From positions 175,141-239,140 of the forward strand of contig CAVYBO010000002.1 of assembly GCA_963766885.1 (NCBI GenBank): DNA of 64,000 bases, in the 5' to 3' direction. The position numbers were made by a program, and so were the translations under genes. The notes under the pieces are model-generated. The model did not search any database, was not told the DNA's origin, and saw only the letters and a list, made by a program, of their open reading frames with translations. Shown one piece after another: positions 1-64,000 of this stretch. The stretch is from an uncultured bacterium (GTDB lineage Bacteria > Patescibacteriota > Minisyncoccia > Phycocordibacterales > CAIRYW01). How positions within the stretch are numbered: the stretch's first letter is position 1; each line of letters begins with the position of its first letter.

Positions 1-178
1 CTTTGTCAAAAGATCATGGAGTGTGGTGGGAGCAGAAGAGCTTGCGAATGTAAATTCAGGCAATGCAAACAGCATCGCCCAAATGTAGGAAACATATATT
101 TTATTATTTTTCAATATTTTCATTGTTTGGTGCCATCAAACTATCGGGCTGCCTGAAGTTGACGGGCCACCGGTATCA

Positions 179-601
179 TCAACGCCAGGACCGGTTATCG
201 GGGTAGAGACCAGGATAAGAGTTATTGAGATTAAAGGTGGATATGAGCAGATTGACAAACCCCCACACCGAAACCATCACAAATATCACAATAATGCCGA
301 ATATTATCAAATCTCTTCCTTGGGCGCGCTTTTCTTCATTGTCTCCTGCCGCAACATACGCTACCAAGCCAATTAAAAATAACAACACTCCAAGTCCGAT
401 TATAAATGGTATTACACTGTTACTGATTACACATCCCGCATAATCAAAAACGCTTCCTATATCAGTTGGTTTTTTGCAAGAAGAGCTTGAAGAGGCAAAC
501 GTTGCAACTGGAGACAAAAACACCAAAAAAGACAAAGCAATAAAAAAATAAGCGCTGCCTTTTGATTTAAAATTACTTTTGCATAACCGATTGTTTTTCA
601 T
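179..601 (-). CDS. T4SS-type pilin-like small membrane protein (TrbC/VirB2-like), paralog 1
   Basis: Signal peptide followed by two hydrophobic helices around an acidic/basic loop, with an AAGDNEEKRAQ-type motif similar to the neighbouring paralogs. First of three tandem small pilin-like ORFs. Confidence 0.5.
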   Translation of the reverse strand: MKNNRLCKSNFKSKGSAYFFIALSFLVFLSPVATFASSSSSCKKPTDIGSVFDYAGCVISNSVIPFIIGLGVLLFLIGLVAYVAAGDNEEKRAQGRDLIIFGIIVIFVMVSVWGFVNLLISTFNLNNSYPGLYPDNRSWR

Positions 602-622
602 AAAATATTTAACTTTTAATTT

Positions 623-994
623 TTAACTTGAACCAGTTATACCCAAAACCGAGCTGCTGACAGCAGCAATTATAACCTGCGCTCCGATAAGAATACCGGT
701 GCCGATAGCAGCCCAAAGCAAAGTGTTTTTGGCTTTTTTTAGTTTTTCCTCATCTCCGAGCGCAGTAGCATAAAGAAATCCTGCGTAAATAATGGCAAGA
801 GTGCCGACAATTGTGCCGATTTCAACAGCCGCAGTAAGAATTGCTTGAAGAAATTGAGGTATGCTGTTTACGCCGTTTAGCGGATTGCAGATCTGTTTGG
901 TTGGATCGCAACCCCCGTTATTTGCAGCAGCAGCGATTGGAAGTAAAAAAGAAAGCGTATAAAATAAAATTTTTTTTGGTTTGATTTGCATCAT
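623..994 (-). CDS. T4SS-type pilin-like small membrane protein (TrbC/VirB2-like), paralog 2
   Basis: Signal peptide, Cys pair (CDPTKQIC), and the motif AGFLYATALGDEEKLKKAKNTLLWAAIG typical of CPR conjugative-type pilins. Confidence 0.6.
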   Translation of the reverse strand: MMQIKPKKILFYTLSFLLPIAAAANNGGCDPTKQICNPLNGVNSIPQFLQAILTAAVEIGTIVGTLAIIYAGFLYATALGDEEKLKKAKNTLLWAAIGTGILIGAQVIIAAVSSSVLGITGSS

Positions 995-1012
995 TATTAA
1001 TTATTGGATTAA

Positions 1013-1463
1013 TTATTTGGTCGCAACACTGTCAAAATTTACGAGGCTGTATGGTTCTTGCACTCCCAGAGTTTTGAGAACTGTCGCCACCAGAAGCCAA
1101 CCACCCCAGATAAATAATAACCCGATTATCGTATAATTAAAAATCCTATGAGCTTTTTCAACTTGTCCAGTATTTCCCATAGAAGAAGCATAAAGGAATC
1201 CCGCGTAAGCCAAGGATATTGCGCAAAAAGTGGTACCTATAAAAATCAAATAAGCTATTACTCTTTGAAAAAGCGCTATCAAATCTCGTCCACCCGCATT
1301 CAGTAACTCCAGAGCCATTTTGAGCTGTACCAGTGCATTGCTGAACAAGAAAAAATCCCGGTTGCGAGGCCTGCTGAACATTTTGAGCCGAAGAAACTAA
1401 TGGCATAAAACTGATTGTCAAAATTAAAACTAGAAAAAAAATTTGTACTTTTTTATTTTTCAT
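1013..1463 (-). CDS. T4SS-type pilin-like protein, paralog 3; apparent frameshift between the signal-peptide frame (1158..1463) and the pilin-domain frame (1013..1381)
   Basis: Signal peptide and Cys pair are in one frame; the AGFLYASSMGNTGQVEKAHR pilin core is in another. The switch point is near an A6/T6 homopolymer at about 1352..1357. Confidence 0.45.
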
Positions 1464-2749
1464 TTTAGAAATTCTTGCAAATTTGAATTAAAACCGCTTA
1501 CAGCATCCAAAACATCTGATGAGCCGCTTGTTACAGATTCTATCATTGTTTGAATTGCTGTATCCGTGTCCGCTTCGTCTGGATCAATCCATGTTTTGGA
1601 AATCAAAACTGATCGCCTGAAGGTTTCTGCTGATGCTGATGGCTCCACCGCAGAGAGCATATCATTTCTAACAGAAGGAATTCCGGACTCTGTGGAAAAA
1701 ACGGTCAAAAAGGCATTACCCACCAAAGATTGCGCTTGAGAAAACGCAGCGTTTTGATTTTTGGATGAAGCTAAAATACCAATACCGTAGACATTGGCAT
1801 AAGTGACAGAAGTGTTTGAATTGTCAGCTTGTGGAATCACAGCCACTCCAAAATTTAAGTTGGGATTTTCCGCTTGCAAATTTGCATACTCGCTTGCAAA
1901 GCCAATATATGTTGCGCTTTGGCCAAGCAGAAACATTTGATCGGAATTAGGCAGGGATCTGTTCCATGAATAATCCACTGAAGACGGGTTGGCAAACTCC
2001 GTATAAAAACTCAAAGCTGATTCAAAAGCATCCTCCTGGTTTCCTTCCACAACGCTAACTAAAGTGCCGCTTTGAAACTGGGTAATAGGATTACCAGCCT
2101 GAAAAGCAAGACAAGAAAGTATTGCAGAAGCATTTGGAACATTGGTATATTCTCCAAAAGAAACCGTACTTTGGCTGATGGTTTTATCAGAACTTATTTT
2201 TGAGAGTTTGGGCACCAAAGTCGTTAAGCCGCTCCATTTTGTTGGAGGCAGCGGCAAGCCTGCATTGGCAAAAATATCTTTGTTCCAATAAAGCACTAAA
2301 GGGTCAACAACAAACGGAATAGCCTGTATGCCGTTATCTGTTAGAAAAACATTTCCTACAGTTGCAAAGGTGTTTTCAAAAGTTCCTTGCGGAAAAACAG
2401 TATACGGAATTAAAGACAATAACTTGCTCTCTTTGTAGATATCATTTTGAGGCAAAATAACCATATCTGGCGCCTGCCCTTCAGCAACCGCATTAACAAG
2501 CTCGGAATCAAACTTGTCCAAGGGCACTTGTTGGTAAGATATATTCATGAGCGCAGGATTCGAGACTTGAAGTTTTGTAATTGTATCAGTAAAATAAGTT
2601 GCTGGTAAAACTCCCCAGATAATTATCGGAACGGATTGTGAATTGTTTGAATTTGTCGCGGTAAATCCGGCAAAGACCAAAACCCCTATCAAAAGAAAAA
2701 CTATAAACACTGCTAATATTATGTATTGTATAGTGCTGGTTTTTTGCAT
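1460..2749 (-). CDS. ABC transporter substrate-binding protein, family 1 (sugar-type), N-terminal membrane anchor
   Basis: N-terminal TM helix; motif VDPLVLYWNKDIFANAGLPLPPTKWSGL typical of SBP_bac_1. No permease or ATPase genes nearby. Confidence 0.55.
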   Translation of the reverse strand: MQKTSTIQYIILAVFIVFLLIGVLVFAGFTATNSNNSQSVPIIIWGVLPATYFTDTITKLQVSNPALMNISYQQVPLDKFDSELVNAVAEGQAPDMVILPQNDIYKESKLLSLIPYTVFPQGTFENTFATVGNVFLTDNGIQAIPFVVDPLVLYWNKDIFANAGLPLPPTKWSGLTTLVPKLSKISSDKTISQSTVSFGEYTNVPNASAILSCLAFQAGNPITQFQSGTLVSVVEGNQEDAFESALSFYTEFANPSSVDYSWNRSLPNSDQMFLLGQSATYIGFASEYANLQAENPNLNFGVAVIPQADNSNTSVTYANVYGIGILASSKNQNAAFSQAQSLVGNAFLTVFSTESGIPSVRNDMLSAVEPSASAETFRRSVLISKTWIDPDEADTDTAIQTMIESVTSGSSDVLDAVSGFNSNLQEFLK

Positions 2750-2815
2750 TAGTAATATTTTAAGATGAATACAAAAATATAGCTACTCATACATATCCAC
2801 TGCTTAGAACAAAAG

Positions 2816-3343
2816 CTAAGATTTTCTCAAAATCAATCCGTAATGATGATCTCCCGCATCAATTTTTTGGAAAACCGCAAGTCCAGCCTCTTCAAAAAGT
2901 TTTTTGGCATCCTCTTCTTTAAACAGGTGGTCTTTGTGCGGCCCGATTCCCGCAAAATTATCATTCCATTCAACAAAAAGTATTCTTCCTTTATTCTTAG
3001 TAATTCTTTTGGCTTCCTTGATTGCAGAATTTTTGTCTTCCAAAGAGAAAAAGGTGTTTGAAATAATTGTTAAATCTGCAATGTCATCCGCCAAGCTTGT
3101 GCCGCCGAGTTTTTCGATGTTTCCCGCTATAGGCCTGATGTTTTTGATATTTTGACTCTTGGCTTCGTTTTTTAATTTTGAAAGCAGGTCTTGATTTATG
3201 TCTATTGCATAAACAATTCCATCCACTCCAACCATAAGCGCCGCAGGAATTGAATAAAAGCCTGCGCCACTGCCAAGATCCGCAACCACAGCGGCTTTGC
3301 CCACCCCTGTCTGCAATAAATTTTTTTGAGGATTAGAAAACAT
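2816..3343 (-). CDS. class I SAM-dependent methyltransferase
   Basis: Motif I VADLGSGAGFYS and a downstream acidic loop (YAIDIN). Confidence 0.65.
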   Translation of the reverse strand: MFSNPQKNLLQTGVGKAAVVADLGSGAGFYSIPAALMVGVDGIVYAIDINQDLLSKLKNEAKSQNIKNIRPIAGNIEKLGGTSLADDIADLTIISNTFFSLEDKNSAIKEAKRITKNKGRILFVEWNDNFAGIGPHKDHLFKEEDAKKLFEEAGLAVFQKIDAGDHHYGLILRKS

Positions 3344-3465
3344 GACCTTAATTGTATCAGAAAAAATAGTTCGCGAGAACGAGCCTGGAGGCGCGGCGGA
3401 GCTGAAGAGTAAAAAATTCAGCAGAATTTTTTACATCGAAGTTTGAGTGAACTATTTTTTCTGGA

Positions 3466-5952
3466 TTATAGGCAAATCACGGATGCCAAAGAGTCCCCGT
3501 CGCGGAGCCGCATCACGCGCACACCTTGAGTATCCCTGCCTAAGTTTGGAATTTCTGAAAGCGAACATCGGATAACCTGGCTTTTTTTGGAAATCGCCAC
3601 AGCTTCTTCAACTTCCGCAGTTACAATATGAGCAGAAATCAATGAGCCGATTTTATCTGTAATTTTGATTGTTTTGATTCCCGAGCCGCCGCGGTTTTGG
3701 ATTTTGTATTCATTGATTGAAGTCTTTTTGCCATAACCCTTGGAAGACACCACAAAAACTTCTGCGTCTTTGCTATCTTTTTTGATTGCATCACTCCCGA
3801 CAACACTTACTCCTTTATCAAGTTTTATGACACGTACCCCGCCAGCAGCCCTGCCCATTTCGCGAACGCTCTTTTCCTCAAATCGGATTGACTGTCCGTC
3901 GCTTGAAACAACCATCACGCTGTCGCCTTTTTCTACAAAAAGAGCCGACACAAGTTCGTCACCAGCATCCAAGCGGATTGCAATGATTCCGCTGCGGCGC
4001 ACGTCATGAAAACTGTCTGCTGAAACTCTTTTGCCTGTGCCGTTTTTTGTAACAAGCATCATTGAAAGATTGCTACCCTTTTTGATATCTTTTGGCATTG
4101 GCAAAATTGAAGTGACTTTTTCGTCGCTTGAAAGAGTCAGGAAGTTCATTATTGATTTGCCTTTTGTAGCGCGCTTGCCTTCAGGGATTTCGTACATCTT
4201 GATTTGGTAAACTTTTCCGCGGTCGGTAAAGAATAAGAGGTCGCTATGATTTGTAGCCGTGACGAGGTGTGTTATGAAATCTTCTTCTTTTGTATCCAAA
4301 TCCACAACTCCAACTCCGCCGCGCTTTTGCTTGCGATATTCTTCAGGATCAGTTCGTTTGATGTATCCGCCAGCGGTGTAAACCAAAACACTTTCATCGT
4401 CCGGAACCAAATCTTCCATTGAAAAAGATTTCGCTTCGTGAGCAAAAACCTTTGTTCTTCTTTCGTCACCGAATTTTTCTTTGATTTCTTGGGTCTCAGT
4501 TTTTATTATCGCAGGAATTCGCTTTGGATTTTCCAAAATATCTTTGAGATCTTTGATCAAAACTCTTATCGCGTCCAATTCATCTTCAATCTTTTTCCTC
4601 TCTAAACCAGAGAGTTTTTGCAACCTCATTTCAAGAATTGCAATAGCTTGACGTTCAGAGAATTTAAAAGTTTTCATCAAACCTTCGCGCGCTTCGTCTA
4701 CGTTTTTGGACTTCTTGATCAGTTTGATAATTTCATCAATGTGATCAAGGGCTTTTTTTAAACCAAAAAGAATATGCTCTCGATCTAAGGCTTTGTTTAG
4801 ATCAAATTCCGTGCGTCTTTTGATAACTTCCCTTCTGTGCAAAATAAAAGATTCAAGAATTGATTTGACAGCCAAAGTCCTTGGAATGCCGTCAACAAGG
4901 GCGACAACGTTAAAGTGAAACGGCTCTTCAAGTCGAGTGTGCTTGTAGAGATAATTTAAAACCGCCTGCGGATGACTGCTTTTTTTCAGTTCAATTACTA
5001 TTCGGATATCTTTGGCAGATTCATCACGAATGTCTCTGATGCCATCGATTTTTTTATCACGGACCATATCAGCGATTGTGATGATAAGTTCAGCTTTGTT
5101 TACGCGATATGGAAGCGAAGTAACAATAATTGAAGAACCTGTTTTGTCTTCAACTATTTCAGCTTCTCCACGCACCGTGACACTTCCGCGTCCAGTGGTG
5201 TAAGCCGCTGCCAAATCTTTTTTGCCAAAAATCATTCCGCCGGTTGGAAAGTCAGGCGCTTTAATAAATTGAAGTAAATCTTCTGAAGTCGCGTCTTTGT
5301 TGTCAACTAAATATATTGTTGCATCGCAAATCTCTCGGAGATTGTGCGGAGGAATATTTGTGGCCATTCCCACAGCAATGCCAAGCGTGCCGTTTAACAA
5401 AAGATTCGGCACAGCTGTCGGCAAAACTGCTGGCTCTTTGCGAGTATTTTCATAGTTCGGTCTCCAATCCACGGACTGCTTTTCAATATCGCGAATCATT
5501 TCAAGAGCAATCCTAGACATTTTGGCTTCTGTGTATCTGTCTGCGGCAGGAGGATCGCCGTCAATGGATCCAAAGTTTCCTTGCCCGATTGCCAGCGGAT
5601 AACGCATTGAAAAATCCTGGGCAAGTTTTACCAAGGCTTCATAGGCCGCGACTGTGCCGTGCGGATGATAGTTACCAGTTACGTCTCCAATAATTTTGGA
5701 GCTCTTTCTTGTTTTGCCGCCAGGATTTAATCCGAGCTCATACATTGTATATAGGATCCTTCGGTGAACCGGTTTGAGGCCGTCGCGAACATCTGGAAGA
5801 GCGCGATCTGTGATAACAGACATGGCGTAGTCAATGTAGCTCTCGCGCATTTCGGAAACAATGTTTTGGTCAATTACGTTTTTTACATCAACAAGAGCAA
5901 TTGGATTTTGACCCTCTTCCGGATTTTCTTTTTTATTTTTTTTGTCTGGCAT
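3466..5952 (-). CDS. gyrA: DNA gyrase subunit A
   Basis: [28 protein letters not shown]-terminal signature and full-length C-terminal beta-pinwheel repeats. Confidence 0.95.
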
Positions 5953-5954
5953 TT

Positions 5955-6311
5955 TTAATTTTGTCTTGTCGTACTTGCCTCAATTGTAGTTGTTGCAGTT
6001 GAGGTGGATTGGATTTGCGCTGTTTGATTTTCTTGAACTGTGGTTGATGAAGTTGTAGACGCAACCTGAAAATAACTTTTCAAATTATTCATCTGTCCTG
6101 AAAACTGATCTGAATATGTGGAAATGTTTTTCTGAAATCCGCTCCAAATACTTGATCTTGCGTCTGACGTTCTATCAAGCTCGCTCTTTGAATCTTGAAT
6201 AAAAAAATACAGCCACGTGCCAAAAATCAAGACTGTGATTATAGCAGAAAAAATAATCGCCAGCTTCTTTTTTTGATCATTAGGCACGTTGTCTAAAAAG
6301 TTTGAAGACAT
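5955..6311 (-). CDS. hypothetical membrane-anchored Ser/Thr-rich protein
   Basis: N-terminal TM helix, low-complexity C-terminus; stop/start coupled to gyrA. Confidence 0.4.
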
Positions 6312-6329
6312 TTCTTGAAAATTAAGACC

Positions 6330-6935
6330 TTAAATAAACACCACGGAATTGTTTTTACCTTCAAGATCTTTTCTCTTGAGCGTTAATTTGTCAGTTTCTT
6401 CAGGCTTGGATCCAACTTCTTTGGCAAACTGCTTTTGATCCGAAAGTTCTCCGATTGGAATGATAAGCTTTGGCTCTAAAAAGACAGCGAGCTTGGCCGC
6501 TTGCGCAGGATTCAAAACTCCTTTACCTAGATGAACAATCAAAATATCAATTTCATTCAGCGCCTCGAGCGCTTCTTCAGACAATTTTTCTTCATCTAGT
6601 CCACCAAGATGCATCACGTTCAATCCATCCATCAATATTGCATAAATTGTGTTTATTCTTTCCTTACCTCCATAATTGCTTTTTGAAATAAAGCCCTTAA
6701 CAAAAACTCCTTTGACTTCATATTCACCAGGACCGGAAATAACAAACGGCTCACGTTCTCCAAAACCCAATTCTGAAACGCCATTAAAATCAGCATCATT
6801 CAAGGACAAAAGCGCCACATCCGCGCCAAATTTGCCGCCTTTTAGCTTTGAGTTTTTGGCAGGAGGGTTGATACCTAAAATAGTGTCCCCTGCCTGAATC
6901 TTCAATTCAAAATCACCCGCTCTTGTAATAATCAT
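6330..6935 (-). CDS. MBL-fold metal-dependent hydrolase (UPF0173-like)
   Basis: Pattern and length consistent with small beta-lactamase-fold hydrolases; weak motif support. Confidence 0.45.
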   Translation of the reverse strand: MIITRAGDFELKIQAGDTILGINPPAKNSKLKGGKFGADVALLSLNDADFNGVSELGFGEREPFVISGPGEYEVKGVFVKGFISKSNYGGKERINTIYAILMDGLNVMHLGGLDEEKLSEEALEALNEIDILIVHLGKGVLNPAQAAKLAVFLEPKLIIPIGELSDQKQFAKEVGSKPEETDKLTLKRKDLEGKNNSVVFI

Positions 6936-6993
6936 TTGTTAATTATAGCACAAAACAGATATTTTTTCATTAATAAATTTCAGAAATATCTCC

Positions 6994-7413
6994 TTATTCA
7001 GAAGTTTCTACAAAACCATTTTTACCAATTAAAAATCTCATTTGATTAGTACTCCCTTTAGGACCAACGCCTGGAGGAAAATTCATTTCTAGATAATAAG
7101 TAGAATTATTTATGTTAGCTGTAAAACCAAATTTGTATAATTGATTCCATCCTTGACTCTCTAAAAAAGAAGTCGTACTAGCAACATTCACCTCTTTATC
7201 AGATACGCAATCGTATATCTCATTTGAAAAAGGAAAATACTCTAAGTTACCGCAATTCATTCCTATTGTTTTCATTTCATTAATCGTTTGCGAAAAATTG
7301 TCTTCTACTATCAAATATTCAACGATGTATATAAAGCAAAAAACTAAAACGATTCCGCCAATCAAAGATAAAAAGTTTTCTTGCTTCTTGCTCCGGCTTC
7401 CTATATTTTTCAT
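6994..7413 (-). CDS. hypothetical protein with N-terminal TM anchor
   Basis: ORF with hydrophobic N-terminus; no recognisable motif. Confidence 0.35.
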   Translation of the reverse strand: MKNIGSRSKKQENFLSLIGGIVLVFCFIYIVEYLIVEDNFSQTINEMKTIGMNCGNLEYFPFSNEIYDCVSDKEVNVASTTSFLESQGWNQLYKFGFTANINNSTYYLEMNFPPGVGPKGSTNQMRFLIGKNGFVETSE

Positions 7414-7447
7414 ATATTAATTATACTCTATATTTATAAAATAATTG

Positions 7448-7477
7448 TTGCATTTTAGCTTCTGATACGTATATAAT
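7448..7477 (+). promoter_or_regulatory. sigma70-like promoter (TTGCAT-18 bp-TATAAT) for the downstream small RNA candidate
   Basis: -35 TTGCAT at 7448..7453 and -10 TATAAT at 7472..7477 with an 18-bp spacer. Predicted TSS about 7483, coinciding with the 5' closing stem of the structured element. Confidence 0.4.
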
Positions 7478-7482
7478 AAATG

Positions 7483-7570
7483 TATGCCTGTGGGCGCAAG
7501 CCCCGTTCAGCTAAGGAATTCCTAAGCCGAAGGCAGGCATAACAAAGATACCGCCTCTGGCGGTGTTTTT
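7483..7570 (+). ncRNA. candidate structured small RNA (~88 nt) with intrinsic terminator
   Basis: 8-bp closing stem tatgcctg(7483..7490)/caggcata(7534..7541) enclosing a GNRA-capped hairpin (gggc-GCAA-gccc) and a second hairpin around the aggaattcct palindrome. Followed by terminator accgcc-tctg-ggcggt + TTTTT (7550..7570). No + strand CDS follows. Confidence 0.35.
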
Positions 7571-7571
7571 G

Positions 7572-8039
7572 TTACTCGTCTTCTATTCCTTCGCTGAACA
7601 ATTTTTGATTTCCATTCTTCCTTTTTGAATAAAGCATCACACTCCAAAAAGTAATATTTCCGTCGCCAACTCTTCTTAACACTATTCTAACTTTTACTCT
7701 CTTTTCTCCAATTATTGCCACAAGACCCCAGTATTCAACTTCTTTCATTGGCGTAGCTCCATCTCTTGCTGACTTTTTACCGATTGGAGTGAGTAATTTT
7801 CTATATTCTTGAATTGTTGAAGATTTTCTTATAAGTTCCAAACCCAAAGGCAAAAGGCTGAATTTGAAAAGCTGTTCTTTTTTATCTCTCTCCCTCCTTG
7901 CTGAAAATTGCAGATGATGAAATCCATCGGAGTTTAAAATTACAGTAGTTTTAAAGTAAGGGTTGTAGATCTCCCTCTGAGCAGTAAAGAGTGCCTTCGC
8001 TTTTTCTTTTTGAATATCAAAATGGTTTCCGATCTCCAT
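7572..8039 (-). CDS. hypothetical protein
   Basis: 155-aa basic protein with no recognisable motif. Confidence 0.4.
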   Translation of the reverse strand: MEIGNHFDIQKEKAKALFTAQREIYNPYFKTTVILNSDGFHHLQFSARRERDKKEQLFKFSLLPLGLELIRKSSTIQEYRKLLTPIGKKSARDGATPMKEVEYWGLVAIIGEKRVKVRIVLRRVGDGNITFWSVMLYSKRKNGNQKLFSEGIEDE

Positions 8040-8146
8040 TACTGGTAATAATATATCTTTCTAAAGAAAATGGCTAGATTTTTAATTAAACTTGAACAAA
8101 TGTACAAATAATGTATACTGTCCGAACTTATTATTAGCAGTAAGGA

Positions 8147-9364
8147 ATGAAGATAATCTCGCTTTGTGCAACGGCTACGAGAAATTCAAGCGAAACTTCA
8201 TCCTTAAAAAAGCAAATGCCAACAATGACAAAAGAAGAGCCTAAAGTTAAAAAACTTAGCGAAGCTGCGGAAAAAATCGAAGAGGAGCAAAAATTAAAAA
8301 AGGAATCAATAATGGGCAGACTTTCTGCTCAGATTTCTAATCCTCCGGCAATTGGAAATATTGTTGAAGGCCCAGTCATCGCCAACGAACGCGGCGCTGT
8401 TTATGTTGACCTCTATCCTTATGGAACAGGAATTATTTTTGGAAAAGAATATTTGGCAGTTCGAGATATCGTCAAAAAAATCAATCCTGGCGACATCATC
8501 GCAGCCAAAGTCACCGACCTCAAAAATCCAGAGGGTTATATTGAAATTTCTCTAAAAGAAGCTAAGCAAGCTTTGATTTGGAGCGAGGCCGAAAAAGCGA
8601 TGAAAGAGCGCAAAACCCTGGAACTTGTTCCAACGGAAGCCAACAAAGGCGGACTTATCGTCTCTTGGCAAGGTATTACAGGGTTTCTTCCTGCATCTCA
8701 GCTTCGAAGTGAGCACTATCCTCGCGTGATGGACGGCGACAAGGACAGAATTCTTGAGGAATTAAAAAAACTTATCGGTCAAAAACTCTCTGTCTGCATC
8801 ATCTCTGCCAGCGCCAAAGAAAACAAGCTTATTTTTTCTGAAAAGAATCCTGAGGAAAAAGATCGCGATGTAATAGTCAACAAATATGCAATCGGAGATA
8901 TTGTGGAAGGCGAAATCACGGGCGTGGTTGACTTTGGAATCTTTATCAAGCTTGAAGAAGGCCTTGAAGGCTTGGTTCACATTTCTGAGCTTGACTGGGG
9001 GCTTGTTGAAGACCCTCGCTCGCTCTTCAAAGTTGGAGACAAAGTCAGCGCCAAAGTAATTGAAATCAAAGACGGCAAAATTTCCCTTTCAGTAAAATCA
9101 CTCAAACTAAATCCTTGGGTTGAAGCTGCAAAGAAATTCAAAAAAGACGACATCGTCCAGGCCGTTGTGATCAAATTCAACAAGCATGGCGCTTTGGCAT
9201 CAATTGAAGAAGGTGTTGCGGGACTTGTTCACATTTCAGAATTCGGAAGCGAGGACAAACTCCGCAATAACCTGGAACTTGGTAAATCATATCCATTCAA
9301 AATCACACTCTTTGATCCAAAAGATCAAAAGATGGCTCTCGCCTTCCAAGGAGAGAAGAAATAG
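8147..9364 (+). CDS. rpsA: 30S ribosomal protein S1 (short, four S1 domains); true start may be an internal Met
   Basis: Repeated S1-domain signatures, e.g. GDIVEGEITGVVDFGIFIKLEEGLEGLVHISEL. Confidence 0.85.
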   Translation: MKIISLCATATRNSSETSSLKKQMPTMTKEEPKVKKLSEAAEKIEEEQKLKKESIMGRLSAQISNPPAIGNIVEGPVIANERGAVYVDLYPYGTGIIFGKEYLAVRDIVKKINPGDIIAAKVTDLKNPEGYIEISLKEAKQALIWSEAEKAMKERKTLELVPTEANKGGLIVSWQGITGFLPASQLRSEHYPRVMDGDKDRILEELKKLIGQKLSVCIISASAKENKLIFSEKNPEEKDRDVIVNKYAIGDIVEGEITGVVDFGIFIKLEEGLEGLVHISELDWGLVEDPRSLFKVGDKVSAKVIEIKDGKISLSVKSLKLNPWVEAAKKFKKDDIVQAVVIKFNKHGALASIEEGVAGLVHISEFGSEDKLRNNLELGKSYPFKITLFDPKDQKMALAFQGEKK

Positions 9365-9372
9365 AAACTCCA

Positions 9373-9396
9373 AACCGTCCGCAAGGGCGGTTTTTA
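9373..9396 (+). terminator. rho-independent terminator after rpsA
   Basis: aaaccgtccgc-aag-ggcggttt hairpin followed by a T-run. Confidence 0.5.
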
Positions 9397-9435
9397 TTTG
9401 ACAGCCATTTTAAGATTTGAGAAAATAGTTCTTAA

Positions 9436-9675
9436 ATGGCAAAGAAAAAAATCACAATTGAAGATTTGGCTGTAATGACTCAAAAAGGTTTTGAGGAAAT
9501 GCATGAAAGATTCAAAGAAGTTGATAAGCAATTTGAAGCTGTTGACAAACGATTTGATCACATCGACAAACGATTTGATAAAATTGAAAACGGAATACTT
9601 GCCCGCCACGACAGAGAGATTGAATTATTTAGAGACAGAATTTTAAAAATAGAGACCACTATTCGTAAGAAATAA
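9436..9675 (+). CDS. small coiled-coil protein with VDKxF repeats
   Basis: FKEVDKQFEAVDKRFDHIDKRFDKIEN heptad-like repeats. Confidence 0.45.
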   Translation: MAKKKITIEDLAVMTQKGFEEMHERFKEVDKQFEAVDKRFDHIDKRFDKIENGILARHDREIELFRDRILKIETTIRKK

Positions 9676-9707
9676 AAAACCAGATGAGCTGGACTAACCT
9701 TAATTAA

Positions 9708-10096
9708 TTAAGGATTGTTTGAATTTAGGAATGTGCTGACAGTTAAACCATCTTTATTACAAATATCTGACTCATTTGAAGCACTCACACCAGTATTGCT
9801 TTGCGAGTCATTAATCATGACCTGACTTGCACTAGAACATGAAGTAGCAGCATTGATCATATCCTGAGCAGCTAGAGTATAGGGCTCTATATTAGAATTA
9901 CTATTGGAGTTAGATAAAAAACTAGCGTATGTAAGAGCTAGATTTGTTGCGTCTGAATCGTTTTTGTCAAAGATATTTTTTGCTTTTAAAAATTCACTTT
10001 GGGCAGTATAGGTTTCGCCAAGATCATAATCATCTATACCTTCATTGAAGTCAGCTATACCACCATTATTAAATGACAGCCAGATAGTATTTAAAT
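9708..10096 (-). pseudogene. 3' fragment of a secreted Ser/Asn-rich protein gene lacking a start; 5' part is probably the ORF at 12466..12861 across the inserted element
   Basis: Open frame of about 125 codons (…NGGIADFNEGIDDYDLGETYTAQSEF…NSNNP*) with no ATG near its 5' end. It is bounded upstream by an in-frame stop lying within the inverted repeat at 10097..10125. Confidence 0.4.
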
Positions 10097-10394
10097 TAGG
10101 GAACTATATACAATACTACCCTAATAAATAAACCCTACAACAATCACCATAATGACTACCCAAATAACAAGACCTATAATGATATTATTTTCAGTTATCA
10201 CTTCCTTTTTTGACTTTGGAAACAGCCAATGGATAAATTTAACAAAGTAATTTATAAGTATCATAATTATTTCTTCTTAGCTTTTAATTTTCTCCCTCTC
10301 CTTGTATCTTTTTTTGAGATAGCAATAATACCTAACGCCTCGTTAAAGGTTTCTTTTATGGGGTCGTGCTTTTTTATTATAGGTCTACCTCTTT

Positions 10395-11387
10395 TCATGC
10401 GGTTAAAGTCTTATAAGACATTTTACCACTTTTGGAGATACCTTGCACAGCACCCGCGAACAAGTCTTGTAAGTCTGCGTTGCGATTATTGAAACGATAG
10501 ACAAATTCATCTACATATCGCTGTAAGTGTTTCTTGCTCATAGAGTGATATGTTCCATGATAGCCACGCTTAAACAAAGCCCAAAAACTTTCTGCGCTGT
10601 TGGAGTGTATATCACCTCGTACATACTCATTCTTGCCATGTCTTACTACGCCATGATTGAAATGCTTTTTGAGCTTCATGTAGGAAAGAAAATCATCAGT
10701 GTAGACATTACTTCCTTTCTCCACATTTTCAAGGATATGTTTCTCAATCGTGCTGACTTTTACATCAGGAACAACTTTTGCCCTTACTTCGCCACCACGC
10801 TGAACAAGACCCATAACCGCAGTTTTCGTTTGTGTGCTTCTACCTTGAACATGTTTTGTTCTCTTGTTCCAATGCTTATTCTTTTCCTTTCCGCCGATGT
10901 ATGTTTCGTCAGTTTCTACCGAACCAAATAGTTTCCCTTTGTTTTGCTTCATAGCTTCTCTTATGCGGTGGTCAATGAACCAAGCTGTCTTTTGAGTGCA
11001 ACCAACTTGTTCTGCAAGCTCAATAGAGGATATACCTTTTTTGCGAGTAGAAAGTAAATATATAGCGATAAACCATTTTTGCATGGAAATTTTGCTCTCA
11101 CCAAATAATGTTCCAGTTTTAATTGTGAAGTCCCTCTTGCATTTATCACAGCGAAATCTTTTATGGTCTGCAAAGCGCATAATCCTATTGTGTCCGCAGT
11201 GAGGACAATACTCTCCATCTTTGAAGCGCATAGACTCAAAGTAATCACGACACACTTTCTCGTCTTTGAAATATCCCATGAACTCTGCTAAATTTTTGAA
11301 GTCTTTTATCATGCAATAAGTATATTCTATATGTTTAGGGTAGTCAAGTCTAATAATTAATATAAAATAGATACTTAAAAAAGTCAA
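10395..11387 (-). CDS. IS1595-family (ISXO2-like) DDE transposase with N-terminal zinc ribbon
   Basis: CPHCGHNRIMRF…FRCDKCKRDF zinc ribbon followed by an ISXO2-like transposase core (…KHWNKRTKHVQGRS…YTDDFLSY…HSNSAESFWALFKRGYHGTYHSMSKKHLQRYVDEF). Confidence 0.8.
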   Translation of the reverse strand: MTFLSIYFILIIRLDYPKHIEYTYCMIKDFKNLAEFMGYFKDEKVCRDYFESMRFKDGEYCPHCGHNRIMRFADHKRFRCDKCKRDFTIKTGTLFGESKISMQKWFIAIYLLSTRKKGISSIELAEQVGCTQKTAWFIDHRIREAMKQNKGKLFGSVETDETYIGGKEKNKHWNKRTKHVQGRSTQTKTAVMGLVQRGGEVRAKVVPDVKVSTIEKHILENVEKGSNVYTDDFLSYMKLKKHFNHGVVRHGKNEYVRGDIHSNSAESFWALFKRGYHGTYHSMSKKHLQRYVDEFVYRFNNRNADLQDLFAGAVQGISKSGKMSYKTLTA

Positions 11388-11476
11388 TTAATAATCCACA
11401 TTAATACCTAGCATGATACTTGACATATTAAGTAGAATGAATTACAATGACATGGTAATTTAGAAAGTCAATGTAC

Positions 11477-11558
11477 TGCCCCGAGTGGGACTTGAACCCG
11501 CATTCCGCCAGGAACTCGTTTTCAAAACGAGCGCGTCTACCAGTTTCGCCATCGGGGC
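11477..11558 (-). tRNA. tRNA-Ser (anticodon TGA), long variable arm
   Basis: Hand-folded cloverleaf: acceptor GCCCCGA/TCGGGGC, anticodon stem CTCGT/ACGAG with loop TTTGAAA, 12-nt variable arm. The T-stem has one C·A mismatch. Confidence 0.7.
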
Positions 11559-11690
11559 ATTACGCTGACTTCCTAGAATTAGTTGAGTGCTTTGTTCTGG
11601 TATCGTGTTATCTATTCAGTTCCATTATGGTCATCGACCATACCTCTGATTAGGTTCGATACCAGAGCAAAATATTCAACTCAGTAAAAA

Positions 11691-12086
11691 TTAACCAACC
11701 CCTTGCTCTGTTGAGTTAGGGGTTTCAGTTTTTGAACGTAAACGATATGTACCACGCTTTCCTTCTACACGCTCGAGTTTCTTTGCGTTATCAACCAAAT
11801 AAGTTGTGCGCAGAGAAATTGTTTCTTTGCTAGGGGAAAAATTGTATTTTGACGCTATGTGTTTAAAAATAGCTTCAGTATTAAACATCTGTAAAGGGTT
11901 TTCACCAAAGAGCTTCAAAATAGCTTCTTTGTAATCAAACCCATCAGGTTCAGGACTTATTTCTTGAAATTGAACAGATGCCAACTCATTCAGTTCGGTC
12001 TCTCGTTCTTTTATTTCTGCTCTGAGGATATTTATTCTATCAACGAGATCGAAAGCACTTCTAATTTTTGGGCGGTTATTTGTCAT
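11691..12086 (-). CDS. hypothetical protein (cargo of the IR-bounded element)
   Basis: 131-aa ORF with coiled-coil-like N-terminus, followed by a hairpin and T-run. Confidence 0.4.
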   Translation of the reverse strand: MTNNRPKIRSAFDLVDRINILRAEIKERETELNELASVQFQEISPEPDGFDYKEAILKLFGENPLQMFNTEAIFKHIASKYNFSPSKETISLRTTYLVDNAKKLERVEGKRGTYRLRSKTETPNSTEQGVG

Positions 12087-12272
12087 GCAATAAGAATAGC
12101 AGAAATAAAGTAGGAATGCAATGTAAAAGTAGGAGAAATAAGATAGTATAATACATTTTTTCTCACCATTCTTGTAGTAAACTTAATAAAAACCCTTATT
12201 TTAAGCTGTTTTTGACACAATCATATTTTTGTATCTTGATGTGGATATAGTTTAAAGTACTGAGAAATCTTG

Positions 12273-12281
12273 CTACAATTA
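12273..12281 (+). promoter_or_regulatory. extended -10 promoter (TGcTACAAT) upstream of the small ORF 12310..12462
   Basis: TGnTACAAT about 30 bp upstream of an ATG preceded by AAGGAG. Confidence 0.35.
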
Positions 12282-12309
12282 AGAAAATTAAAAGCTAAGG
12301 AGAAATAAT

Positions 12310-12462
12310 ATGTTATCAATAATTTTGATTTTGGTTGTTGTAAATATGATACTTGGATTTTTGTGGGTAAGAGGAATAAATCGGGGTCTTCACGTCATTG
12401 GAGATGCTCTTGCGGAGATAAAAGAAAAGACCGACAAATTAGGAACGTTTAATTATAAATAG
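12310..12462 (+). CDS. small single-TM membrane protein (50 aa), not in the ORF track
   Basis: Strong SD AAGGAG 7 nt upstream of the ATG. MLSIILILVVVNMILGFLWV hydrophobic helix followed by a charged tail. Confidence 0.4.
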   Translation: MLSIILILVVVNMILGFLWVRGINRGLHVIGDALAEIKEKTDKLGTFNYK

Positions 12463-12465
12463 TTT

Positions 12466-12861
12466 TTAGGGTAACTTTGTATATAGTTCCCTTAAATTAT
12501 TATAGAACCCTGTTTCTTGTTCTTTAAGTAAATCTGCAGGAGATGGTGTCTGTATTGATTGACTTTGTACAGGTTGAACTGGTTGAGCAATAACTGGTGT
12601 TGGCACAGAAACAGGAATATTCGGAACAGGCTGTGGAATTGCAACATTTACAACAGTTTGAGTATTTACCGTTGCACTTTGAAGAGGGTTGTTCTTTGCT
12701 TCTTTTGCTGATGTCGTCGCAGAGAGCGTGGTTTGCACTGTAGTCGTTGCTAATATATTAGTTGTTGATGTTGAAACAACAGATTGAGAATGAAAAGCTC
12801 CAGTAAAAGCCATAAATGCCGCTACAATTCCTATACTCAAACTATGAAAGAAATTAAACAT
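12466..12861 (-). CDS. N-terminal portion of a secreted Thr/Pro/Gln-rich protein, apparently truncated by the inserted element
   Basis: Signal or TM peptide followed by low-complexity sequence. The stop codon lies inside the right inverted repeat. Confidence 0.4.
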   Translation of the reverse strand: MFNFFHSLSIGIVAAFMAFTGAFHSQSVVSTSTTNILATTTVQTTLSATTSAKEAKNNPLQSATVNTQTVVNVAIPQPVPNIPVSVPTPVIAQPVQPVQSQSIQTPSPADLLKEQETGFYNNLRELYTKLP

Positions 12862-12901
12862 GATCTTTATTTTAATACTTATAAGTTAGTTAATTATATC
12901 A

Positions 12902-13492
12902 CTACGAATTATACAAACTCATTGCTTTGGACATTTCGTCGTCAACGATTAATTCCAAAGCCGCAGCTACATTTTTAGAAACTTTTTTGAGTTCTGCAAG
13001 TTCTTCTTTCTTGAAAACTTTTAAGATAAAATCTCCGACTTTATCGCCTTTTGGCTTTTTGGTAATGCCTTTTGGAGTTTTTGGGGAGATGCCGATGCGA
13101 ATACGAATGAATTTTTCTGTTTTTATAGCGCGGATGATTGATTCAATCCCCCTGTGACCACCAGCACCGCGGTTGAAATTTATTTTCATACTTCCAATTG
13201 GCAAATCCAAATCATCATGAATAACTATCAAATCTTTGGCCTTTTTTTCTGACGTAATTAAATTTTTGAGAGAGCCGCCTGATTTGTTCATAAAAGTCTC
13301 AGGCTCCATTGCAATTACTTTCTCTTTATTTATTTTTCCCTCCGCCGCAAGAGCTTGATTTTTCTTGTCTAAATGGAAATCACTGAACTTAAAGTTTTTT
13401 ATCGCCCACTCCAAAACAAGCCTCCCTGTGTTATGGCGAGTCTCTTTGTATTCTTCTCCAGGATTTCCTAAACCGACAATAATGATAGACAT
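12902..13492 (-). CDS. pth: peptidyl-tRNA hydrolase
   Basis: IIVGLGNPGEEYKETRHNTG N-terminal signature and GHRGIES motif. Start set at an internal Met. Confidence 0.9.
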   Translation of the reverse strand: MSIIIVGLGNPGEEYKETRHNTGRLVLEWAIKNFKFSDFHLDKKNQALAAEGKINKEKVIAMEPETFMNKSGGSLKNLITSEKKAKDLIVIHDDLDLPIGSMKINFNRGAGGHRGIESIIRAIKTEKFIRIRIGISPKTPKGITKKPKGDKVGDFILKVFKKEELAELKKVSKNVAAALELIVDDEMSKAMSLYNS

Positions 13493-13554
13493 AAAATAAA
13501 ATAATGGTTTTGTCCATTGCGCGTAGGCGCGACAATATATTATCATAACCGCGC

Positions 13555-14151
13555 ATGAATGAGGAAAAAAATAATTCCTTGGTTCAAAGTGAACAAAAAA
13601 AACCTTACTGGAAAGGTTTCATCAGAGAAATACTGGAGATAGCTTTTCTTGTGATTTTTGTTCTCCTCCCTATCAGATTTTTTGTAGTTCAGCCGTTTGT
13701 GGTAGTGGGCACTTCCATGTATCCAACATTCTCTAACGGGGATTATTTGATTATTGATGAAATTTCATACAGGTTTGAAAAACCGCAGCGCGGTGATGTT
13801 ATAGTGCTACGCCCTCCTGTGGATCTAAGTGAACACTATATTAAACGAATTGTAGGACTTCCTGGCGAAACTATTACCGTGGTTGGAAATAAAGTCACAA
13901 TTGTAAACAAAGAGCATCCGCAAGGTTTTGTATTAAGCGAACCCTATGTTTCTTCGGAAAGAGACGGCACGACATCAATGACACTAGGACCAAATCAGTA
14001 TTTTGTTATGGGCGACAACAGAGAAGTCAGCTCGGACTCAAGAGTTTGGGGCGAGGAGGATGGCAGCGAAATCACTGGCAAAGTGATGCTTCGGCTTTTT
14101 CCATTAAACGAAATCAGTTTGTGGCCCGGCGAGTATAAGTTCTCGGAGTAA
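13555..14151 (+). CDS. lepB: signal peptidase I
   Basis: GTSMYPT catalytic Ser box, RGDVIV, GDNREVSSDSRVWG box. Confidence 0.85.
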   Translation: MNEEKNNSLVQSEQKKPYWKGFIREILEIAFLVIFVLLPIRFFVVQPFVVVGTSMYPTFSNGDYLIIDEISYRFEKPQRGDVIVLRPPVDLSEHYIKRIVGLPGETITVVGNKVTIVNKEHPQGFVLSEPYVSSERDGTTSMTLGPNQYFVMGDNREVSSDSRVWGEEDGSEITGKVMLRLFPLNEISLWPGEYKFSE

Positions 14152-14192
14152 ACGTAGAGCAAAATATAAGCTAAACAAAATCAAACAGCGCT

Positions 14193-15434
14193 ATGAAAAA
14201 AACTCAACTAACAAAAGTAAAGGCGCCAAAAAAAGAACTTAGATTTTCTCCCGAAATAGACACGGCGGCCAGAACAGCAAGACATTATGGATTTTCTGAA
14301 ATGCCGGAAATCGGAGTGGGTAAAAAAGATGTTTTGTACGCCAAAAAATTTCATCTTGAATATTTGAAGCCGCTCCATCCGTTTTTTGAAAAGAGTGACA
14401 GGTTTGGCGGCTTTCTCGAAGAAAAAATTGCGCTCCTTAACGCTTTTTTTGATAAGAAGTTTGCACATCTAGGAGTGCCTGTCATGGGCTATTATCGCGG
14501 GCCACTCAAAGGTAATCCTCACATGAAAAAGAATTTTGAGGAAGAAACTTTTAACCTAGAAATTATTGGCGGCTCCAAAAGCATAAGCGAAGCGACAATT
14601 ATTGAAACAGCGATGATAATCCTCAAGGAACGTTATCCAAAAGTAGAATTTTCTGTAATCATCAATTCCATCGGCGACAAAGATTCCTATGCAAAATATT
14701 TAAAAGAGCTTGCGCATTATCTGTCCAAAACAAACCACATGCTTGAAAAAGTTTGTTCCGATAAAATCAAAAAAGACATCGGCGCTTTATTTAATTGCTA
14801 TCACGAAAGATGCAAAAGTGTCCAAGAAAGCGCGCCTCGTCCGATGGCATATTTGTCATCGCAGAGCCAAAAACATTTTAAAGAAGTCCTTGAATATCTG
14901 GAATCTTTAGGCATCCCTTACGAAATAGATCATTCACTGATCGGCTCGAGAAGCTATTGTTCAGACACTGTGTTTGAAATTGTCGGCAAGGAACCAAGCG
15001 AGACAGAAGACCGTGTGTTTTGCATCGGCGAGCGATACAACGGCTTGACTAAAAAAGCTCTGGGTAAAAAAGATCTCTCAGCAATCGGCGCAGCCATTTT
15101 AATTCATCCCCACTTTGTCAAAAGAAAGATGTTTCGGAAAAAGGAAGTCAAAGCCAAATTTTTCTACATTCAAATCGGTTTTGGCGCCAAACTTAAAAGC
15201 CTAGCTTTGATAGAAACCCTCCGCCAAGCGCAGATTCCCGTGGTTCAATCGCTTTCCAAAGACAAGCTTTCAGCTCAATTAGCGCAAGCGGAAAAAATGG
15301 CAATCCCCTACATTATTATGATGGGACAAAAGGAATCCAACGAAAACTCAGTCTTGATTCGCAATATGGAAACCATGGAGCAAGACACGGTAAATATCGA
15401 TTCTCTGGTTAAGTTTTTAGGAAAGTTGAAATGA
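14193..15434 (+). CDS. hisS: histidyl-tRNA synthetase-like class II aaRS with divergent N-terminal half
   Basis: GERYNGL motif-3-like, LEIIGG, LESLGIPYEIDHSLIGSRSYCSDTVFEIV, plus a C-terminal anticodon-binding-like domain. Motifs 1 and 2 are weak. Confidence 0.55.
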   Translation: MKKTQLTKVKAPKKELRFSPEIDTAARTARHYGFSEMPEIGVGKKDVLYAKKFHLEYLKPLHPFFEKSDRFGGFLEEKIALLNAFFDKKFAHLGVPVMGYYRGPLKGNPHMKKNFEEETFNLEIIGGSKSISEATIIETAMIILKERYPKVEFSVIINSIGDKDSYAKYLKELAHYLSKTNHMLEKVCSDKIKKDIGALFNCYHERCKSVQESAPRPMAYLSSQSQKHFKEVLEYLESLGIPYEIDHSLIGSRSYCSDTVFEIVGKEPSETEDRVFCIGERYNGLTKKALGKKDLSAIGAAILIHPHFVKRKMFRKKEVKAKFFYIQIGFGAKLKSLALIETLRQAQIPVVQSLSKDKLSAQLAQAEKMAIPYIIMMGQKESNENSVLIRNMETMEQDTVNIDSLVKFLGKLK

Positions 15435-15588
15435 TTTTTGACTAAAAAATATAGTCGAGTTAATATCACAGACGAACAAGAACCTATATGGCCAATACTA
15501 AGAAACAGTGGGTAGCCCACAGAATCGATAACTCAGAAATGGTTGAAGGGAATGTAATCAAATTTCTTGGTACTCACGATCTTTGGGC

Positions 15589-15798
15589 TTAAAAAGCAAA
15601 ATATGTATTGGCTTTTGGAGTTTTCATATACACAACCTTTTTTGCACCAATTTTCTTTTTAAGATCAAGAAGATTTGGAGAAAAATCTACGACTTTATTA
15701 TAGTCTTCAGAAAGAGCCGCCCACTTATCTTCGTGCTCTTTAGTAAGAATTTTTCTTAAATCGTTGTTCTTTTTCATAGATATATTATAACCTACCAT
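15589..15798 (-). CDS. hypothetical small protein
   Basis: ORF only. Confidence 0.3.
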   Translation of the reverse strand: MVGYNISMKKNNDLRKILTKEHEDKWAALSEDYNKVVDFSPNLLDLKKKIGAKKVVYMKTPKANTYFAF

Positions 15799-15904
15799 TT
15801 CAACTTGAAATCAAGACTTAATCCACACTTATAAATACGATTACTGTGCAACAATCTTTCCAAAATATTGCCAATTTTTGGCTGCTATGTTAGGATTTTG
15901 GACT

Positions 15905-16147
15905 ATGCAATCAGTAAATGTTGAAGTCACAAAAACAGGCACGGAGAATAATGCCAATATAATCAGAAGATTCACAAAGCGTGTTCAGGAAGCGGGCATT
16001 TTGAGGCGTGTCCGCGGCATTCGCTACAAAGACCGAAACCGCTCTAAATACGTCCGCAAGAAGAAAACTCTGGCTTCTCTGGAAAGACGAAAAGAAATTG
16101 AAGTCTTGATCAAGCTTGGCAAAAACATAGAGAAATCTCGCAGATAA
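15905..16147 (+). CDS. rpsU: 30S ribosomal protein S21
   Basis: IIRRFTKRVQEAGILRRVRGIRYKDRNRSK pattern typical of bS21; immediately precedes ybeY. Confidence 0.7.
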   Translation: MQSVNVEVTKTGTENNANIIRRFTKRVQEAGILRRVRGIRYKDRNRSKYVRKKKTLASLERRKEIEVLIKLGKNIEKSRR

Positions 16148-16542
16148 TGCCAGAAGTCAAAAACCGAATTCAAATATTTAACTCGCCAAAGGCCCCTAAA
16201 GTTAATTTGGGGCTTTTTACTTTAATCAAAGATTACACGCTTGGCAAAAAATATTCTCTGAACATAATTTTTGTTACTCCAAAAAAAATGCAGGGACTGA
16301 ATAATCAATATCGAAAAAAAGATTACGCCACGGATATTTTGAGCTTTCCTCTGGAAAAAAAATCCGGGGAGATATATTTATGCTGGAGTATTATAAAGAA
16401 AAAGAGCAAAGAATTTGGCAGAACGCCCGCTAATTATCTTGACTTTATTTTTATCCACGGATTACTGCATTTGAAAGGAATGCAACATGGGAGTAAAATG
16501 GAAAGCGAAGAAAAGCGTGTATGCCAAAAATTCGTAATTTAA
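16147..16542 (+). CDS. ybeY: rRNA maturation endoribonuclease YbeY
   Basis: HGLLHLKGMQH metal-binding motif. Confidence 0.8.
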   Translation: MPEVKNRIQIFNSPKAPKVNLGLFTLIKDYTLGKKYSLNIIFVTPKKMQGLNNQYRKKDYATDILSFPLEKKSGEIYLCWSIIKKKSKEFGRTPANYLDFIFIHGLLHLKGMQHGSKMESEEKRVCQKFVI

Positions 16543-17750
16543 TTTCTCCAAGCACGTCAGCAGAAAGGATTTCTGTTGGCATTGATATCGGAAGCCACAC
16601 CGTTAAGGTTATTGTCGCTGAATCTGAAAACGCCGAAGAAAGAGCCAGACCTAGAATCATAGGCGTGGGCTACGCTTCAATGAAAGCTCTCCGCAGAGGT
16701 TATGTCACAAACATAGAAGAAGCTGCTGAATCAATCAAAGAAGCGGTTTCAAACGCCGAAAAATCTTCAGGATACAGGATCACCAAAGCATATGTTGGAA
16801 TCGGAGGTATAGGAATATTTTGCTCCGCTTTTGCTGGATCAATAAATCTTGGCGACAAAGATACGGAAATATCAAACGCTGACGTAGCAAATCTGACGGA
16901 AGAAATTGAAAAAAATCTGCCCGATTCATTTACGCTAAACCGCCAAATTATCAATGCGGTGCCGCTTGGCTACAAAATTGACGGTAAGCCGCTTCCTGTC
17001 AAACCTGTAGGAACAATTGGCAAAGTTCTTGAAGCCAAAGTGCTTTTTGTTTCCTGCTTAACGCAGCATGTAAATGATTTGACCGAAGCTGTTCAAACTG
17101 CAGGAATTGATATTGAAGATGTGGTTGTTTCTCCTTTTGCTTCCAGCCTTGTCTGCCTCAACAAATCACAGCAAATTGCCGGGGTAGTGCTGATAAACAT
17201 CGGATCAGATACCACTTCTATTGCTGTTTTTGAAGATAACCATCCAATATCACTGGACGTTATACCTCTTGGATCTTCAGACATCACCAACGACCTGGCG
17301 CTAGCTTTTAAAGTCTCCTTAGACGAGGCGGAAAGAATAAAAATTTCAAGACCAGAGAGTTTGCCTTACCCACGCAAAAAAATTGAAGAAGTTGTAAGCG
17401 CAAGATTGTCGGATATTTTTGATGAGGTTGAAGCGCACCTCAAAAAAAACGGCCGAAGCGGTTTGCTTCCCGCCGGCGCAATTGTTACGGGCGTGGGAGC
17501 ATTGAGTCCATACGTTGAAGTGGTTGCAAAACATTCTCTGCGTCTTCCTGTTAAGAAAGCTGGAATTAAATTCGAAGGACAGGGCTCAGTAGTGGTAAAA
17601 GATGGATCTTGGTCTACAGCATACGGATTGACAATTCTTGGAATGAACAATACTTTGGAAAATTCATTTGTTGGACATATTTTTGCGGGAAGATTTGTCA
17701 AAAATGCTAAATCAAAATTCTTTAGCTGGATCAAAAATATTCTGCCCTAA
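16521..17750 (+). CDS. ftsA: cell division protein FtsA
   Basis: Actin-fold N-terminus VGIDIGSHTVKVIV; position upstream of ftsZ. Confidence 0.85.
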   Translation: MPKIRNLISPSTSAERISVGIDIGSHTVKVIVAESENAEERARPRIIGVGYASMKALRRGYVTNIEEAAESIKEAVSNAEKSSGYRITKAYVGIGGIGIFCSAFAGSINLGDKDTEISNADVANLTEEIEKNLPDSFTLNRQIINAVPLGYKIDGKPLPVKPVGTIGKVLEAKVLFVSCLTQHVNDLTEAVQTAGIDIEDVVVSPFASSLVCLNKSQQIAGVVLINIGSDTTSIAVFEDNHPISLDVIPLGSSDITNDLALAFKVSLDEAERIKISRPESLPYPRKKIEEVVSARLSDIFDEVEAHLKKNGRSGLLPAGAIVTGVGALSPYVEVVAKHSLRLPVKKAGIKFEGQGSVVVKDGSWSTAYGLTILGMNNTLENSFVGHIFAGRFVKNAKSKFFSWIKNILP

Positions 17751-17851
17751 AATGCTGAAAAATAAGGTTATTTCCCCAACCAAAATTTGCACACTTGCTA
17801 CTATTTGATCTCTTGTATATTATGTACCCATTACATAATTTATAAGTCTGA

Positions 17852-19021
17852 TTGCCAAACACAATGCCCCAAATAAAGCCAGAAATAGAAACATTCGCAA
17901 GAATTAAAGTGATAGGAGTTGGTGGTTCTGGAAAGAATGCCCTAAACCACATGATAAACGCAAAAGTCAAAGGCGTGGATTTTATTTCTGTAAATACTGA
18001 TTCGCAAGATCTGCACAACTCAATGGCCAAGCGAAAAATTCATATCGGTAAAAATTTGACCAAGGGACTTGGTGCAGGAATGAATCCAGAAATCGGAAAA
18101 CGTGCGGCTGAAGAAACCAAGGAGGAAGTCCAGGAATCAATCAAAGGCGCTGATATGGTTTTCATTGCTGGCGGCGAAGGCGGAGGCACAGGCACAGGCG
18201 CAGCGCCAGTTATTGCAAAAACTGCCAAAGAATTAGGAGTGCTGACAATTGCAGTGGTAACAAAACCGTTTTCATTTGAAGGAGCTCAGAGAACCCGTCT
18301 TGCGGAAATGGGAATCGATGAATTGCGAAAGTCTGTTGATGCGATTATCATCATCCCAAACGACAGACTGCTCACCACAATCAGCAAGGAAACTACCGCC
18401 AAACAGGCTTTTATGATGTGTGATGACGTCCTAAAACAAGCAGTTGAAGGCATTTCCGACCTGATTACTACACCAGGCACCATCGGCAACATTGATTTTG
18501 CCGATATTCGCACAGTTTTAGAAAACGCCGGCTCTGCCCTTATGGGCATAGGCACAGCGAGCGGAGAAAATCGCGCTTCTGAAGCTGCTAAATCGGCAAT
18601 CAATTCTCCCCTTTTGGACATTTCAATCCACGGCGCCAAAAGCGTTTTATTCTCAATTGCTGGAAGCGATGACCTGACAATGTTTGAAATCCAGGATGCG
18701 GCAAAAATCATTACCGAATCTGTCGATCCGTCAGCTAGGATTATTTTCGGAACAGTCCACGATGAAAAACTTAAGAAGGGTGAAGTCAGAGTGACTGTTG
18801 TTGCTGCAGGATTTCCAGAAAATACTCAAAGGAAAAATCTTTTTGAGAGCAAAGCTGTATCTGTACAAATTCCATCAAAGAAAGATTCTGCTCAAGAAAA
18901 ACCTGAAGAAAAAACTCCGCAAGTAGAAATGCCATCCTCCAACAAAGCAACAGAATCCAAGGCGGACGACGATGACTGGGGGGCAGTTCCAGCGTTTCTA
19001 AGGAGAAGTAAATTGAAGTAA
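17852..19021 (+). CDS. ftsZ: cell division GTPase FtsZ
   Basis: GVGGSGKNA and GGEGGGTGTGAAPVIA tubulin signatures. Confidence 0.95.
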   Translation: MPNTMPQIKPEIETFARIKVIGVGGSGKNALNHMINAKVKGVDFISVNTDSQDLHNSMAKRKIHIGKNLTKGLGAGMNPEIGKRAAEETKEEVQESIKGADMVFIAGGEGGGTGTGAAPVIAKTAKELGVLTIAVVTKPFSFEGAQRTRLAEMGIDELRKSVDAIIIIPNDRLLTTISKETTAKQAFMMCDDVLKQAVEGISDLITTPGTIGNIDFADIRTVLENAGSALMGIGTASGENRASEAAKSAINSPLLDISIHGAKSVLFSIAGSDDLTMFEIQDAAKIITESVDPSARIIFGTVHDEKLKKGEVRVTVVAAGFPENTQRKNLFESKAVSVQIPSKKDSAQEKPEEKTPQVEMPSSNKATESKADDDDWGAVPAFLRRSKLK

Positions 19022-19297
19022 TGGGTATACCTAGTCTATTTCCTTTCTTTTTTATTTCATTGATTGCAGCTCTAATTTTTTAGCAGCTACAATTATATAC
19101 GCTCTTTCTGCTCTGTTTTATTTGATAAAGAAAAATCAAGAAAAAAGATTAAGTACTTTTATTAGTTTCAAGAGAAGTTTATTGATATTTATTGTATGTG
19201 CAGTTATTGCAATACTATTTAAAGGTCCGGGTACTGGATATTAATTTAAGAGGTTGTGATTTGAGTATAGCGAAAATCGGGGTGTTATAATTCTGAT

Positions 19298-19651
19298 ATG
19301 CATTTGCACTCAGATCGGAAATTTTTAGATAGGAGAAGAGAATTAAGAAACAACACAACTCCACAAGAAAGGATTCTTTGGTCATATTTGAAAAATAAGC
19401 AACTTGCTTGCAAATTTCAAAGACAGCATAGCATCGGTCCATATATTGTTGACTTTTATTGTGCTCAAAAGAGATTAGTAATTGAAATTGACGGGAGTCA
19501 GCATAGTCAAACAGAAAATCAGCAATATGATAAATTACGTGCCGATTATTTGAAATCGGCAGGATGTGAAATTATACGATTTTGGAATAATGAAATTAAT
19601 ACAAATATAGAAGGAGTTTTAATGAAAATCACATCTAAATTGAATGAATAA
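19298..19651 (+). CDS. DUF559 endonuclease-like protein (Vsr/restriction-endonuclease-like fold)
   Basis: PQERILWSYLKN…VDFYC…IEIDGSQH…IIRFWNNEI pattern typical of DUF559. Confidence 0.65.
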   Translation: MHLHSDRKFLDRRRELRNNTTPQERILWSYLKNKQLACKFQRQHSIGPYIVDFYCAQKRLVIEIDGSQHSQTENQQYDKLRADYLKSAGCEIIRFWNNEINTNIEGVLMKITSKLNE

Positions 19652-19677
19652 TAACTCCCCCGCTCGCGTTGCTCGCA

Positions 19678-19700
19678 CCCCCTCTTAATTTAGGAGGGGG
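19678..19700. repeat. GC-rich perfect hairpin (ccccctc-N9-gaggggg) in an AT-rich context, no U-tract
   Basis: 7-bp G/C stem. Preceded by a gctcgc direct repeat and followed by ttggggg. Confidence 0.4.
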
Positions 19701-19720
19701 TTGGGGGTGTTACAAAATTC

Positions 19721-19729
19721 TGCTATAAT
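19721..19729 (+). promoter_or_regulatory. extended -10 promoter (TGcTATAAT) for trxB; transcript essentially leaderless
   Basis: The -10 ends 9 nt before the trxB ATG at 19739; no SD sequence. Confidence 0.4.
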
Positions 19730-19738
19730 TTCAAAACT

Positions 19739-20665
19739 ATGGAACAAATATACGACCTTACAATAATCGGCGGAGGACCAGCAGGAGTTGCGGCTGGAGT
19801 GTACGCTGCGCGCAAAAAAATCAAAACTGCTTTTTTGACGTATTCTTTTGAAAACCAAAGCACTGTTTCGGAAGGCATCCAAAACTGGATTGGTACAAGC
19901 TTAATTTCCGGAGCTGACCTTTCCAAAAACCTCGAACAACATTTGCGAGCGTACGCCGGCGAAAGTGTCACAATCAAAACTGGTTCCAAAGTCACAAACT
20001 TAAAAAAAGATGATGATGTTTTTATAACAGAAACTGATTCTGGTGAGTCATACAAATCCAAAACAGTTTTACTTGCAACAGGAAGCGTACGCCGAAAACT
20101 TGAAGTGCTAGGTGCAGATGTTTTTGAACATAAGGGACTTACCTACTGCGCATCTTGCGACGGACCGCTTTTTGACGGACAAGATGTAGTGGTAGTTGGC
20201 GGAGGCAATGCTGCATTTGAAAGCGCAGCTCAGCTTGCAGCATATTGCAAAACTGTATACATAATTACTCGCGGAGATTTCCGCGCTGATCCAATCACTG
20301 TGGAAAAAGTTCTAGCGAAACCAAATGTTAAAGGCATTCCAAACGGAACGCCTGTGGAAGTCAAAGGAGATAAATTCGTAAACAGATTTGTTTATCAGGA
20401 TCAAACTGGTCAAAATGTTTCTTTGAATGTTACAGGAATTTTTGTGGAAATCGGACTTCTGCCAAACACGGACTTTGTCAAAAACATTGTTGAGCTAAAT
20501 AAAGCCAATCAAATTATCGTTGATCCCAAAACACAACAAACCAAAACTCCAGGTATCTGGGCCGCAGGAGATTCTACAAACGGACTTTACCACCAAAACA
20601 ACATCGCCGCAGGCGACGCTGTCAAAGCTCTAGAAGACATTTACGTAAATTTGCATACGAAATAA
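19739..20665 (+). CDS. trxB: thioredoxin-disulfide reductase
   Basis: GGGPAGVAAGVYAAR FAD site, CASC redox motif, GGGNAA NADPH site. Confidence 0.9.
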   Translation: MEQIYDLTIIGGGPAGVAAGVYAARKKIKTAFLTYSFENQSTVSEGIQNWIGTSLISGADLSKNLEQHLRAYAGESVTIKTGSKVTNLKKDDDVFITETDSGESYKSKTVLLATGSVRRKLEVLGADVFEHKGLTYCASCDGPLFDGQDVVVVGGGNAAFESAAQLAAYCKTVYIITRGDFRADPITVEKVLAKPNVKGIPNGTPVEVKGDKFVNRFVYQDQTGQNVSLNVTGIFVEIGLLPNTDFVKNIVELNKANQIIVDPKTQQTKTPGIWAAGDSTNGLYHQNNIAAGDAVKALEDIYVNLHTK

Positions 20666-20670
20666 TCAAA

Positions 20671-20704
20671 CACCGGCGAGCATTTCTGCACGCCGGTGTT
20701 TTTA
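20671..20704 (+). terminator. rho-independent terminator after trxB
   Basis: caccggcg-N12-cgccggtg followed by TTTTT. Confidence 0.7.
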
Positions 20705-20971
20705 GGACAATCCGTCCTCTGGTGCCTCGACACCAACCTTTACCCGATTCCAAAAGCCGTGTACAAGCACTATCGCGTCGCCCGATTTCCCGCTTTCCGA
20801 GATATTCAGTTGGACATAGAAAGAGTAAAATTTTGTGTTGATGTAAAAGAATGCAAAGCGTCCGTCAATTTTTAAAACATCGACAGAATCAATATCGCAA
20901 AACAAAAAGTCATTTGCGATATTTTTGGCAAACCACAGGAGTTGCTGGTACATCAAGGGATGAATTTTCAT
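20702..20971 (-). CDS. hypothetical protein
   Basis: ORF only. Confidence 0.3.
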   Translation of the reverse strand: MKIHPLMYQQLLWFAKNIANDFLFCDIDSVDVLKIDGRFAFFYINTKFYSFYVQLNISESGKSGDAIVLVHGFWNRVKVGVEAPEDGLS

Positions 20972-20997
20972 TCGACACCCCTCCTTTCTGAAGTAAA

Positions 20998-21411
20998 TTA
21001 TAGCAAGTTATTTTTCATTCTTTTTATACCAATCAAAGTTTTATAACGCTCTCTTTTCTTAAATTCCAATAAGTCCCAAACCGTAGGATATCCAACCTCT
21101 TTTGATAAATGAATTACTTTATTTGATCCTATATAGATACCTAGATGTGCTCCATATGAATTATTATCTTCATTGAAAAACAATATATCTAATGGTCGTG
21201 GGGATTTTATTTGTTTGGTATAAATTTTGTCTTCCCATAAATCACTTGACCGAAAATCAGGAATTCTATACCCGAAATATCTTAAAAATTCATAAGCAAA
21301 GTATTGGCAATTTGCACCGTTTTTTAAACCAGTTAAATTTTTACTTCCTGGATATTTTGACCCATCATATTTTGAATCAAAAAATTCTATTGGTATTGAG
21401 ATTATTTTCAT
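20998..21411 (-). CDS. NlpC/P60- or CHAP-like cysteine peptidase (tentative)
   Basis: Spacing of Cys (ANCQYFAYEF) and His (GAHLGIYIGSNKVIHLS) is reminiscent of papain-like amidases. Confidence 0.4.
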   Translation of the reverse strand: MKIISIPIEFFDSKYDGSKYPGSKNLTGLKNGANCQYFAYEFLRYFGYRIPDFRSSDLWEDKIYTKQIKSPRPLDILFFNEDNNSYGAHLGIYIGSNKVIHLSKEVGYPTVWDLLEFKKRERYKTLIGIKRMKNNLL

Positions 21412-21412
21412 A

Positions 21413-22115
21413 TTATTTTAGTCTCTTAAAAAACGGTGCGTACATATCAGCCTTTAGACTTATTTTTATTTCATTTTTTCTTATTGTTTTATCCGTAAAT
21501 TCAATTCTTGAATTTGTAATTAGAGCCAAAGGTAATTTTTCATTTCCCTCGCCCATTTCTAAAACTGCAGCAGAAGCCAAGCCAGTCCGCAACATTTGTT
21601 CGAGAAAAGTGAAACTTCCTGCCAAAAATATCTTTATTCTTTCTGTAATCTCTAATTCCTTTAAAGCCCGCGTAACCAAGCGAAAGCCCTATAACACCAG
21701 CTCTTAGCGGTAAAGTTCTACTGTCTGTTATAAGTACCCCTAGATTTTTGATCTTATATATTTTCTTGAGTTTTTCCCTAATCATTTTTGCAGATTTAAA
21801 GCTATCTTTCGGTAAAAGAATTAGCTTACCGTTTCCGTTTGATTCATCAATACCCGCACTCGCCATAAACATTCCATCTTTGATAGTAAGCCACGCGTAT
21901 TTTGTTTTAATGGCGATATTGCTTTCTTTTTTGATTAATCGCTCTTTGGATTTTTCATCTGAAATTTCTGCGGTTCTTCTTTCTGCCAAAGCCACAATCT
22001 TTGAAGTCACAACGAGCACAGACTTTTCTGGAATTTTTTTAATTTGTTTTTTTATAAAAATAGTAACATCTTCTCCTTCTTTGAAGATTCTAGTTTTGAT
22101 TGGTTTGACTATCAT
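21413..22115 (-). pseudogene. CofE/FbiB-like gamma-glutamyl ligase domain protein split by a single-nucleotide frameshift near 21585
   Basis: N-terminal frame (21540..22115) carries VLVVTSKIVALAERR…MFMASAGIDESN…GVLITDSRT…GIRDYRKNKDIFGRKFHFSRTNVAD. A second frame (21413..21679) continues GLASAAVLEMGEGNEKLPLALI. Confidence 0.5.
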
Positions 22116-22734
22116 CTGATTTCTTTAGCCAATAAATATATCCATATGCAAGTGGTGTATAAAAGAAACTTATAATTACTTTGTAAATCCACCACGCAAG
22201 TCCAGCAAAGATAATTGTATGCCAAGAATATATTCCAACAAATGCAACAATCATAAATATATACGAGTCCAAAAACTGCGACCAGACGTTAGCAATATTT
22301 GATGTCAGCCAAAACATCTTTCCTCCAGTTTTAGCCTTGAAAAATATAAACGATAGAACATCTTGATATTCTCCAATTATATAAGCCAAGAGAGAAGCAA
22401 CAGAAACTCTGAACGTAATTCCAAAAACCGTATTATAAGCACTCTGAACCCAAGAAGCATCTGCTGACCATGGAGTAATCTCAGAGATAAAAGAGTAAAG
22501 AAGAAAGACTAGAATTGATAAAAATCCCATAAAGACAAAGTCCCTAGCTAGTTTTTTACCGAATACTTGTCCAATACAGTCAGTGGTAATATAGACAAAA
22601 GGAAAGAAAAAAATTGCAACCGAAAGATGTGTTCCGAAGATAAACGGCATAAGTTTTAATCCAAGAGTGTTTGAAGCGAAAAGAGAGGTTAGATACAAAG
22701 TTAACGCGAGAAATATTTTTTTATTTTGATCCAT
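22090..22734 (-). CDS. queuosine-precursor transporter-like (YhhQ/VUT family) membrane protein
   Basis: Multi-TM protein with FFFPFVYITTDCIGQVFG; general resemblance to DUF165/YhhQ. Confidence 0.45.
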   Translation of the reverse strand: MDQNKKIFLALTLYLTSLFASNTLGLKLMPFIFGTHLSVAIFFFPFVYITTDCIGQVFGKKLARDFVFMGFLSILVFLLYSFISEITPWSADASWVQSAYNTVFGITFRVSVASLLAYIIGEYQDVLSFIFFKAKTGGKMFWLTSNIANVWSQFLDSYIFMIVAFVGIYSWHTIIFAGLAWWIYKVIISFFYTPLAYGYIYWLKKSDDSQTNQN

Positions 22735-22894
22735 TTTATTTTAATTAATTTCGAGTAAAGAAAAAGCACCACAAAAACCGCTCAGGCTTTTTGTGGTGCT
22801 TGGATTTAATTAAAACTGGTCCAAATAGATTTTTGATTACTTAAAAGCATGGGATTTATTTCTAACACTTTTATTATACATTTATAACAAAATA

Positions 22895-22983
22895 CGGAAA
22901 GGGAGGGATTTGAACCCTCGATCCGCCTTTCGGCGGATGCAGGTTTTCGAAACCTGTGCATTCAACCGCTCTGCCACCTTTCC
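22895..22983 (-). tRNA. tRNA-Ser (anticodon CGA), long variable arm
   Basis: GGAAAGGTGGCAGAGCGGTTGAATGCA…CAGGT-TTCGAAA-ACCTG…; T arm GAGGG/CCCTC, acceptor GGAAAGG/CCTTTCC, discriminator G. Confidence 0.8.
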
Positions 22984-23068
22984 AAAAATTATACTGTGCA
23001 AAAATCCTAACAGCTTTTTGCCAAATTTACAAAAAATTGCTATATTTTGCTTTGTCTTAAAGCATAGC

Positions 23069-23140
23069 GGCCCCATCGTCTAATGGTTAGGACAGCAGGT
23101 TTTCAATCTGTTAACCGGAGTTCGACTCTCCGTGGGGTCA
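23069..23140 (+). tRNA. tRNA-Glu (anticodon TTC)
   Basis: 72-nt cloverleaf: acceptor GGCCCCA/TGGGGTC, anticodon loop TTTTCAA, T arm CGGAG-TTCGACT-CTCCG. Confidence 0.7.
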
Positions 23141-23173
23141 TAGATTTTTCTAACTATATTTTGCAATAGTTTT

Positions 23174-23926
23174 TTGGAGCAACCTAACGAGATATTTTAT
23201 GGATTTGGAAACAATACAATTTTGCCATTGACTAATTTGTTTTTAAATAGTAAAAATAATTTAGAATTTATGCAAATTGTACCCTTACAACAACTTCAGA
23301 CTTTGTCAGAGGTAACACCGGCTCAACTCACAACACTTCGTGAACAGTTCGTTACCCTAATCGACGAGGTTCAGGCGGGAAAACATAGCCCCGCCCAAAT
23401 CGCTTCTATTCTTAGGGCCATTTCTGATGGCACTTGGAGAGGGATTCACAAAAGCTGGCTTCAACTCCCAATTGGTGGTCATACAAAGGAGGCTATCATG
23501 GCATTCTTTGATGATGCGGATATTGGCGTTGGAGAAGTTTCCGAACTTGCGGAGAAAACCGAGTTTCCCACTTCGGTTGAACCGACTGAATTCGTCTGTG
23601 CAAGCCCTAAAGAATTTTTTGGGCTTACGGGGGAAACGAATTCAGGACTGCTTGAATCGGAGATCTTCCTCAACAAGCACGGACTTACCAAATGCAAACC
23701 GTATGATGCGTTCTATCTTCGGGCCGCATTCATGAGTCAGAGTAAGAACGGACCTGAAATTGAGGTAATATCTCCGTTTGGGAAACAGGATGGCAGGATG
23801 TATGTTCCGAGCCTCGAGAGAAACTCCTCCTACGGAAGAAGAATAAGTAACCGTGAGTGGGGCTTCTCAAAGGTACGTGATGACCGTGTCCTGTGTTATC
23901 GAATCGCAACAGAACCGCACACTTAA
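23174..23926 (+). CDS. hypothetical protein (higher G+C than surroundings)
   Basis: 250-aa ORF next to two tRNA genes; ends with terminator accgcac-N10-gtgcggt + T-run (23914..23945). Confidence 0.45.
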   Translation: MEQPNEIFYGFGNNTILPLTNLFLNSKNNLEFMQIVPLQQLQTLSEVTPAQLTTLREQFVTLIDEVQAGKHSPAQIASILRAISDGTWRGIHKSWLQLPIGGHTKEAIMAFFDDADIGVGEVSELAEKTEFPTSVEPTEFVCASPKEFFGLTGETNSGLLESEIFLNKHGLTKCKPYDAFYLRAAFMSQSKNGPEIEVISPFGKQDGRMYVPSLERNSSYGRRISNREWGFSKVRDDRVLCYRIATEPHT

Positions 23927-24109
23927 TCAGGTGCGGTATTTTTTATATAAAACTGATTTCTTTTATATCTTCCACTATCTGATTCCAATTCGCGACCACT
24001 TGGGTCAAAAGTGAACATTATGAATGTCGTTAACATTATACAGAATATCAATTCCCTATCAGAAAGGTTCTAGAACCTTCAACTATGAAAAGTAATTGTA
24101 ATACTTAGT

Positions 24110-24718
24110 TTATTTTATATCTTCAAATGGTATAGCAAACTTAATACCTCTTTCATCCTCGAAAATAGCACCCTCTCCATCCGTCCAAATCAATTTTGCA
24201 TCTATAGGTCCTTCGCTGTTTTCCCATCCAATTTTCTTAATATCAGAAAAATCTCTCTCAAATCTTTGCATTTTTTCAGTTCCTCTTTCTCCGCCGGCTC
24301 TTGTAAAATTTAATTTCCAATTTTCTTCTTTCAATATCCGAGCGCTTGTTGGCAATCTTTTATTTTCTTCTTCGCTTAATTCATTTTTCAAATTTTCCAT
24401 TCTAATCAAATCAAGAACTTTTTGCCTAAATCCAAAGGCACCAGTTAAAAGCTTTGGGGTTACCCCTTTTCTTACGGCAGATACAGATTCATGTAGCTCA
24501 TCAACATTATAAAATTTTTGAGAACCTTGGAGACCCCCTCTTTCATTTATTGTCGTCCAGAGACTTCTAAAATCACGAGCTTCTGAAATTGCGATGGCAA
24601 ATTTTTTATCTTCGAGAAAAACTTGTGCTTCAGGGTTTTGTTTAGGAACTATTTCTTCTGTGATTTGACCAATCCCCTCAATATTAGGCTCCGAAGGTTT
24701 TTTTTCTGGTGATTCCAT
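24110..24718 (-). CDS. hypothetical protein
   Basis: 202-aa ORF with no recognisable motif. Confidence 0.4.
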   Translation of the reverse strand: MESPEKKPSEPNIEGIGQITEEIVPKQNPEAQVFLEDKKFAIAISEARDFRSLWTTINERGGLQGSQKFYNVDELHESVSAVRKGVTPKLLTGAFGFRQKVLDLIRMENLKNELSEEENKRLPTSARILKEENWKLNFTRAGGERGTEKMQRFERDFSDIKKIGWENSEGPIDAKLIWTDGEGAIFEDERGIKFAIPFEDIK

Positions 24719-25001
24719 ATATATCTTTATTATTTAATGATTATTATAATTAAAGTATATCAAAAAAGAATTTATATTTTTAGCAAAGATTAAGAACTTC
24801 AATTAGGTATTAAAAGACTCAGTTCCTTAATTATTCCTATGATATAATCTCTCTCACCCAATAATTCTGAAAGCCACACTGTTTGGTCAACAGTTGGTTT
24901 TTGTTAGGTGTAAATTCCAAACAGCGCCTGAATGTCTTTTTTATAAAAACTAGCTTTTTAGTACATTATAAGATATATTCCTAATATGTCCGCTTACTTA
25001 T

Positions 25002-25301
25002 ATGATTAAAAAATCTATTATAACCATTGTTTTTCTAGTGATTCTAGGTTTAACCTATCCTCTTGTTTCCCATGCCTCCATCCAGCCCGACTCTTCATTG
25101 GCAGTTACCTCTCTGGAAAATCAGATTCTCAGTTTGAGCGCAGAGCTTGACCAACTACAGAATAGTTCGGGATCTACTACTGAAAATCAGACATCAACCA
25201 CTTCACCAAGTCTATACTACCTCTTCACTGCAAGTACTACTCCAAGCATAATCAGCAGCGAGATTACGGCTTTGCAGAATTTCCTCAATTATCTTAAGTA
25301 A
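25002..25301 (+). CDS. small secreted Ser/Thr-rich protein
   Basis: Signal peptide plus low-complexity sequence. Confidence 0.4.
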   Translation: MIKKSIITIVFLVILGLTYPLVSHASIQPDSSLAVTSLENQILSLSAELDQLQNSSGSTTENQTSTTSPSLYYLFTASTTPSIISSEITALQNFLNYLK

Positions 25302-25379
25302 AAGTTTACCTGGGAGTACTAATATTTGGTGTTTGAAACAACATTGCTAAAAGAGTAGATTTATTTTATACTTGTTAGT

Positions 25380-26831
25380 ATGAAGGTCACCAAATATTTG
25401 GAAATTTTTTTGTTCTGTTTAATTATAATTTTAATTGCGTTAGGGTTTTTTATTCTCTTTTCTAAAAATAACCAAAAAGAATCTATGGTTGAAAATAATG
25501 AAAACATAAAAGAAACCGCGACTAGTAGTTCAAATAATTCTCCTTCTTCTCAAACTAATAAAAAATATATCGGAACAAGTCTAAACGGAAAATTCATAAT
25601 TGGTTCCCAGAGCTACTTTTTTGGCTGCGGTTCACACTGGTTCTATGGAGGAGCAAAGAATGAGAGTGCTTCAACCGTTCTGGTAGACCAAACACCAGAT
25701 GTCAGTGATTTTGCTAGCAGTGCGCTATGCCCCACGCCATTTGTGACTAAATCTGGAAGTCCTGTTAATTTCTATTCAGATTTAGACCCAAGTGTGGCTA
25801 TGGCGCAGTTTGGTTGGCTAAAAGCCAATAATATAGACGGCATGTCGCCTGATGTGTTTGTGTCCAACCTATCCCCCTCAACTTTAAAGGCCGCTCAGTC
25901 TTGGGATACTGTCCTTGGAAATATAAAAGCTGGGGCTGAAGCCACTGGGAGAGTTTTCTACATAACCTTTGATCTAACTGGCAGCCCTTCTAACTATGCC
26001 GAGCTTGTTGAAAGCGAATGGAAACATTTGGCCGATACTGGCATTACCACGAGTCCAAACTATCTTCATGACAATAGCAAACTTGTTGTAGAAATTTGGG
26101 GTGTTGGATTTGTTGGAACTAATGGATATCCAAATAATCCGGAACAAATGCTCCAACTTATTAATGATCTAAAAACCGGAGCGAATGGCATGCTTCCGGC
26201 AACAGTTATCGGAGGAGTTCCTTCTCATTGGCGAACCCTAGATGGAGATTCTCAAACCGACCCTGAATGGCTAAACGTCTACGAAAGTTTTGATGTAATA
26301 AGTCCGTGGTCTCCTATACGATTCTCCAATAACTCTTCTTCTGGGCTTTTCTCTAAGCTACCTTCGGCTGATTCGTTTTTCGAAACCAGGATGCTTCCTG
26401 ATATCGCCTTTGCCAAAGAACATAATATTCGCTACATGCCCGTTGTATGGCCAGGAGCATCAACCTATAATCTTTGGAAAAATACACCCAGACTTAATAC
26501 CAAAGCGCCATCAGACAGATTCAATCAAATACCTTCGGAATGCGGTAATTTCTATTGGGAACAGCTATACAACATTTTAGCCAAATCTGGCGGAGTCTCA
26601 GCTATTTACGGCGCTATGTTGGATGATTACAACGAAGGTATGGTTTTGGGCAAAAGCACAGCAAATCAAGATGATTTACCAACAGACATTAAAGTTCTTC
26701 CTGTCAATTCGGGCAGTTGTTCAGGATTGCCAAGTGACTGGTTTCTTAAAATTACTGGAGTTGCGGCTGCTGCCCTCAGGTCTGGCAGTACGGTGCCTTC
26801 AAATCTGTCAGCAGCAATCTCTCCAAATTAA
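25380..26831 (+). CDS. large secreted/membrane-anchored protein of unknown function (possibly a carbohydrate-active enzyme)
   Basis: N-terminal TM anchor and Asn/Ser-rich linker, followed by a ~400-aa globular domain rich in Trp/Tyr/Asp. Confidence 0.4.
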   Translation: MKVTKYLEIFLFCLIIILIALGFFILFSKNNQKESMVENNENIKETATSSSNNSPSSQTNKKYIGTSLNGKFIIGSQSYFFGCGSHWFYGGAKNESASTVLVDQTPDVSDFASSALCPTPFVTKSGSPVNFYSDLDPSVAMAQFGWLKANNIDGMSPDVFVSNLSPSTLKAAQSWDTVLGNIKAGAEATGRVFYITFDLTGSPSNYAELVESEWKHLADTGITTSPNYLHDNSKLVVEIWGVGFVGTNGYPNNPEQMLQLINDLKTGANGMLPATVIGGVPSHWRTLDGDSQTDPEWLNVYESFDVISPWSPIRFSNNSSSGLFSKLPSADSFFETRMLPDIAFAKEHNIRYMPVVWPGASTYNLWKNTPRLNTKAPSDRFNQIPSECGNFYWEQLYNILAKSGGVSAIYGAMLDDYNEGMVLGKSTANQDDLPTDIKVLPVNSGSCSGLPSDWFLKITGVAAAALRSGSTVPSNLSAAISPN

Positions 26832-26885
26832 TAAAGTCTTTGTGGTATAATCCTTCTCGTTAAATAGCTGGAAAGCTGAAACCAA

Positions 26886-26958
26886 GCGCGGTTAGCTCAG
26901 TTGGTAGAGCGCAACATTGACGTTGTTGATGCCAGAGGTTCGAGTCCTCTACCGCGCA
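26886..26958 (+). tRNA. tRNA-Val (anticodon GAC)
   Basis: 73-nt cloverleaf: GCGCGGT acceptor, GCTC-AGTTGGTA-GAGC D arm, CAACA-TTGACGT-TGTTG anticodon arm, AGAGG-TTCGAGT-CCTCT T arm. Confidence 0.85.
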
Positions 26959-26961
26959 CAC

Positions 26962-28005
26962 ATGAAAATACTTTCAATAGAAACAAGCTGCGACGAAACT
27001 GCTGTGTGTGTTTTGGAAGGAATAGGAAATGCAAAGAATCCGAAATTCAAAATTCTTGGAAATGCCCTTTTTTCGCAAGCCAAACTTCATCAGGAATTCG
27101 GCGGAGTATTTCCTACTCTGGCAAAAAGAGAACATCAAAGAAATCTGCCGCGATTGCTTGCAAAAGCGCTCAAGGAAGCCAAATTAAGCTCTGAAACACC
27201 AAAAATAGATTTGATTGCTGTGACAGAAGGCCCGGGACTTGAACCAGCGCTTTGGGTGGGAATTGTTTTTGCTAAAGATTTGAGTGACAAGTGGAATGTA
27301 CCAGTAGTTGGAATAAATCACATGGAAGGACATATCCTTTCGCCATTTTTGGATAACGCCAAAATTGGCAAAATAAAATACCCCACGCTTTCGCTTCTCG
27401 TTTCTGGCGGGCACACTGAGCTTGTTTTGATCAAAAAGTTTCTAAATTATGAAATATTAGGCAAAACTCGCGACGATGCTGTTGGCGAAGCTTTTGACAA
27501 GGTTGCTAGAATTCTTGGACTTCCCTACCCGGGCGGTCCAGAAATTTCCAAACTGGCTGCTTTGGCAAGAAAAAAGAAAGTTAATTATGATTTTGTGCTT
27601 CCCCGTCCGATGATTTATTCCAAGGACTTGGATTTTTCTTTTTCTGGACTTAAAACAGCAGTCCTTTATTTGACCAGAAAAATTGGAAACCTATCCGAAC
27701 AAGATAAAAAAAATATAGCTTTAGAATTTGAAAATTCTGCGATTGATGTTTTAGAATCAAAAACAAAATCTGCAATTCAAAAATACAATATCAAAACACT
27801 AATTGTTGCCGGCGGCGTATCCGCAAACACAGAATTGCGAAAGAGATTCAAGAAACTAACAAAAGAAGAAGGTGCTAATTTGTATCTTCCAGATAAAAAA
27901 CTAACTACAGACAATGCAGTGATGATTGCTATTGCAGGATTTTTCAAAAAAGACAAAAAAAATCCTGCAAAAAATATCAAAGCCCAGGGTAATTTAGAGC
28001 TTTAA
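26962..28005 (+). CDS. tsaD: tRNA N6-adenosine threonylcarbamoyltransferase TsaD
   Basis: MKILSIETSCDETAVC N-terminus and HMEGH metal site. The ORF-track start at 26917 lies inside tRNA-Val, so the start is set at the ATG at 26962. Confidence 0.9.
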   Translation: MKILSIETSCDETAVCVLEGIGNAKNPKFKILGNALFSQAKLHQEFGGVFPTLAKREHQRNLPRLLAKALKEAKLSSETPKIDLIAVTEGPGLEPALWVGIVFAKDLSDKWNVPVVGINHMEGHILSPFLDNAKIGKIKYPTLSLLVSGGHTELVLIKKFLNYEILGKTRDDAVGEAFDKVARILGLPYPGGPEISKLAALARKKKVNYDFVLPRPMIYSKDLDFSFSGLKTAVLYLTRKIGNLSEQDKKNIALEFENSAIDVLESKTKSAIQKYNIKTLIVAGGVSANTELRKRFKKLTKEEGANLYLPDKKLTTDNAVMIAIAGFFKKDKKNPAKNIKAQGNLEL

Positions 28006-28036
28006 AAAGGGCTTAAAAAATAGTATTATTTGCCTT

Positions 28037-30190
28037 ATGAATGAAAAATTCCTGAAGCCCTATAATCCCGCTGAAACCGAAAAAAGAATATACAAACTCT
28101 GGGAAGAGAGTGGTTTTTTTAATCCGGATATTTGCATTGAAAAAGGCATCACCAAAAGTGATGCAGAAGTTTTTTCAATGGTCCTGCCGCCCCCAAACGT
28201 CACTGGCAGACTGCATTTGGGGCATGCTCTGGAACACAGTCTTCAAGACACTATTGTGCGATTTGAAAGAATGCGTGGCAAACGAACACTTTGGATCCCT
28301 GGTACAGACCACGCTGCAATTGCCACGCAAGCCAGATTTGAAAAAGATTTGAATTCAAAAGAGGGTAAAAGCCGTCACGACTTTTCCCGCGAAGAATTTT
28401 TTGAAATGGTTCATAAATTCGGACTTGAAAACCAAAAACATATGCAAGAGCAAATGCGGCTTCTAGGGTCATCACTTGATTGGAGCCGGGAAGCATTTAC
28501 TTTGGATGAAAAAAGAAGTTTGGCTGTTCGTACAGCTTTCAAGCAAATGTACGAAGAAAAGCTGATTTACAGAGGTCACAGGATTGTGAACTGGGATCCA
28601 AAAGGCCAGACCACAATTTCTGACGATGAAATAGTTTATGAGGAACAAAAAACTAATTTCTACTATTTTCAATACGGACCATTTGTAATCGGAACAGCGA
28701 GACCAGAAACGAAATTCGGTGATAAATATGTGGTCATGCACCCTGATGACAAGAGATATAAAAAATACAAACATGGAGACAAGGTCGAGCTTGAATGGAT
28801 AAGCGGGCCTATTACCGCCACAATCATCAAAGATAAAGCTATTGATATGAAATTCGGCACAGGTGTTATGACAATTACCCCGTGGCACGATGTTGTTGAT
28901 TTTGAGATTGCTGAGAGACATAATCTGGATAAGGAACAAATTATTGATAAATATGGAAAATTGCTTCCAATTGCAGGAGAATTTGCTGGAATGAAAATAA
29001 AAGACGCAAGAGAAAAGATGGTTGAAAAACTAAAAGCAAAAAACTTGTTAGTAAAAATTGAAGAAAATTATGTAAACAGGATTGCTACTGCTGAGAGAAC
29101 AGGAGGAATTATTGAACCGCAAATAATGCTTCAATGGTTTGTAAACGTAAACAAACCAATCCCTTCCCGCAAAAACAAATCATTAAAAAGCCTCATGCTA
29201 GAGCCGGTTGAAAAAAATGAAATAGAAGTTTTACCAGAACATTTTAAAAAAGTCTATTCAAACTGGATTGACAATCTCCACGATTGGTGTATTTCCCGAC
29301 AAATAATATATGGTCATCAAGTGCCTGTGTGGTATAGAGAAAAAGAGATTTACTGCGGTATTGATGCCCCATCTGTTGAAGGCTGGACACAAGACACCGA
29401 TACTTTGGATACGTGGTTTTCTGCAGGACTTTGGACATTTTCTACCTTAGGTTGGCCAGAAAAAACCAAAGACATGCAGACATTTCATCCGACATCCTTT
29501 ATGGATCCGGCATACGAAATACTTTTTTTCTGGGTAGCCAGAATGATTATGATGAGCCAGTATCTGCTTGGAGAAATTCCATTCAAAAAAGTTTACCTGC
29601 ATGGAATTGTCCGCGACAAAACTGGCAAAAAATTCAGCAAGTCAAATAAAAACGGTGTTGAACCTGAAGAGATAATTGCTCAATTTGGCACTGATGCGCT
29701 CAGAATGTCTATGCTTGTAGGCAATGCTCCAGGTATGGATATAAACTTTGATGTTCAAAAAGTAAAAGCATACAAGAACTTTGCAAACAAGCTTTGGAAT
29801 ATTGCCCGTTTTATACAATCCTCAGTAGAAAATACTGATATGGATTCTGTTCTTTCTCCAATAGATGATCGATTATATGAGAGATTTCAGGAAATACTTA
29901 AAGATTTCACCAAAGACATCGAAGCCCTTCGCCTGCATATTGCCTCAGAAAAAATCTACCACTATGTATGGCATGAGTTCGCAGATAAAATTATAGAGGA
30001 AAGCAAAGTGATTTTAAAAAATGAAAATCCTTCAAATCAGCTAGAAATTAATTCCAAAAAAAGATTGCTTCTGGAAATTTTTGAGGGGTCGCTCAAAGCT
30101 TTGCATCCTTTTATGCCATTTGTAACCGAAGAGATCTGGCAGAATATCGGCAAAGAGAAGTTACTTCTAGTTGAAAAATGGCCAGTTTGA
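28037..30190 (+). CDS. valS: valyl-tRNA synthetase (short form)
   Basis: PPPNVTGRLHLGHA HIGH region, KFSKS KMSKS-like motif, editing-domain TGV/WH motifs. Confidence 0.9.
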   Translation: MNEKFLKPYNPAETEKRIYKLWEESGFFNPDICIEKGITKSDAEVFSMVLPPPNVTGRLHLGHALEHSLQDTIVRFERMRGKRTLWIPGTDHAAIATQARFEKDLNSKEGKSRHDFSREEFFEMVHKFGLENQKHMQEQMRLLGSSLDWSREAFTLDEKRSLAVRTAFKQMYEEKLIYRGHRIVNWDPKGQTTISDDEIVYEEQKTNFYYFQYGPFVIGTARPETKFGDKYVVMHPDDKRYKKYKHGDKVELEWISGPITATIIKDKAIDMKFGTGVMTITPWHDVVDFEIAERHNLDKEQIIDKYGKLLPIAGEFAGMKIKDAREKMVEKLKAKNLLVKIEENYVNRIATAERTGGIIEPQIMLQWFVNVNKPIPSRKNKSLKSLMLEPVEKNEIEVLPEHFKKVYSNWIDNLHDWCISRQIIYGHQVPVWYREKEIYCGIDAPSVEGWTQDTDTLDTWFSAGLWTFSTLGWPEKTKDMQTFHPTSFMDPAYEILFFWVARMIMMSQYLLGEIPFKKVYLHGIVRDKTGKKFSKSNKNGVEPEEIIAQFGTDALRMSMLVGNAPGMDINFDVQKVKAYKNFANKLWNIARFIQSSVENTDMDSVLSPIDDRLYERFQEILKDFTKDIEALRLHIASEKIYHYVWHEFADKIIEESKVILKNENPSNQLEINSKKRLLLEIFEGSLKALHPFMPFVTEEIWQNIGKEKLLLVEKWPV

Positions 30191-30899
30191 TCTGATTTTT
30201 AAAATGCCAAGTATTGAAGAAATAATTTTGTTTGCAGTCATCGGGGGCATAGTGCCATCCGTAATTTGGCTTAAATTCTGGCTAAAAGAAGACAACCATC
30301 AAGAGCCAAGAAAAATTATTTCTGTAACTTTCATGTTTGGAATGATTTCGGTATTTTTTGCAATATTGATTGAGAAGTTAATTTCTCTAATTGTTCCCGA
30401 TTATACTTTTCTCTCCCTCTTGCTTTGGGCAGCAACGGAAGAAAATCTAAAGTTCCTGTGTGCTTACATTCCAGCCCTTCGGACCAGATTTGCTGACGAG
30501 CCGATTGACATGGTGGTATACATGGTCACCGCTGCTCTTGGATTTTCAGCAATGGAAAATTGCCTATTTTTGATAGGTCCGTTTGCAGATGGAAATATAA
30601 TGAAGGGTATTGCAACAATCGATTCGCGCTTTGTAGGAGCATCTCTTCTTCATATTTTAACTTCAGCAACATTGGGTATTTTTATGGCAGAATCATTTTT
30701 TAGCTCAAAAATTAAAAAGTGGAGCTACTTGATCAGCGGATTACTCCTAGCGACGATATTGCACGCGGCGTTTAATAATCTTATAATAAAGGCACAATCT
30801 GGAATAATGATTTCTTTCGGCTTAGTCTGGATAGGAATCATCGTGGTAGTTCTTATTCTAAATAAAATTAAAAGCGTTAAAAACATCAACCAAATATGA
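30171..30899 (+). CDS. PrsW-family intramembrane metalloprotease
   Basis: ATEENLKF (EExxK), FSAMENCLF (FxxxE) and conserved His motifs in a multi-TM protein. Confidence 0.6.
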   Translation: MKNGQFDLIFKMPSIEEIILFAVIGGIVPSVIWLKFWLKEDNHQEPRKIISVTFMFGMISVFFAILIEKLISLIVPDYTFLSLLLWAATEENLKFLCAYIPALRTRFADEPIDMVVYMVTAALGFSAMENCLFLIGPFADGNIMKGIATIDSRFVGASLLHILTSATLGIFMAESFFSSKIKKWSYLISGLLLATILHAAFNNLIIKAQSGIMISFGLVWIGIIVVVLILNKIKSVKNINQI

Positions 30900-31339
30900 A
30901 AAAATCTTTTTTTAAAAAATTAACCGGCATTGCAGACGAAGATGATTTTGAAGAAAAGGATGAGATTGAAAAATCTGGCCGTAAAGAGCTAACGGATGAC
31001 GACGATTCCGAAGGTGAGCTGACTGTTGATGTTTTTGAAACTCCAACTCATATTGTGCTCAAAACTATTGTTGCTGGAGTCAGAAAAGAAGACCTAGACA
31101 TTGGCCTTTCTCGCGATATGGTTTCAATCCGCGGACACAGAGAGTCAGAAAACACGGTTGATGAAAGCAATTATTTTCATAAAGAGCTTTATTGGGGATC
31201 ATTTTCCCGAACTATCCTTTTGCCACAAGAAGTTGATATTGAACGCGCAGAAGCTGTTGAAAATCAGGGATTACTGACAATCCGTCTTCCAAAGATTGAC
31301 AAAGGCAGGCAGACTAAATTGAAAGTTAAGTCGTTATAA
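30896..31339 (+). CDS. Hsp20/alpha-crystallin small heat-shock protein
   Basis: Alpha-crystallin domain (VDVFETPTHIVLKTIVAGVRKEDLDI…GLLTIRLPK). Confidence 0.85.
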   Translation: MKKSFFKKLTGIADEDDFEEKDEIEKSGRKELTDDDDSEGELTVDVFETPTHIVLKTIVAGVRKEDLDIGLSRDMVSIRGHRESENTVDESNYFHKELYWGSFSRTILLPQEVDIERAEAVENQGLLTIRLPKIDKGRQTKLKVKSL

Positions 31340-31513
31340 ATGAAAAAATATTTACTTTTATCTTTTACTTCTTTTGCTTTAGGGATAGGAATTTTTGTGA
31401 TAGGTATGTTGTTATCTTCTCATTTTAAAGTTCCTCATTATCCCAGTTACATAGGATTACTTCTTGCCTTCCCCATTATTATTTTATTTTATATCTTTCT
31501 TTTACCTAATTAA
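31340..31513 (+). CDS. small hydrophobic membrane protein (57 aa), not in the ORF track
   Basis: ATG directly after the hsp20 stop; two predicted TM helices. Confidence 0.3.
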   Translation: MKKYLLLSFTSFALGIGIFVIGMLLSSHFKVPHYPSYIGLLLAFPIIILFYIFLLPN

Positions 31514-31716
31514 AAGCGCGAGACATGAATCAACATCAGGATTAGTTGTATTCTTTCTCGACTTTTTCTTCGTCGCCACTCAGAAAAGTCTGGGCACCAG
31601 CTCGCTCGTTTTTTCTGCTGAAAAAACATAGCTGTGCTGTTCTCGCCCGCTCGAAAGCAAATAAATTTGCTTTCTCCCTCGGCAAACAAAAGACTCCCAA
31701 AAGGGAGTTTTTGTTT

Positions 31717-31792
31717 TGGTGCCGAGGGGCGGGCTCGAACCGCCGACCCCATGCTCTTCAGGCACATGCTCTACCAACTGAGCTACCTCGGC
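31717..31792 (-). tRNA. tRNA-Phe (anticodon GAA), CCA encoded
   Basis: GCCGAGG-TA-GCTCAGTTGGTAGAGC-A-TGTGC-CTGAAGA-GCATG-GGGTC-GGCGG-TTCGAGC-CCGCC-CCTCGGC-A-CCA. Confidence 0.85.
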
Positions 31793-31815
31793 ATTGATCT
31801 TAATTTTAAACTCTA

Positions 31816-32118
31816 CTACGGATTTGTTGTGGTACTTGATCCAAAAAAGAAATTCTTTATACTGTTCTCAAAAGAATTCTGCGTGCTCTGGATTTTAGTA
31901 TTTGTGTTCTGAATTTCTGCTGTCAATTGCATAACTGAATTCAAGTACGGCTGCAAATACACATAAGCTCCAACAGAAAGTCCAATAATGATTATCCAAT
32001 AAATAAATCTAAAAAACGAGCTGATTCTATTACTCCTCCTAATGCTTTTTAAGATTTTATTATTCTCTTCTGAAAGCTCTTTTATATGGTCAAGGTATGC
32101 TTTTATATCGTAATCCAC
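31816..32118 (-). CDS. hypothetical membrane protein
   Basis: ORF with one TM helix. Confidence 0.35.
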   Translation of the reverse strand: MDYDIKAYLDHIKELSEENNKILKSIRRSNRISSFFRFIYWIIIIGLSVGAYVYLQPYLNSVMQLTAEIQNTNTKIQSTQNSFENSIKNFFFGSSTTTNP

Positions 32119-32130
32119 GCCTTATTTATA

Positions 32131-32994
32131 TCAAAAAACTGACCATCTTGCAAAAATGCCGGCCGGCAAAAGCCGCTTAGAATCCGACTCTTCAATTGCT
32201 AATTCTCCAAAAGAAACGCCACCACCAAACTTGGTCAAATCAGATAAATGCTCTTTGTATGCAATTGAAGAGTAGCCTGAAGCATAACCGTTGATTAGAA
32301 AAAAAAGAGGCTTATCTAACAAAAGTTTTTTAGCAGCTTCAACAAGCGGCAAAAATCCTTCTTCAATTTTCCACACTTCACCCTCCGGTCCTCTGCCAAA
32401 GGCTGGAGGATCCATAATTATTGCGTTGTATTTATTTCCTCTCCTTAATTCCCTTTTTACAAAAGCCAATCCGTCATCCAAAATCCAGCGTACTTTTTTG
32501 TCTGTTAGACCAGAAATTTTTGCGTTTCTTTTAGCTTGTTCAATTGATGTTTTAGAAGCATCGACATGAACAACTTCTGCTCCAGCTTTGAGACAAGCAA
32601 GCGTTGCTCCCCCAGTATACCCAAAAAGATTCAAGACTTTTGTTGTTCCTTCTTTATTATTAGAAATTAAATCACTCATCCAATTCCAATTACTAATTTG
32701 TTCTGGAAAAATTCCAGTGTGTTTGAATTTGCTTAAATATATTTCAAAATTCAATCCGGCAAGTTCTATCTGCCATTTTTCTGGCACCTCCCCTTTCTTT
32801 TTCCAAATTGACTTCTCACCTTTTTGAAAAATAGCATCGGCAGAATTCCAAACACTTTCTGGCAGTCTTTTTCTCCACAGCGCCTGAGGATCTGGCCTAG
32901 ACAATACAAACTTGCCGTATCGTTCCAGTTTGCTGCCATCACCCGAATCAATCAGTTCATAATCTTTTTGTTTTTTCGTAATTTGAATTTCCAT
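32131..32994 (-). CDS. class I SAM-dependent rRNA methyltransferase (RlmI/RlmK-like)
   Basis: LNLFGYTGGATLA motif I and IIMDPPAFGRG motif IV, typical of 23S rRNA m5C/m2G methyltransferases. Confidence 0.65.
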   Translation of the reverse strand: MEIQITKKQKDYELIDSGDGSKLERYGKFVLSRPDPQALWRKRLPESVWNSADAIFQKGEKSIWKKKGEVPEKWQIELAGLNFEIYLSKFKHTGIFPEQISNWNWMSDLISNNKEGTTKVLNLFGYTGGATLACLKAGAEVVHVDASKTSIEQAKRNAKISGLTDKKVRWILDDGLAFVKRELRRGNKYNAIIMDPPAFGRGPEGEVWKIEEGFLPLVEAAKKLLLDKPLFFLINGYASGYSSIAYKEHLSDLTKFGGGVSFGELAIEESDSKRLLPAGIFARWSVF

Positions 32995-33007
32995 AGAATA
33001 AATCTTT

Positions 33008-33079
33008 TGCCCTTGTCCGGAATCGGACCGAAATCTATCCCTTAGGACGGGACTGTTCTATCCATTGAACTACAAGGGC
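33008..33079 (-). tRNA. tRNA-Arg (anticodon CCT), unusual T-loop TCCGATT (C at position 55)
   Basis: GCCCTTG acceptor, GTTC-AATGGATA-GAAC D arm, GTCCC-GTCCTAA-GGGAT anticodon arm, TTCGG-TCCGATT-CCGGA T arm. Confidence 0.6.
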
Positions 33080-33152
33080 TCCAGCGACAATAACAGCCAT
33101 AGAAATATACCAGAGCCCAACATGAATATAAAGCGAAATTTAAACCCTAAAA

Positions 33153-33386
33153 TTAAATTCCCAGAGATTGCGCAATCACTTTTTGATCAAAACCAACAAT
33201 AATATTTTCTCCGATTCCAATAACTGGCACGCCCATTTGGCCGCTTTTTTCTACCATTTCTTTTCTTTTTTCAATATCGGAAGCGACATTGTATTCTTCA
33301 TAAGAAACATTATTAGCTGTAAAATATTCTTTTGCCATTTTGCAGTATGTGCATGTTGGCGTGCTGTATATAACTACTTTTTTCAT
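33153..33386 (-). CDS. glutaredoxin / NrdH-like redoxin
   Basis: CTYC active site in a 77-aa thioredoxin-fold protein (VVIYSTPTCTYCKMAKEYF). Confidence 0.8.
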   Translation of the reverse strand: MKKVVIYSTPTCTYCKMAKEYFTANNVSYEEYNVASDIEKRKEMVEKSGQMGVPVIGIGENIIVGFDQKVIAQSLGI

Positions 33387-33487
33387 TTTTTTAGGCCGTA
33401 AAGTAGGCCGCTTAAACTTCTAACTAATACATTTTAGCATATTTTAAATAAAAAAATTGGACTTTTGATTAGTCCAAGTAAGATTGG

Positions 33488-34159
33488 CTATGGAAGTCTT
33501 CTTAGTCTCGGCCAGACAGTCTTTCCTTGCGTGGAATCGTAGAAGTACGTTCTTCCCCCATCGAGGGAGTAGGTAATTCCAGATACCTCAACAAAGTACG
33601 GACCCTGTACAAGAGGTCGATGATCCCTGCTTGAGAAGCTGAAAAAGAAATCTCTGATGATTCCTTCTTGTCCAGCCAATAATTCAAAGTGGTAAGGAAT
33701 GCTCCCGATTCTGAAGAACATATGTGGAGGCACAACGAATCCAGAACTGTTTAAAACAAGGGTCTTAGTAATGTCGTTACCGACACCATTCACCACCCTG
33801 AAGGTGAAGATTGGTGTTTCTGAACGCATGTCCCCTAGAATAACGTTGTCTGATCTCGCCAACACAGTGACGTTGAAGCTTCCACTAATTTTGGAGGAAT
33901 CTGTCCCTCCGAAATGATCTTTCTGACTTGCTGGTGGGCCTGTGGCATTGAATGTGAAGTTCGGCGGAGTATCAGTCAATTCCACCGGAGATGTCGCGAA
34001 CTTAAAAAAGCCGGCGATCAAGAACGACGCAACGACAAGCAAAGCGGTTTGAATAATTTTCAAGTAAATTCCTTTCTTTGCAGGACAACCACTACCATAG
34101 CAGTTGGTCACAGCAAGAAGATCTAAAATTTTTAGAGCTTTTTGCTGTGACCAAAGCAA
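33488..34159 (-). CDS. hypothetical membrane-anchored exported protein
   Basis: TM helix near the N-terminus; no recognisable motif. Confidence 0.35.
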   Translation of the reverse strand: MLWSQQKALKILDLLAVTNCYGSGCPAKKGIYLKIIQTALLVVASFLIAGFFKFATSPVELTDTPPNFTFNATGPPASQKDHFGGTDSSKISGSFNVTVLARSDNVILGDMRSETPIFTFRVVNGVGNDITKTLVLNSSGFVVPPHMFFRIGSIPYHFELLAGQEGIIRDFFFSFSSRDHRPLVQGPYFVEVSGITYSLDGGRTYFYDSTQGKTVWPRLRRLP

Positions 34160-34253
34160 ATCTTATTATCAAAAAACTATTCTTTAAAGATATAGTAAGA
34201 ATTATATTGCATCATGTCAAGAGCCTACTTAATCAAGCGATTTTCAATTTTAT

Positions 34254-34631
34254 TTAAAAAATCTGCTTCATTTTTTGGAGAAAATTCACATACCAAGAGT
34301 TTTCTGTGGTTGTTGATGTAAGAGAATATTCCGGTTCAACCACAATAAGCTCCTCTCCTGGCTTTACAACCCCGAATTTTTGCCTCAACTCTTCCTCAAC
34401 TCCTTGATTTGTATTTAATCTCTGAATTTGCGAATCAAGCTGGCTTTGTTCGTCTGCAAGGGCGCTGAGCTTCTGTTTTGATTCAGTGTCAAGAATTGCG
34501 CTTTCTTTTTCCTTTTGGTAAATATTCCAAACTCCTTTTAAAAAAAACAAGAATACAAAAAAGATCAGAAGTACACTCCAGAAAGAATACATCCTTTCGC
34601 GCCTTTTTCTTTTATCCTTAAATACTTTCAT
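34254..34631 (-). CDS. septum formation initiator (FtsB/DivIC-like)
   Basis: N-terminal TM followed by a coiled coil (LSALADEQSQLDSQIQRLNTNQG…). Confidence 0.5.
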   Translation of the reverse strand: MKVFKDKRKRRERMYSFWSVLLIFFVFLFFLKGVWNIYQKEKESAILDTESKQKLSALADEQSQLDSQIQRLNTNQGVEEELRQKFGVVKPGEELIVVEPEYSLTSTTTENSWYVNFLQKMKQIF

Positions 34632-34837
34632 TCAGATTTTCAAACTATTCTTAATTATGATAATATCATAACACTATGTTTATGCAGGGTAAAAAAGTCC
34701 AAAAAAGAATGCGCCTTATTTTTGCCATCTTTTGCGTGCTTATGATTGCCAGCATGATTATCCTCTACTTCCCAGCTTTGAGTATGCAGTAAACCCTAAT
34801 TTGTAAGAAGTTATTAGGTGTGCTAGTTTTAGTCTGA

Positions 34838-35125
34838 ATGGAAAAAGATATTTTACACAAAACAAAAGTCTGGATCAGGATTTCCGTCAATGGTCCGGCG
34901 CTCAAGCAAGGCAGTCCTTATGGTTGGCGTTTCTTTATCAACAAAAAGACTCCAATGATACAAATCAAAGATTGGAATCCTTTCATAGGCACGGCAACTA
35001 AGACAAATTTTGTCCCGGGCACAAGCAACACACCAGACGAAAATGATCTTGTTGGCTGGATTGACGTATTTGGAGACATCGTCGTCGAAAATGACATAGC
35101 AACCATCACGTTACTCGAACCCTAA
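34838..35125 (+). CDS. hypothetical protein
   Basis: 95-aa ORF followed by terminator (aatcgcc…ggcgaatt + T-run, 35124..35158). Confidence 0.35.
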   Translation: MEKDILHKTKVWIRISVNGPALKQGSPYGWRFFINKKTPMIQIKDWNPFIGTATKTNFVPGTSNTPDENDLVGWIDVFGDIVVENDIATITLLEP

Positions 35126-35176
35126 TCGCCTTTTAACTGATAGGCGAATTTTTATTTTAGATTTTCATTATTTAGA

Positions 35177-36982
35177 CTAGCTTTCCCTCTTCATCATTTT
35201 CAAAAACACATCTTGGGGAATGTTTACAGAGCCTCTTGCCTGCATTTTTTTCTTGCCTTTCTTTTGTTTTTCGCGAAGCTTCATTTTTCTGGTAATATCG
35301 CCTCCGTACATATGCTGAGTCACGTCTTTCTTCATAGCTGAAATGCTTCTGGAAGCGATTATACGCCCCATAGCCTGCGCCTGTATCTTGGTGGCAAACA
35401 TTTGTCTTGGAAGCACGGCATGGAGCTTATCCACCGCTTTATTGGCTTCCTCATCCACCCTCCTTTTGGCAATAACTGACGCAAAAGCAATCACCGGTTC
35501 ATCGGCCACTAATATGTCCAGCCTGCAAACATCCGCATCGCGCATTCCATCAAATTCATAAGATAACGATGCAAATCCGGAAGAGATGCTTTTAAGCTCA
35601 TCAAAAAAGTTTCTCATAAGCTCGCGAAGCGGCATAAGCAAGATCAGAGAATTTCTGCCGTCTGCAAAAGTTTCTGAATCAAAAAGTTCGGCTTCATGTT
35701 CATAAAAAAGTTGGTAAACCGCGCCAGTGTATTTTTCTGGACAAATTATCGTAGTCTTGACCCAAGGTTCGCGAATACTTTCAATTAAATGCTCGTCTGG
35801 AAAAAGCGATGGTGAATAAATTGTTTCTTTTTTCTGATTTTTAAAAAGAATTTCATAAGTGATGCTTGGTGTTGCAATTACAAGATCAAGACTGAATTCT
35901 CTTTTTAATCTCTCTGTTATAATTTCCAAATGAAGCAAACCTAAAAATCCGCACCTAAATCCTCGTCCTAAAGATCCTGAAGATTCTTCTTCAAAAGTAA
36001 AAGCTGAATCTGAAAGCCTGAGCCTTTTAAGCGCATGCTTTAAGTCTTCAAAATTATCCGCGCTTTGCGGAAAGACAGAAGCCCAGACAACAGGCTTCGG
36101 TTCAACATATCCAGGCAGCGCTTCTGCAGGATTTTTAACGGAAACAATCGTATCTCCCACAGAGGCAACACCAGGCTGTTTGATTCCTGTAACGATATAT
36201 CCAATCTGACCTTCGGTTAATTTATCACAGGCAACTTCTTCGGGAGCAAAAATTCCAACTTCCAAAGACTCGAACTGTTCTTTGGAAACAGAAAATGAGA
36301 GCTTCTCTCCTTTTGAAACACTCCCGGACATAATTCGCACAAAAACAATCACTCCTTTGTGAGTCGTGAATTGAAAATCAAAAACAAGAGCCTGGAGTTT
36401 CTGAGAATTGGTTTCTTCATCTAACTCTTTGGGCGCTGGAATACTCTCAACTATTTTTTCCAAAAGTTTTGAAACCCCTTCACCGGTTTTTCCAGATACT
36501 TCTAAAATTTCACTTTTATCAACTCCAAGCACTCTGGAAATTTCTCCTTTGACTTCATCGATCATTGCAATCGGTGAATCAATTTTTGTAACAACAGGAA
36601 TAATTTTGAGTCCTGTTTTTTTGGCAGCATCAAGCACAGTCAGAGTCTGGGCTTGTATGCCTTGTGTTGCATCCACAAGAAGCAAGCAGCCTTCCACAGC
36701 TTTGAGCGCTCGAGAAACTTCATATGAAAAATCAATATGGCCTGGAGTATCAATCAAATTAAGCAAATAATCCTCTCCTTTATATTTATAAATCATCCTA
36801 ACCGGACGCATTTTGATTGTAATACCCTTTTCTCTTTCAAGCTCCATATCATCCAGAATCTGGTCGCGCATTTTTCGCTTTTCAATAGTATTGGTAGCTT
36901 CAAGAAGCCTGTCGGCAAGAGTAGATTTGCCATGGTCAATGTGGGCAATAATGCTGAAATTTCTTATATTGATTCTTTCCAT
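35177..36982 (-). CDS. lepA: elongation factor 4 (LepA)
   Basis: IIAHIDHGKSTLADRL G1 motif, DTPGH, and a LepA-specific C-terminal domain. Confidence 0.95.
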   Translation of the reverse strand: MERINIRNFSIIAHIDHGKSTLADRLLEATNTIEKRKMRDQILDDMELEREKGITIKMRPVRMIYKYKGEDYLLNLIDTPGHIDFSYEVSRALKAVEGCLLLVDATQGIQAQTLTVLDAAKKTGLKIIPVVTKIDSPIAMIDEVKGEISRVLGVDKSEILEVSGKTGEGVSKLLEKIVESIPAPKELDEETNSQKLQALVFDFQFTTHKGVIVFVRIMSGSVSKGEKLSFSVSKEQFESLEVGIFAPEEVACDKLTEGQIGYIVTGIKQPGVASVGDTIVSVKNPAEALPGYVEPKPVVWASVFPQSADNFEDLKHALKRLRLSDSAFTFEEESSGSLGRGFRCGFLGLLHLEIITERLKREFSLDLVIATPSITYEILFKNQKKETIYSPSLFPDEHLIESIREPWVKTTIICPEKYTGAVYQLFYEHEAELFDSETFADGRNSLILLMPLRELMRNFFDELKSISSGFASLSYEFDGMRDADVCRLDILVADEPVIAFASVIAKRRVDEEANKAVDKLHAVLPRQMFATKIQAQAMGRIIASRSISAMKKDVTQHMYGGDITRKMKLREKQKKGKKKMQARGSVNIPQDVFLKMMKRES

Positions 36983-37025
36983 AGATAGACTATATCAAAA
37001 AGTAAGATTATCTGACAGAAGAAAC

Positions 37026-38702
37026 TTAAATATCTATTTGTTCTGGAGAAATAATCGGCACTTTCCAAATTGATTTTTTAAGACCAGCCACAAGCTCATC
37101 AAACTCCTCGCTTCTCAAAATATAAAAACCTAGTACACAAGCTATAATTCCAAAAATTCCAGCGATAAACCCCTGCAAAAATACACCGAGAGAAGTTTGC
37201 AGATTCAAATAATCTCCAAATACATCAAGTCCTATATAGGACACAACACTAGAAACCAAAGCTACAACAAGGCTTTGGATTGAAACTCGAAGCATCCCGA
37301 TTCTTGTTCTTGAAAAATCTTTGACCGAATAAAAGAAGAAAACGATTGCCTGTATTGTCATTCCAATTGAATATCCCAAAGGCACCGCAATGACTTCTCT
37401 TCCCGGCACATCATCAACTTTAAAAAGAGCGGCAGAGAATGTTAGGAATGACGGAAACATATTAAACAGCCAAGTTAAGACAAACGGCAAAATCATTACA
37501 ACGGGCATTGTCCAAAGAGTTATATAAAGAGGCTTTTTGGTAAGGCCTGCGGCATAATAAGCTCTGGCGATAAGCATGGAATAGCATTGAAAAACTACCG
37601 ACAAGCAAAATATTGCCAAAGCTGCTGCAGTCAGTCGGGTGTCGTTCCAAGTAAAAGCTCCCGAACCAAGAATTACACGCACAATCTGAGCTCTCAATAC
37701 CACAAACAAGGCCGTCACAGGCACAGCATAAAAAATAATATGCCTTGCTGCGGCAGAAATCAGATCTTCAAATTCATCTTTTTTTCCAGTTACAAACAGA
37801 GTAGAAAGAATAGGAAAAGCTGCCATAGCATAACTTACGCCGATGATTGAAAGCGGCACAGATTCCAAATTCATCGAAAAATTAAGAACGGAGATTGATC
37901 CAACGGCCATTTGAGAAGCTAGAGAAACGAGAGCAATCAAGGCCAAGTTTGCCGCGGACAATGTAAATGTCCTGGGTAATGAATGTGCAGTGATTTTAAT
38001 AACTTCCTTTTTATCGACAGGAAAAGAAACTCTTGGCATTAAGCCGGATCTTTTTACAAATGGAACCTGGCAAAGCCCGTGAAGCAATGCCCCGAGAACC
38101 ACACCCAAAGCAATTCCCATTGTTCCAAAATATGGAACCAAAAAAATTGCTCCCAGGACAATTGAAAAATTGTAAAGCACAGGCATCAGAGCATAAATAA
38201 TAAACCTTCTTTCAAGTTGGGTAACTGTAGCGATAAGATTTGAAAAACCAAGAAGAATTGGTGACAAAAGCAGAAGCCTTGAAATTTCAACTGTTTTATT
38301 TAAAGCATAAGGAGAAAAAGACGGATACAAAAATTTCTCTATTTCGGGCATCACTATAAAAGCAACGGCGCATGCGAAAACTGTGATTATTAAAAAGGCG
38401 GTGAAAGCTGTGTCCATAAACTTTACTCCATTTTTTTTGTCGATTCTGAGCTTTTCGTCTAAAAACGGAATTAAAACTGAAAAAGAAAATAGGGACGCCG
38501 CAGCCGCAAAAATAAAATCAGGAACCCTGAAAGCTGCATAATAAATATCAAGCTCACGGCCAGCGCCAAAAGAATGGGCCAAAACCCTGTCTCGAAGCAA
38601 ACCTAAGATATCAGCAAGAAAAGAAAAGAACGCCAGAATATATGCTGCGCTATGTATACCGCTTATCTCCCTACTGAATACGCTGAGGAACCTTTTTACC
38701 AT
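37026..38702 (-). CDS. murJ: lipid II flippase MurJ
   Basis: 14-TM MviN/MurJ pattern with conserved N-terminal …LLRDRVLAHSFGAGRELDIYYAAFRVPDF…. Confidence 0.85.
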   Translation of the reverse strand: MVKRFLSVFSREISGIHSAAYILAFFSFLADILGLLRDRVLAHSFGAGRELDIYYAAFRVPDFIFAAAASLFSFSVLIPFLDEKLRIDKKNGVKFMDTAFTAFLIITVFACAVAFIVMPEIEKFLYPSFSPYALNKTVEISRLLLLSPILLGFSNLIATVTQLERRFIIYALMPVLYNFSIVLGAIFLVPYFGTMGIALGVVLGALLHGLCQVPFVKRSGLMPRVSFPVDKKEVIKITAHSLPRTFTLSAANLALIALVSLASQMAVGSISVLNFSMNLESVPLSIIGVSYAMAAFPILSTLFVTGKKDEFEDLISAAARHIIFYAVPVTALFVVLRAQIVRVILGSGAFTWNDTRLTAAALAIFCLSVVFQCYSMLIARAYYAAGLTKKPLYITLWTMPVVMILPFVLTWLFNMFPSFLTFSAALFKVDDVPGREVIAVPLGYSIGMTIQAIVFFFYSVKDFSRTRIGMLRVSIQSLVVALVSSVVSYIGLDVFGDYLNLQTSLGVFLQGFIAGIFGIIACVLGFYILRSEEFDELVAGLKKSIWKVPIISPEQIDI

Positions 38703-38721
38703 TTTGTATATCCTCTAATAA

Positions 38722-41118
38722 TTATTTAGAAATAGTCTTTTTGCTTTTTTTTGATGTGATTGTAGCTGCTGTAGTAGATGATGCCGTCTCTGTTGGAGCC
38801 TGCTCGGACGCAACAATCGGTTCTCCGTTTTGCATTTTTTGGAGTAATGCCTTAGTGCTGTCGTTAGCTTGACCCGAAGCAATAACGACAGACATTTCAT
38901 TAATTGCATCTTCTTTGAAACCAAGATTGTAAAGGGCCAGCGCCAGATTTAACCTTGCTTGCATCTGATACGGATTATATTTAACTGACTGATACAAGAA
39001 GTTTGCTGCGTCTTGATAATCTGCATTCGAATATTCAATTAATCCAGCCTGATAAGTTAGATCTGCATTATAGGGATAAGAAGTTGCTGCCTGGATTATT
39101 AAATCCTCGGCGCCCTTGGTATCGTTTTGCTTGACTTTTATTTCTGCTTCAAGCATATATGCATCGTAGTAATCCGGTTTAAGAGAAAACACTTGATTCA
39201 GATAAATTTGTCCTTGACTAAGGTTATTTTGTTCCACTTCAACCCTAGCCATTAAAACCAGCGGCAGTGGATTTCGTGGCGCAAGCGCAGCGGCTTTTTT
39301 ATACCCATCAAAAGCGTTTGTATAGAAACTTGGAGCGCCAAATGACGCAAGAGATTCATACAAACCGCCGGATGATATATATGTCCTGAAGTTTTGGAAA
39401 TCGTATTTTTCAGAAAGATTTATCGCCGCTACCGTTTTATTTGCGTCGCTGATTAAAGCATTTGATGCTTCTGGAGACAATTGACCGCTGCCACTTGCGT
39501 TTGAAGATTTAAATATTTGATTGATATCATATATATATATACCAGCCAGAGTTCTATAGTAAGAACCCTCAGGATCAATTGCTATTGCTTTTAAAGTTTC
39601 ATTTGCCGCTTCCTGCGCATTATTTTTTAACAAAGCATCATTGGCAAAATAATATGCAACAGACTTTCTGACCATTACAATTCCCCAATAAGCGCACACC
39701 ACTATGAGCGCAATTCCAGCAATGCTTATAAACGCTTTTGGATAATTGCTAAAATCTTTTTTTGAAGCTTTTTTCTTATAAATTTCGTCAAGCAAAAACG
39801 CAGCACAAGCCGTGAAAGTAAAAAGCCCTAAAATAATAGGAGAACTGGGATTATAGAAAACCGCGGCAACAAGAAGATATAAAAGTGAGGATACAGATAT
39901 AAAAACTATTGCTCGATTTCTTCTATCTTTATAATTTTGTCTCAAAAGTTCAAAAGAAACATATAAAATCAGCCCCACAAAACCAAGCCATGCCAAAACA
40001 CCAAAAGCGCCTTCGGTTACAATTTCTGTCGGAATATAGCCGACGCCGCCATAAAAATCAGTATTCCAATAATTACTAGCGTTAATTGACTCTGGTTTAT
40101 ATAGATCCCAATCAAGATCAAAAGTTGCCGGTCCGGTTCCAAGAATTGGCTTTTGGAGCAAAACATTATCAGCAACAGTCATTGTGCTTTGCCATGAAAG
40201 ATTGGTTTCAGAAAAATACTCACTAAAATATGAACTGATCATTGAAGATATGTTTCCTCCAAAAAAGATCAAAGCAACGGAAACAATCAAAAAAGAAATT
40301 AATATCCAGTGCTTCTGCTTGGTTTGATTTGGAATAACGTCTTCCGAATAAGTTTTTCTCTCCGAGGCATATAAAACATAAAGTAAAACCAAAAAAATAA
40401 AGGCGATAAAGCTAACAAGCGGTATGGCAAAAAAATAAAGATTCAGCTTGAAATTCACAAAAACAACCACCACCAAGGAAATCAAAGCGAAGACCGACAA
40501 TACCGCCTTAGCGGCTTTTTTCATGGAAAAGAGCTCAGCGCTTAAAACAAAAACAACCGTCAGTAATCCCGCCATCAAGCCCAGATCATTTAGGCTTCCC
40601 AATATTGATCCAGAATTAATACCCCAAATTCCGGATAGATTATAGAAGTCCTTTATCGTAAACCTCAAGATGTCAAATATGACAGCCAAAAAAGAAGAAA
40701 GGAGAAAAACAAACATTAAGGAAAGGACATCTTTTTTCTTTTTTAAAACTCCGTTTATTAGAATTAAATATAAGACAGAAACAATTAAAAGAAAATTTGT
40801 AGAATAGACGCCGAAGTTTGTTCCGAAAAAGGATTTCAAGGGATCTATGCTAAAAATTGAAGAGGCAATAAGAACTAAGTCTAAAATAATGACTGGCACA
40901 CTCAAGAGAGGACGGATGGTGATTTTGTGATGCCTTAATTTGTCTAACAAAAATAAAATTGCAGAAGCAATAACTCCAAGCGATAAAAACGCTATCTTTG
41001 CATAAGAAGTATCAATGATGCCTTTTGGGAAAAAAGCTAAAGGCACCAAGAAGACAAATATACTGGCAACGATCAATGCGCAAGTTTCCAGAAAGTGGTC
41101 TTGAATTTTCATGTTCAT
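38722..41118 (-). CDS. O-antigen ligase/polymerase-like polytopic membrane protein with C-terminal TPR repeats
   Basis: About 12 TM helices including a Wzy_C-like loop, followed by several TPR-like repeats (…YNPYQMQARLNLALALYNLGFKEDAINEM…). Confidence 0.55.
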   Translation of the reverse strand: MNMKIQDHFLETCALIVASIFVFLVPLAFFPKGIIDTSYAKIAFLSLGVIASAILFLLDKLRHHKITIRPLLSVPVIILDLVLIASSIFSIDPLKSFFGTNFGVYSTNFLLIVSVLYLILINGVLKKKKDVLSLMFVFLLSSFLAVIFDILRFTIKDFYNLSGIWGINSGSILGSLNDLGLMAGLLTVVFVLSAELFSMKKAAKAVLSVFALISLVVVVFVNFKLNLYFFAIPLVSFIAFIFLVLLYVLYASERKTYSEDVIPNQTKQKHWILISFLIVSVALIFFGGNISSMISSYFSEYFSETNLSWQSTMTVADNVLLQKPILGTGPATFDLDWDLYKPESINASNYWNTDFYGGVGYIPTEIVTEGAFGVLAWLGFVGLILYVSFELLRQNYKDRRNRAIVFISVSSLLYLLVAAVFYNPSSPIILGLFTFTACAAFLLDEIYKKKASKKDFSNYPKAFISIAGIALIVVCAYWGIVMVRKSVAYYFANDALLKNNAQEAANETLKAIAIDPEGSYYRTLAGIYIYDINQIFKSSNASGSGQLSPEASNALISDANKTVAAINLSEKYDFQNFRTYISSGGLYESLASFGAPSFYTNAFDGYKKAAALAPRNPLPLVLMARVEVEQNNLSQGQIYLNQVFSLKPDYYDAYMLEAEIKVKQNDTKGAEDLIIQAATSYPYNADLTYQAGLIEYSNADYQDAANFLYQSVKYNPYQMQARLNLALALYNLGFKEDAINEMSVVIASGQANDSTKALLQKMQNGEPIVASEQAPTETASSTTAATITSKKSKKTISK

Positions 41119-41147
41119 ATCTTATTGTTTCTAAAATTATACCTCAT

Positions 41148-41177
41148 ATTAAAATCAGGATGCAAATGCATCCTGAT
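41148..41177 (-). terminator. rho-independent terminator immediately downstream of rnpB
   Basis: Perfect 11-bp stem atcaggatgca/tgcatcctgat followed by TTTTAAT on the minus strand. A TATAAT for the downstream membrane-protein gene follows. Confidence 0.65.
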
Positions 41178-41180
41178 AAA

Positions 41181-41530
41181 CATTCGCGCCTATAAGCCGA
41201 ATTCTGTCATCAACAGCCATTAATCTGCCCAATTTGTTGCCAAAATGGATCAAGCGGTTCTCTGAACTCTTTGGCCATGGGACAAATAGTTCAGCTCGAC
41301 TTTGCACACAAGTAAGGATTTAGCCGTTTCATTTTCTGCATTGCTGCAGAACTCATCCAATCTTTCGAATGGATGGTTTTGTCTTTTCAAACAAAACCGT
41401 CTCTGTTCGCACCTCGTGATCGCTGCTTAACGATCAGACGGGAATTACCCGCTACCCTTTTTGTATTTAAACAAACGTGTGTTCGGACTTTCCTCCCTTC
41501 GCTTACGCGAAGAGTAGCTGTTCGGCACTT
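41181..41530 (-). ncRNA. rnpB: RNase P RNA (bacterial type), ~350 nt
   Basis: Minus strand contains the universally conserved P4 strands GGGAGGAAAGTCCGAACAC (near the 5' end) and ACAGAATTCGGCTTATAG (near the 3' end). The region is G+C-richer than its surroundings and has no credible ORF. Confidence 0.8.
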
Positions 41531-41536
41531 CAAAAA

Positions 41537-42016
41537 TTATAACACAGATTTTATACTGCCGCACGACAAAGTGTACCCTTCAAAAATATTTTTGGCAGCG
41601 TTAAGCGGAAGCTCAATTGCATACTCTGCCGGATAATCTGGATAGAAAATTTTTGGATAAGATTGCGGGGTCATAGAAGTTTTGCCGACAACCATGCAGG
41701 ATTGATCCAGCCAAATAATATCAATTGGAAAACTCATATCTGGCATCCAAAATCCGTAGGTGCCCGGCTTATCAAAAACAAAAAGCATTCCTGTGTCTGG
41801 CGCAAGCGATGATCTGCCGCTAAGGCCTTTTTCCTTCTCTGCATCAGTCAAAGCCACATCAAGAAAATAAACTTGGCCGCCTATACTTTCTGAAATTTTA
41901 GATGCATCAGATCTGGTTTGACCTTTCTCAGCATAAAAAATAAAAAGCCAAAGAAAAACTAAAATTGTCAAAAATAGAAACAAAACTTTTATTGCGATAT
42001 TTGTTGTGCGTATCAT
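41537..42016 (-). CDS. DUF192 domain protein
   Basis: …GLSGRSSLAPDTGMLFVF…FWMPDMSFPIDIIWLD… typical of DUF192 (COG1430); N-terminal TM. Confidence 0.65.
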   Translation of the reverse strand: MIRTTNIAIKVLFLFLTILVFLWLFIFYAEKGQTRSDASKISESIGGQVYFLDVALTDAEKEKGLSGRSSLAPDTGMLFVFDKPGTYGFWMPDMSFPIDIIWLDQSCMVVGKTSMTPQSYPKIFYPDYPAEYAIELPLNAAKNIFEGYTLSCGSIKSVL

Positions 42017-42822
42017 TTGAAATGGACTTTTTTGACTTTTATTTTTGATCCAAAAAACCTGCTTCCTAAAATTTTGAATCTGTCTGTAATGTCCGTCGAA
42101 TAGAAAATCCTCTGCTTCTTCTTTGAAAGTTTTTTTTCAATCTCATGATGGCGCTTTAAATAATCTTGAAGCTTTCCTCCTATTATATCCTCTTCAGAAA
42201 TTATTTGAACACTTTTTGGAATATGCTTTTTGATTTTTGATTTCAAAATCCCATAATGAGTGCAGCCCAATATAAGCGTATCGATTTTATTTTTATAAAC
42301 AAAAGGCAGGTATTTTTTTACAATATCATCGGCAATTATGGACTTCTCTTCTCCCGCTTCAACAATTGGCACAAAAAGCGGTGCAGATTTTTGAAAGATT
42401 TTAATTTTGGGATCGAGTTTCAAAATCTCGCGTTTAAAAGATTCTGAAGAAACAGTGGCTTCTGTTGCGAGAATGCCAATTCTTTTGTTTTTAGTTTTAT
42501 TCGCTGCAACTTCACTTGCCGGAATTAGCACCCCAAGAACTTTCCTTTCTGGATATTTTTTAGGTAAATACTCCATCTGGATTTTGCGAAGCGCATCGCT
42601 TGAAGCGGTATTGCAAGCCAAAATAATTATTTGGCAGTTTTGCTTGAAAAGAAATTCAACCGATTGCTTGGTAAATTCAAAAATAGTTTCAGGCGATCTT
42701 GTGCCGTAAGGATTGCGAGCAGAATCCCCAAGATAAATGTAATCGTACTGCGGAAGAGTTTTAACAATTCCCTTCAAAATATTAATACCGCCAAAACCAG
42801 AATCAAAAACACCTATTTTCAT
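42013..42822 (-). CDS. murI: glutamate racemase
   Basis: IGVFDSGFGGI and ILACNTAS catalytic-Cys motifs. Confidence 0.85.
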   Translation of the reverse strand: MKIGVFDSGFGGINILKGIVKTLPQYDYIYLGDSARNPYGTRSPETIFEFTKQSVEFLFKQNCQIIILACNTASSDALRKIQMEYLPKKYPERKVLGVLIPASEVAANKTKNKRIGILATEATVSSESFKREILKLDPKIKIFQKSAPLFVPIVEAGEEKSIIADDIVKKYLPFVYKNKIDTLILGCTHYGILKSKIKKHIPKSVQIISEEDIIGGKLQDYLKRHHEIEKKLSKKKQRIFYSTDITDRFKILGSRFFGSKIKVKKVHFK

Positions 42823-42827
42823 AGCCT

Positions 42828-43151
42828 CTATTGCTTTATTTCTTTGACCAATTCTATCAATTCGTCCCTTTCTGCTTTAGTTGCATCACTTCCTCCGCTT
42901 TCTAATCTTTCTCTTATTTCGTCTGCTTTTTGTTTAATTTTATCAAAAGCACCCGCACCCATAGCAGCAGACTGGCACGCAAACCATATTAGGCCAAATT
43001 TATTGTTGAAACTGTCAATCCAATTTTTTCTTTTACCGGAATTTAAATCTTCTGTTATTTCTTGTTCGAGACCATCGATACCAACAATCGCAGCTTCAGG
43101 ATATCTCTGTTCGCGTATTAAATCTAAAAAACTTTTCTTAGCAGATTCCAT
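42828..43151 (-). CDS. hypothetical protein
   Basis: ORF only. Confidence 0.35.
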   Translation of the reverse strand: MESAKKSFLDLIREQRYPEAAIVGIDGLEQEITEDLNSGKRKNWIDSFNNKFGLIWFACQSAAMGAGAFDKIKQKADEIRERLESGGSDATKAERDELIELVKEIKQ

Positions 43152-43159
43152 AAAATTAA

Positions 43160-43774
43160 TTATTGAATTACATCTGCTAAGAAGTTAAATAAACGAAGTG
43201 TCAGATGTCGTCGGAAAGAATGTTTTTTCAGTTTCTGAAGAAATACAGCCCGTTCTGCATCATCTTTAAATCCCCTATTTCTTATGACATTAAATCCATT
43301 GACTTTTACTCCGCAAAAAACAAGGATTCCAGCCACCCACACAGTAAAATACGGCACCGCCAAAAAAAGATAAAGCATTTTGGGAGCGTCGCAAGTTACA
43401 TAAATTCGGGCAGTTTTGCCTTTGAGCATCCCCATTCTTTTGCCGTCAACATATTTGTAAGCAAATTTGGCGCTTATGTTATTGTCTACAAAATTCTTCA
43501 TTATTGCTGGCATAGAAAGCCACCAGACAGGATGCACAAAAACAAGCTCGTCCGCTTGCATGATCTTTTTTTGCAATTCATCCCTATGCGGGTCAATAGG
43601 AATTTGGTGTATATCCTCAAACCGCAAAAAATCTTGGGTAAGGTTGGTTGTGTAAAGATTTAAAATTTCAACATCAATTCCTTTTTCTTTGCGCGCTTCA
43701 GCGACAATATTAGCAATTCCATGAGTAAATCCTTTGGAGCTTGGATGAGCGGTTATTATGAGTGTTTTTGACAT
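43160..43774 (-). CDS. flavodoxin-like fold NAD(P)H-dependent oxidoreductase
   Basis: LIITAHPSSKGFTHG…FVHPVWWLSMPAIMKNFVDN pattern typical of NQO/MdaB/YwrO-type FMN reductases. Confidence 0.6.
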   Translation of the reverse strand: MSKTLIITAHPSSKGFTHGIANIVAEARKEKGIDVEILNLYTTNLTQDFLRFEDIHQIPIDPHRDELQKKIMQADELVFVHPVWWLSMPAIMKNFVDNNISAKFAYKYVDGKRMGMLKGKTARIYVTCDAPKMLYLFLAVPYFTVWVAGILVFCGVKVNGFNVIRNRGFKDDAERAVFLQKLKKHSFRRHLTLRLFNFLADVIQ

Positions 43775-43807
43775 TATGGATCAATTCTAACATTTTTTTG
43801 CAAAAAT

Positions 43808-44926
43808 TTAAAAGTTAACTGTCTTTGGAGTTCCAAGTCCTGTGATGTAATCATAATGCTTACGCGCATCGCAATAATATGTGCAATCTCCGTTTGAACC
43901 GCTAGTGATGTCAGTAAAAAATTCAGAATAATTAATTGAGGCTTTGTCTGAATAAAAATTTTTATTTCCCGCGCCTTTGCCCAAATCCGCAATTGCGGCC
44001 CATTGAGGCGCGCCAGCAGACGTGCCGCCGACTTTATACCACTTGCCTTTGCTTATGATTGAAAAGCCAGACGCTGGATCTGCATCGTAGGAAACGTCGG
44101 GAATTGCGCGCATTCCGGAAGACTTTGGAATGCTGTAAGCAATCTGGAATTCAGGCTCTTTTTCATAAGCGCTCACACCTCCGCCGCTTCCGGCCCATGC
44201 TGTTTGCTTTAGTACATTGCCTTTTAAGTCCAAAGCAACTGACGTGCCGCCAACACCCACAACATTTACTGATGCGGCTGGCCAGCTCGCCCCCGCTCCG
44301 TTGTCGCCTGAAGAGGCAAAGAAGACTGCTCCAGATTTGGAAACAAAATGACTGTCGAGAGAGGTCTCTTCAGGAAACTCTCCTCCGCCCCAGCTCATTG
44401 AAATTGCCACAACATCGCTCCTGCCAGCTGCATAATCCACAGCTTTAAGAAGATTTGATCCGCTCTGAGTTGTAGCTTCCACCAAAAGAATTTTGGCATT
44501 CGGCGCAATGGCATGAGCCCATTCCACATCAAGCGAAGTTTCCATCGCCCAGCCGCTGTTTGAACTAATTGTTGAACTCATTTTGTATTTTTCAAAGCAT
44601 CCGTTTGAAGTGGTGCAGCTAGGCAAACCGAACTGCAAATTAAAAGCATTTAAATCATTTTCAATAGATGCATCATCGTATGCGCCGATAAGCGCGATTG
44701 TTCCGCGACCGCCGGTTTGAGGAAGATTATAAATTTTTTTGACCTGATTAGGTGTTAATCCTGTTGGAGACTTCGTAGAAGATCTGTAAATATGAATTGG
44801 CGGCCTGCCTTTATAATTTGAGAAATGATAACTGGCTTCAGCTTTTTGTGTTTGAAATAAAAATACGGTTATTGATAAACTTACAACCACAAAAGTGAAG
44901 AAAATAGATTCCGATCTTTTTTTCAT
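43808..44926 (-). CDS. secreted S8/S53-family serine peptidase (sedolisin-like)
   Basis: Signal peptide; SSGDNGAG and GGTSAGAPQWAAIADL catalytic-Ser region. Confidence 0.55.
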   Translation of the reverse strand: MKKRSESIFFTFVVVSLSITVFLFQTQKAEASYHFSNYKGRPPIHIYRSSTKSPTGLTPNQVKKIYNLPQTGGRGTIALIGAYDDASIENDLNAFNLQFGLPSCTTSNGCFEKYKMSSTISSNSGWAMETSLDVEWAHAIAPNAKILLVEATTQSGSNLLKAVDYAAGRSDVVAISMSWGGGEFPEETSLDSHFVSKSGAVFFASSGDNGAGASWPAASVNVVGVGGTSVALDLKGNVLKQTAWAGSGGGVSAYEKEPEFQIAYSIPKSSGMRAIPDVSYDADPASGFSIISKGKWYKVGGTSAGAPQWAAIADLGKGAGNKNFYSDKASINYSEFFTDITSGSNGDCTYYCDARKHYDYITGLGTPKTVNF

Positions 44927-44977
44927 GCAATTATTTTATCATCATTTAAAAAATTGCAAAGCTCCGGCCCAATTCTT

Positions 44978-45556
44978 CTAGACTTTGCCTTTTGTGTGAT
45001 GACGGCGAAAAAAATAAAGAAGAATCAGGAGAACGTATCCTGTAAGCGACATCATCGGAATAGTAATGTATCCAAAATTAACAAAAAAAATCTGTGCGCA
45101 TGACGGGCCAACTGCCGCGCAGCCTCCCAAAATATCCGGATTAAACATCTGCCCGTAATAGTTAAATAAAGCAATCGCTCCTCCGATAATGGAAAATATA
45201 AGGCTGTATAGAAAAACAAAATCATCCTGCACTTTATTCACTTTTTCATTATAAAGAGCGACAGCAAACAAAATGGCTTGAGGATACCAAAATATTCTTT
45301 GCCACCAGCAAAGCTCGCACGGCGGAAAACCAATAATGTTTGAATAAATCAAGCTTGATACAACAGAAACAAGACTGATCAAAAATCCGATCCAGAGTGC
45401 GTGATCAGAAGCTTTTCTGGAAAGTTTATGCAGACTTTGATTTGGATGCTCAAGGATTACCGCTGTCAAAATCACTGCACCAATTAAAATAAATATTTGC
45501 AGAACCAGTGTTCCGATAGATAAAAGCTCGCTTAAGTTGGTTGCAAAAGGCGTCAT
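44978..45556 (-). CDS. DsbB/BdbC-like membrane disulfide oxidoreductase
   Basis: 4-TM protein with PPCELCWWQRIFWYP (CxxC at the membrane edge). Start moved to an internal Met. Confidence 0.55.
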   Translation of the reverse strand: MTPFATNLSELLSIGTLVLQIFILIGAVILTAVILEHPNQSLHKLSRKASDHALWIGFLISLVSVVSSLIYSNIIGFPPCELCWWQRIFWYPQAILFAVALYNEKVNKVQDDFVFLYSLIFSIIGGAIALFNYYGQMFNPDILGGCAAVGPSCAQIFFVNFGYITIPMMSLTGYVLLILLYFFRRHHTKGKV

Positions 45557-45596
45557 GAAAATATAATAACATTTTTTAGGACTTGAGCTAGCTGTC

Positions 45597-46715
45597 AATG
45601 GCGGTGTGTCGGAGTTAAGTACCTGTGAGTCCAATCCCTATAAGCATCTTCTGACATCTTTTTGGAAATTAATTTGAAGGATCAGAGTCTACATCAATAT
45701 TTTAAAAATGAGACAAATGAAACATTAATTATCAGTGTGAGAAAAACGCCTCCGTATAAATTTTTTCTTCAGAGATTTTAAAAGATCGCAAATCACGCCA
45801 AATATCTCGAGTAAAAGATATAGAGCCGCAAATCAGAAATTCAGTATCTGAATCAATCGGAATACTTTCAATAATTTTTTGTCCGGTAATTCTACCTTCA
45901 AAAATTTTCTCTGAAACCTTTTCTCTTGTTATAAAATAATTCACCTTAAAATTTTTATACTGATTTTGAAGTTCATCAAAAGTTTTTCTAAAAATTATAT
46001 CCTGAAGCGTTTTGTTGCTATAAAAAAGAGTCATTTTTCTTAATGGGTTATTCAAAAGAGCTGAAATAATCATGCTCCTGAAAGGAGCGATACCAATGCC
46101 GGCAGCAACCATAACCAAATGGCTTTTTTCAGATTCGCTGTAGAAAAATCCATATGGCAAAGAAGCTATGATTCTATCTCCTGTTTTTTTCGCTACAAGA
46201 CTATTTGAAAACTCACCAATAGCTTTGACTGTAATACTAATTAATCTTTCCTTTGGAGAGCTGGATATGCTGTATGCTTTGCCCTCTGGCGTGTTGGTCT
46301 CAGGAAAATAGACAGTTATGAATTGCCCAGGAACATAGTGCGGGCAAACTTTATTCCAATTAATAAGTCTTAACGTGGAAACCCCCTTTGCTTCCATTAT
46401 ATTGCTTTGCACCATGTATGTTTCTTTAATTTCTCTTTTCATCGCTGTTTTCGTAATCTTCAATTGCTTCTCGTAAAGCCTCATGCCCCAAGACCGAGCA
46501 GTGATATTTCCTGTCTGGAAGGCCACCAAGGCGATCAATTATTGATTCCGGGGTCAGCCGCTTTGCCCGATCAACAGTCATGCCACTGTTTTCAGTTGCC
46601 ATAACTGACATCATTGATGTCGAAGCGATTGCTGAGGCACAACCAAATGTTCGCCATTTGCATTCGCTGATTTTTTTTGTTTTCTTATCTACTCTAATCC
46701 AAACAATCATCATGT
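45597..46715. repeat. ~1.1 kb segmental duplication, copy 1 (FNR-like gene plus 3' part of iscU); near-identical to 56293..57418
   Basis: Identical 268-aa ORFs and identical flanking nucleotide sequence; I saw one mismatch (gaaggatcag vs gaagggtcag). Confidence 0.85.
45732..46538 (-). CDS. FNR-like FAD/NAD(P)-binding oxidoreductase (PyrK-like, no Fe-S Cys cluster), copy 1
   Basis: GKAYSISSSP (RxYS-type FAD site) and VMVAAGIGIAPFRSM (GxGxxP NAD site). Confidence 0.6.
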   Translation of the reverse strand: MIALVAFQTGNITARSWGMRLYEKQLKITKTAMKREIKETYMVQSNIMEAKGVSTLRLINWNKVCPHYVPGQFITVYFPETNTPEGKAYSISSSPKERLISITVKAIGEFSNSLVAKKTGDRIIASLPYGFFYSESEKSHLVMVAAGIGIAPFRSMIISALLNNPLRKMTLFYSNKTLQDIIFRKTFDELQNQYKNFKVNYFITREKVSEKIFEGRITGQKIIESIPIDSDTEFLICGSISFTRDIWRDLRSFKISEEKIYTEAFFSH

Positions 46716-46866
46716 CTCCGCAAGCCGGACTACCGACAATACCAACGCCATCTGCTTGATAATCTGCTTCGTTGATTAAAATATTCCGAGGATTGAAAAA
46801 GTGATCCTTGACCACATCGCTATATAGCCAATCTTCCACATCACATGTCAGATTTTTTATTTTCAT
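46426..46866 (-). CDS. iscU: Fe-S cluster assembly scaffold IscU/NifU-like
   Basis: GSPACGDMM, TFGCASAIASTS, KYHCSVL conserved Cys motifs. True start may be an internal Met. Confidence 0.85.
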   Translation of the reverse strand: MKIKNLTCDVEDWLYSDVVKDHFFNPRNILINEADYQADGVGIVGSPACGDMMIVWIRVDKKTKKISECKWRTFGCASAIASTSMMSVMATENSGMTVDRAKRLTPESIIDRLGGLPDRKYHCSVLGHEALREAIEDYENSDEKRN

Positions 46867-48062
46867 ATTTTTACTGTTAATGCTGATAATTTTCTTAATC
46901 TTTTTACAACACCCGTCAAAACATTCATCACCGAATCAATTTCTTCTCGAGTGCTATATTTACCCAATGAAAATCTCAAACTGCCGTGACAGAGATTTGT
47001 ATCTTGGCCTATAGCAAGCAGAACATGCGAAGGCTTGAGATCATAGGTAGAGCAAGCTGAACCGGTCGATGCTTCAATTCCGAATTTATCAAGCATCAGA
47101 AGAATTGACTCGCCTTCAATGTCTGGAATGGAAATATGAACATTATTAGGCAGCCTTATTTGATGATGTCCGTTTAAGCAAGCGCCAGGAATTTCATTTA
47201 GAAGTCTTTCAATAAAATAATCACGGAGGGCTGTAAGCCTCTCTGATTCTTTTTCTCTGGCATTATCAACTTTTTTGAGTGCCTCGCTAAATCCAACGAT
47301 GAGAGGAACACTCTCAGTGCCCGCCCGAAGATGCATTTCTTGTTCGCCTCCCCAAATTATTGGCTCTATTTTCATACTTGTCCTTTTATAAAGAATACCT
47401 ACCGCTTTGGGGCCATATATTTTTGATCCATTAACAGTCATGAGATCAACACCCGAATCTTCCACATCTAAAGAAAGAAACCCTGTCGCTTGGCAAGCAT
47501 CTGTATGAATAAGTGGTAAACCCCCATTTCGCCTTATTTTTCTTATGGCGCCGGATAACTCCTTTATCGGCTGAATAGTGCCAATCTCATTATTGGCATA
47601 CATAACAGAAATAAGAATAGTAGAGTCATCAACAAGCTTTATACATTCTTTAACATCAATTCTGCCGTCTTTTGCTACAGGTAACAGGCTCACTCTAAAT
47701 CCCTCCTTTTCAAGTTCTCTGGCAGGCTCAAGAACCGCCTTATGTTCTATACTCGAAATAATAATGTGATTTCCATAGGCACGATTTGCTCTGGCTACTC
47801 CAAGAATAGCCAGATTATCGGATTCAGTTCCGGAACCCGTAAAAATAATTTCTCCAGGCAAACAATTTAAAATTTTTGCTACCTCAAACCTCGCTTTTCT
47901 TATGGCCTGTCCTGCCAGTCGGCCGCTTCTGTGCATTGAAGACGGGTTTCCATATTTGGAATCAAAATATGGAAGCATTTTTTGTAGAATTTCTGGATCA
48001 GTCGGAGTAGTAGCGGCATAATCCATATATATTCTTTTATCTGATTCCGCAGTATTGTACAT
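46863..48062 (-). CDS. iscS: cysteine desulfurase
   Basis: Class V aminotransferase fold; SIEHKAV PLP-Lys region and SGSACS active-site Cys loop. Confidence 0.9.
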   Translation of the reverse strand: MYNTAESDKRIYMDYAATTPTDPEILQKMLPYFDSKYGNPSSMHRSGRLAGQAIRKARFEVAKILNCLPGEIIFTGSGTESDNLAILGVARANRAYGNHIIISSIEHKAVLEPARELEKEGFRVSLLPVAKDGRIDVKECIKLVDDSTILISVMYANNEIGTIQPIKELSGAIRKIRRNGGLPLIHTDACQATGFLSLDVEDSGVDLMTVNGSKIYGPKAVGILYKRTSMKIEPIIWGGEQEMHLRAGTESVPLIVGFSEALKKVDNAREKESERLTALRDYFIERLLNEIPGACLNGHHQIRLPNNVHISIPDIEGESILLMLDKFGIEASTGSACSTYDLKPSHVLLAIGQDTNLCHGSLRFSLGKYSTREEIDSVMNVLTGVVKRLRKLSALTVKI

Positions 48063-48723
48063 GTTTTTTTAATGAACGCTGAAAAATTTTAAATTCTTCA
48101 TCACTATAAGTTACTTTTCTTCGGAACTGAGGATTGAGAAGTTTTGTTGGGATAAATTTCTGAAGATAGTATTTTTTGGCACCATGAATTTGCCTGCCGA
48201 TTTCTTCTATATCTTTCTCAGAAAGAAGTGATTTAATTACAGTCGTCCTAAACTCATACTCAATTTTTGATGACATCAAAAGGTTGATACTTTTTTGTAT
48301 TGATTCCACATCAACGGGCCGCGCTACAGTTTGGCTGTATTTGGACATTGGCGATTTAATATCCATAGCAACATAATCAACAAGATTTTTATTGATGGCT
48401 TTTTTCAACATTTCAAAATTAGTTCCGTTTGAATCAAGCTTTACTAGAAATCCGAGATCTTTAACTTTTTTCATAAAATCCAAAAGATCATCATGAATAG
48501 TTGGCTCTCCTCCTGTTATTACAATCCCGTCAAGAATCTTTTTTCTTTTTTTGAGAAAATCAATTATTTCCTGTTCGGAAAATCTAATCTCTACTGTTTC
48601 ATCAACAAGCTCCGGATTGTGGCAATAAGGACATCTGAAATTGCAACCGATTGTATAAACCATGCAGGCGATTTTGCCGGGGTAATCAATAAGGGTAAAT
48701 TTTTCAAATCCTCCAAAAACCAT
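48037..48723 (-). CDS. nrdG: anaerobic ribonucleoside-triphosphate reductase activating protein (radical SAM)
   Basis: CNFRCPYCHNPE radical-SAM CxxxCxxC motif; immediately downstream of nrdD. Start set at an internal Met. Confidence 0.75.
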   Translation of the reverse strand: MVFGGFEKFTLIDYPGKIACMVYTIGCNFRCPYCHNPELVDETVEIRFSEQEIIDFLKKRKKILDGIVITGGEPTIHDDLLDFMKKVKDLGFLVKLDSNGTNFEMLKKAINKNLVDYVAMDIKSPMSKYSQTVARPVDVESIQKSINLLMSSKIEYEFRTTVIKSLLSEKDIEEIGRQIHGAKKYYLQKFIPTKLLNPQFRRKVTYSDEEFKIFQRSLKKHVQYCGIR

Positions 48724-48724
48724 T

Positions 48725-50890
48725 CTATGATTTGATGACCTCTTCAGCTTCGACCTTTGAGTTAACTGTGGGAGCATATGTTTTGCGTAGATCATACTCT
48801 GCTTGTTTACCAACATTCCATTGACTGACTGGGCGCAAATAGCCGACAATTCTCGAATAGACTTCGCATTCATTTTGACAGCTTGGGCACAAAAAATGCT
48901 CCCCTGTTATATAGCCGTGGGAACGGCACACACTAAATGTTGGCGTTAGAGTGAAATACGGCAGATGATAATTTTCGCAAATTTTCTTGACAAGTTGAGG
49001 CACCGCTTGAGCATCAGCAATCCTTTCTCCAAGAAACAAATGAATAACTGTTCCTCCTGTATATTTGGTTTGGAGAGGGTCTTGAATATTTAAGGTTTCG
49101 ACTATGTCTTCTGTGTAATGAACTGGAAGATGAGAGGAGTTTGTGTAGAATGGTTCAGCTCCCTTTTTATATTCCTCTTCATTAGCAACGATAATTTCCG
49201 GATATTGTTTTTTATCTTTCAAAGCCAAGCGATAAGCTGTGCCTTCAGCGGGAGTTGCTTCAAGATTGTAAAGATTTCCTGTTTCTTTTTGGTAAGAGAT
49301 TAATCGCTTTCGCATAAAATCAAGGACTTCTTTAGCAAAAGCTTGGCCATTTTCGCTTCCAATATCTTTTCCCAAAAGATTCAAAGCTGCTTCATTCATA
49401 CCAACAAGACCGATAGTTGAAAAGTGATTGTACCAATATTTACCAAATCCGGTTTTGATATTACGTAAATAGAACTTTGTATATGGGTAAAGATTGGCAT
49501 CAGTTAACCGCTCCAAAACTTTTCGCTTAATTTCCAAGCTCTCTTTAGCGATATCCATTTTCAAAGCGAGATTGCTAAAGAATTCTGATTTTCCTTTTTT
49601 CTTGGAAACATAAGCAAGCTTAGGCAGATTTATAGTGACTACTCCAACCGAGCCGGTTAAAGCGTTAGCTCCGAAAAGCCCCCCTCCACGTCGATCAAGC
49701 TCTTCAAGGTCAAGTCTCAGCCGACAACACATCGATCTAGTATCTTCAGGCTTCATATCTGAGTTTATGAAATTACTGAAATATGGCACACCGTACTTGG
49801 CGGTAATCTCCCATAATCCTTTCAGATTTTGGTTACCCCAATCAAAATCTCGAGTAACATTGACTGTTGGAATAGGAAAAGTAAAAACTCTTCCTGCAGC
49901 ATCGCCTTCAGCCATTACTTCAAAGAAAGCTTTATTAAAGAGATCCATTTCGTGCTGAAAGTCTCCATATTTTTCTTCTTTGATTTTTCCTCCTATAACG
50001 ACTCCCTGATTCTTGAAATTCGGCGACGGTGTCAGATCAAGAGTAACGTTTGAAAAAGGGGTCTGAAAGCCTACGCGTGTCGGAACATTCATATTAAAGA
50101 TAAACTCTTGGAGACCCTGTTTAACTTCCTTAAAAGATAATTTATCGAATCGAATAAACGGGGCAAGCAGCGTGTCAAAGTTTGAAAATGCAATAGCGCC
50201 AGCCGCTTCTCCTTGCAAGGTGTACATAAAATTAACGACCTGTCCCAAGGCAGTACGAAAATGCTTCGGTGGAGCAGATTCAATCTTGTCAGGTGTGCCA
50301 CGAAATCCCTCAAGTAAAAGATCCATCAAGTCCCAGCCCACACAATAAATAGAAAGGGTTCCTAAATCGTGAAGATGCAAATCTCCATTTTCGTAAGCAA
50401 CTCTGATTTCCTTTGGATAAATTTTGTTAAGCCAGTAAATTTTGCTCTGTTCTGAAAAAATATAATTATTAAGACCCTGAAGCGAGTAACCCATATTGCT
50501 ATTCTCCTTAACCTGCCAATCAAGCTTGTCTAAATAGCTATCAATCAAATTAAGCGACACAGTTGTGGCAAAAGCCCTCATTTCAGCGTGCTGCCTGCGG
50601 TAAATGATGTATGCCTTGGCGGTTTGTTTAAAGCGCGATTTCAGCAGTACCTTTTCCACCAAATCCTGAACAAATTCAACATTCAAATCTTGTTTTAGAG
50701 GTTTGTTTTTGAGATCAAAAATAATTTTTTTGCCAAGTTCATTGGCCTCTTTTTTACCAAACTCACCAGTGGCAATGGCAGCCTTTTCAATAGCTCTGAT
50801 TATTTTCTTCTTTTTAAAAATTTCTTCCCTGCCGTCGCGCTTTATTATTTTTTTAAGCATAGTTTGAGCGTTGGATTGATAATAATTCAA
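48725..50890 (-). CDS. nrdD: anaerobic ribonucleoside-triphosphate reductase (class III)
   Basis: N-terminal ATP-cone, large class III barrel, C-terminal CPSCQNEC zinc site and glycyl-radical region RIVGY. Confidence 0.9.
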   Translation of the reverse strand: MNYYQSNAQTMLKKIIKRDGREEIFKKKKIIRAIEKAAIATGEFGKKEANELGKKIIFDLKNKPLKQDLNVEFVQDLVEKVLLKSRFKQTAKAYIIYRRQHAEMRAFATTVSLNLIDSYLDKLDWQVKENSNMGYSLQGLNNYIFSEQSKIYWLNKIYPKEIRVAYENGDLHLHDLGTLSIYCVGWDLMDLLLEGFRGTPDKIESAPPKHFRTALGQVVNFMYTLQGEAAGAIAFSNFDTLLAPFIRFDKLSFKEVKQGLQEFIFNMNVPTRVGFQTPFSNVTLDLTPSPNFKNQGVVIGGKIKEEKYGDFQHEMDLFNKAFFEVMAEGDAAGRVFTFPIPTVNVTRDFDWGNQNLKGLWEITAKYGVPYFSNFINSDMKPEDTRSMCCRLRLDLEELDRRGGGLFGANALTGSVGVVTINLPKLAYVSKKKGKSEFFSNLALKMDIAKESLEIKRKVLERLTDANLYPYTKFYLRNIKTGFGKYWYNHFSTIGLVGMNEAALNLLGKDIGSENGQAFAKEVLDFMRKRLISYQKETGNLYNLEATPAEGTAYRLALKDKKQYPEIIVANEEEYKKGAEPFYTNSSHLPVHYTEDIVETLNIQDPLQTKYTGGTVIHLFLGERIADAQAVPQLVKKICENYHLPYFTLTPTFSVCRSHGYITGEHFLCPSCQNECEVYSRIVGYLRPVSQWNVGKQAEYDLRKTYAPTVNSKVEAEEVIKS

Positions 50891-50981
50891 TTATCAATCT
50901 AATTTAATAATTTCGCAATTACTAAACCAGTGGATAACAGAGTTCAACACGCAAATCGTAAGATTGCAAATTCAATCTCCC

Positions 50982-51007
50982 AAATTACCAGTATTTACAG
51001 GTAATTT
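50982..51007. promoter_or_regulatory. palindromic operator candidate AAATTACC-N10-GGTAATTT between the ArsR-like regulator and nrdD
   Basis: Perfect 8-bp inverted arms about 92 bp upstream of the nrdD start and 12 bp after the arsR-like stop. Confidence 0.4.
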
Positions 51008-51018
51008 CTAGACAATCT

Positions 51019-51387
51019 TTAGACCACCATTCTACGGTGTCTTAGGTTGTGCAATATCTTACAAGGCTCAACGATCCTAGGATCAACGATTTTATAGAAA
51101 ATATTTAGCCCGTGTCGGCGAGTTTTTACCAGTCCGTTGTGTCGAAGAAGTGCCAAGTGTTGGGAAAGATTAGCTTTTGATATTTTGGTGATTTTCAGAA
51201 GCTCATCAACACCCACTTCCCTTTTCTTCAAAATATTAAGCACCTCAAGGCGTTTTGGGTTGGCCAATATCTTGTAGATATCTGCATTTTTATTATAAGC
51301 TTCTTGCGGTAGTGGTGATTTCATAATTGCGATACTTAGTAATTTAAGTATATCAGTCTCAAGATATAATTCAAATCGTGTCTTCAA
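51019..51387 (-). CDS. ArsR/SmtB-family winged-helix transcriptional regulator
   Basis: ILANPKRLEVLNILKK…ISKANLSQHLALLRHNGLV HTH signature. Confidence 0.7.
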   Translation of the reverse strand: MKTRFELYLETDILKLLSIAIMKSPLPQEAYNKNADIYKILANPKRLEVLNILKKREVGVDELLKITKISKANLSQHLALLRHNGLVKTRRHGLNIFYKIVDPRIVEPCKILHNLRHRRMVV

Positions 51388-52615
51388 TTTCCATCAATCT
51401 GTTGTATTTAGAGACCCTTTCTCCCCTTACCAATGACCCTGATTTTATATAATCACACGATAGCCCGACGGCAAGATCTGCAATAAATGTGTCCGTTGTC
51501 TCACCCGAACGATGCGAGACAAAAGGTGTCCAACCTTGTTTTTTTGTCATTTCAACCGCTCTTATTGTTTCAGTGAGCGTTCCTATTTGGTTGAGTTTGA
51601 TAAGAACAGAATTAATAGCTTCCTTTTCAGTTGCTTTTTGAATTCTCTTTATGTTTGTGACGGTCAAATCATCCCCTACTATTTTTATTTTATCTCCAAG
51701 AGTTCTATTCATTTCTGAAAAACCCTCCCAATCATCTTCAGCCAGCCCATCTTCAATTGAGATAATCGGATAAGTGTTAACCATCTTTTCATACCAATCA
51801 ATTAAGCCAGAAGTATTTATACTTCTCTTATGCCCATCAATTCTGAGCCAATACGCGTCGTCATTATAAAAAGTTGAGGCCGCCGCATCTATTCCTATTT
51901 TTATTTTTTCAGTTGAATATCCAGAATCTTTAATCGCCCGAACTATAAGTTCTAGAGCTTCTTCATTTGAAGAAAGTTTAGGAGCGAATCCCCCCTCGTC
52001 TCCAACACTTACAGCATATCCTTTTGACATCAAAATTTTTCTTAGTGCTGAAATTACTTCTGAGGCTGCACGTACTTTCTCCTTAAAAGAATCGAAATTA
52101 ATTGGACCAATCATAAATTCTTGAATATCAAGCCCACTGTCGGAATGTTTGCCGCCGTTTATAATATTAAACATCGGCTGAGGAAGTTTAAAAGTTTTAT
52201 TTTCTGCCAAATTACCAATGTATTCGTATAGTTCAATCTTTTCTTCTCTGGCTTTAGCCCGAGCAAACGAGAGCGACACAGAAAGAATAGTGTTGGCACC
52301 AAGTCTTGATTTATTTTCTGTTCCATCGAGATCAATTAACGCTTTATCCAGTGTATTCTGATTAAACTCATTATTTTGAATACATAAGTTTATTTCATCA
52401 TTAACATTTTTTACTGCTATAAGTACACCAAACCCGTTGTATCGCTTTTTGTCGCCGTCTCTTAGTTCTAGAGCCTCGTGAATACCCGTGCTTGCTCCTG
52501 ACGGCACTGATGCAACTTCTGTAATTCCACTTGAGAGTTCACACATAGTTTCTATCGTCGGATTGCCTCTTGAATCAATAATTTCTCTTGCTTTAACTGA
52601 TTTTATTTTTGTCAT
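51371..52615 (-). CDS. eno: enolase
   Basis: Full-length enolase signatures (SRGNPTIE…, IKLNQIGTLTET, SHRSGETED-like). Confidence 0.95.
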   Translation of the reverse strand: MTKIKSVKAREIIDSRGNPTIETMCELSSGITEVASVPSGASTGIHEALELRDGDKKRYNGFGVLIAVKNVNDEINLCIQNNEFNQNTLDKALIDLDGTENKSRLGANTILSVSLSFARAKAREEKIELYEYIGNLAENKTFKLPQPMFNIINGGKHSDSGLDIQEFMIGPINFDSFKEKVRAASEVISALRKILMSKGYAVSVGDEGGFAPKLSSNEEALELIVRAIKDSGYSTEKIKIGIDAAASTFYNDDAYWLRIDGHKRSINTSGLIDWYEKMVNTYPIISIEDGLAEDDWEGFSEMNRTLGDKIKIVGDDLTVTNIKRIQKATEKEAINSVLIKLNQIGTLTETIRAVEMTKKQGWTPFVSHRSGETTDTFIADLAVGLSCDYIKSGSLVRGERVSKYNRLMEIEDTI

Positions 52616-53424
52616 TATAAAAGATGAAAGTTATCAATTATGTGTTTTTCGGCTTCAACCAATATTTTTTCCATCATCTTCACTGCTTCAACAGGATATT
52701 TACCTTTTGTTGTTTCTTCTGAGAGCATTACAGCATCAGAACCTTGAATAATAGCGTTAGCCACATCAGTAACCTCCGCCCTAGTTGGGGTGGGATTTTC
52801 TACCATCGACAAAAGCATTTGTGTGGCAGTAATGACCGGTTTTCCAGCTTCTTTACACTTCTTAATTATATCCGCTTGCACAAAAGGTATTTGCTCAAGA
52901 GGTACTTCGTTTCCCAGATCGCCACGAGCTACCATAACAGCGTCTGTCACTTCAATAATCTGGTTAATTTTTTCAACACCAACGGCACGTTCTATTTTTG
53001 CAACTATTTTTTGGGTACCAGAACATTCTTTTATTATTTTTCTACAAAGATTTATGTCTTCTGGACCGCCAACAAATGAAACCGCTATATAATCAACATT
53101 TTGCTCAGCTGCGAATTTTATAAATTCTTTGTCATTGTCAGTAATTGCAGAAACTGCGCTGTGATTATATGTATGCTCCGCACTTTCCTGAATTCTTGGC
53201 CCAGGTAGATCAATTAAGATAAGAATCTTTCGTCCGCATTCTTTTTCAAGCTCTCGGATAAGTTTAATTTGACGCACCCTTTCATCAAGATGACTCCAGG
53301 AAAAGTTAAACCTGACCACATCAAGCTCGTGTTCGATCATCGCCTTAAGAGTTTCCCTATTATCAGATGCCGGGCCTATAGTCGCTACTATTTGTGCTTT
53401 TGAATTTGTTTGAAAATTTGTCAT
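52615..53424 (-). CDS. truncated pyruvate kinase: A-domain barrel only, lacking B (lid) and C-terminal domains
   Basis: [69 protein letters not shown] are all PK-specific. Only 269 aa, and the K+/substrate loop jumps directly to the second barrel half. Confidence 0.55.
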
Positions 53425-54065
53425 GCGTTTACTTTGGATTCCACTTTTTTAATCTGCTTTTTAATCATTTTTCCTTGACTATCAACATCATATATTAAAA
53501 CGGCACCGAAAAGCATCTCAACATTCTTTATTTTCTCATCAGATATATTTTCAATGTATTTCATCAAGGCTCTGATCGCATTGCCATGAGAGACAATCAA
53601 AACATTTTTATCGTTATTAAGTAGCGGGACAATATGCTCTTGGTAATACGGCACGGCTCTTTCATACACCATTTTCAGAGTCTCCCCGTTCGGTACCGGG
53701 CAATCCCAGTCTCTTCTTATGCAATCAAATTTCTCTTCACCGAACAGCTTTTCCATTTCCCATTTATTTTTTCCCGTGTAATCTCCGTAATCTCTTTCAT
53801 TCAAAGCGGCAGAAAATTCCACAGGCACATCAAGGTCTTTGGCTTTTTCCTCCATTCCAAGAAGTGTTTCGTACGAGCGAATTTGAGCCGAAGCAAAAGC
53901 TTGATCAATGTGAATTACCTCGATCAACTCTCCCATTTCTTCAGATTTTCTGAATCCATATTCGGTCAAATGCACATCTCGGCTTCCAGTCCATTTTCCA
54001 AGTTTGTTCCATTCCGATTCATGATGTCTTGCGATTATAAGCTTCCCTGTTTTTTTAAATTGCAT
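53421..54065 (-). CDS. gpmA: 2,3-bisphosphoglycerate-dependent phosphoglycerate mutase
   Basis: RHHESEWN (RHGxxxWN) catalytic motif. Confidence 0.8.
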
Positions 54066-54066
54066 T

Positions 54067-55041
54067 TTATTTGTTTATAATATTTTTCGGCATCTTTCCG
54101 TCAAAAAAATCAATAATGTTTTGAGCGGCAAGCTCTGCCATCTGATTGCGCGTTTCGATGCTTGCAGATGCGATATGAGGAGTTAGAATCACATTCTGAA
54201 GTTTGATCAGACCTTTGGAAATATTTGGCTCAAATTCAAAAACATCCAAAGCCGCTCCGGCAATAATTTCTTCTCTTAGACATTTTTCCAAGGCAACTTC
54301 ATCAATAACAGGACCGCGGGAAGTGTTGATTAGAAAGCTGGTTGGCTTCATCATTTTTAATCTGGCTTCATTGATAAGATGCTTCGTTGAATCCATAAGA
54401 GGAACATGAAGTGAAATTACATCAGCTCTTTGCAAAACTTCTTCTGGTGAAACGCAATACGTTGCTCCGCAATTTTCTTCAATTCTGCTATTTCTAACAA
54501 CATCTGTATAAATAATCCTCATACCCAGTCCTTGGGCGTAATGTGCAACCCTTTCTCCGATTCTACCAGCACCGATGAGACCCAGTGTTTTGCCAATAAT
54601 ATCTGTACCTATAAAATTCATCGGCGCCCAGCCTTTGTACTTTCCATCCCGAACAAATTGGTCTGCCTCAACGATTCGCCCTGCAAGAGCAAGCATTAAA
54701 GCAATGGCGTGCTCTGCAACAGATTCGGAAGTTTGCTCTGCCGGAGCGTTTGTTATTACAATTCCTCTTTTTTTGGCTTCTACGAGATCAATATTGTCAA
54801 AACCAGTTGCGTAGTTAGCATATATTTTTACACTAGGTGCCACATCAAAAACAGAAGCATCAATTTTGTCAGTCAACAAAGAAAGCACTCCGTCATAGTT
54901 TCCGTTTTTTAAATTCTTGATCAGATCTCTTTGGCTCAAGATTTCATCTTTTGGATATATTTCCAACTGATATCCCTTATCAGCAAGCATCTTGATTCCA
55001 ATGTCTGGAATCTTTCTTGTTACAAAAATTTTTTTGGTCAT
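54067..55041 (-). CDS. D-isomer-specific 2-hydroxyacid dehydrogenase (glycerate/hydroxypyruvate reductase-like)
   Basis: GLIGAGRIGERVA NAD site and catalytic His region (PHIASAS). Confidence 0.8.
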   Translation of the reverse strand: MTKKIFVTRKIPDIGIKMLADKGYQLEIYPKDEILSQRDLIKNLKNGNYDGVLSLLTDKIDASVFDVAPSVKIYANYATGFDNIDLVEAKKRGIVITNAPAEQTSESVAEHAIALMLALAGRIVEADQFVRDGKYKGWAPMNFIGTDIIGKTLGLIGAGRIGERVAHYAQGLGMRIIYTDVVRNSRIEENCGATYCVSPEEVLQRADVISLHVPLMDSTKHLINEARLKMMKPTSFLINTSRGPVIDEVALEKCLREEIIAGAALDVFEFEPNISKGLIKLQNVILTPHIASASIETRNQMAELAAQNIIDFFDGKMPKNIINK

Positions 55042-55051
55042 TTATTATATA

Positions 55052-56185
55052 TTAACAATTATCAGCTCCAATTGCTTGGCTTATGTTAGTAAATCCATCT
55101 CTTTTGAGAAGTTTAGCCAAACCCTGGTTTATCTCACTTATAACCTGCGGGCCTTCAAATATCATTCCTGTAATCATCTGGATAAGCGTCGCACCGAGGC
55201 GGATTTTTTTATATGCATCTTCAGCAGTAAATACTCCACCGCATCCTACAAGCACAAACCTTTTCCCTTCTCTCTTATAAATATATGCAAGCATATTATC
55301 AGCAAGATCCTGAACGACTTTCCCGCTCATTCCACCCACATCAGGAATTGAACTGTCTTTGATTTTCGGGTTGTCCTTTTTCTTAGTGAGATTGGCGCAA
55401 ATAATTCCTTGGATACGATGGTTTCGCGCAACATCAAGAATAGCGTCAAGCTGTGAATGATTGAGGTCCGGAGACATTTTTATAAAAACAGGTTTTTTGG
55501 TTGGAATCTCATCCAGAATATCAAAAAGGTAATCTAGTTTATGCGGCGCAACAAAAGACTGCCCACCTATAGCATTTGGACAGCTAATATTTACCGTAAT
55601 GTAGTTGGCTACAGGTTCCATGATTCTGAAAGCTTTTGCAAAATCTTTGATACCATCTTTAAGCACAAGATTCTCTTTGCAATTAGTCATAGCTATTGAG
55701 ATACCTATTGGGATATTGAATTTTTTATCTTTAAGCTTTTGCAATATTGCTTCGCAGCCATCATTTTTAAGACCGTAATAAACTACAAGGCTTTTTGATT
55801 TTGGTAGACGCCAAAGCCGAGGTTTTGGATTGCCCTCATATTTTTCTCCCGTGATTGATCCAACTTCAGAGAAACCAAAGCCAACATCAGCAATAATGTC
55901 AGTAAGTTCTGCATTTTTGTCAAAACCGGCGGAAAGCCCTATTGGATTTTTAAAATTTATACCGAGGACTTCTTGTTCCAATACAGGATTGTTATAACCA
56001 AATAATCCTCGCGTTAATTTCTGGCAAAAAGAATATTTACCCATCCGCGCACCAAGTTTTGTCATTCTGTCGTGTATTGTTTCCGGATCATTCAGGAAAA
56101 AAACAGGTTTGAGGATACCAGAATATAATACATGATTTATCTTGTTTCTATAGTATGTGGCTTTTTCATTCATATATAGTTTCAA
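55052..56185 (-). CDS. pyrD: dihydroorotate dehydrogenase with class-2-like N-terminal extension but Cys catalytic base (NISCPN)
   Basis: GLSAGFDKNAE, GFGFSEVGSIT, PRLWRL, NISCPN, GCGGV motifs; N-terminal ~40-aa helical extension. Confidence 0.75.
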   Translation of the reverse strand: MKLYMNEKATYYRNKINHVLYSGILKPVFFLNDPETIHDRMTKLGARMGKYSFCQKLTRGLFGYNNPVLEQEVLGINFKNPIGLSAGFDKNAELTDIIADVGFGFSEVGSITGEKYEGNPKPRLWRLPKSKSLVVYYGLKNDGCEAILQKLKDKKFNIPIGISIAMTNCKENLVLKDGIKDFAKAFRIMEPVANYITVNISCPNAIGGQSFVAPHKLDYLFDILDEIPTKKPVFIKMSPDLNHSQLDAILDVARNHRIQGIICANLTKKKDNPKIKDSSIPDVGGMSGKVVQDLADNMLAYIYKREGKRFVLVGCGGVFTAEDAYKKIRLGATLIQMITGMIFEGPQVISEINQGLAKLLKRDGFTNISQAIGADNC

Positions 56186-56434
56186 AGTTAATTGATTACT
56201 TGATTATAATATAACACAAATAAAAATGAAAACCATATTCCGAACATGAAATCTAAGGTCTTGCTTATCGGGCATCAGGGTCTTCCGATACTAAATACTC
56301 TTGGCGGTGTGTCGGAGTTAAGTACCTGTGAGTCCAATCCCTATAAGCATCTTCTGACATCTTTTTGGAAATTAATTTGAAGGGTCAGAGTCTACATCAA
56401 TATTTTAAAAATGAGACAAATGAAACATTAATTA

Positions 56435-57241
56435 TCAGTGTGAGAAAAACGCCTCCGTATAAATTTTTTCTTCAGAGATTTTAAAAGATCGCAAATCACG
56501 CCAAATATCTCGAGTAAAAGATATAGAGCCGCAAATCAGAAATTCAGTATCTGAATCAATCGGAATACTTTCAATAATTTTTTGTCCGGTAATTCTACCT
56601 TCAAAAATTTTCTCTGAAACCTTTTCTCTTGTTATAAAATAATTCACCTTAAAATTTTTATACTGATTTTGAAGTTCATCAAAAGTTTTTCTAAAAATTA
56701 TATCCTGAAGCGTTTTGTTGCTATAAAAAAGAGTCATTTTTCTTAATGGGTTATTCAAAAGAGCTGAAATAATCATGCTCCTGAAAGGAGCGATACCAAT
56801 GCCGGCAGCAACCATAACCAAATGGCTTTTTTCAGATTCGCTGTAGAAAAATCCATATGGCAAAGAAGCTATGATTCTATCTCCTGTTTTTTTCGCTACA
56901 AGACTATTTGAAAACTCACCAATAGCTTTGACTGTAATACTAATTAATCTTTCCTTTGGAGAGCTGGATATGCTGTATGCTTTGCCCTCTGGCGTGTTGG
57001 TCTCAGGAAAATAGACAGTTATGAATTGCCCAGGAACATAGTGCGGGCAAACTTTATTCCAATTAATAAGTCTTAACGTGGAAACCCCCTTTGCTTCCAT
57101 TATATTGCTTTGCACCATGTATGTTTCTTTAATTTCTCTTTTCATCGCTGTTTTCGTAATCTTCAATTGCTTCTCGTAAAGCCTCATGCCCCAAGACCGA
57201 GCAGTGATATTTCCTGTCTGGAAGGCCACCAAGGCGATCAA
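56435..57241 (-). CDS. FNR-like FAD/NAD(P)-binding oxidoreductase, copy 2 (identical protein), directly upstream of pyrD
   Basis: Identical 268-aa translation to 45732..46538. Confidence 0.6.
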   Translation of the reverse strand: MIALVAFQTGNITARSWGMRLYEKQLKITKTAMKREIKETYMVQSNIMEAKGVSTLRLINWNKVCPHYVPGQFITVYFPETNTPEGKAYSISSSPKERLISITVKAIGEFSNSLVAKKTGDRIIASLPYGFFYSESEKSHLVMVAAGIGIAPFRSMIISALLNNPLRKMTLFYSNKTLQDIIFRKTFDELQNQYKNFKVNYFITREKVSEKIFEGRITGQKIIESIPIDSDTEFLICGSISFTRDIWRDLRSFKISEEKIYTEAFFSH

Positions 57242-57417
57242 TTATTGATTCCGGGGTCAGCCGCTTTGCCCGATCAACAGTCATGCCACTGTTTTCAGTT
57301 GCCATAACTGACATCATTGATGTCGAAGCGATTGCTGAGGCACAACCAAATGTTCGCCATTTGCATTCGCTGATTTTTTTTGTTTTCTTATCTACTCTAA
57401 TCCAAACAATCATCATG
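57129..57417 (-). pseudogene. 5'-truncated iscU copy (C-terminal ~96 codons) abutting the IS3 element
   Basis: Identical to the 3' part of iscU at 46426..46866; the reading frame upstream is replaced by IS sequence. Confidence 0.7.
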
Positions 57418-57478
57418 TGGCCCTCCCCCCAAATTTCATACACCAACCTTGTATAATTAGAAGCTAATATACAAGCAT

Positions 57479-57733
57479 ATGAAAAGACAAAAAATAGCCC
57501 CTGAAATAAAGGAGCAGATTATTAACAGAATCAAGAATGATGGTATCAGTGTAGTCCAAGCAGCCAAAGAGCATGGCATCAGCGATGTCACCATATATGG
57601 GTGGATAGCCAAGAAAACCAAAGGTCAGCCAACTCTTTCAGAGGTAATTAAACTCAAGCGAGAAAATGCTCAACTGCTTCAGTTAGTTGGAGAAATTACT
57701 CTAAAGCTCTCAGAAACCCAAAAAAAGAATTGA
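57479..57733 (+). CDS. IS3-family transposase OrfA (HTH)
   Basis: HTH plus leucine-zipper-like C-terminus; ends at the AAAAAAG frameshift motif (about 57717..57724). Confidence 0.8.
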   Translation: MKRQKIAPEIKEQIINRIKNDGISVVQAAKEHGISDVTIYGWIAKKTKGQPTLSEVIKLKRENAQLLQLVGEITLKLSETQKKN

Positions 57734-58551
57734 AAGAAAATAGTGAGACTCCCAAAACTCTTCGGGCCAGAGAGCTTGGGATCTCCCGCAGCACTCTCTA
57801 CTACAAACCAAAGAAACCTGACAAAGATTGGGAACTAAAATGTCAGATTGAAGAAGTTCTCAGAGAGCATCCTTCATATGGTTCTCCACGCATCGCCCTT
57901 GCCCTCAAAAGAAACCACAAACCGATTGAACGAGTGATGAAACTTTTCGGTATCAAGGCATATCGCAGACGTGGTAGAAGATGGAAAAAATCGAAGAATA
58001 TCAAAGTTATTTACCCAAATCTTCTTTTGACTAATTATCCCCAATATGAAAATCATATCTGGGTGACAGACTTCACCCGCATACCCTTTGAAAACAAAAC
58101 CATCTATGTGGCTACAGTCGAAGATTTGTTCACCAGAAAAATTGTTGGGTTGTCAGTATACACCACCCATGCTGTTCAATTGGTTTTAGCATCATTCATG
58201 TCGGCTCTTCAAAATAATCCCAGACCAAAAATTTTCCACTCTGACAACGGCAGTGAATACAACTCGGAGGTGTTCATTCAGGCGCTGCAGACCGTCGGGG
58301 TATTGATTTCTCGTTCTGCTCCAGGTTGTCCGTGGGAGAATGGGTACCAGGAATCTTTCTACGACAAATTCAAAATTGATCTTGGGGATTCTTCCCGATT
58401 CAAAACATTGGGAGAGCTGGTGTTCGCTATTTACCAAACAATTTACATTTACAACAACACCAGGATTCATACCGCCCTCAAAATGTCACCCGTGCAATTT
58501 GCACTTTCGTCGGCTCGAGAATACAATTCAGCTAACAAGGTTAGTGTCTGA
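57730..58551 (+). CDS. IS3-family transposase OrfB (rve integrase core, DDE)
   Basis: HIWVTDFT (D), HSDNGSEY (D), PWENGYQESF (E) integrase-core motifs. Confidence 0.85.
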   Translation: MKENSETPKTLRARELGISRSTLYYKPKKPDKDWELKCQIEEVLREHPSYGSPRIALALKRNHKPIERVMKLFGIKAYRRRGRRWKKSKNIKVIYPNLLLTNYPQYENHIWVTDFTRIPFENKTIYVATVEDLFTRKIVGLSVYTTHAVQLVLASFMSALQNNPRPKIFHSDNGSEYNSEVFIQALQTVGVLISRSAPGCPWENGYQESFYDKFKIDLGDSSRFKTLGELVFAIYQTIYIYNNTRIHTALKMSPVQFALSSAREYNSANKVSV

Positions 58552-58616
58552 TGAAATGGGGGAAGTACAGTGAATCAAAGGAATCCTTCCAGAGATGTCT
58601 AAAGCGTGAGTGAGTT

Positions 58617-59690
58617 ATGAATGCAAATCCGCAGCTTGCTGTATCAGTACAGACAGGTCTGGTCCGCTGGTTTGACCGCCGCCTCGATAAGAGGTTCGGC
58701 TTCATTACCTTGGACTGGAAAAACCCAAAGGAGGAAGACATTTTCTTCCACCTCAACGACAACGCCATCGTCTACGGAGACGCTGGTCAACCATACTTCC
58801 GGACTGACCCGGCGAACAAACCGGCTAGGCTCCCTGAAGAGGGTGACCTGGTGGTGTTTGAAACTCAGCATCCTCCACGTGGTCCGAAGGCCAAGCCTTG
58901 GGCTTACCTTCATGACTACGAGGCGATCGTGCGCGGTATTTCTCCGCAGCCGCTGTACCGACTGGTCGGGCACTACCATATTTCAGACGGCGGCAAGGAG
59001 AAAAAAGGTCCTCGGATTATCTTCTGGGGCGGCCTGTCTCTCGACTCGCTGTATCTCCGGTATCCGGACTGTCGAGCGGATCTCGCAGCCATCAAGTGGT
59101 GCTTCCGGTTGCCCTGCTCGAAAGTCGAAGGTATCCATCTGGAAGTTCTGCCCGCGGAAGCGGACAAGTACGACGACTCGGCGTGGATGCCTTACGAAAT
59201 TCCGGAAGATGCGGACGACGATGTCGTTCTCATTACAGAACCGAAGCTCAAGATCACCGCTGAGTACGGCCACGGTGGTCACGAAACCGAGTACGTCATC
59301 CGACTCTGGGAGGAAGAACCGGGACACCCCGGCCATTACCTCAAGTGTCTCGACTTCCCGAAGGAGTTTTCCGACGAGTTCGAGATCGTGGCCAGAGCCG
59401 AGCCGAAGCGGTGGGCAGTATATCCCCGCGGTGTTCGGATCGAGGTGTACTTCACGGATCAGCTCCGGACCGAAGAGCCGGTTCCCTACGGGACACCGGG
59501 TTTCGTTAGCTTCTCTTCCAATCATTTCGAATGCAAGCGTCTCATTGAGACGACTCTGCAGCGGCTGAAAACGAAGCTCGCCAAGCTTCGCAAGGAGAAG
59601 ATCCTGGACATCTGGGCCGACGATTTAACTTCGCCCCTCATCAAGGAGCGCAAGCTTACGTTCCATGTGAACGAGGTCGTCGTGGAGTAA
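58617..59690 (+). CDS. cold-shock-domain (CSD) N-terminal fusion protein with a ~280-aa C-terminal domain of unknown function; G+C-rich foreign gene
   Basis: N-terminus GLVRWFDRRLDKRFGFITLDW…DIFFHLND matches the CSD RNP1/RNP2-like pattern. The rest is unrecognised. Abrupt rise in G+C and GC3 relative to the host. Confidence 0.45.
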   Translation: MNANPQLAVSVQTGLVRWFDRRLDKRFGFITLDWKNPKEEDIFFHLNDNAIVYGDAGQPYFRTDPANKPARLPEEGDLVVFETQHPPRGPKAKPWAYLHDYEAIVRGISPQPLYRLVGHYHISDGGKEKKGPRIIFWGGLSLDSLYLRYPDCRADLAAIKWCFRLPCSKVEGIHLEVLPAEADKYDDSAWMPYEIPEDADDDVVLITEPKLKITAEYGHGGHETEYVIRLWEEEPGHPGHYLKCLDFPKEFSDEFEIVARAEPKRWAVYPRGVRIEVYFTDQLRTEEPVPYGTPGFVSFSSNHFECKRLIETTLQRLKTKLAKLRKEKILDIWADDLTSPLIKERKLTFHVNEVVVE

Positions 59691-59766
59691 CAGGTTCACA
59701 CAATATATTAAAGGTTTGTCCCCGCCCTGAAATTCGGAGAGCCTAGAGGAAGCAGAGCCTCAAAAC

Positions 59767-59802
59767 AAAGCCGTCGCCCACAAGCGCGGCTTTTGTCTTT
59801 TT
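59767..59802 (+). terminator. rho-independent terminator after the CSD-fusion gene
   Basis: aaagccgtcgcccacaagcgcggcttt hairpin followed by TTTTGTCTTTTT. Confidence 0.6.
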
Positions 59803-59838
59803 ATATTTTATTGTAATGTCTTACCATCTGTACTTTAT

Positions 59839-60300
59839 ATGATCCAAAACAGATTACGCATCCTGTGTCTATACAACGACCAGGAACCAAGCTATCTGGA
59901 AGCGGATCCAGAATTCGAACTTCGAGATCACGAAGTAACAATCTTCGAAACGTATGTGGAAGCGAAGACAGCAATTCAGGATAGCACAAGAGGAATACCT
60001 CCTTTCGATGTTGTCCTTGCAGATGTGTCAGTGCCTGGAGGAAAATTCGAAGACGGTTTTGACGACTTCCCTTTCTCTCCAGTATTGCTTCAACCCTATC
60101 TGAGCCAAGTACTTGTGCGAGGTTTAGGCGTCTTTGCTCCGGAAGATTTCGAAACAACCTTTGAGTCCTCAGATGGATTTGCTGTGCTAGTTGCTTCGAA
60201 AGAATGTCGAACACCATTCGGCACTCGAGACTGGAGGAAACTTTTGGAACTTGTTCTCAAGGCTTCGGATGAAGCTGACCAATTCAGAGTCCGTGACTAA
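59839..60300 (+). CDS. stand-alone receiver (REC)-like domain protein with atypical acidic pocket (NDQE in place of DD); G+C-rich
   Basis: RILCLYNDQE…YVEAKTAI…FDVVLADVSVPGG…FAVLVASKE follows the CheY-like beta-alpha layout with a conserved phospho-acceptor-position Asp. Confidence 0.35.
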   Translation: MIQNRLRILCLYNDQEPSYLEADPEFELRDHEVTIFETYVEAKTAIQDSTRGIPPFDVVLADVSVPGGKFEDGFDDFPFSPVLLQPYLSQVLVRGLGVFAPEDFETTFESSDGFAVLVASKECRTPFGTRDWRKLLELVLKASDEADQFRVRD

Positions 60301-60322
60301 CCCGCTATGCGGGTATTTTTTA
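60301..60322 (+). terminator. terminator after the REC-like gene
   Basis: cccgc-tat-gcggg followed by TATTTTTTA. Confidence 0.55.
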
Positions 60323-60343
60323 TAGAAAATATTTTTTAATTTA

Positions 60344-60376
60344 AATAAAAAAATCGAGCCGCATTTCTGCAAGCTC
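60344..60376 (-). terminator. terminator of the convergent minus-strand gene 60378..61262
   Basis: cgagc-N13-gctcg hairpin followed by an A-run on + (a T-run on the minus strand). Confidence 0.55.
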
Positions 60377-60377
60377 G

Positions 60378-61262
60378 TTACTTTCGATTCATGAACATCG
60401 ATGCCGCTGCGGCCAGACCACAGAGAAGGATGAGTTCTTGATACCAGCCGTCCACATTGTGACAAGTGAACTCAACACCATATCCTCGACGAATGTCGTG
60501 AACATGCGGAGACGGATGAATTCCACAAGCATCACCTGGACAGTCGATGATCAGGTTGCCACCTGTAACCCAGGAATGGAAGGAATGTTGATGGAAGTCT
60601 TCCACCTCTCCGAACATTTGCCTGTAGGCAGATTTCTCTGCCTCAACCACTATGGGAAGCTCAACATCACTGCCGCGAGATACGGAACGCAGTAGGTCAA
60701 CGAAATCCGGACTCATCTGTCCTCCAAGGAAGTGGCGACCAGCCTGTCCCCCAAGAAGCAGAGTAAACCACTGCTTTTCCTCCGATTGGATATCCACTTC
60801 AGGTGAGAACTCGATGGCAGAAAAGAGAACCGAGAGCGAGATGCAGAGCAACCGCGCTTTGTCCCAATCACGAACCCTCTGCCATCCTGTGCCACGACAG
60901 TCCATGCAATCTCCCATGATTTCTCCGCAGCTAATTCGGTTGCGAGTTCCCTGACATTCCGGACAGACCATGCCGGTTTGGTGAATCACATGAGGAATCC
61001 TGATCCGATAGGTTATCCAGTCAGCATCAGTTTCTTCTCTGACGATAACCTCGTCAAAGCCGAAGGTGTCCTGACCAAGTCTCGTTTCGCAACGAAGGAA
61101 AAGGTCACGTTCAACACCAAAAAGCTTGAAGTGTTTGGCAGTTTCTCTGTATGGAGCTGTTTCGATGAACTTTCGATGAATCTTCAGAAACAGAGACTCT
61201 TCGTCCCTGTCCCACCACAAACCATACCACTTGGGTATGTCTTCAAAGGCGAGTACTTTCAT
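60378..61262 (-). CDS. Cys-rich zinc-ribbon (CxxCxGxG DnaJ-type repeat) protein of unknown function with C-terminal hydrophobic tail; G+C-rich
   Basis: CPECQGTRNRISCGEIMGDCMDCRGTG; C-terminal LILLCGLAAAASMF. Confidence 0.4.
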   Translation of the reverse strand: MKVLAFEDIPKWYGLWWDRDEESLFLKIHRKFIETAPYRETAKHFKLFGVERDLFLRCETRLGQDTFGFDEVIVREETDADWITYRIRIPHVIHQTGMVCPECQGTRNRISCGEIMGDCMDCRGTGWQRVRDWDKARLLCISLSVLFSAIEFSPEVDIQSEEKQWFTLLLGGQAGRHFLGGQMSPDFVDLLRSVSRGSDVELPIVVEAEKSAYRQMFGEVEDFHQHSFHSWVTGGNLIIDCPGDACGIHPSPHVHDIRRGYGVEFTCHNVDGWYQELILLCGLAAAASMFMNRK

Positions 61263-61301
61263 ATCTGACTGGATATTACTACAACGCGTTTACTGTGCAA
61301 G

Positions 61302-61751
61302 TTATAGAGTGTCCAAAGCTTTTACAGCAAAGAATTTAATATCTTCTCTCAAATCCATATTTTGCAATTCTTCTTTGTTAAGCCACTTCCACTCATCTTC
61401 TGGTTTTTCTGGGATAACTTTGTCTGTATTTGAACTGGCAAAATAGACATTAACCACATGTTCATGAGTATTTGTTATATTGTGTCTGCCTAAAGAAATC
61501 GGAGGAATTAATTGCTTGTTTTCTTTGTCTTCATGATGAAATACTTGGTTACCGTTCCATAATTTCACATCCAACCCAACTTCTTCTTTCACTTCTCTTA
61601 AAGCTGCTTGATTTGGATCTTCATCAAGTTCAATATGTCCACCAACACTTAACCAGATTTTGTATTTATCGTGCAGTCTAAGCAGAACTTTGTTTTTATG
61701 AACAACAAAGACCTCAACAACAAAATCAATTTTTTCGTGGATGTGGGGCAT
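61302..61751 (-). CDS. NUDIX hydrolase
   Basis: Nudix box GGHIELDEDPNQAALREVKEEVGL. Confidence 0.7.
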   Translation of the reverse strand: MPHIHEKIDFVVEVFVVHKNKVLLRLHDKYKIWLSVGGHIELDEDPNQAALREVKEEVGLDVKLWNGNQVFHHEDKENKQLIPPISLGRHNITNTHEHVVNVYFASSNTDKVIPEKPEDEWKWLNKEELQNMDLREDIKFFAVKALDTL

Positions 61752-61752
61752 A

Positions 61753-62190
61753 TTATTTATCCCACCCAAACTCCGAGTAAAAGATTCCTTTCCTGTAACA
61801 TTCGATAGCTTCTCTGATATATGGGATAGTGTTTTCTGGCAGATTGCTAATATCAAACCAGCTAAGATCACTGCATTTGTCTGATTCAATGTTTGTGATC
61901 TCACCTTTCCACTTTTTTGGTTCAAAGAAGAAATCCATTCGTTCATCATTACCTATTCTGTGCATTACTACTTTTAAGTCTAAATCATTAGGATTAATAT
62001 CTACACCACTTTCTTCTTTTGCTTCTCTGACAGCTGCGGAAGTCATAGCTTCATTTCCATCTACGTGTCCAGCGACAAGACTATAGTTTCCATCTTCGTA
62101 TCCTGTGTTCGCTCTACGAAGGAGCAAGATTTTCTCTTCTTTTCTGAAGAATAGATAGACTGAAGCGATTAATTTGAATTTTTCTTTCAT
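61753..62190 (-). CDS. NUDIX hydrolase
   Basis: Nudix box AGHVDGNEAMTSAAVREAKEESGV. Confidence 0.75.
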   Translation of the reverse strand: MKEKFKLIASVYLFFRKEEKILLLRRANTGYEDGNYSLVAGHVDGNEAMTSAAVREAKEESGVDINPNDLDLKVVMHRIGNDERMDFFFEPKKWKGEITNIESDKCSDLSWFDISNLPENTIPYIREAIECYRKGIFYSEFGWDK

Positions 62191-62195
62191 AATAA

Positions 62196-63050
62196 TTAAC
62201 TCACATTATGTGGATTCCACGCCTCATGAGCATTCTCATTCAGATCATCAAGTTTCTTCATGTCTTCTGGTTCAAGTTCAAAGTTGAAGACGCTGATGTT
62301 TTGTTCAATTCTACCTTTGTGAACAGACTTTGGTATTGGTACACAGCCGTGTTGAATGCTCCAGCGAATTAATACTTGTGCGTTGGTCTTGTTGTACTTT
62401 TGTGCGATAGCAGTGATACGTTCATCTTCTAGTTTTCTTCCTTTGATTAGTGGGCTATAGGCTTCTAGTACTATGTCGTGTTTTTTACAATAGTTTAATA
62501 GTTCTTCTTGATATAGGAATGGATGAAATTCTACTTGGTTTACTGTAGGATGGACATTCTGGTATTTTTTCATTTCTTCCAGATGGGAAATTGTGTAATT
62601 TGATACTCCGATCGCTTTGGCCTTTCCAGATCGGTATATCTCTTCCATAGCTCTCCAAGTTTCTGCTCTCTTGTTTATACTTACAGTCCTATCTCCACTA
62701 GCGCTTGGCCAGTGAATTAAATAGAGATCAACGTATTTGAGATCTAGTCTTTCAAGAGAAGCGTCAATGGCTTTTAGTGCACTTTCATATCCATGATCTT
62801 CGTTCCAGAGTTTAGTAGTAACAAAGATTTCTTCTCTTGGTAATTTAGACTTCTTTATAGCTTTCCCTACTCCTACTTCATTACCATATATCATTGCGGT
62901 ATCAATCATTCGGTATCCTGCTTCAAGTGCCCATTCTATTGCATTTTCTACTTCATCTCCTTCCTGGGATTGATATACACCGAGACCCATTACAGGAATT
63001 TCTGTTTGGTTGTTTAGAGTTATTTTTGAGTTGGGGTTTAGTTTGTTCAT
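62196..63050 (-). CDS. aldo/keto reductase
   Basis: GLGVYQS…GYRMIDTAMIYGNE…LWNEDHGYE…LDLKYVDLYLIHWP canonical AKR motifs. Confidence 0.85.
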   Translation of the reverse strand: MNKLNPNSKITLNNQTEIPVMGLGVYQSQEGDEVENAIEWALEAGYRMIDTAMIYGNEVGVGKAIKKSKLPREEIFVTTKLWNEDHGYESALKAIDASLERLDLKYVDLYLIHWPSASGDRTVSINKRAETWRAMEEIYRSGKAKAIGVSNYTISHLEEMKKYQNVHPTVNQVEFHPFLYQEELLNYCKKHDIVLEAYSPLIKGRKLEDERITAIAQKYNKTNAQVLIRWSIQHGCVPIPKSVHKGRIEQNISVFNFELEPEDMKKLDDLNENAHEAWNPHNVS

Positions 63051-63072
63051 GGAGTGATTATATCAAGAATTT

Positions 63073-63462
63073 TTAACCCCTAGCTTCAAGAATAGTTTTG
63101 AGCTTTTCTAGGTTTTCCATTTCAAAGGGATTATTTAGGCCACCTCCTTCTACCCATTCGAAATATTCAAGTTCAGTTTCATTTTCTGAAATAGACGTGT
63201 ACGTATATCGAACAGTATAGATAGGTGGAATTGATTTCAATTCAAAAACTTTATCGTCTTTAAACTGAGATACTTCATATATATTTATATTTCCTTGTTT
63301 GTCTTGGTTTGTATAGCGAGTTCCAATTCCCATTACATTTCCCTCAATTGATTCACTTGAAATAGAATCAATCCATTGGGGTGTATTAGATGGAGTAATT
63401 GTGAAATCAAAAACTTCCGAGACAGGTCGATTAATTCTGATTGTTAATTTATTTTCTTTCAT
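63073..63462 (-). CDS. hypothetical protein (possibly SRPBCC/Bet v1-like fold)
   Basis: 129-aa beta-rich pattern; weak. Confidence 0.3.
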   Translation of the reverse strand: MKENKLTIRINRPVSEVFDFTITPSNTPQWIDSISSESIEGNVMGIGTRYTNQDKQGNINIYEVSQFKDDKVFELKSIPPIYTVRYTYTSISENETELEYFEWVEGGGLNNPFEMENLEKLKTILEARG

Positions 63463-63797
63463 TAGAACAACTTTCCACCAATAACAGGAGTGTCTTTGTC
63501 AGGAGTCATAAGAATTACTTTACCTTCACTATCAGGTACACCAAGGGTAAGGACTTCAGATTCAAATGGTCCGATTTTTCTTGGAGGAAAATTTACTACA
63601 CCCATTACTAGTTTGTCTTTCAATTCTTCTTTCTTATATAGAGCTACGATTTGGACAGAAGAGTTTTTGATTCCTATCTCTGATCCAAAATCTATCTTCA
63701 GTTTGTATGCCGGTTTCTTTGCTTCCGGGAAATCGTTTACCTCTATTATTTTGCCTACTCTAATATCCAGTTTCTGGAAATCTTCTATTGTTGCCAT
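63462..63797 (-). CDS. tRNA-binding domain protein (CsaA/Trbp111/EMAP-like)
   Basis: IEDFQKLDIRVGKIIEV…KPAYKLKIDFG…VQIVALY…LVMGVVNFPPRKIG OB-fold tRNA-binding signature. Start moved to an internal Met. Confidence 0.7.
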   Translation of the reverse strand: MATIEDFQKLDIRVGKIIEVNDFPEAKKPAYKLKIDFGSEIGIKNSSVQIVALYKKEELKDKLVMGVVNFPPRKIGPFESEVLTLGVPDSEGKVILMTPDKDTPVIGGKLF

Positions 63798-63825
63798 ATT
63801 ATTGTTTAGTTTAAGTTTTTTAATA

Positions 63826-64000
63826 CTACCAAGGTAGTTTTTCTTGCTTGAACCAGAATTGTCCTGTCTCAGGTTTTGATTCAGCAAATTTGAAGATATC
63901 TTCTGCTGATTCTTTAGTTTCCATTGGGGCATCAGCTCCGCCCATATCAGTTTTTACCCAACCGGGATGAATTGAAGATACTAGTATTTTTCCTTGTAGG
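63826..64000 (-). CDS. short-chain dehydrogenase/reductase, 3' end only (gene continues beyond the window)
   Basis: C-terminal …IHPGWVKTDMGG… SDR motif. Confidence 0.5.
   Translation of the reverse strand, partial: LQGKILVSSIHPGWVKTDMGGADAPMETKESAEDIFKFAESKPETGQFWFKQEKLPW

Follow-up and report, generated by a model that had tools for sequence, protein, structure and literature searches.

A Cys-type class 2 dihydroorotate dehydrogenase in a Patescibacteria genome and the probable origin of its flavoprotein neighbour by recent duplication

The closest described systems in which a dihydroorotate dehydrogenase (DHODH) works with a neighbouring flavoprotein are the class 1B enzymes, which show that transfer from dihydroorotate (DHO) to NAD+ is chemically feasible; in L. 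lactis the enzyme is a PyrD-PyrK heterotetramer whose PyrK subunit holds FAD along with a [2Fe-2S] cluster. Fpr-type enzymes in E. coli support NrdG activation and Fe-S assembly. Class 2 enzymes with a cysteine as catalytic base are already known from fungi that are anaerobic or facultatively so (Bouwknegt et al. 2021, PMC8520639), the only experimental precedent, in which the cysteine has been linked to respiration-independent function: anaerobic function is lost in SjUra9 C265S, free flavins are reduced by ArUra9, and DbUra9 is helped by FUM1 mutations (PMC8520639). A survey of about 1,500 class 2 sequences by Sousa et al. is cited in the same paper. In this work we analyse a 64-kb stretch of DNA (64,000 nucleotides, hereafter the window) from an uncultured member of the Patescibacteriota, a CPR bacterium with a tiny genome, in which a pyrD gene lies next to a flavoprotein gene, here called fnr. 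On balance we judge it probable that the two are unrelated things side by side: that pyrD encodes a genuine DHODH in a large Cys-type branch of the class 2 (membrane/quinone) family, that fnr encodes a stand-alone FNR-fold NAD(P)H reductase native to the 3' end of an nrdD-nrdG-iscS-iscU-fnr operon, and that the copy beside pyrD arose secondarily, through a segmental duplication of very recent date.

The pyrD gene (55052..56185, minus strand) encodes 377 amino acids when counted from a TTG codon and 373 in the public gene call, which begins at Met5; the ATG at 56173 is likely to be the true start. Its product matches Pfam DHO_dh (PF01180) at E 2.4e-69 and exceeds the curated cut-offs of two class 2 models (TIGR01036, 287.5 versus 200 bits; NF003652, 338.8 versus 267), whereas the scores from class 1 models, 81-105 bits, stay well under their cut-offs of 269-301; the class 1A model NF002702 is one of these (81 bits versus 301). 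Class 2 chains in the PDB are matched at 1e-62 and class 1A chains only at E 1e-18 to 1e-14; a class 1A enzyme is short and soluble and has no N-terminal domain, and only its Cys base fits the product. The AlphaFold (AF2) model (pLDDT 81, pTM 0.84) predicts N-terminal helices at residues 2-30, 34-50 and 52-62, and the predicted structure aligns with human DHODH by Foldseek over 371 columns (TM 0.85-0.89), covering the full length. An earlier note on this DNA had proposed a class 2 architecture with an N-terminal helical extension, which is borne out by the class 2 cut-offs and the predicted helices.

In residue-level alignments to the rat, human and M. tuberculosis class 2 enzymes, 'vniSCpn' falls over 'vnvSSpn', and the position of the class 2 catalytic Ser (human Ser215) is taken by Cys202 (codon TGT, 55580..55582, minus strand), which lies in NISCPNAIGGQ rather than in the SSPNTPGLR loop of class 2. 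The reading of NISCPN with Cys instead of NISSPN, made in the earlier note, is thus confirmed by alignments and codon, and comparison with the class references gives an enzyme that is class 2 by models and has Cys, not Ser, at the catalytic position. Judged from sequence, the cysteine is a clade trait of the whole lineage, being present in 120/120 closest homologues, in 129 of 150 distant representatives (50% clustering level) and in 22 of the 25 CPR/DPANN-type pyrD loci. It co-varies with a change of TPGLR to xxGG(E/Q) and with K168N, T266L and Y338I, the last of which places Ile where the human enzyme has the tunnel residue Tyr356. Since the cysteine changes together with several other positions of the loop, we rejected a description of the CPR clade as a single S-to-C point variant of the canonical enzyme; that description fits the separate case of the Flavobacteriaceae, where Cys-type enzymes also occur in aerobic, quinone-respiring organisms. 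N199, N204, K236 and N265 are invariant in Cys-type and Ser-type DHODH and N141 is largely kept (126/153 and 55/61, respectively); all of the Asn and Lys residues that bind dihydroorotate/orotate are conserved in the pyrD product, together with the TIM-barrel FMN domain. All members of the Cys branch are publicly annotated as 'quinone-dependent dihydroorotate dehydrogenase', and a literature search combining DHODH with Patescibacteria, CPR, DPANN or VKOR returned nothing relevant.

The gene upstream of pyrD, fnr copy B (56435..57145, minus strand, with the ORF extending to a TTG at 57241), encodes a 236-aa protein which, from Pfam, family models and PDB matches, is a putative stand-alone FNR-fold reductase of the NAD(P)H-flavin/ferredoxin type with no Fe-S domain. 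It matches NAD_binding_1 at E 2e-17 (64 bits, cut-off 22) and FAD_binding_6 at 17.4 bits, under the 21.1 cut-off; AAGIGIAP is present, and in 85/120 homologues the flavin motif reads KAYS instead of RxYS. The protein, like its family, ends ...EAFFSH, here straight after the NAD domain, with no C-terminal Cys cluster, just as the earlier note had described a flavoprotein lacking the C-terminal [2Fe-2S] cluster. Its label of 'PyrK-like' holds at the superfamily level only: PyrK models give 63 versus 224 and 24 versus 219 bits, no PyrK chain is found among the 74 PDB matches, and we rejected fnr as a PyrK orthologue. The class 1B arrangement, a PyrK with a C-terminal [2Fe-2S] cluster conserved beside pyrD, is not seen here. 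The best sequence matches of fnr are BenC, NqrF, Hmp and Fre, all far under family cut-offs.

A second copy of the gene, fnr copy A (45732..46442, minus strand), is 100% identical over the 236 amino acids and follows nrdD (48725-50890; Pfam ATP-cone/NRDD), nrdG (48037-48873; Radical_SAM), iscS (46863-48062; Aminotran_5) and iscU (46426-46866; NifU_N), all on the minus strand, as the last gene of the operon, overlapping the iscU stop by 17 nt. That this copy sits beside iscSU and nrdDG had been observed before and is correct, and the fallback idea of a ferredoxin/flavodoxin-reductase-type protein tied to those genes gains support from the same position in 6/6 other genomes, in which fnr is the fifth gene of nrdD-nrdG-iscS-iscU-fnr with order and overlap unchanged (L082, L083, L085, L087, L088 and L089). 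The fnr-iscU overlap is thus present in 7/7 genomes, and fnr is retained even where no pyrD lies within 9 kb. From its operon context, the reductase may give electrons to Fe-S cluster assembly and/or to the reductive activation of the NrdG radical-SAM activase, and the conserved operon offers a concrete candidate electron source for anaerobic ribonucleotide-reductase activation in organisms without flavodoxin. To our knowledge, a fixed place for an FNR reductase after iscU in an nrdDG-iscSU operon has not been described.

Sequence comparison shows that copy B of fnr lies in a repeat of 1,117 bp (56302..57418) which differs from the native copy (45599..46715) by one mismatch, at 56384, and which also carries a 5'-truncated iscU fragment (57129..57418, minus strand). 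Compared with the intact gene, this remnant covers only NifU_N profile positions 35-124 and lacks its N-terminal 50 residues and with them the first cluster-ligand Cys (GSPACGD). The repeat is ended by an insertion sequence (57419..58569, plus strand; HTH_Tnp_1 E 2.8e-10, rve E 1.6e-18) that has the two overlapping ORFs (orfA 57479-57733, orfB 57730-58551) and imperfect terminal inverted repeats of the IS3 family; no clear target-site duplication was found at its flanks (ATG / GTG). In the Logan assembly graph, made by an independent assembler, a contig of 1,117 bp (L091) is identical to 45599-46715 and the graph branches at both of its ends, while a 9,646-bp contig matches 46686-56331 exactly and overlaps by 30 nt at either end. 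A likely route would start from a tandem duplication spanning some 10.7 kb, of which the greater part was later lost or cut short at the IS3 insertion, so that fnr and a dead iscU fragment were left upstream of pyrD. We also considered the 9.6 kb between the repeats as a mobile element and rejected this, since relatives have the same genes in the same order.

The main proposal of the earlier note, that the flavoprotein is a dedicated soluble acceptor of the DHODH, finds no support in these comparisons: the adjacency occurs in this genome only, where it results from the near-identical duplication with its truncated iscU ending at the IS3 element, and conservation of the pyrD-flavoprotein neighbourhood was 0/6 among relatives and 0/80 among pyrD loci. 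No fnr homologue was detected within 10 kb of pyrD at any of the 80 GTDB loci (tblastn, E 1e-5), and in the six other genomes with the fnr operon, fnr is never next to pyrD. By the terms that the note itself had set for refutation, the proposal is refuted in part; the Cys reading that accompanied it stands. A class 1B-like two-protein enzyme without an Fe-S relay, in which the FNR-fold flavoprotein binds to the DHODH and relays electrons from FMN through FAD to NAD(P)+, can draw on the adjoining genes, on the class 1B precedent for transfer to NAD+, and on three close relatives in which the pyrD-2HADH-gpmA module and the nrdDG-iscSU-fnr operon are 0-8 kb apart; this spacing leaves a weak indication of some association between the pyrD module and the fnr operon. 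Such an enzyme would have no Fe-S relay and would leave the retained class 2 N-terminal tunnel without a role, and it has against it the IS-bounded 1.1-kb duplication with its dead iscU piece, the overlap of fnr with iscU, its persistence away from pyrD, the lack of fnr within 10 kb at the 80 pyrD loci and the poor PyrK scores. We consider it highly improbable, and synteny brings it close to refutation. It is also very unlikely that the duplication is itself a product of mis-assembly or of mixed strain variants, with one real fnr and some other upstream neighbour of pyrD. Repeats of ~1 kb at 99.9% identity are classic mis-join sites, and the Logan contigs derive from a short-read graph that is unable to phase both copies; against this, the graph requires four junctions (dsbB/R, R/iscU-5', pyrD-upstream/R and R/IS, where R is the repeat), one base differs between the copies, the fnr protein occurs twice on the deposited 596-kb contig (two member sequences, one contig), and the repeat boundary is exactly an IS end.

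Outside the repeat, a unique region of 116 bp upstream of pyrD (56186..56301, minus strand) contains a promoter-like TTTTCA-18-TATAAT at 56232..56203, which is only suggestive because the number of such sites does not exceed shuffled expectation. Since promoter and terminator counts in the scan were no higher than in shuffled controls, we make no claim on transcription units beyond gene spacing. Downstream of pyrD lie four co-directional genes (51371..55041, minus strand), identified by Pfam/HMM: a D-2-hydroxyacid dehydrogenase (54067-55041) 10 nt after pyrD, a gpmA-type phosphoglycerate mutase (53421-54065), a short pyruvate kinase (52615-53424) and enolase (51371-52615). When all ORFs around 26 CPR/DPANN pyrD loci were clustered, only three neighbours recurred, a P-type ATPase at 6 loci, a 2-hydroxyacid dehydrogenase at 4 and enolase at 3; no reductase was among them. 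The absence of other pyr genes nearby, remarked on earlier, is supported by tblastn with E. coli PyrB, PyrI, PyrC, PyrE and PyrF, which found no match in the 64-kb window; across the window and 36 CPR/DPANN-type loci (579 kb), the extent of this search within the genomes concerned, the same five queries gave a single match, PyrF in an Elusimicrobiota (Ser-type) locus.

For the pyrD product itself we favour, from its sequence and gene context, a quinone-type acceptor, because the N-terminal tunnel domain is retained along with the counterparts of human His56 and Arg136, because VKOR fusions occur in sister lineages, and because DsbB and an NQO-like protein are encoded in the window. The product combines the class 2 N-terminal helical extension with the conserved His and Arg: H38 (His56) is found in 151/153 Cys-type and 60/61 Ser-type sequences, and R126 (Arg136) in 153/153 and 61/61. 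The DsbB-family thiol:quinone oxidoreductase (44978..45634, minus strand; Pfam DsbB E 1.1e-11, 45.8 versus 22.1 bits) lies directly downstream of fnr copy A, and a flavoprotein of the Flavodoxin_2 / NAD(P)H:quinone-oxidoreductase type, which has a hydrophobic stretch at its C terminus, is encoded at 43160..43774 (minus strand; Pfam Flavodoxin_2 E 3.5e-31). Together with the VKOR-DHODH fusions, these two proteins weaken the premise of the earlier note that such organisms have no quinones. In the proposed reaction, Cys202 would take the C5 proton from dihydroorotate, the hydride would pass to FMN, and the electrons would exit along the N-terminal tunnel and reach a lipophilic acceptor of the quinone type in the membrane, with fnr taking no part; the quinone would probably be scavenged, since these organisms have no respiratory chains. 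With no quinone biosynthesis gene or quinol oxidase visible in the 64-kb window, and with Patescibacteria lacking complete electron-transport chains (PMC7507113), such an acceptor would still need a source and a sink.

Two further observations speak against a quinone, namely that the fungal Cys-type class 2 enzymes are the respiration-independent ones (PMC8520639) and that Ile replaces the tunnel tyrosine (human Tyr356) in the pyrD product. A respiration-independent DHODH would instead pass electrons to fumarate, bound in the same pocket in a class 1A-like manner, or to free FMN/FAD, and the N-terminal domain would serve only for membrane attachment or stability. The Cys base is a hallmark of the fumarate- and NAD-linked class 1 enzymes and marks three fungal class 2 enzymes that work anaerobically (PMC8520639); the active-site loop is unlike that of canonical class 2, anaerobic ribonucleotide reductase genes are close to pyrD, and CPR bacteria are without electron-transport chains. 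However, in ArUra9, which uses flavins, the N-terminal domain and a conserved basic quinone residue are gone, whereas the domain, H38 and R126 show almost no variation here; the clade is tied by the VKOR fusions to membrane and quinone chemistry; the cysteine also occurs in the aerobic, quinone-respiring Flavobacteriaceae, and KmUra9 S263C is functional aerobically (PMC8520639); and no fumarate source (TCA cycle or fumarase) was seen in the window. We regard respiration independence as rather unlikely and retain the quinone-type acceptor as the favoured reading.

In a large CPR sister group the Cys-type DHODH is fused to VKOR, while the window's own pyrD is unfused. The best 120 matches of P0157 are all VKOR+DHO_dh fusions, and in every one the Cys base is intact, as are the CxxC and the loop Cys pair of VKOR. 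We found no paper describing such a fusion, and at 26 CPR/DPANN pyrD loci neither DsbB, nor an NQO-like protein, nor a VKOR domain was found beside an unfused pyrD. A more speculative idea, to which we give a low probability, is that the DHODH may work alongside the thiol oxidases VKOR or DsbB in a minimal quinone loop at the membrane. If true, a scavenged quinone pool could be charged or recycled in cells without a respiratory chain, which would explain the head-to-tail fusion to a catalytically intact VKOR in thousands of CPR genomes, a DHODH without neighbouring pyr genes, and the presence in the window, at a distance of 10 kb, of DsbB and of an NQO-like flavoprotein. Two electron directions can be drawn for such a loop, from DHO through quinone to periplasmic disulfide reduction, or from thiols through quinone to the DHODH site.

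Together these analyses indicate that the proposal of a new two-protein DHODH does not stand up, and showing so prevents a false lead. They also draw attention to a deep branch of 'quinone-dependent' DHODHs in which a class 1-style Cys goes with a remodelled active-site loop. The branch predominates in CPR bacteria and DPANN archaea, which are thought to be without respiratory chains and quinone synthesis. The acceptor of the CPR enzyme and of its VKOR-fused form bears on whether these episymbionts use borrowed quinones, and on CPR disulfide-bond and pyrimidine redox chemistry.

Among known systems, the class 2 DHODHs (E. coli PyrD, 1F76; human, 1D3G) share the full-length fold with the pyrD product, N-terminal helical tunnel domain included, and likewise the Asn and Lys residues that bind the substrate and the His56/Arg136 equivalents; they differ in their catalytic Ser and SSPNTPGLR loop, where the pyrD product has Cys and SCPNAIGGQ, and the host lineage of the latter is without a respiratory chain. 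Class 1B PyrD has the Cys base in common with the pyrD product, which is nonetheless class 2 (class 1 model 105 bits versus 270). The PyrK of L. lactis is likewise encoded by a neighbouring FNR-fold gene, whereas fnr has no Fe-S domain and is tied to iscU rather than to pyrD. The predicted two-domain FNR fold of fnr (~235 aa), its GxGxxP NAD(P)H motif and its C-terminal aromatic tail recall E. coli Fre (1QFJ), E. coli Fpr (1FDR) and the reductase modules found in BenC, Hmp and NqrF; the Fre/Fpr type has RxYS where most fnr homologues have KAYS. The Synechococcus VKOR-thioredoxin fusion, like the fusions of sister CPR lineages, in which the four catalytic cysteines of VKOR are kept, joins VKOR to a redox partner, but that partner is a periplasmic thioredoxin-like domain, whereas in CPR it is a cytoplasmic DHODH. 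Finally, the fungal SjUra9, DbUra9 and ArUra9 unite, as the pyrD product does, a class 2 scaffold and a Cys base with life without respiration, and SjUra9 and DbUra9 also keep the N-terminal domain and quinone residues. Their origins are independent, eukaryotic as opposed to a deep prokaryotic clade, and ArUra9 is N-terminally truncated and cytosolic, whereas the pyrD product is full length.

The gene pyrD (window 55052-56185, minus strand) encodes a dihydroorotate dehydrogenase (DHODH; Pfam DHO_dh, E 2.4e-69) of 377 aa counted from a TTG start, or of 373 aa in the public gene call, which starts at Met5. Fold, domain architecture and curated HMM thresholds all place the product in the class-2 family: it passes the NCBIfam cut-offs for class-2 'quinone-dependent' enzymes (TIGR01036, 287.5 vs 200 bits; NF003652, 338.8 vs 267), while its scores with class-1 models, 81-105 bits, stay well short of the cut-offs (269-301), and the solved structures closest in sequence are the class-2 enzymes of rat, human and M. 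tuberculosis (E 1e-62 to 1e-58), with class-1A chains ranking behind them (E 1e-18 to 1e-14). An AlphaFold model with 23 homologues as input (pLDDT 81, pTM 0.84) has three N-terminal helices before the barrel (residues 2-30, 34-50 and 52-62), and Foldseek aligns it with human DHODH over 371 columns (TM 0.85-0.89). The 'vniSCpn' of the product aligns with the 'vnvSSpn' of class-2 structures; the DHO/orotate-FMN site is intact with Cys202 (codon TGT, 55580-55582, minus strand) at the base position, and the class-2 N-terminal tunnel domain is intact and well conserved. Since HMM scores, structure alignments and the model with its Foldseek match agree, an earlier note was correct in describing a class-2 architecture with a class-1-type cysteine.

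Sequence comparison indicates that this cysteine is a lineage trait and no one-off. The motif N[IVM]SCPN occurs in 120/120 closest database homologues, whose named sources are Patescibacteria (Paceibacteria, Taylorbacteria, Parcubacteria), and the best 150 of 1.84 billion cluster representatives searched exhaustively with HMMER comprised 129 with Cys, 16 with Ser and 5 with the motif missing. Among 80 pyrD loci of GTDB species representatives the 22 most similar are all Cys-type, from CPR bacteria and Woese-, Pace- and Nanoarchaeota; further carriers are Desulfobacterales, Planctomycetota, Fodinibius, Solirubrobacteraceae, Vicingaceae and several Flavobacteriaceae. In a crude neighbour-joining tree the CPR/DPANN sequences and the 'SCPNTxEGKTF' group separate from canonical 'SSPNTPGLR' enzymes, and the Flavobacteriales Cys-type DHODHs fall within Ser-type Bacteroidota, therefore representing an independent Ser-to-Cys change. 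The loci concerned (Flavobacteriaceae L038, L039, L041, L049, L058 and L067; Vicingaceae L043 and L052) carry the motifs NVSCPNVGSHAKL / NVSCPNVKDLTKL and belong to aerobic, menaquinone-containing bacteria. Positions co-varying with the cysteine are K168N, L208G, R209E/Q, T266L and Y338I, the last equivalent to human Tyr356. Of the substrate residues, N199, N204, K236 and N265 do not vary and N141 is conserved for the most part, while the tunnel residues H38 (human His56; 151/153 Cys-type, 60/61 Ser-type) and R126 (human Arg136; 153/153 and 61/61) are shared by both types.

Upstream of pyrD and co-directional with it on the minus strand lies a copy of fnr (56435-57241), whose likeliest start, MKRE at 57145, gives a protein of 236 aa that matches its homologues in length. 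The product is predicted to have an FNR fold (NAD_binding_1, 64 bits; FAD_binding_6 under its cut-off). Among families and structures it comes closest to Fre and to the reductase modules found in PaaE, Hcr, Hmp, BenC and NqrF, with all matches far under curated cut-offs; it has KAYS instead of RxYS. The protein stops after the NAD domain with EAFFSH, a terminus kept in 92/120 homologues, and has no Fe-S domain. The lack of an Fe-S cluster noted previously is borne out, and the proposed likeness to PyrK holds only at superfamily level: the PyrK model gives it 63 bits, where the cut-off is 224, and no PyrK chain is found among 74 PDB matches.

The other copy of fnr in the window (45732-46442, minus strand), 100% identical to that beside pyrD, closes a conserved five-gene operon, nrdD-nrdG-iscS-iscU-fnr (45732-50890), also present in Paceibacteria-type genomes (L082, L083, L085, L087, L088, L089) and often preceded by an ArsR/HTH_5 regulator. 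In all six other genomes sampled (L082, L083/84, L085/86, L087, L088, L089) an fnr homologue (51-57% identity) is the fifth gene of this operon; the overlap with the iscU stop measures 11-23 nt and is most commonly 17 nt, as in the window operon. In none of the six does pyrD adjoin fnr: the order in L085, pyrD-2HADH-gpmA-arsR-nrdD-nrdG-iscS-iscU-fnr, is that of the window minus the extra fnr copy; the pyrD-2HADH-gpmA module of L082 and L083 is convergent on fnr; and L087, L088 and L089 have no pyrD within 9 kb of fnr. Furthermore, no fnr homologue lies within 10 kb of pyrD in any of 80 loci, and no reductase recurs near pyrD among the loci compared. The DHODH-flavoprotein pairing is no real feature. 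The earlier proposal of the flavoprotein as soluble acceptor for the DHODH is largely refuted, since fnr is tied to iscU and never adjoins pyrD in relatives, and this route for the electrons is very improbable. The same synteny supports the fallback offered with it, in which the protein encoded next to iscSU and nrdDG acts as a ferredoxin/flavodoxin reductase. From sequence and context, the operon may constitute a self-contained unit for anaerobic ribonucleotide reduction, in which NrdD would be the enzyme and NrdG its radical-SAM activase, IscS and IscU would provide the Fe-S assembly needed by NrdG, and Fnr would be the NAD(P)H-dependent electron source.

Both fnr copies are held in a direct repeat of 1,117 bp (45599-46715 and 56302-57418) with one mismatch, which is intergenic. 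The second repeat copy also carries the 3' two-thirds of iscU, without its first 50 residues and hence the first cluster-ligand Cys, and identity ends exactly at the start of an IS3-family element (HTH_Tnp_1 and rve ORFs, imperfect TG...CA ends), at whose flanks no clear target duplication was seen. The fnr protein is present twice on the deposited 596-kb contig. When the short reads of run ERR11630394 were assembled independently, a single 1,117-bp contig proved identical to 45599-46715 and another, of 9,646 bp, to 46686-56331, sharing 30 nt with the repeat at either end; a real two-copy repeat is expected to give this picture in a k=31 assembly graph. In the simplest history, a 10.7-kb unit would have been duplicated in tandem and most of the second copy then lost in association with the IS. 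Immediately behind the IS3 element, a stretch of ~50% G+C (58570-61300; genome 38%) is likely to be foreign or mobile; none of the three ORFs within it (58617-59690, 59839-60300, 60378-61262) matches a Pfam family, save for one sub-threshold cold-shock-domain match. A different, putative transposase, with an IS1595-like zinc-ribbon N-terminus and then a DDE region, was recognised by eye at 10395-11387 (minus strand).

Electrons from the pyrD product would leave to a lipophilic quinone-type acceptor, a route that we give roughly twice the weight of one to fumarate or flavins, because tunnel conservation, fusions to VKOR, the DsbB and NQO-type genes and the Flavobacteriaceae were weighed against contrary evidence. 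In a large Patescibacteria sister group a VKOR domain carries a Cys-type DHODH fused at its C-terminus; the window encodes a DsbB-family protein (44978-45634, minus strand) and a Flavodoxin_2/NAD(P)H:quinone-oxidoreductase-type protein (43160-43774, minus strand) whose tail is hydrophobic; and Cys-type enzymes are found too in quinone-respiring Flavobacteriaceae. Against this, a complete electron-transport chain is absent from Patescibacteria and DPANN (PMC7507113), and the fungal Cys-type class-II enzymes are exactly those working without respiration, one using free flavins and another suspected of using fumarate (PMC8520639). No quinol oxidiser/oxidase or quinone synthesis gene was seen in the 64-kb window. 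With pyrD, three nominally quinone-reducing enzymes are encoded within 13 kb, in a type of organism said to lack quinones. As previously noted, no other pyr genes are nearby: E. coli Pyr proteins had no tblastn match in the window or up to 10 kb from Cys-type pyrD at the CPR/DPANN-type loci, over a total of 579 kb.

Elsewhere in the window, a pyruvate kinase of only 269 aa (52615-53424, minus strand) lacks a C-terminal domain, and its match to the Pfam PK barrel profile is confined to the latter half (positions 171-328); the same short form occurs in the relative L088 (11721-12539, 272 aa). This CPR genome also encodes an F420-0:gamma-glutamyl ligase (CofE)-family protein (21540-22115, minus strand; Pfam E 1e-31); further F420 genes were not seen in its vicinity.

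In the VKOR fusion P0157 (L090, 906-2504), an N-terminal 4-TM VKOR and a Cys-type class-2 DHODH form a single polypeptide. Its best matches share the architecture PF07884+PF01180 (120/120), and all keep the Cys base and all four VKOR catalytic cysteines, namely the CxxC and the loop Cys pair. Further fusions (P0147, P0158, P0164, P0175, P0177, P0181, P0209, P0210, P0392-P0510) make up a large Patescibacteria family, annotated at source only as 'dihydroorotate dehydrogenase'. Two other fusions of the same Cys-type DHODH clade carry a PAP2 membrane phosphatase domain at the N-terminus (P0121, 550 aa) and a cytidylyltransferase-like domain at the C-terminus (P0134, 497 aa), respectively. We found no description of the CPR/DPANN Cys-type clade or of the VKOR-DHODH fusion in the literature. 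Cys-type class-II DHODs have been described in anaerobic fungi, and for other class-2 sequences 'few reported exceptions' are mentioned (PMC8520639). Compared with the textbook class-2 DHODH, the pyrD product fails one feature, the Ser base with its TPGLR loop; like the enzymes of anaerobic fungi, it is a class-II DHODH with a Cys base.

Follow-up and report, generated by a model that had tools for sequence, protein, structure and literature searches.

A repeated fnr-iscU segment ending at an IS3-family element in a Patescibacteria genome: a candidate remnant of a tandem duplication cut back by the element

How a 1.1-kb segment of a small Patescibacteria genome came to be present twice, with its second copy ending against an insertion sequence (IS), is the question raised by the locus described here. 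The window, that is the whole 64-kb stretch of DNA that was analysed, was compared with itself by BLAST, which identified two copies of 1117 bp in direct orientation, R (45599-46715) and R' (56302-57418), with 99.91% identity, one mismatch and no gaps. In keeping with the original prediction the segment is present twice and near-identically, with the correction that the starts of the copies had been placed at 45597 and 56293, off by two and nine bases respectively, and that the lengths implied, 1119 and 1126 bp, disagree with each other while the real alignment is free of indels. The offset between R and R' is 10,703 bp, which is the summed length of R and of the unique interval S (46716..56301, minus strand, 9586 bp), giving the layout R-S-R' with R' beginning exactly at the end of S. 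At the fnr side both copies end at the same base, while at the iscU side the homology was predicted to stop at the first nucleotide of the IS and does so, its last base (57418) being also IS base 1, such that the derived copy proper occupies 56302..57417 on the minus strand (self-BLAST, boundary inspection). R and R' are the only long repeat in the window, with self-BLAST detecting neither further self-similarity in the 64 kb nor any trace of a second copy of S. A 34-nt repeat at 45262 and 56093, whose reading frame in DsbB is not that in PyrD, was taken as chance.

The single mismatch between the copies (45681 A, 56384 G) is located in the non-coding tail after fnr, 82 nt from one repeat end. 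Such near-identity may reflect recency or gene conversion. The earlier description of the event as recent is plausible on this evidence but falls short of proof, since gene conversion between 1.1-kb repeats would equally keep them identical.

R (minus strand) comprises the last 290 bp of an intact iscU, the FNR-like flavoprotein gene fnr (45732..46442, minus strand) and a 133-bp spacer after fnr. The fnr product matches NAD_binding_1 (Pfam, E 2e-17) and FNR-type reductases in NCBIfam over residues 4-226, with its start probably at Met33 of a long ORF, as judged from alignment with the N-terminus of the homologue in L004, and with an alternative start at 46415. The sole intact iscU/nifU-type scaffold gene (46426..46866, minus strand, 146 aa) matches NifU_N (Pfam, E 3e-37), TIGR03419 and TIGR01999, and has the full NifU_N feature with three conserved Cys ligands (Pfam, NCBIfam). 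In R', iscU is broken at codon 51, the Asp of the ACGD motif, and the remaining fragment iscU' (57129-57417) has lost codons 1-50, including the first conserved Cys (ACGD), and with them the full NifU_N feature. Because this first cluster-ligand Cys is absent, iscU' is presumably a dead fragment, and the truncated iscU pseudogene described in the original prediction was correctly recognised. The second flavoprotein gene, fnr' (56435-57145, minus strand), is intact but has probably lost the operon promoter. It was rightly placed upstream of pyrD, which lies on the same strand at 55052..56173. Exact-protein look-ups of iscU, the S53-like peptidase and DsbB gave no match.

Between the two copies, S carries the iscU 5' end, nifS, nrdG, nrdD, an HTH_5 regulator gene, enolase, a PK-like gene, a His_Phos_1 gene, a 2-hydroxyacid dehydrogenase gene, pyrD and 128 bp of pyrD upstream spacer (ORFs, Pfam and an independently assembled contig, L006). 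The pyrD gene lies on the downstream side of R' and encodes a class 2 'quinone-dependent' DHODH of 373 aa (Pfam DHO_dh; NF003652, 339 bits against a cutoff of 267), with an identical 373-aa gene call in L006. At the other copy it is the DsbB gene (44978..45556, minus strand; Pfam DsbB) that is found directly downstream of R. The possibility that fnr encodes PyrK was rejected, the protein having no C-terminal Fe-S domain and pyrD being of class 2.

Members of the IS3 family have overlapping orfA and orfB with a frameshift heptamer, TG...CA ends, a length of approximately 1.15-1.75 kb and a target-site duplication of 3-5 bp. The assignment of the element next to R' (57418..58569, plus strand, 1152 bp, 41.7% GC) to this family was confirmed by its coding region, with orfA (57479-57733, plus strand) matching HTH_Tnp_1 (Pfam) and orfB (57730-58551, plus strand), in the -1 frame relative to orfA, matching rve (Pfam, E 1.6e-18). 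OrfB scored 207 bits against the 'IS3 family transposase' model NF033516 (curated cutoff 160) over profile positions 102-368, and an A-AAA-AAG heptamer at 57721-57727 in the orfA frame is the predicted site of -1 frameshifting. The terminal inverted repeats are imperfect, about 38 bp long, with TG...CA ends, the left one beginning TGGCCC, and the IS ends were set on independent evidence from contig L001, in which a 99%-identical copy has other flanking sequences. One copy of the IS is present within the 64-kb window. OrfB is approximately 35% identical to plasmid-borne IS3 transposases of cultured bacteria, while the IS lineage itself is seen mainly in Patescibacteria metagenomes.

The IS is flanked by CATG on the left and GTGA on the right, with no 3-5 bp target-site duplication at any reasonable placement of its ends, so that the matching direct repeats expected to contradict the original prediction were looked for and found to be absent. 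The L001 copy likewise has no target-site duplication (CCT and CGA), L001 being a 1.3-kb metagenome contig that is possibly chimeric. A target-site duplication is a property of the insertion event and not of the element, and its absence here points to a later rearrangement.

To the right of the IS lies a GC-rich island (G; 58570..61270, approximately 2.7 kb, the right boundary being approximate) with 50.5% GC compared with 36-38% in its flanks, such that the island is compositionally foreign. It contains three ORFan genes, two on the plus strand (58617-59690 and 59839-60300) and one on the minus strand (60378-61262), for which one distant homologue only was found, with no gene families in Pfam, PADLOC or PHROGS beyond a weak CSD match and no viral relatives. 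Self-BLAST detected no similarity of the island to iscU or to the rest of the window, in agreement with the earlier statement that no iscU 5' half continues beyond the IS right end, unrelated GC-rich DNA being there instead. A search for att-like direct repeats around the IS and island returned only short chance matches, and Rfam and tRNA scans found nothing near the repeat and IS. With a truncated iscU on its left and a foreign island on its right, the IS has flanks that are a textbook signature of IS-associated deletion or IS-IS recombination, and these mismatched flanks together with the missing target-site duplication support the proposal of such an event rather than a simple insertion.

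The junction at the opposite end of R' is of a different kind. The pyrD-R' spacer (56174..56301, minus strand) ends at the novel junction 56301/56302, with the approximately 46 bp nearest pyrD conserved with the DsbB-pyrD spacer of the related contig L009, including a promoter-like site predicted on the minus strand (56232->56203), and the distal 80 bp or so having no counterpart in the L009 spacer. No IS similarity was detected in this spacer (score 15, shuffle mean 14.1) and no IS end or IS-like sequence was found at 56174-56301 or at 45557-45598. Elsewhere in the window there were no IS ends with three or fewer mismatches, nor were IS remnants present at S|R', in the DsbB upstream region, at the IS right flank or in the gap between the island and the NUDIX gene. 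Of the original prediction that the event was IS-mediated, one part holds, in that the IS accounts for the truncation of R', while the other end of R', at 56301/56302, has neither an IS nor a remnant. The term IS-mediated duplication credits the IS with too much, since the arrangement R-S-R' suggests an ordinary 10.7-kb tandem duplication as the source of the copy.

The favoured reading, with a probability of roughly 0.55, is that R' and the IS are what remains of a tandem duplication of 10.7 kb, cut back later by the IS3-family element. The ancestor would have had the order pep-DsbB-[R-S]-right flank on the plus strand, and head-to-tail duplication of the 10,703-bp [R-S] unit would have produced S|R' at 56301/56302 as the only truly new DNA join, free of any IS. 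An IS3-family element may then have inserted into the redundant second iscU, or may already have been present further right. Either an adjacent deletion from one IS end or recombination between two directly oriented IS copies would next have eliminated the second S together with any sequence that followed it, leaving one IS with iscU codon 51 as its left flank, the GC-rich island as its right flank and no target-site duplication. It is the geometry alone that suggests a tandem stage, the copies being direct, R' abutting the end of S and the novel join not having been made by a mobile element. The shared end base of both copies at the fnr side is expected if one duplication join set that end and the continuity of R with DsbB is ancestral. 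Removal of the rest of the second unit is suggested by an IS with no target-site duplication and by its foreign right flank. The R'/IS arrangement is most likely an ordinary kind of genome rearrangement.

Comparable events have been described for IS150, an IS3-family element, in the E. coli LTEE, where 14 out of 14 deletion-associated events had no target-site duplication and consisted of an insertion followed by an adjacent deletion of between 14 bp and 48.9 kb (PMC11708052). The IS in the window resembles these IS150 deletion events in having no target-site duplication and in lying between segments that were originally not neighbours (PMC11708052). More broadly it shares with the IS3-family elements known for adjacent deletions or IS-IS recombination (IS150, IS3, IS911) the orfA/orfB organisation, the A6G frameshift site, the DDE rve domain and the TG...CA ends. 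Unlike the LTEE cases, in which the deletion was observed, that in the window is reconstructed, the partner IS and the earlier state being absent from the data. Three steps are needed for a tandem duplication trimmed by an IS, which counts against it, as does the fact that within the 64-kb window neither an IS partner nor a reciprocal half-site was seen.

A single-step IS-associated rearrangement would require fewer events, with the IS entering a DNA break formed during the resolution of a duplication or deletion and so joining iscU codon 51 to the island. Such a step would involve no staggered cuts by transposase, hence no target-site duplication. It has a precedent in the de novo movements of IS5 and IS481 reported by Ngan et al., which were accompanied by a large deletion and a large duplication with no target-site duplication or partner IS (PMC11708052), and the window likewise has one IS, no target-site duplication and unrelated flanks. 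In those cases, however, the IS lay between the duplicated copies, whereas here the join at 56301/56302 is IS-free, the element being found instead where the short copy terminates on its outer side, and all IS150 cases in the same work were resolved to stepwise insertion and adjacent deletion (PMC11708052). The sequence has no feature that tells one step from several, and the single-step version is considered unlikely.

It is also conceivable, though very unlikely, that R' and the IS moved together as one 2.27-kb unit, with an IS in the iscU of the R locus (locus A) using a surrogate left end 1117 bp away to reach a site upstream of pyrD. Such a unit would start with TG and end with CA, and its first four bases, TGGC, match the left inverted repeat TGGCCC. 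Over 30 positions, however, the start of R agrees with the inverted repeats at 12, a score reached by 9.5% of 30-mers in the window and by 22% of those starting with TG, and there is no target-site duplication around R' and the IS (TCT and GTG). Moreover, an element that transposes by the copy-out-paste-in route is retained at its donor site, whereas the iscU of locus A is undamaged and bears no scar. Surrogate-end mobilisation of R with the IS was thus rejected, the TGGC match being at chance level and the composite having no target-site duplication. Translocatable units of the IS26/IS6 type and one-ended mobilisation of the ISEcp1 type share with the window the presence of an IS and adjacent host DNA at a second locus. 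These mechanisms were rejected on the grounds that the IS is of another family, that there is no composite target-site duplication, that no surrogate end exceeds chance and that locus A has no donor IS.

Independent support was drawn from the Logan short-read assembly of run ERR11630394, in which L006 corresponds to window positions 46686-56331, that is S (9586 bp) extended on either side by exactly 30 nt (k-1) of R, with two positions differing from the window. Since L006 ends 30 nt inside R on both sides, the R|S and S|R' junctions both exist in the reads. This bears directly on the idea of an assembly artefact, in which one R is real and the second arose by mis-joining or strain mixing. The genome is metagenome-derived and the two differences in L006 indicate more than one strain or data set, which would favour an artefact. 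Against this, the S contig of an independent assembly reaches into R by exactly 30 nt on either side before it stops, the reads thus join the pyrD-side spacer to the start of R and have a second sequence entering R at the iscU breakpoint, and R and R' differ by a SNP, making an artefact extremely improbable. The exclusion of such an artefact, called for in the original prediction, is supported by ERR11630394 for the inner junctions R|S and S|R', with the outer junctions unspanned, there being no independent contig across R'|IS or across DsbB|R. In the same assembly contig L003 corresponds to window positions 58543-61975, and the unitig carrying the IS, L002, runs from exactly IS base 1 to 3 nt beyond the right end, with a 26-bp deletion relative to the window copy. 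The boundaries of L002 and its deletion indicate that the IS is in more than one context in that sample, making IS-IS recombination feasible.

The same reads leave room for other resolutions of the repeat, namely a chromosome of order G-IS-R-DsbB with an excised 10.7-kb circle (S+R), an (R-S)n array with n>1, or a population in which such forms coexist. At 1117 bp R exceeds the short reads, two pairings of its four flanks (IS, iscU 5' end, pyrD spacer, DsbB) are possible, L006 and L002 prove branch points only, and the single SNP, at 82 nt from one end, gives no phase information for the other. The short-read evidence is an equal fit to chromosomal R-S-R', to a chromosome and 10.7-kb circle, or to a higher-order array. 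The deposited 596-kb contig is, however, continuous through the region, a 10.7-kb circle bearing enolase, nifS, nrdD and pyrD would have no replication gene, and a chromosome without S would miss essential genes, so that a circle would be a minor by-product at most. An alternative topology is on this basis distinctly unlikely.

Comparison with related genomes, proposed earlier as a means of establishing the ancestral arrangement, identified the R locus as ancestral. The nrdD-nrdG-nifS-iscU-fnr cluster is conserved in six other Patescibacteria contigs, being colinear in L004, L005/L019, L010, L011 and L013 and partly so in L012, and because this context, on the iscU side of R, is conserved in relatives R is the ancestral copy. 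In the relatives with the best synteny (L007, L008 and L009) DsbB, 66-67% identical to its orthologue in the window, is directly upstream of pyrD, whereas the window has DsbB after R and pyrD after R'. This adjacency of DsbB and pyrD counts against the tandem model in that it requires an extra, older rearrangement, or coincidence. The upstream neighbour of pyrD is variable, being DsbB in L007-L009, NusA in L021 and S20 in L022, and the nearest PyrD among the relatives found is only 74% identical. A larger tandem unit, [DsbB-pyrD...fnr], was considered as a source of the adjacency and rejected as it needs two independent events sharing the R-end breakpoint. Likewise, a DsbB remnant was sought in the 128-bp pyrD spacer and was not found, conservation with L009 being limited to the 46 bp or so nearest pyrD.

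Tandem duplication followed by partial loss is familiar from Salmonella and E. coli genetics, and the window shares with it the direct repeats, the abutment of R' on S and one join free of mobile elements. Unlike that duplication-deletion cycle, only 10% of the second unit is left here, and the remnant would presumably be unable to collapse by homologous recombination, by which the sole copy of S would be lost. Judged from the gene content of S, an exchange between R and R' would cost the genome its single copies of enolase, nifS, nrdDG, pyrD and the iscU 5' end. As essential genes would be deleted, R' would be effectively trapped and persist. That R-S-R' has instead been kept as an amplifiable unit, or that fnr' has been retained to serve the 'quinone-dependent' DHODH from its place upstream of pyrD, is highly improbable. 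Were the first true, unequal exchange would raise the dosage of a block covering lower glycolysis, class III RNR, Fe-S assembly and pyrD, while the second would mean an FNR-like flavoprotein serving PyrD in a lineage thought to lack quinone synthesis. DsbB and PyrD, quinone-type neighbours in relatives, are here each directly preceded by a copy of fnr.

The small genomes of Patescibacteria are usually called streamlined and repeat-poor. The locus is a clear and datable instance of plasticity in one such genome of very small size (596-kb contig), by ordinary biology and with no new biological question opened. An IS3 lineage common in Paceibacterota metagenomes would appear to be active now or to have been so recently, sufficiently to remodel the region of a core operon. 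Breaks or mis-joins in assemblies of this lineage are to be expected at the 1.1-kb repeat and at the IS, and in annotation the truncated iscU is to be treated as a pseudogene and the second fnr as a duplicate.

Self-comparison of the 64 kb identified a single long repeat in the window, a direct repeat of 1117 bp in which 45599-46715 (copy R) recurs at 56302-57418 (copy R′) with one mismatch and no gaps. The mismatch (45681 A, 56384 G) falls in non-coding sequence trailing the flavoprotein gene, and the unique interval S between the copies (46716-56301) is 9586 bp long, giving a repeat period of 10,703 bp. The duplication described in the original prediction was therefore borne out, but with start coordinates that were wrong by 2 and 9 bases and implied copy lengths that were mutually inconsistent. 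Each copy comprises a 133 bp spacer, an FNR-like gene (fnr in R, fnr′ in R′) and the last 290 bp of iscU. The FNR-like gene has a NAD_binding_1 match, with FNR-type reductase models covering nearly its entire length, and iscU in R matches NifU_N (E 3e-37). iscU is broken within codon 51, which encodes Asp in the ACGD motif; the first conserved Cys is therefore missing from the truncated copy iscU′, which cannot work as a scaffold. In keeping with what had been predicted, iscU′ would be a pseudogene. In contrast to iscU′, fnr′ is intact but cut off from the operon promoter, and the upstream sequence on the fnr′ strand showed no promoter-like site.

In genome and metagenome collections, searches with the FNR protein recovered relatives of 51-59% identity, and the order nrdD-nrdG-nifS-iscU-fnr was present in every relative with enough flank (contigs L004, L005/L019, L010, L011 and L013, and partly L012). 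The gene order at R matches this arrangement, indicating that the iscU side of R is ancestral and R′ derived. The cluster (45732-50890) is kept across distant Patescibacteria, and this linkage alone prompts a guess that the FNR-like protein might be the reductase feeding the NrdG activase or Fe-S assembly. A role for fnr as a PyrK-type partner was rejected, the protein having no Fe-S domain and pyrD being of class 2.

The element adjoining R′ ends at 57418 and 58569, limits set by a 99%-identical copy with different flanks on an unrelated JGI contig (L001). It is 1152 bp long (41.7% GC) with imperfect inverted repeats of ~38 bp and TG...CA termini, and encodes orfA (HTH_Tnp_1) followed by orfB in the -1 frame, with a heptamer of the classic type, A-AAA-AAG, at 57721-57727. 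OrfB scored 207 bits against NCBIfam NF033516 (IS3 family; cutoff 160), confirming the IS3-family assignment made originally. Thousands of OrfB relatives were found at 75-83% identity, mostly on metagenome contigs of 1.1-1.5 kb, short contigs of this size being the usual mark of a collapsed multi-copy repeat. One relative is named as from Candidatus Paceibacterota; plasmid-borne IS3 transposases of cultured bacteria share only ~35% identity with OrfB. It represents an undescribed member of the IS3 family in a Patescibacteria lineage; no further IS ends were found in the 64-kb window. The L001 copy (1-1303, JGI 3300045621) is likewise without a target-site duplication (CCT/CGA), with a left flank encoding the start of an XRE-like HTH and a GC-rich right flank, and L001 could be chimeric or carry a further rearranged copy of the IS.

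The homology of R′ to R runs out at a T (57418) that doubles as base 1 of the IS, leaving the breakpoint uncertain by one base. As predicted, there is no target-site duplication of 3-5 bp under any plausible placement of the ends, the flanks reading ...CATG to the left and GTGA... to the right. Beyond the right end lies a GC-rich island (58570 to ~61270; 50.5% GC vs 36-38% on both sides) for which self-comparison of the window revealed no resemblance to the iscU 5′ half, in agreement with the claim that none continues there, and the two IS flanks were therefore not original neighbours. The island carries three genes, none with a family assignment except for a weak cold-shock-domain match at the N-terminus of the 357-aa product of the first (58617-59690, same strand as the transposase, starting 47 bp past the IS end). 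Among 5.8 billion proteins searched, this protein had one homologue (44% identity; L023), which adjoins a Y1 (IS200/IS605-type) transposase gene. The island is probably a recent horizontal acquisition.

The second unit stops within iscU, precisely where an IS begins that has no target-site duplication and a foreign outer flank. In the favoured model, the unit R-S would have been duplicated head to tail and most of the second unit then lost, leaving a contiguous direct R-S-R′ in which the only new join, S/R′, would set the common end of both copies, with the continuity between R and the neighbouring DsbB gene being ancestral. With the second iscU redundant, an IS insertion there would have been tolerated, and the second unit would then have been cut inside iscU by adjacent deletion from an IS end or by recombination of two directly oriented IS copies. 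IS3-family elements are well known for both processes. Of 68 IS150 events in the E. coli LTEE, 14 were associated with deletions ranging from 14 bp to 48.9 kb; a target-site duplication was absent from all 14, and each resolved as insertion followed by adjacent deletion (PMC11708052). A probability of about 0.55 is given to this three-step sequence of tandem duplication, IS insertion and deletion. Entry of the IS into a break while the rearrangement was being resolved, a one-step route proposed for IS5 and IS481 (PMC11708052), is inseparable from it by sequence alone and is considered unlikely.

At the far junction of R′ (56301/56302) no IS end or IS similarity was detected above shuffled controls. 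The IS-mediated rearrangement first proposed therefore explains the truncation and the missing target-site duplication but not the duplication itself. R and R′ stop at the same base on this side, R being followed by a promoter-like sequence starting TTGACA and then DsbB, and R′ by the pyrD spacer. In this spacer the ~46 bp nearest pyrD have a conserved counterpart between DsbB and pyrD in the relative L009 and contain a promoter-like site, the other ~80 bp lying outside the conserved stretch. Duplication of a larger unit including DsbB was rejected as demanding two independent events at one breakpoint. Mobilisation of R and the IS as a unit from an IS-disrupted iscU via a surrogate end, prompted by the start of R (TGGC) resembling the left inverted repeat, was also rejected; the 12/30 identities are matched by 9.5% of the window's 30-mers, the composite has no target-site duplication and the donor IS is absent from the locus with intact iscU.

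PyrD homologues, named for example as Paceibacterota and Taylorbacteria, assign the organism to Patescibacteria; the source contig is 596,164 bp long, and the closest relative is only 74% identical in PyrD. Synteny with S (pyrD, 2-hydroxyacid dehydrogenase, His_Phos_1, PK-like, enolase ... HTH_5) extended furthest in three relatives, and in these DsbB lies directly upstream of pyrD (e.g., L007 8925-11122; L009 2512-4260), with NusA or S20 in this position in others. In the window these neighbours occupy opposite ends of the repeated unit, DsbB (44978-45556) following R and pyrD (55052-56173) following R′, 10.7 kb apart; DsbB is 66-67% identical to its counterparts, in line with neighbouring orthologues. 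Under the three-step model this placement would call for an older cyclic rearrangement of the block or else be a coincidence, the nucleotide-level history of the block being beyond recovery at 26-34% protein divergence. DsbB and PyrD both belong to quinone-dependent enzyme families, in a lineage generally regarded as being without quinone synthesis. The pyruvate-kinase-like gene (52615-53424) encodes only 269 aa and is equally short (267 aa) in L007, L009 and L022, and a truncated protein appears to be conserved in the lineage.

Independent data came from three informative contigs (L002, L003 and L006) of the Logan short-read assembly of run ERR11630394. L006 (9646 bp) corresponds to 46686-56331, the whole of S extended on each side by exactly 30 nt (k-1) of R, and L003 begins 27 nt inside the IS right end and crosses the island into a NUDIX gene at 100% identity. 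L002 contains only the IS, from base 1 to 3 nt (GTG) beyond the right end, and differs from the window copy by a 26-bp deletion that disrupts orfB; its end indicates at least two right-hand contexts in the sample with a common GTG after the IS. The assembly graph therefore branches exactly at the ends of R and of the IS. The pyrD spacer and the start of R are truly contiguous, another sequence does enter R at the iscU breakpoint, and the IS is present in more than one context in the sample. Short reads leave the pairing of the four flanks of R undecided, the assembled R-S-R′ being one solution, and a chromosome reading IS-R-DsbB with a 10.7-kb circle, or a longer array, would be others. These were rated low, the circle because it would carry essential genes without any replication gene. 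The NUDIX ORFs (61302-61949 and 61753-62190) are adjacent with a listed overlap of ~200 nt, inside which L003 ends (61975), and the overlap could be a wrong start call, a local repeat or a branch.

S holds the sole enolase, nifS, nrdD/nrdG and pyrD together with the 5′ part of the sole intact iscU. S would be lost if R and R′ underwent homologous recombination, and as this loss would be lethal the usual way for a duplication to collapse would be barred, leaving R′ trapped until it degenerates. Amplification of S could also proceed through these repeats. A single mismatch over 1117 bp points to a young event, as originally claimed, but gene conversion could also have kept the copies alike. The feature is a fresh instance of well-known processes, useful for annotation and assembly quality control and as a modest illustration of how an IS can drive plasticity in a reduced genome. 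Elsewhere in the window, a 51 bp imperfect palindrome (34104-34154; 90% self-complementary) at the 5′ end of the ORF at 33488-34159 could be an operator or a hairpin.

Follow-up and report, generated by a model that had tools for sequence, protein, structure and literature searches.

A G+C-rich three-gene patch beside an IS3-family element in a Patescibacteria-like genome: probably a small mosaic of accessory DNA gained by horizontal transfer at a rearrangement junction

Annotation of the window (the whole 64,000-nt stretch of DNA that was analysed) showed a G+C-rich patch with three genes, named here P1, P2 and P3, lying between an IS3-family insertion sequence on the left and a NUDIX hydrolase gene on the right. 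The positions of all features are given in Table 1. The three open reading frames listed in an earlier note on this DNA were all recovered, and the left boundary that it had drawn agrees with the right end of the IS3 element (~58563-58569). A hairpin followed by a U-run was found after P1, P2 and P3, as expected from the earlier statement that each gene has its own terminator. The fold of the minus strand across 60320-60385, downstream of P3, consists of CGAGCUUGCAGAAAUGCGGCUCG followed by AUUUUUUU (z = -3.5). Each of the three genes is predicted to be monocistronic, with P3 convergent to P2. The start of P1 lies 47 nt past the IS3 end, and a promoter-like consensus site is present at 58498-58527; with a gap this short, transcription of P1 probably now comes from the right end of IS3. 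The NUDIX gene is the first AT-rich, host-like gene to the right of the patch.

Table 1 Features in and around the G+C-rich patch (positions in the window)
Feature	Position	Strand	Description
Direct repeat, second copy	56302..57418	-	1117 bp; first copy at 45599-46715
FNR-like oxidoreductase ORF	56435-57241	-	In second repeat copy; Pfam NAD_binding_1
nifU, 5'-truncated	57129-57446	-	In second repeat copy; Pfam NifU_N; 105 aa vs 146 aa in the intact copy
IS3-family insertion sequence	57418..58569	+	~1.15 kb; transposase profiles, inverted repeats
IS3 OrfA	57479-57733	+	Pfam HTH_Tnp_1, 40.7 bits
IS3 OrfB	57730-58551	+	Pfam rve (67 bits), rve_3, rve_2
G+C-rich patch	58570-61300		2.7 kb; genes P1, P2, P3; right edge 61263-61301
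P1	58617..59690	+	357 aa; most G+C-rich gene; CSD-plus module and rare module
Terminator-like hairpin and U-run after P1	59765-59800	+	Scan match 59773-59790; 9-10-bp stem then UUUUGUCUUUUU
P2	59839..60300	+	153 aa; small soluble protein; near-host GC3; 5-member family
Intrinsic terminator after P2	60300-60324	+	ACCCGC-TAT-GCGGGT then T-run; fold z = -2.4
Terminator-like hairpin and U-run after P3	~60340-60372	-	Fold z = -3.5
P3	60378..61262	-	294 aa; convergent to P2; uncharacterised Patescibacteria-wide family
NUDIX hydrolase gene	61302..61949	-	Pfam NUDIX, E = 3e-15; GC 0.349, GC3 0.31

The G+C content of the whole window was 0.387. Along the sequence it went from 0.33-0.43 before the patch to 0.53-0.59 across 58600-59700, dropped to 0.42-0.47 across 59650-60400, rose a second time to 0.50-0.53 across 60400-61150, and was 0.34-0.38 from 61150 on. 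The jump at the right end of IS3 and the return to AT-rich sequence before the NUDIX gene, both reported earlier, are real, but the rise is uneven, with a dip in the middle where the third-position G+C (GC3) of P2 is near the host level. Against the 63 other ORFs of the window (mean GC3 0.335, sd 0.055, maximum 0.458), P1 had a GC3 of 0.682 (z = +6.3), P3 of 0.505 (z = +3.1) and P2 of 0.390 (z = +1.0), P1 and P3 both exceeding the maximum. Overall G+C was 0.56 for P1 and 0.50 for P3. The patch carries three differing compositional signatures and is not uniformly above 50% G+C. The differences among the three GC3 values argue against a single block from a single donor, and since P2 is no clear compositional outlier, some of the DNA here may be native or of older date.

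Third-position G+C is mostly independent of amino-acid content. That the genes are native, with a higher G+C produced by amino-acid composition or expression-linked codon bias, is improbable. The GC3 of P2 falls inside the host range, and in most genomes a P3-family gene slightly exceeds its neighbourhood in G+C (by +0.02 to +0.08 as a rule), as a native origin would allow; the excess of P3 here (+0.11) is, however, above that in other genomes, and the GC3 of P1 (0.68) and P3 lies beyond every other ORF. The slot after Hsp20 that a P3-family gene occupies in another locus (L018) holds tRNA-Phe here, and the patch adjoins IS3 at a rearranged junction, which also count against native genes.

The element on the left looks intact and matched the IS3 transposase family (NCBIfam NF033516 transpos_IS3) with 207 bits against a cut-off of 160. 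It resembles the family in its HTH OrfA and DDE/rve OrfB and in its length; imperfect terminal inverted repeats with TG...CA ends were seen at 57424-57452 and 58535-58563 (29 nt, 72% identity). A slippery A7G motif, AAAAAAAG, was read from the sequence at 57720-57727; OrfA and OrfB overlap in the -1 frame, and the overlap with an A-rich slippery motif is the arrangement for a -1 frameshift. This copy differs from the family in its missing 3-bp target-site duplication (the left side reads atg, the right side gtg) and in its flanks, which are unrelated to each other and are not contiguous host sequence; it therefore appears to mark a recombination or rearrangement junction and not a simple insertion.

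The second copy of the 1117-nt direct repeat stops exactly at the left end of IS3, and the two copies diverge after ...catcatgt. In self-blastn the copies were 99.91% identical, with one mismatch (45681/56384). The mismatched IS3 flanks together with this adjoining 1.1-kb duplication make the patch look like the product of an IS-mediated rearrangement and not like a discrete integrative element. Neither att-like nor other flanking direct repeats were found at the patch borders, and no tRNA gene lies there or within 25 kb of the patch.

Continuity of the assembly was seen in an independent k-mer assembly, in which a Logan contig of run ERR11630394 (L002) was identical to window positions 58543-61975. 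This contig spans the whole patch together with 27 nt from the end of IS3 on its left and, on its right, 674 nt of AT-rich host-like DNA that include the entire NUDIX gene, so the patch is physically continuous with an IS3 end at one edge and with host-like sequence at the other. The earlier note had allowed for a chimeric contig join; this is excluded at the right-hand junction, where the exact contig runs through 61262/61302, and the compositional jump there is shown not to be a foreign-organism misjoin. That DNA of a higher-GC organism was joined in by the assembler through the repeated IS3 has, on the whole, a low probability. IS3 does act as a repeat: a contig from another sequencing run (L034) is isolated, 1095 bp long and an exact match to 57469-58563 within IS3, and L002 begins 27 nt inside the element. 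An isolated exact contig is a typical assembly outcome for repeats. The unrelated flanks, the missing target duplication and the near-identical duplication next to IS3, a type of structure that assemblers can mis-resolve, point the same way. On the other side, apart from the exact contig, the P2 and P3 families are essentially of Patescibacteria type, which fits the host, and the single mismatch between the 1117-bp copies suggests that two real copies exist. A misjoin would now concern only which IS3 copy the patch adjoins, and the stretch where the assembly deserves checking is 56.3-58.6 kb, with the duplication and the repeated IS3.

Residues ~14-195 of P1 form a 'CSD-plus' module (~190 aa), made up of a cold-shock domain (CSD) with an inserted loop and a conserved ~90-aa extension with the signature KAxPW...YRV...LW.G. 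An acidic linker follows, and then a rare ~150-aa module (residues ~205-357) that is also known as a stand-alone 156-aa protein. HMMER searches against 1.84 billion representatives gave 280 matches for the N-module and 2 for full-length P1-type proteins, and the C-module matched P0067 (E = 5e-10). On its own P1 scored 26.0 bits against Pfam CSD (PF00313; gathering score 27), its relatives P0016, P0018 and P0043 reached 27.8-36.9 bits, and the family profile matched CspB in the PDB (5jx4, E = 2e-8), which bears out the CSD named in the earlier note. The ~280-aa domain said to be fused to it, described as unrecognisable, indeed matches no named family.

The nucleic-acid-binding motifs of the CSD are present in P1 as an RNP1-like KRFGFI (aa 25-30) and an RNP2-like IFFHL (aa 42-46). 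Across 31 family members G28, F44 and H45 were invariant, while F29 and F43 were conserved in at least 90%. P1 shares the N-terminal OB-fold with CspA and CspB, but it has 357 aa against about 70, its CSD has a ~15-25-aa insertion, and it adds the extension common to about 280 CSD-plus proteins and, beyond that, the rare module. Structure prediction of the whole protein, proposed earlier as a check, ended in a failed AlphaFold model (pLDDT 36). Judged from its motifs, P1 is likely a single-stranded nucleic-acid (probably RNA) binding protein, whose cold-shock OB-fold would anchor the two other modules, both uncharacterised, on nucleic acid.

P2 had been described as a receiver-like domain with a non-canonical acidic pocket. 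A weak resemblance stands, with a probability of 81% over 39 columns in hhalign against six receivers and with sub-threshold PDB profile matches to receiver domains (E 0.3-1.1), but none of the 5 family members gave a Pfam match even at E = 10. The protein is similar in size to CheY-like receivers (PF00072) and has the same alternating hydrophobic-strand pattern. In its beta3-like motif FDVVLADVSVPGG a Pro matches CheY Pro61, while Asp62, invariant in the family, falls on the phospho-acceptor Asp57 of CheY; Asp14/Glu16 after the first strand are invariant too. It differs from these receivers in that no Thr/Ser is conserved in the family at the CheY Thr87 position (GIFVP there) and the CheY Lys109 position varies between K, R and N, leaving the catalytic quintet (acidic pair, Asp, Thr/Ser, Lys) incomplete; only 39 columns could be aligned, and there is no partner kinase gene near P2. 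P2 is probably a degenerate receiver-like alpha/beta adaptor for which canonical phosphotransfer is unlikely.

P3 consists of two alpha/beta halves with one inserted DnaJ-type zinc centre (CPECQGTR...CMDCRGTG, aa 99-126) made of two CxxCxGxG repeats (aa 99-106 and aa 119-126). The family-invariant motif is C241-P-G-x-A-C246-G ... H268-N269 ... Q275. The PDB profile matches were the DnaJ cysteine-rich domain 1exk (E = 0.006) and Ydj1 1nlt (E = 0.009), so the DnaJ-type zinc ribbon named in the earlier note holds. Foldseek gave local matches of ~40 aa to phage DnaJ-like proteins, and small phage or anti-TRAP zinc ribbons are, with the DnaJ cysteine-rich domain, the nearest known counterparts. Membership of P3 in the DnaJ family was rejected, as it has two repeats and not four and scores 12.3 bits against Pfam PF00684, where the gathering score is 32.7 (best family member E = 1.1e-4). 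The pairing of two repeats as one zinc centre is shared with the DnaJ cysteine-rich domain; the J domain and the DnaJ C-terminal domains are absent, and some quarter of P3-family proteins lack the inserted ribbon altogether.

The predicted model of P3 was confident, yet no known fold relative was detected, and none for the CPGxACG...HN core. The hydrophobic C-terminal tail pointed out earlier is a conserved helix in this high-confidence model; relatives end in the charged …LAALHDKARKE, which argues that the tail is not a membrane anchor. P3 is likely soluble, with zinc bound by one DnaJ-type CxxCxGxG pair, and its core is a candidate for a further site, either metal-binding or redox/catalytic. 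Outside the CSD of P1, none of the three proteins falls in a named family, as had been stated.

The P3 family was found in 27 other loci, 23 from species-representative genomes and 4 on metagenome contigs, and 22 of the 23 are labelled as Patescibacteria groups or 'uncultured bacterium'. Neither P1 nor P2 was near the P3-family gene in any of the 27, and no neighbour family recurred in more than 3. Relatives of P2 occur in two contexts that have no neighbours in common with each other or with the window; in one of them (L006) the segment around the gene is of higher GC, and a serine recombinase gene is found ~3 kb away. The P2 and P3 families are otherwise essentially confined to Patescibacteria-type contigs. 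The single full-length relative of P1 (P0002, GC3 0.65) lies next to a Y1 transposase (0.68), in a patch of high GC3 that also holds a nucleoside deoxyribosyltransferase (0.82), on a contig of 0.45 G+C. Co-occurrence of P1, P2 and P3 was zero in the 30 related loci (27 P3, two P2, one P1); with one P1 and two P2 contexts known, the finding that P1 and P2 are unlinked has few loci behind it.

The earlier note had suggested that the trio is a module, perhaps a stress, defence or toxin-type system, with P1 as nucleic-acid-binding sensor or effector, P2 as switch and P3 as zinc-ribbon partner. This is very improbable. The genes are adjacent, their composition is atypical to varying degrees and a transposon lies beside them, and the second half of the P1 CSD weakly matches the retron Se72 effector (E = 0.013) and PADLOC CSD_V (E = 2.7e-4). 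These points are set against the absence of the block elsewhere, the three transcription units with their own terminators and a convergent P3, and the GC3 values that differ from gene to gene. PADLOC gave nothing for P2 or P3 and only the generic CSD_V fragment for P1 (18.8 bits, aa 60-93). No phage relatives were found in PHROGs and three IMG/VR scans, and no toxin signature was found. A retron with a CSD effector was considered and rejected: Pfam showed no reverse-transcriptase domain in the neighbouring ORFs, and Rfam matches in the window, where a retron would need msr/msd RNA, were tRNAs only.

The patch is best read, with a probability of about 0.7, as a small mosaic of accessory DNA gained by horizontal transfer at an IS3-made rearrangement junction, holding three unrelated genes and not a system. 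The AT-rich genome around it looks like that of a Patescibacteria member, a label drawn indirectly from the taxonomy of MAGs that carry homologues. Horizontal acquisition, proposed earlier, is the best reading of the deviant composition and the adjoining bona fide IS3; we infer it from the composition and the patchy distribution and not by comparison with an empty site in a close relative. A pool of lineage-restricted hypothetical proteins moving among Patescibacteria would have supplied the three genes. P1 would be the latest arrival, from a donor of roughly 55-60% G+C, P2 would be older or from a lower-GC donor, and P3 would be a xenologous copy, its family adjoining a TsaD-aaRS-PrsW-Hsp20 cluster in some relatives.

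Patescibacteria genomes commonly contain genomic islands, horizontal transfer accounting for up to 13% of genome length, and individual gene transfers are mostly within the phylum (PMC12455944). The patch resembles the genomic islets described there in its atypical G+C and GC3, the mobility gene at its border, its hypothetical cargo, its patchy distribution and its relatives mainly in the same phylum (PMC12455944). It differs from them in its small size with three genes, in the lack of an integrase, tRNA target or flanking repeats, in its heterogeneous composition, and in the mismatched IS3 flanks with the adjoining duplication. IS-associated gene flux is already documented for the streamlined genomes of Patescibacteria; the patch adds one more case and raises no new question.

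A more ambitious reading is unlikely: that the cargo genes P1 and P3 may stand for families with new biology and, more boldly still, that the trio acts jointly as a mobile stress/defence module, which the evidence argues against. On that reading P1, with CSD-plus fused to a second module, could stand for a new class of modular nucleic-acid effectors of the cold-shock-domain type that travel with transposases, and P3, judging from its predicted model and motifs, could be a new enzyme, of metallo- or redox type, or else a chaperone found only in ultra-small bacteria. Most Patescibacteria genes are still without known function. The CSD-plus family (~190 aa) and the family of P3, whose core is CPGxACG...HN, are both uncharacterised and phylum-restricted and are candidates for structural and biochemical work.

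The G+C content of the patch beside the IS3 element (window ~58570-61300), read in a 300-nt sliding window, was 0.33-0.43 up to position 58450, 0.53-0.59 across 58600-59700, 0.42-0.47 across 59650-60400, 0.50-0.53 across 60400-61150, and 0.34-0.38 from 61150 onward, with a whole-window mean of 0.387. The GC3 of the three patch genes (P1, P2, and P3) was compared with that of the 63 other non-overlapping ORFs in the window (0.335 ± 0.055, maximum 0.458). The composition anomaly of P1 and P3 is real and far past chance, and the patch is heterogeneous, with P2 near host-like. The abrupt G+C-rich island of the earlier note was therefore borne out by the GC3 of P1 and P3 but not as a uniform block, since the z-score of P2 was only +1.0. 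Outside the patch, the sole other 500-nt window with G+C of at least 0.47 lay near a 372-aa ORF (G+C up to 0.51), whose N-terminus resembles a signal peptide. This ORF carries a GTSAGAP motif of the kind found in serine peptidases and had no Pfam match at E < 0.01.

Features of the window in and around the G+C-rich patch, with window coordinates
Feature	Coordinates	Strand	Description	GC3	z (vs 63 window ORFs)
TsaD, class-I aaRS, PrsW, and Hsp20 genes	26917-31339				
The same cluster with the following tRNA-Phe	26917-31792				
372-aa ORF	43808-44926	minus	serine-peptidase-type motif		
Direct repeat, first copy	45599-46715		A at 45681		
Direct repeat, second copy	56302-57418		G at 56384		
IS3 ends	about 57418 and 58569		TG...CA		
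IS3 terminal inverted repeats	57424-52 and 58535-63		imperfect, 29 nt		
IS3 OrfA	57479-57733		HTH_Tnp_1		
IS3 slippery site	57720-57727		A7G		
IS3 OrfB	57730-58551		rve, rve_3, rve_2		
Promoter-like site	58498-58527		consensus match only		
P1	58617-59690	plus	357 aa, cold-shock-domain-bearing	0.682	+6.3
P2	59839-60300	plus	153 aa, weakly receiver-like	0.390	+1.0
P3	60378-61262	minus	294 aa, zinc-ribbon	0.505	+3.1
Two NUDIX ORFs	61302-62190				
Exact match of contig L034	57469-58563		1095 bp		
Exact match of contig L002	58543-61975		3433 nt		

All three ORFs of the earlier note were present as described, and a hairpin with a U-run was seen 3' of every one of them, in agreement with the claim that each gene has its own terminator. 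P2 and P3 are convergent, and the three genes are monocistronic units with no operon. P1 begins 47 nt past the IS3 end. The two listed NUDIX ORFs have 197 nt in common. Since the first has its NUDIX domain only from aa 93 on, its translation probably begins at a Met near 61751, and the two would then be NUDIX hydrolase genes in tandem.

A chimeric contig join had been raised as an alternative to acquisition. The Logan contig L002 (run ERR11630394) matches the window exactly over its whole length and links the rightmost 27 nt of IS3, the entire G+C-rich patch, and 674 nt of AT-rich DNA holding the complete NUDIX gene (GC 0.35). Because L002 independently assembles the patch with the AT-rich NUDIX DNA, a join to a foreign organism at 61262/61302 is excluded; this exclusion is limited to the right-hand junction.

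On the left, the IS3 element was assigned with 207 bits on NCBIfam transpos_IS3 (cut-off 160). Immediately to its left, a 1117-bp direct repeat comes to its end; the two copies of this repeat differ by one mismatch. In the second copy, an FNR-like gene is duplicated together with a 3' portion of nifU; this copy stops exactly at the IS3 left end and leaves nifU truncated (105 aa vs 146 aa). The nifU continuation was absent from the right flank of IS3, as was a 3-bp target duplication, and the element therefore marks a rearrangement junction and is not a simple insertion. The 1117-bp duplication may have arisen through IS-mediated duplication or rearrangement; alternatively, the assembly there needs checking. 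A second IS3 end and att repeats, as expected for a composite transposon or an integrative element, were sought at the right border and none was found. An isolated Logan contig from a different run (L034, run ERR10755936) matched IS3 exactly, and the exact OrfA protein was also recorded in a JGI sample; thus IS3 is a repeat, or occurs in several contexts or samples. An isolated contig is the expected assembly outcome for a repeat that has several contexts. With foreign composition and an IS3 at a rearranged junction, the horizontal acquisition suggested by the earlier note is upheld as the best reading.

The reading of the patch as a three-gene module or system was not supported, as no co-linkage was seen across the loci of the three families and the genes are separate transcription units. 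A word-indexed search among 5.8 billion proteins gave seven P3 relatives, and 23 loci were found in the 185,579 species genomes scanned. No P1 or P2 relatives were found by tblastn across 27 P3-family loci, and when all ORFs within ±4 kb were clustered, no ORF family recurred in more than three loci. P2 had four relatives (46-72% identity); the contexts of two of them, L006 and L007, had no neighbours common to each other or to the window. In L006, the P2 relative lies in a higher-GC segment with a serine recombinase gene about 3 kb away. An exhaustive HMMER search over 1.84 billion representatives gave only one full-length relative of P1 (P0002, 44% identity), on a 142-kb contig (L001; G+C 0.45) with UvrABC genes alongside. 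The P0002 patch was rich in GC3 (nucleoside deoxyribosyltransferase 0.82, P0002 0.65, Y1 transposase of the IS200/IS605 type 0.68). Taking the window P1 and P0002 together, P1-type genes were twice found in DNA of foreign composition beside a transposase, from two different transposase families. P1, P2, and P3 were never found together in the loci examined. Two JGI metagenome scans, with P2 and then P1, gave no relatives, and blastn against plasmids gave no match. The P0002 patch (L001 9000-11750) is inserted after uvrB-adk-uvrA-uvrC.

P3 relatives lay loosely in the region of a TsaD-aaRS-PrsW-Hsp20 cluster in 4 of the 23 genomes and were directly adjacent only in L018, a Paceibacterota MAG locus; a P3 function drawn from this association was rejected as too weak. 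In L018 (4068-10828), the P3-family gene comes straight after TsaD, class-I aaRS, PrsW, and Hsp20, and parts of the cluster lie within 10 kb in three further P3-family loci. In the window, the orthologous cluster is followed by tRNA-Phe instead, and the sole P3 copy is the G+C-rich one beside IS3.

Scans of P1, P2, and P3 with Pfam, NCBIfam, PHROGs, and PADLOC gave only a borderline cold-shock domain (CSD) in P1 (Pfam CSD, 26.0 bits vs a threshold of 27), consistent with the earlier statement that none belongs to a nameable family. Profile search placed P1 residues ~14-195 in a family of about 170-200-aa proteins (280 matches at E ≤ 1e-3; best match P0016, 191 aa, E = 2e-54), some of them labelled cold-shock-domain proteins of Levybacteria. 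In the family alignment, the CSD had an inserted loop as well as RNP1-like and RNP2-like motifs, and a conserved extension (KAxPW...P.YRV...LW.G...L...P...W...DPR) came after it; the family profile reached CspB structures at E = 2e-8, in agreement with the reported domain. Residues ~205-357 matched P0067, a stand-alone 156-aa protein (E = 5e-10), whose gene lies between recA and PNPase with no adjoining CSD gene. From the N-module family and this stand-alone C-module, P1 joins two modules in one protein. The P1 model from AlphaFold, built on a 2-sequence alignment, was unusable (pLDDT 36). On its motifs, P1 is proposed to bind nucleic acid. The recA neighbouring P0067 (L031 2345-4465) is interrupted by an intein that contains a LAGLIDADG endonuclease domain.

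The AlphaFold model of P3 (eight sequences; pLDDT 82, pTM 0.83) showed two alpha/beta halves with a long helix at the end of each. Two CxxCxGxG repeats at residues 99-126 form one predicted DnaJ-type zinc centre, and the profile matched 1exk at E = 0.006 (Pfam sub-threshold in 6 of 8 members), in line with the ribbon first reported. In a 29-sequence alignment, the ribbon was missing in about a quarter of the family, and G68-F69, Q164, C241-P-G-x-A-C246-G, H268-N269, and Q275 were invariant. The hydrophobic C-terminal tail is present as a conserved terminal helix but is not a membrane anchor; a tail-anchor was ruled out by family conservation and the confident model of that helix. Going by its motifs, P3 is proposed to bind zinc and to have a second Cys/His site.

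None of the five P2 family members matched Pfam. The P2 profile gave only sub-threshold PDB matches (E = 0.33-1.1), with three of the top five being receiver domains, and hhalign against six classical receivers gave 81% probability over 39 columns and placed the invariant Asp62 on CheY Asp57. The receiver-like label of the earlier note finds weak support in this similarity, but the P2 family lacks a conserved Thr/Ser and Lys of the receiver quintet. P2 is receiver-like at best, and its family membership is not demonstrable. On motifs, a role as a degenerate receiver-like adaptor is proposed.

No defence, toxin, or phage module was indicated by any test run (PHROGs, PADLOC, ncRNA, IMG/VR). Three IMG/VR scans gave no relatives save one CSD-only match. 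Reading the P1 CSD as part of a retron or defence system was rejected, with no reverse transcriptase, no ncRNA, and a generic CSD-fragment match only. Genomic islands are common in Patescibacteria, and individual gene transfers are mostly intra-phylum (PMC12455944). The patch is a small IS-associated horizontally acquired region, a kind already known. It may have accreted by separate acquisitions from the Patescibacteria gene pool, with P1 as the probable latest arrival, possibly driven by the promoter-like site.

The less ordinary part is the cargo, namely the P3 family and the family of the P1 N-terminal part (CSD-plus), neither of which is confined to the patch locus. P3-family proteins occur widely across Patescibacteria; their motif is sharply conserved, and no fold relative is known for the confidently predicted structure. 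The ~190-aa CSD-plus family is likewise uncharacterised. The 596-kb source contig probably belongs to a Patescibacteria-type genome. Members of the P2 and P3 families were essentially confined to Patescibacteria/CPR assemblies, with hosts including Saccharibacteria, Beckwith-, Wolfe-, Yanofsky-, Portnoy-, and Andersenbacteria, Paceibacterota, and "Patescibacteria group". The TsaD, class-I aaRS, PrsW, and Hsp20 housekeeping genes of the window had 36-49% identity to the genes in those MAG loci.
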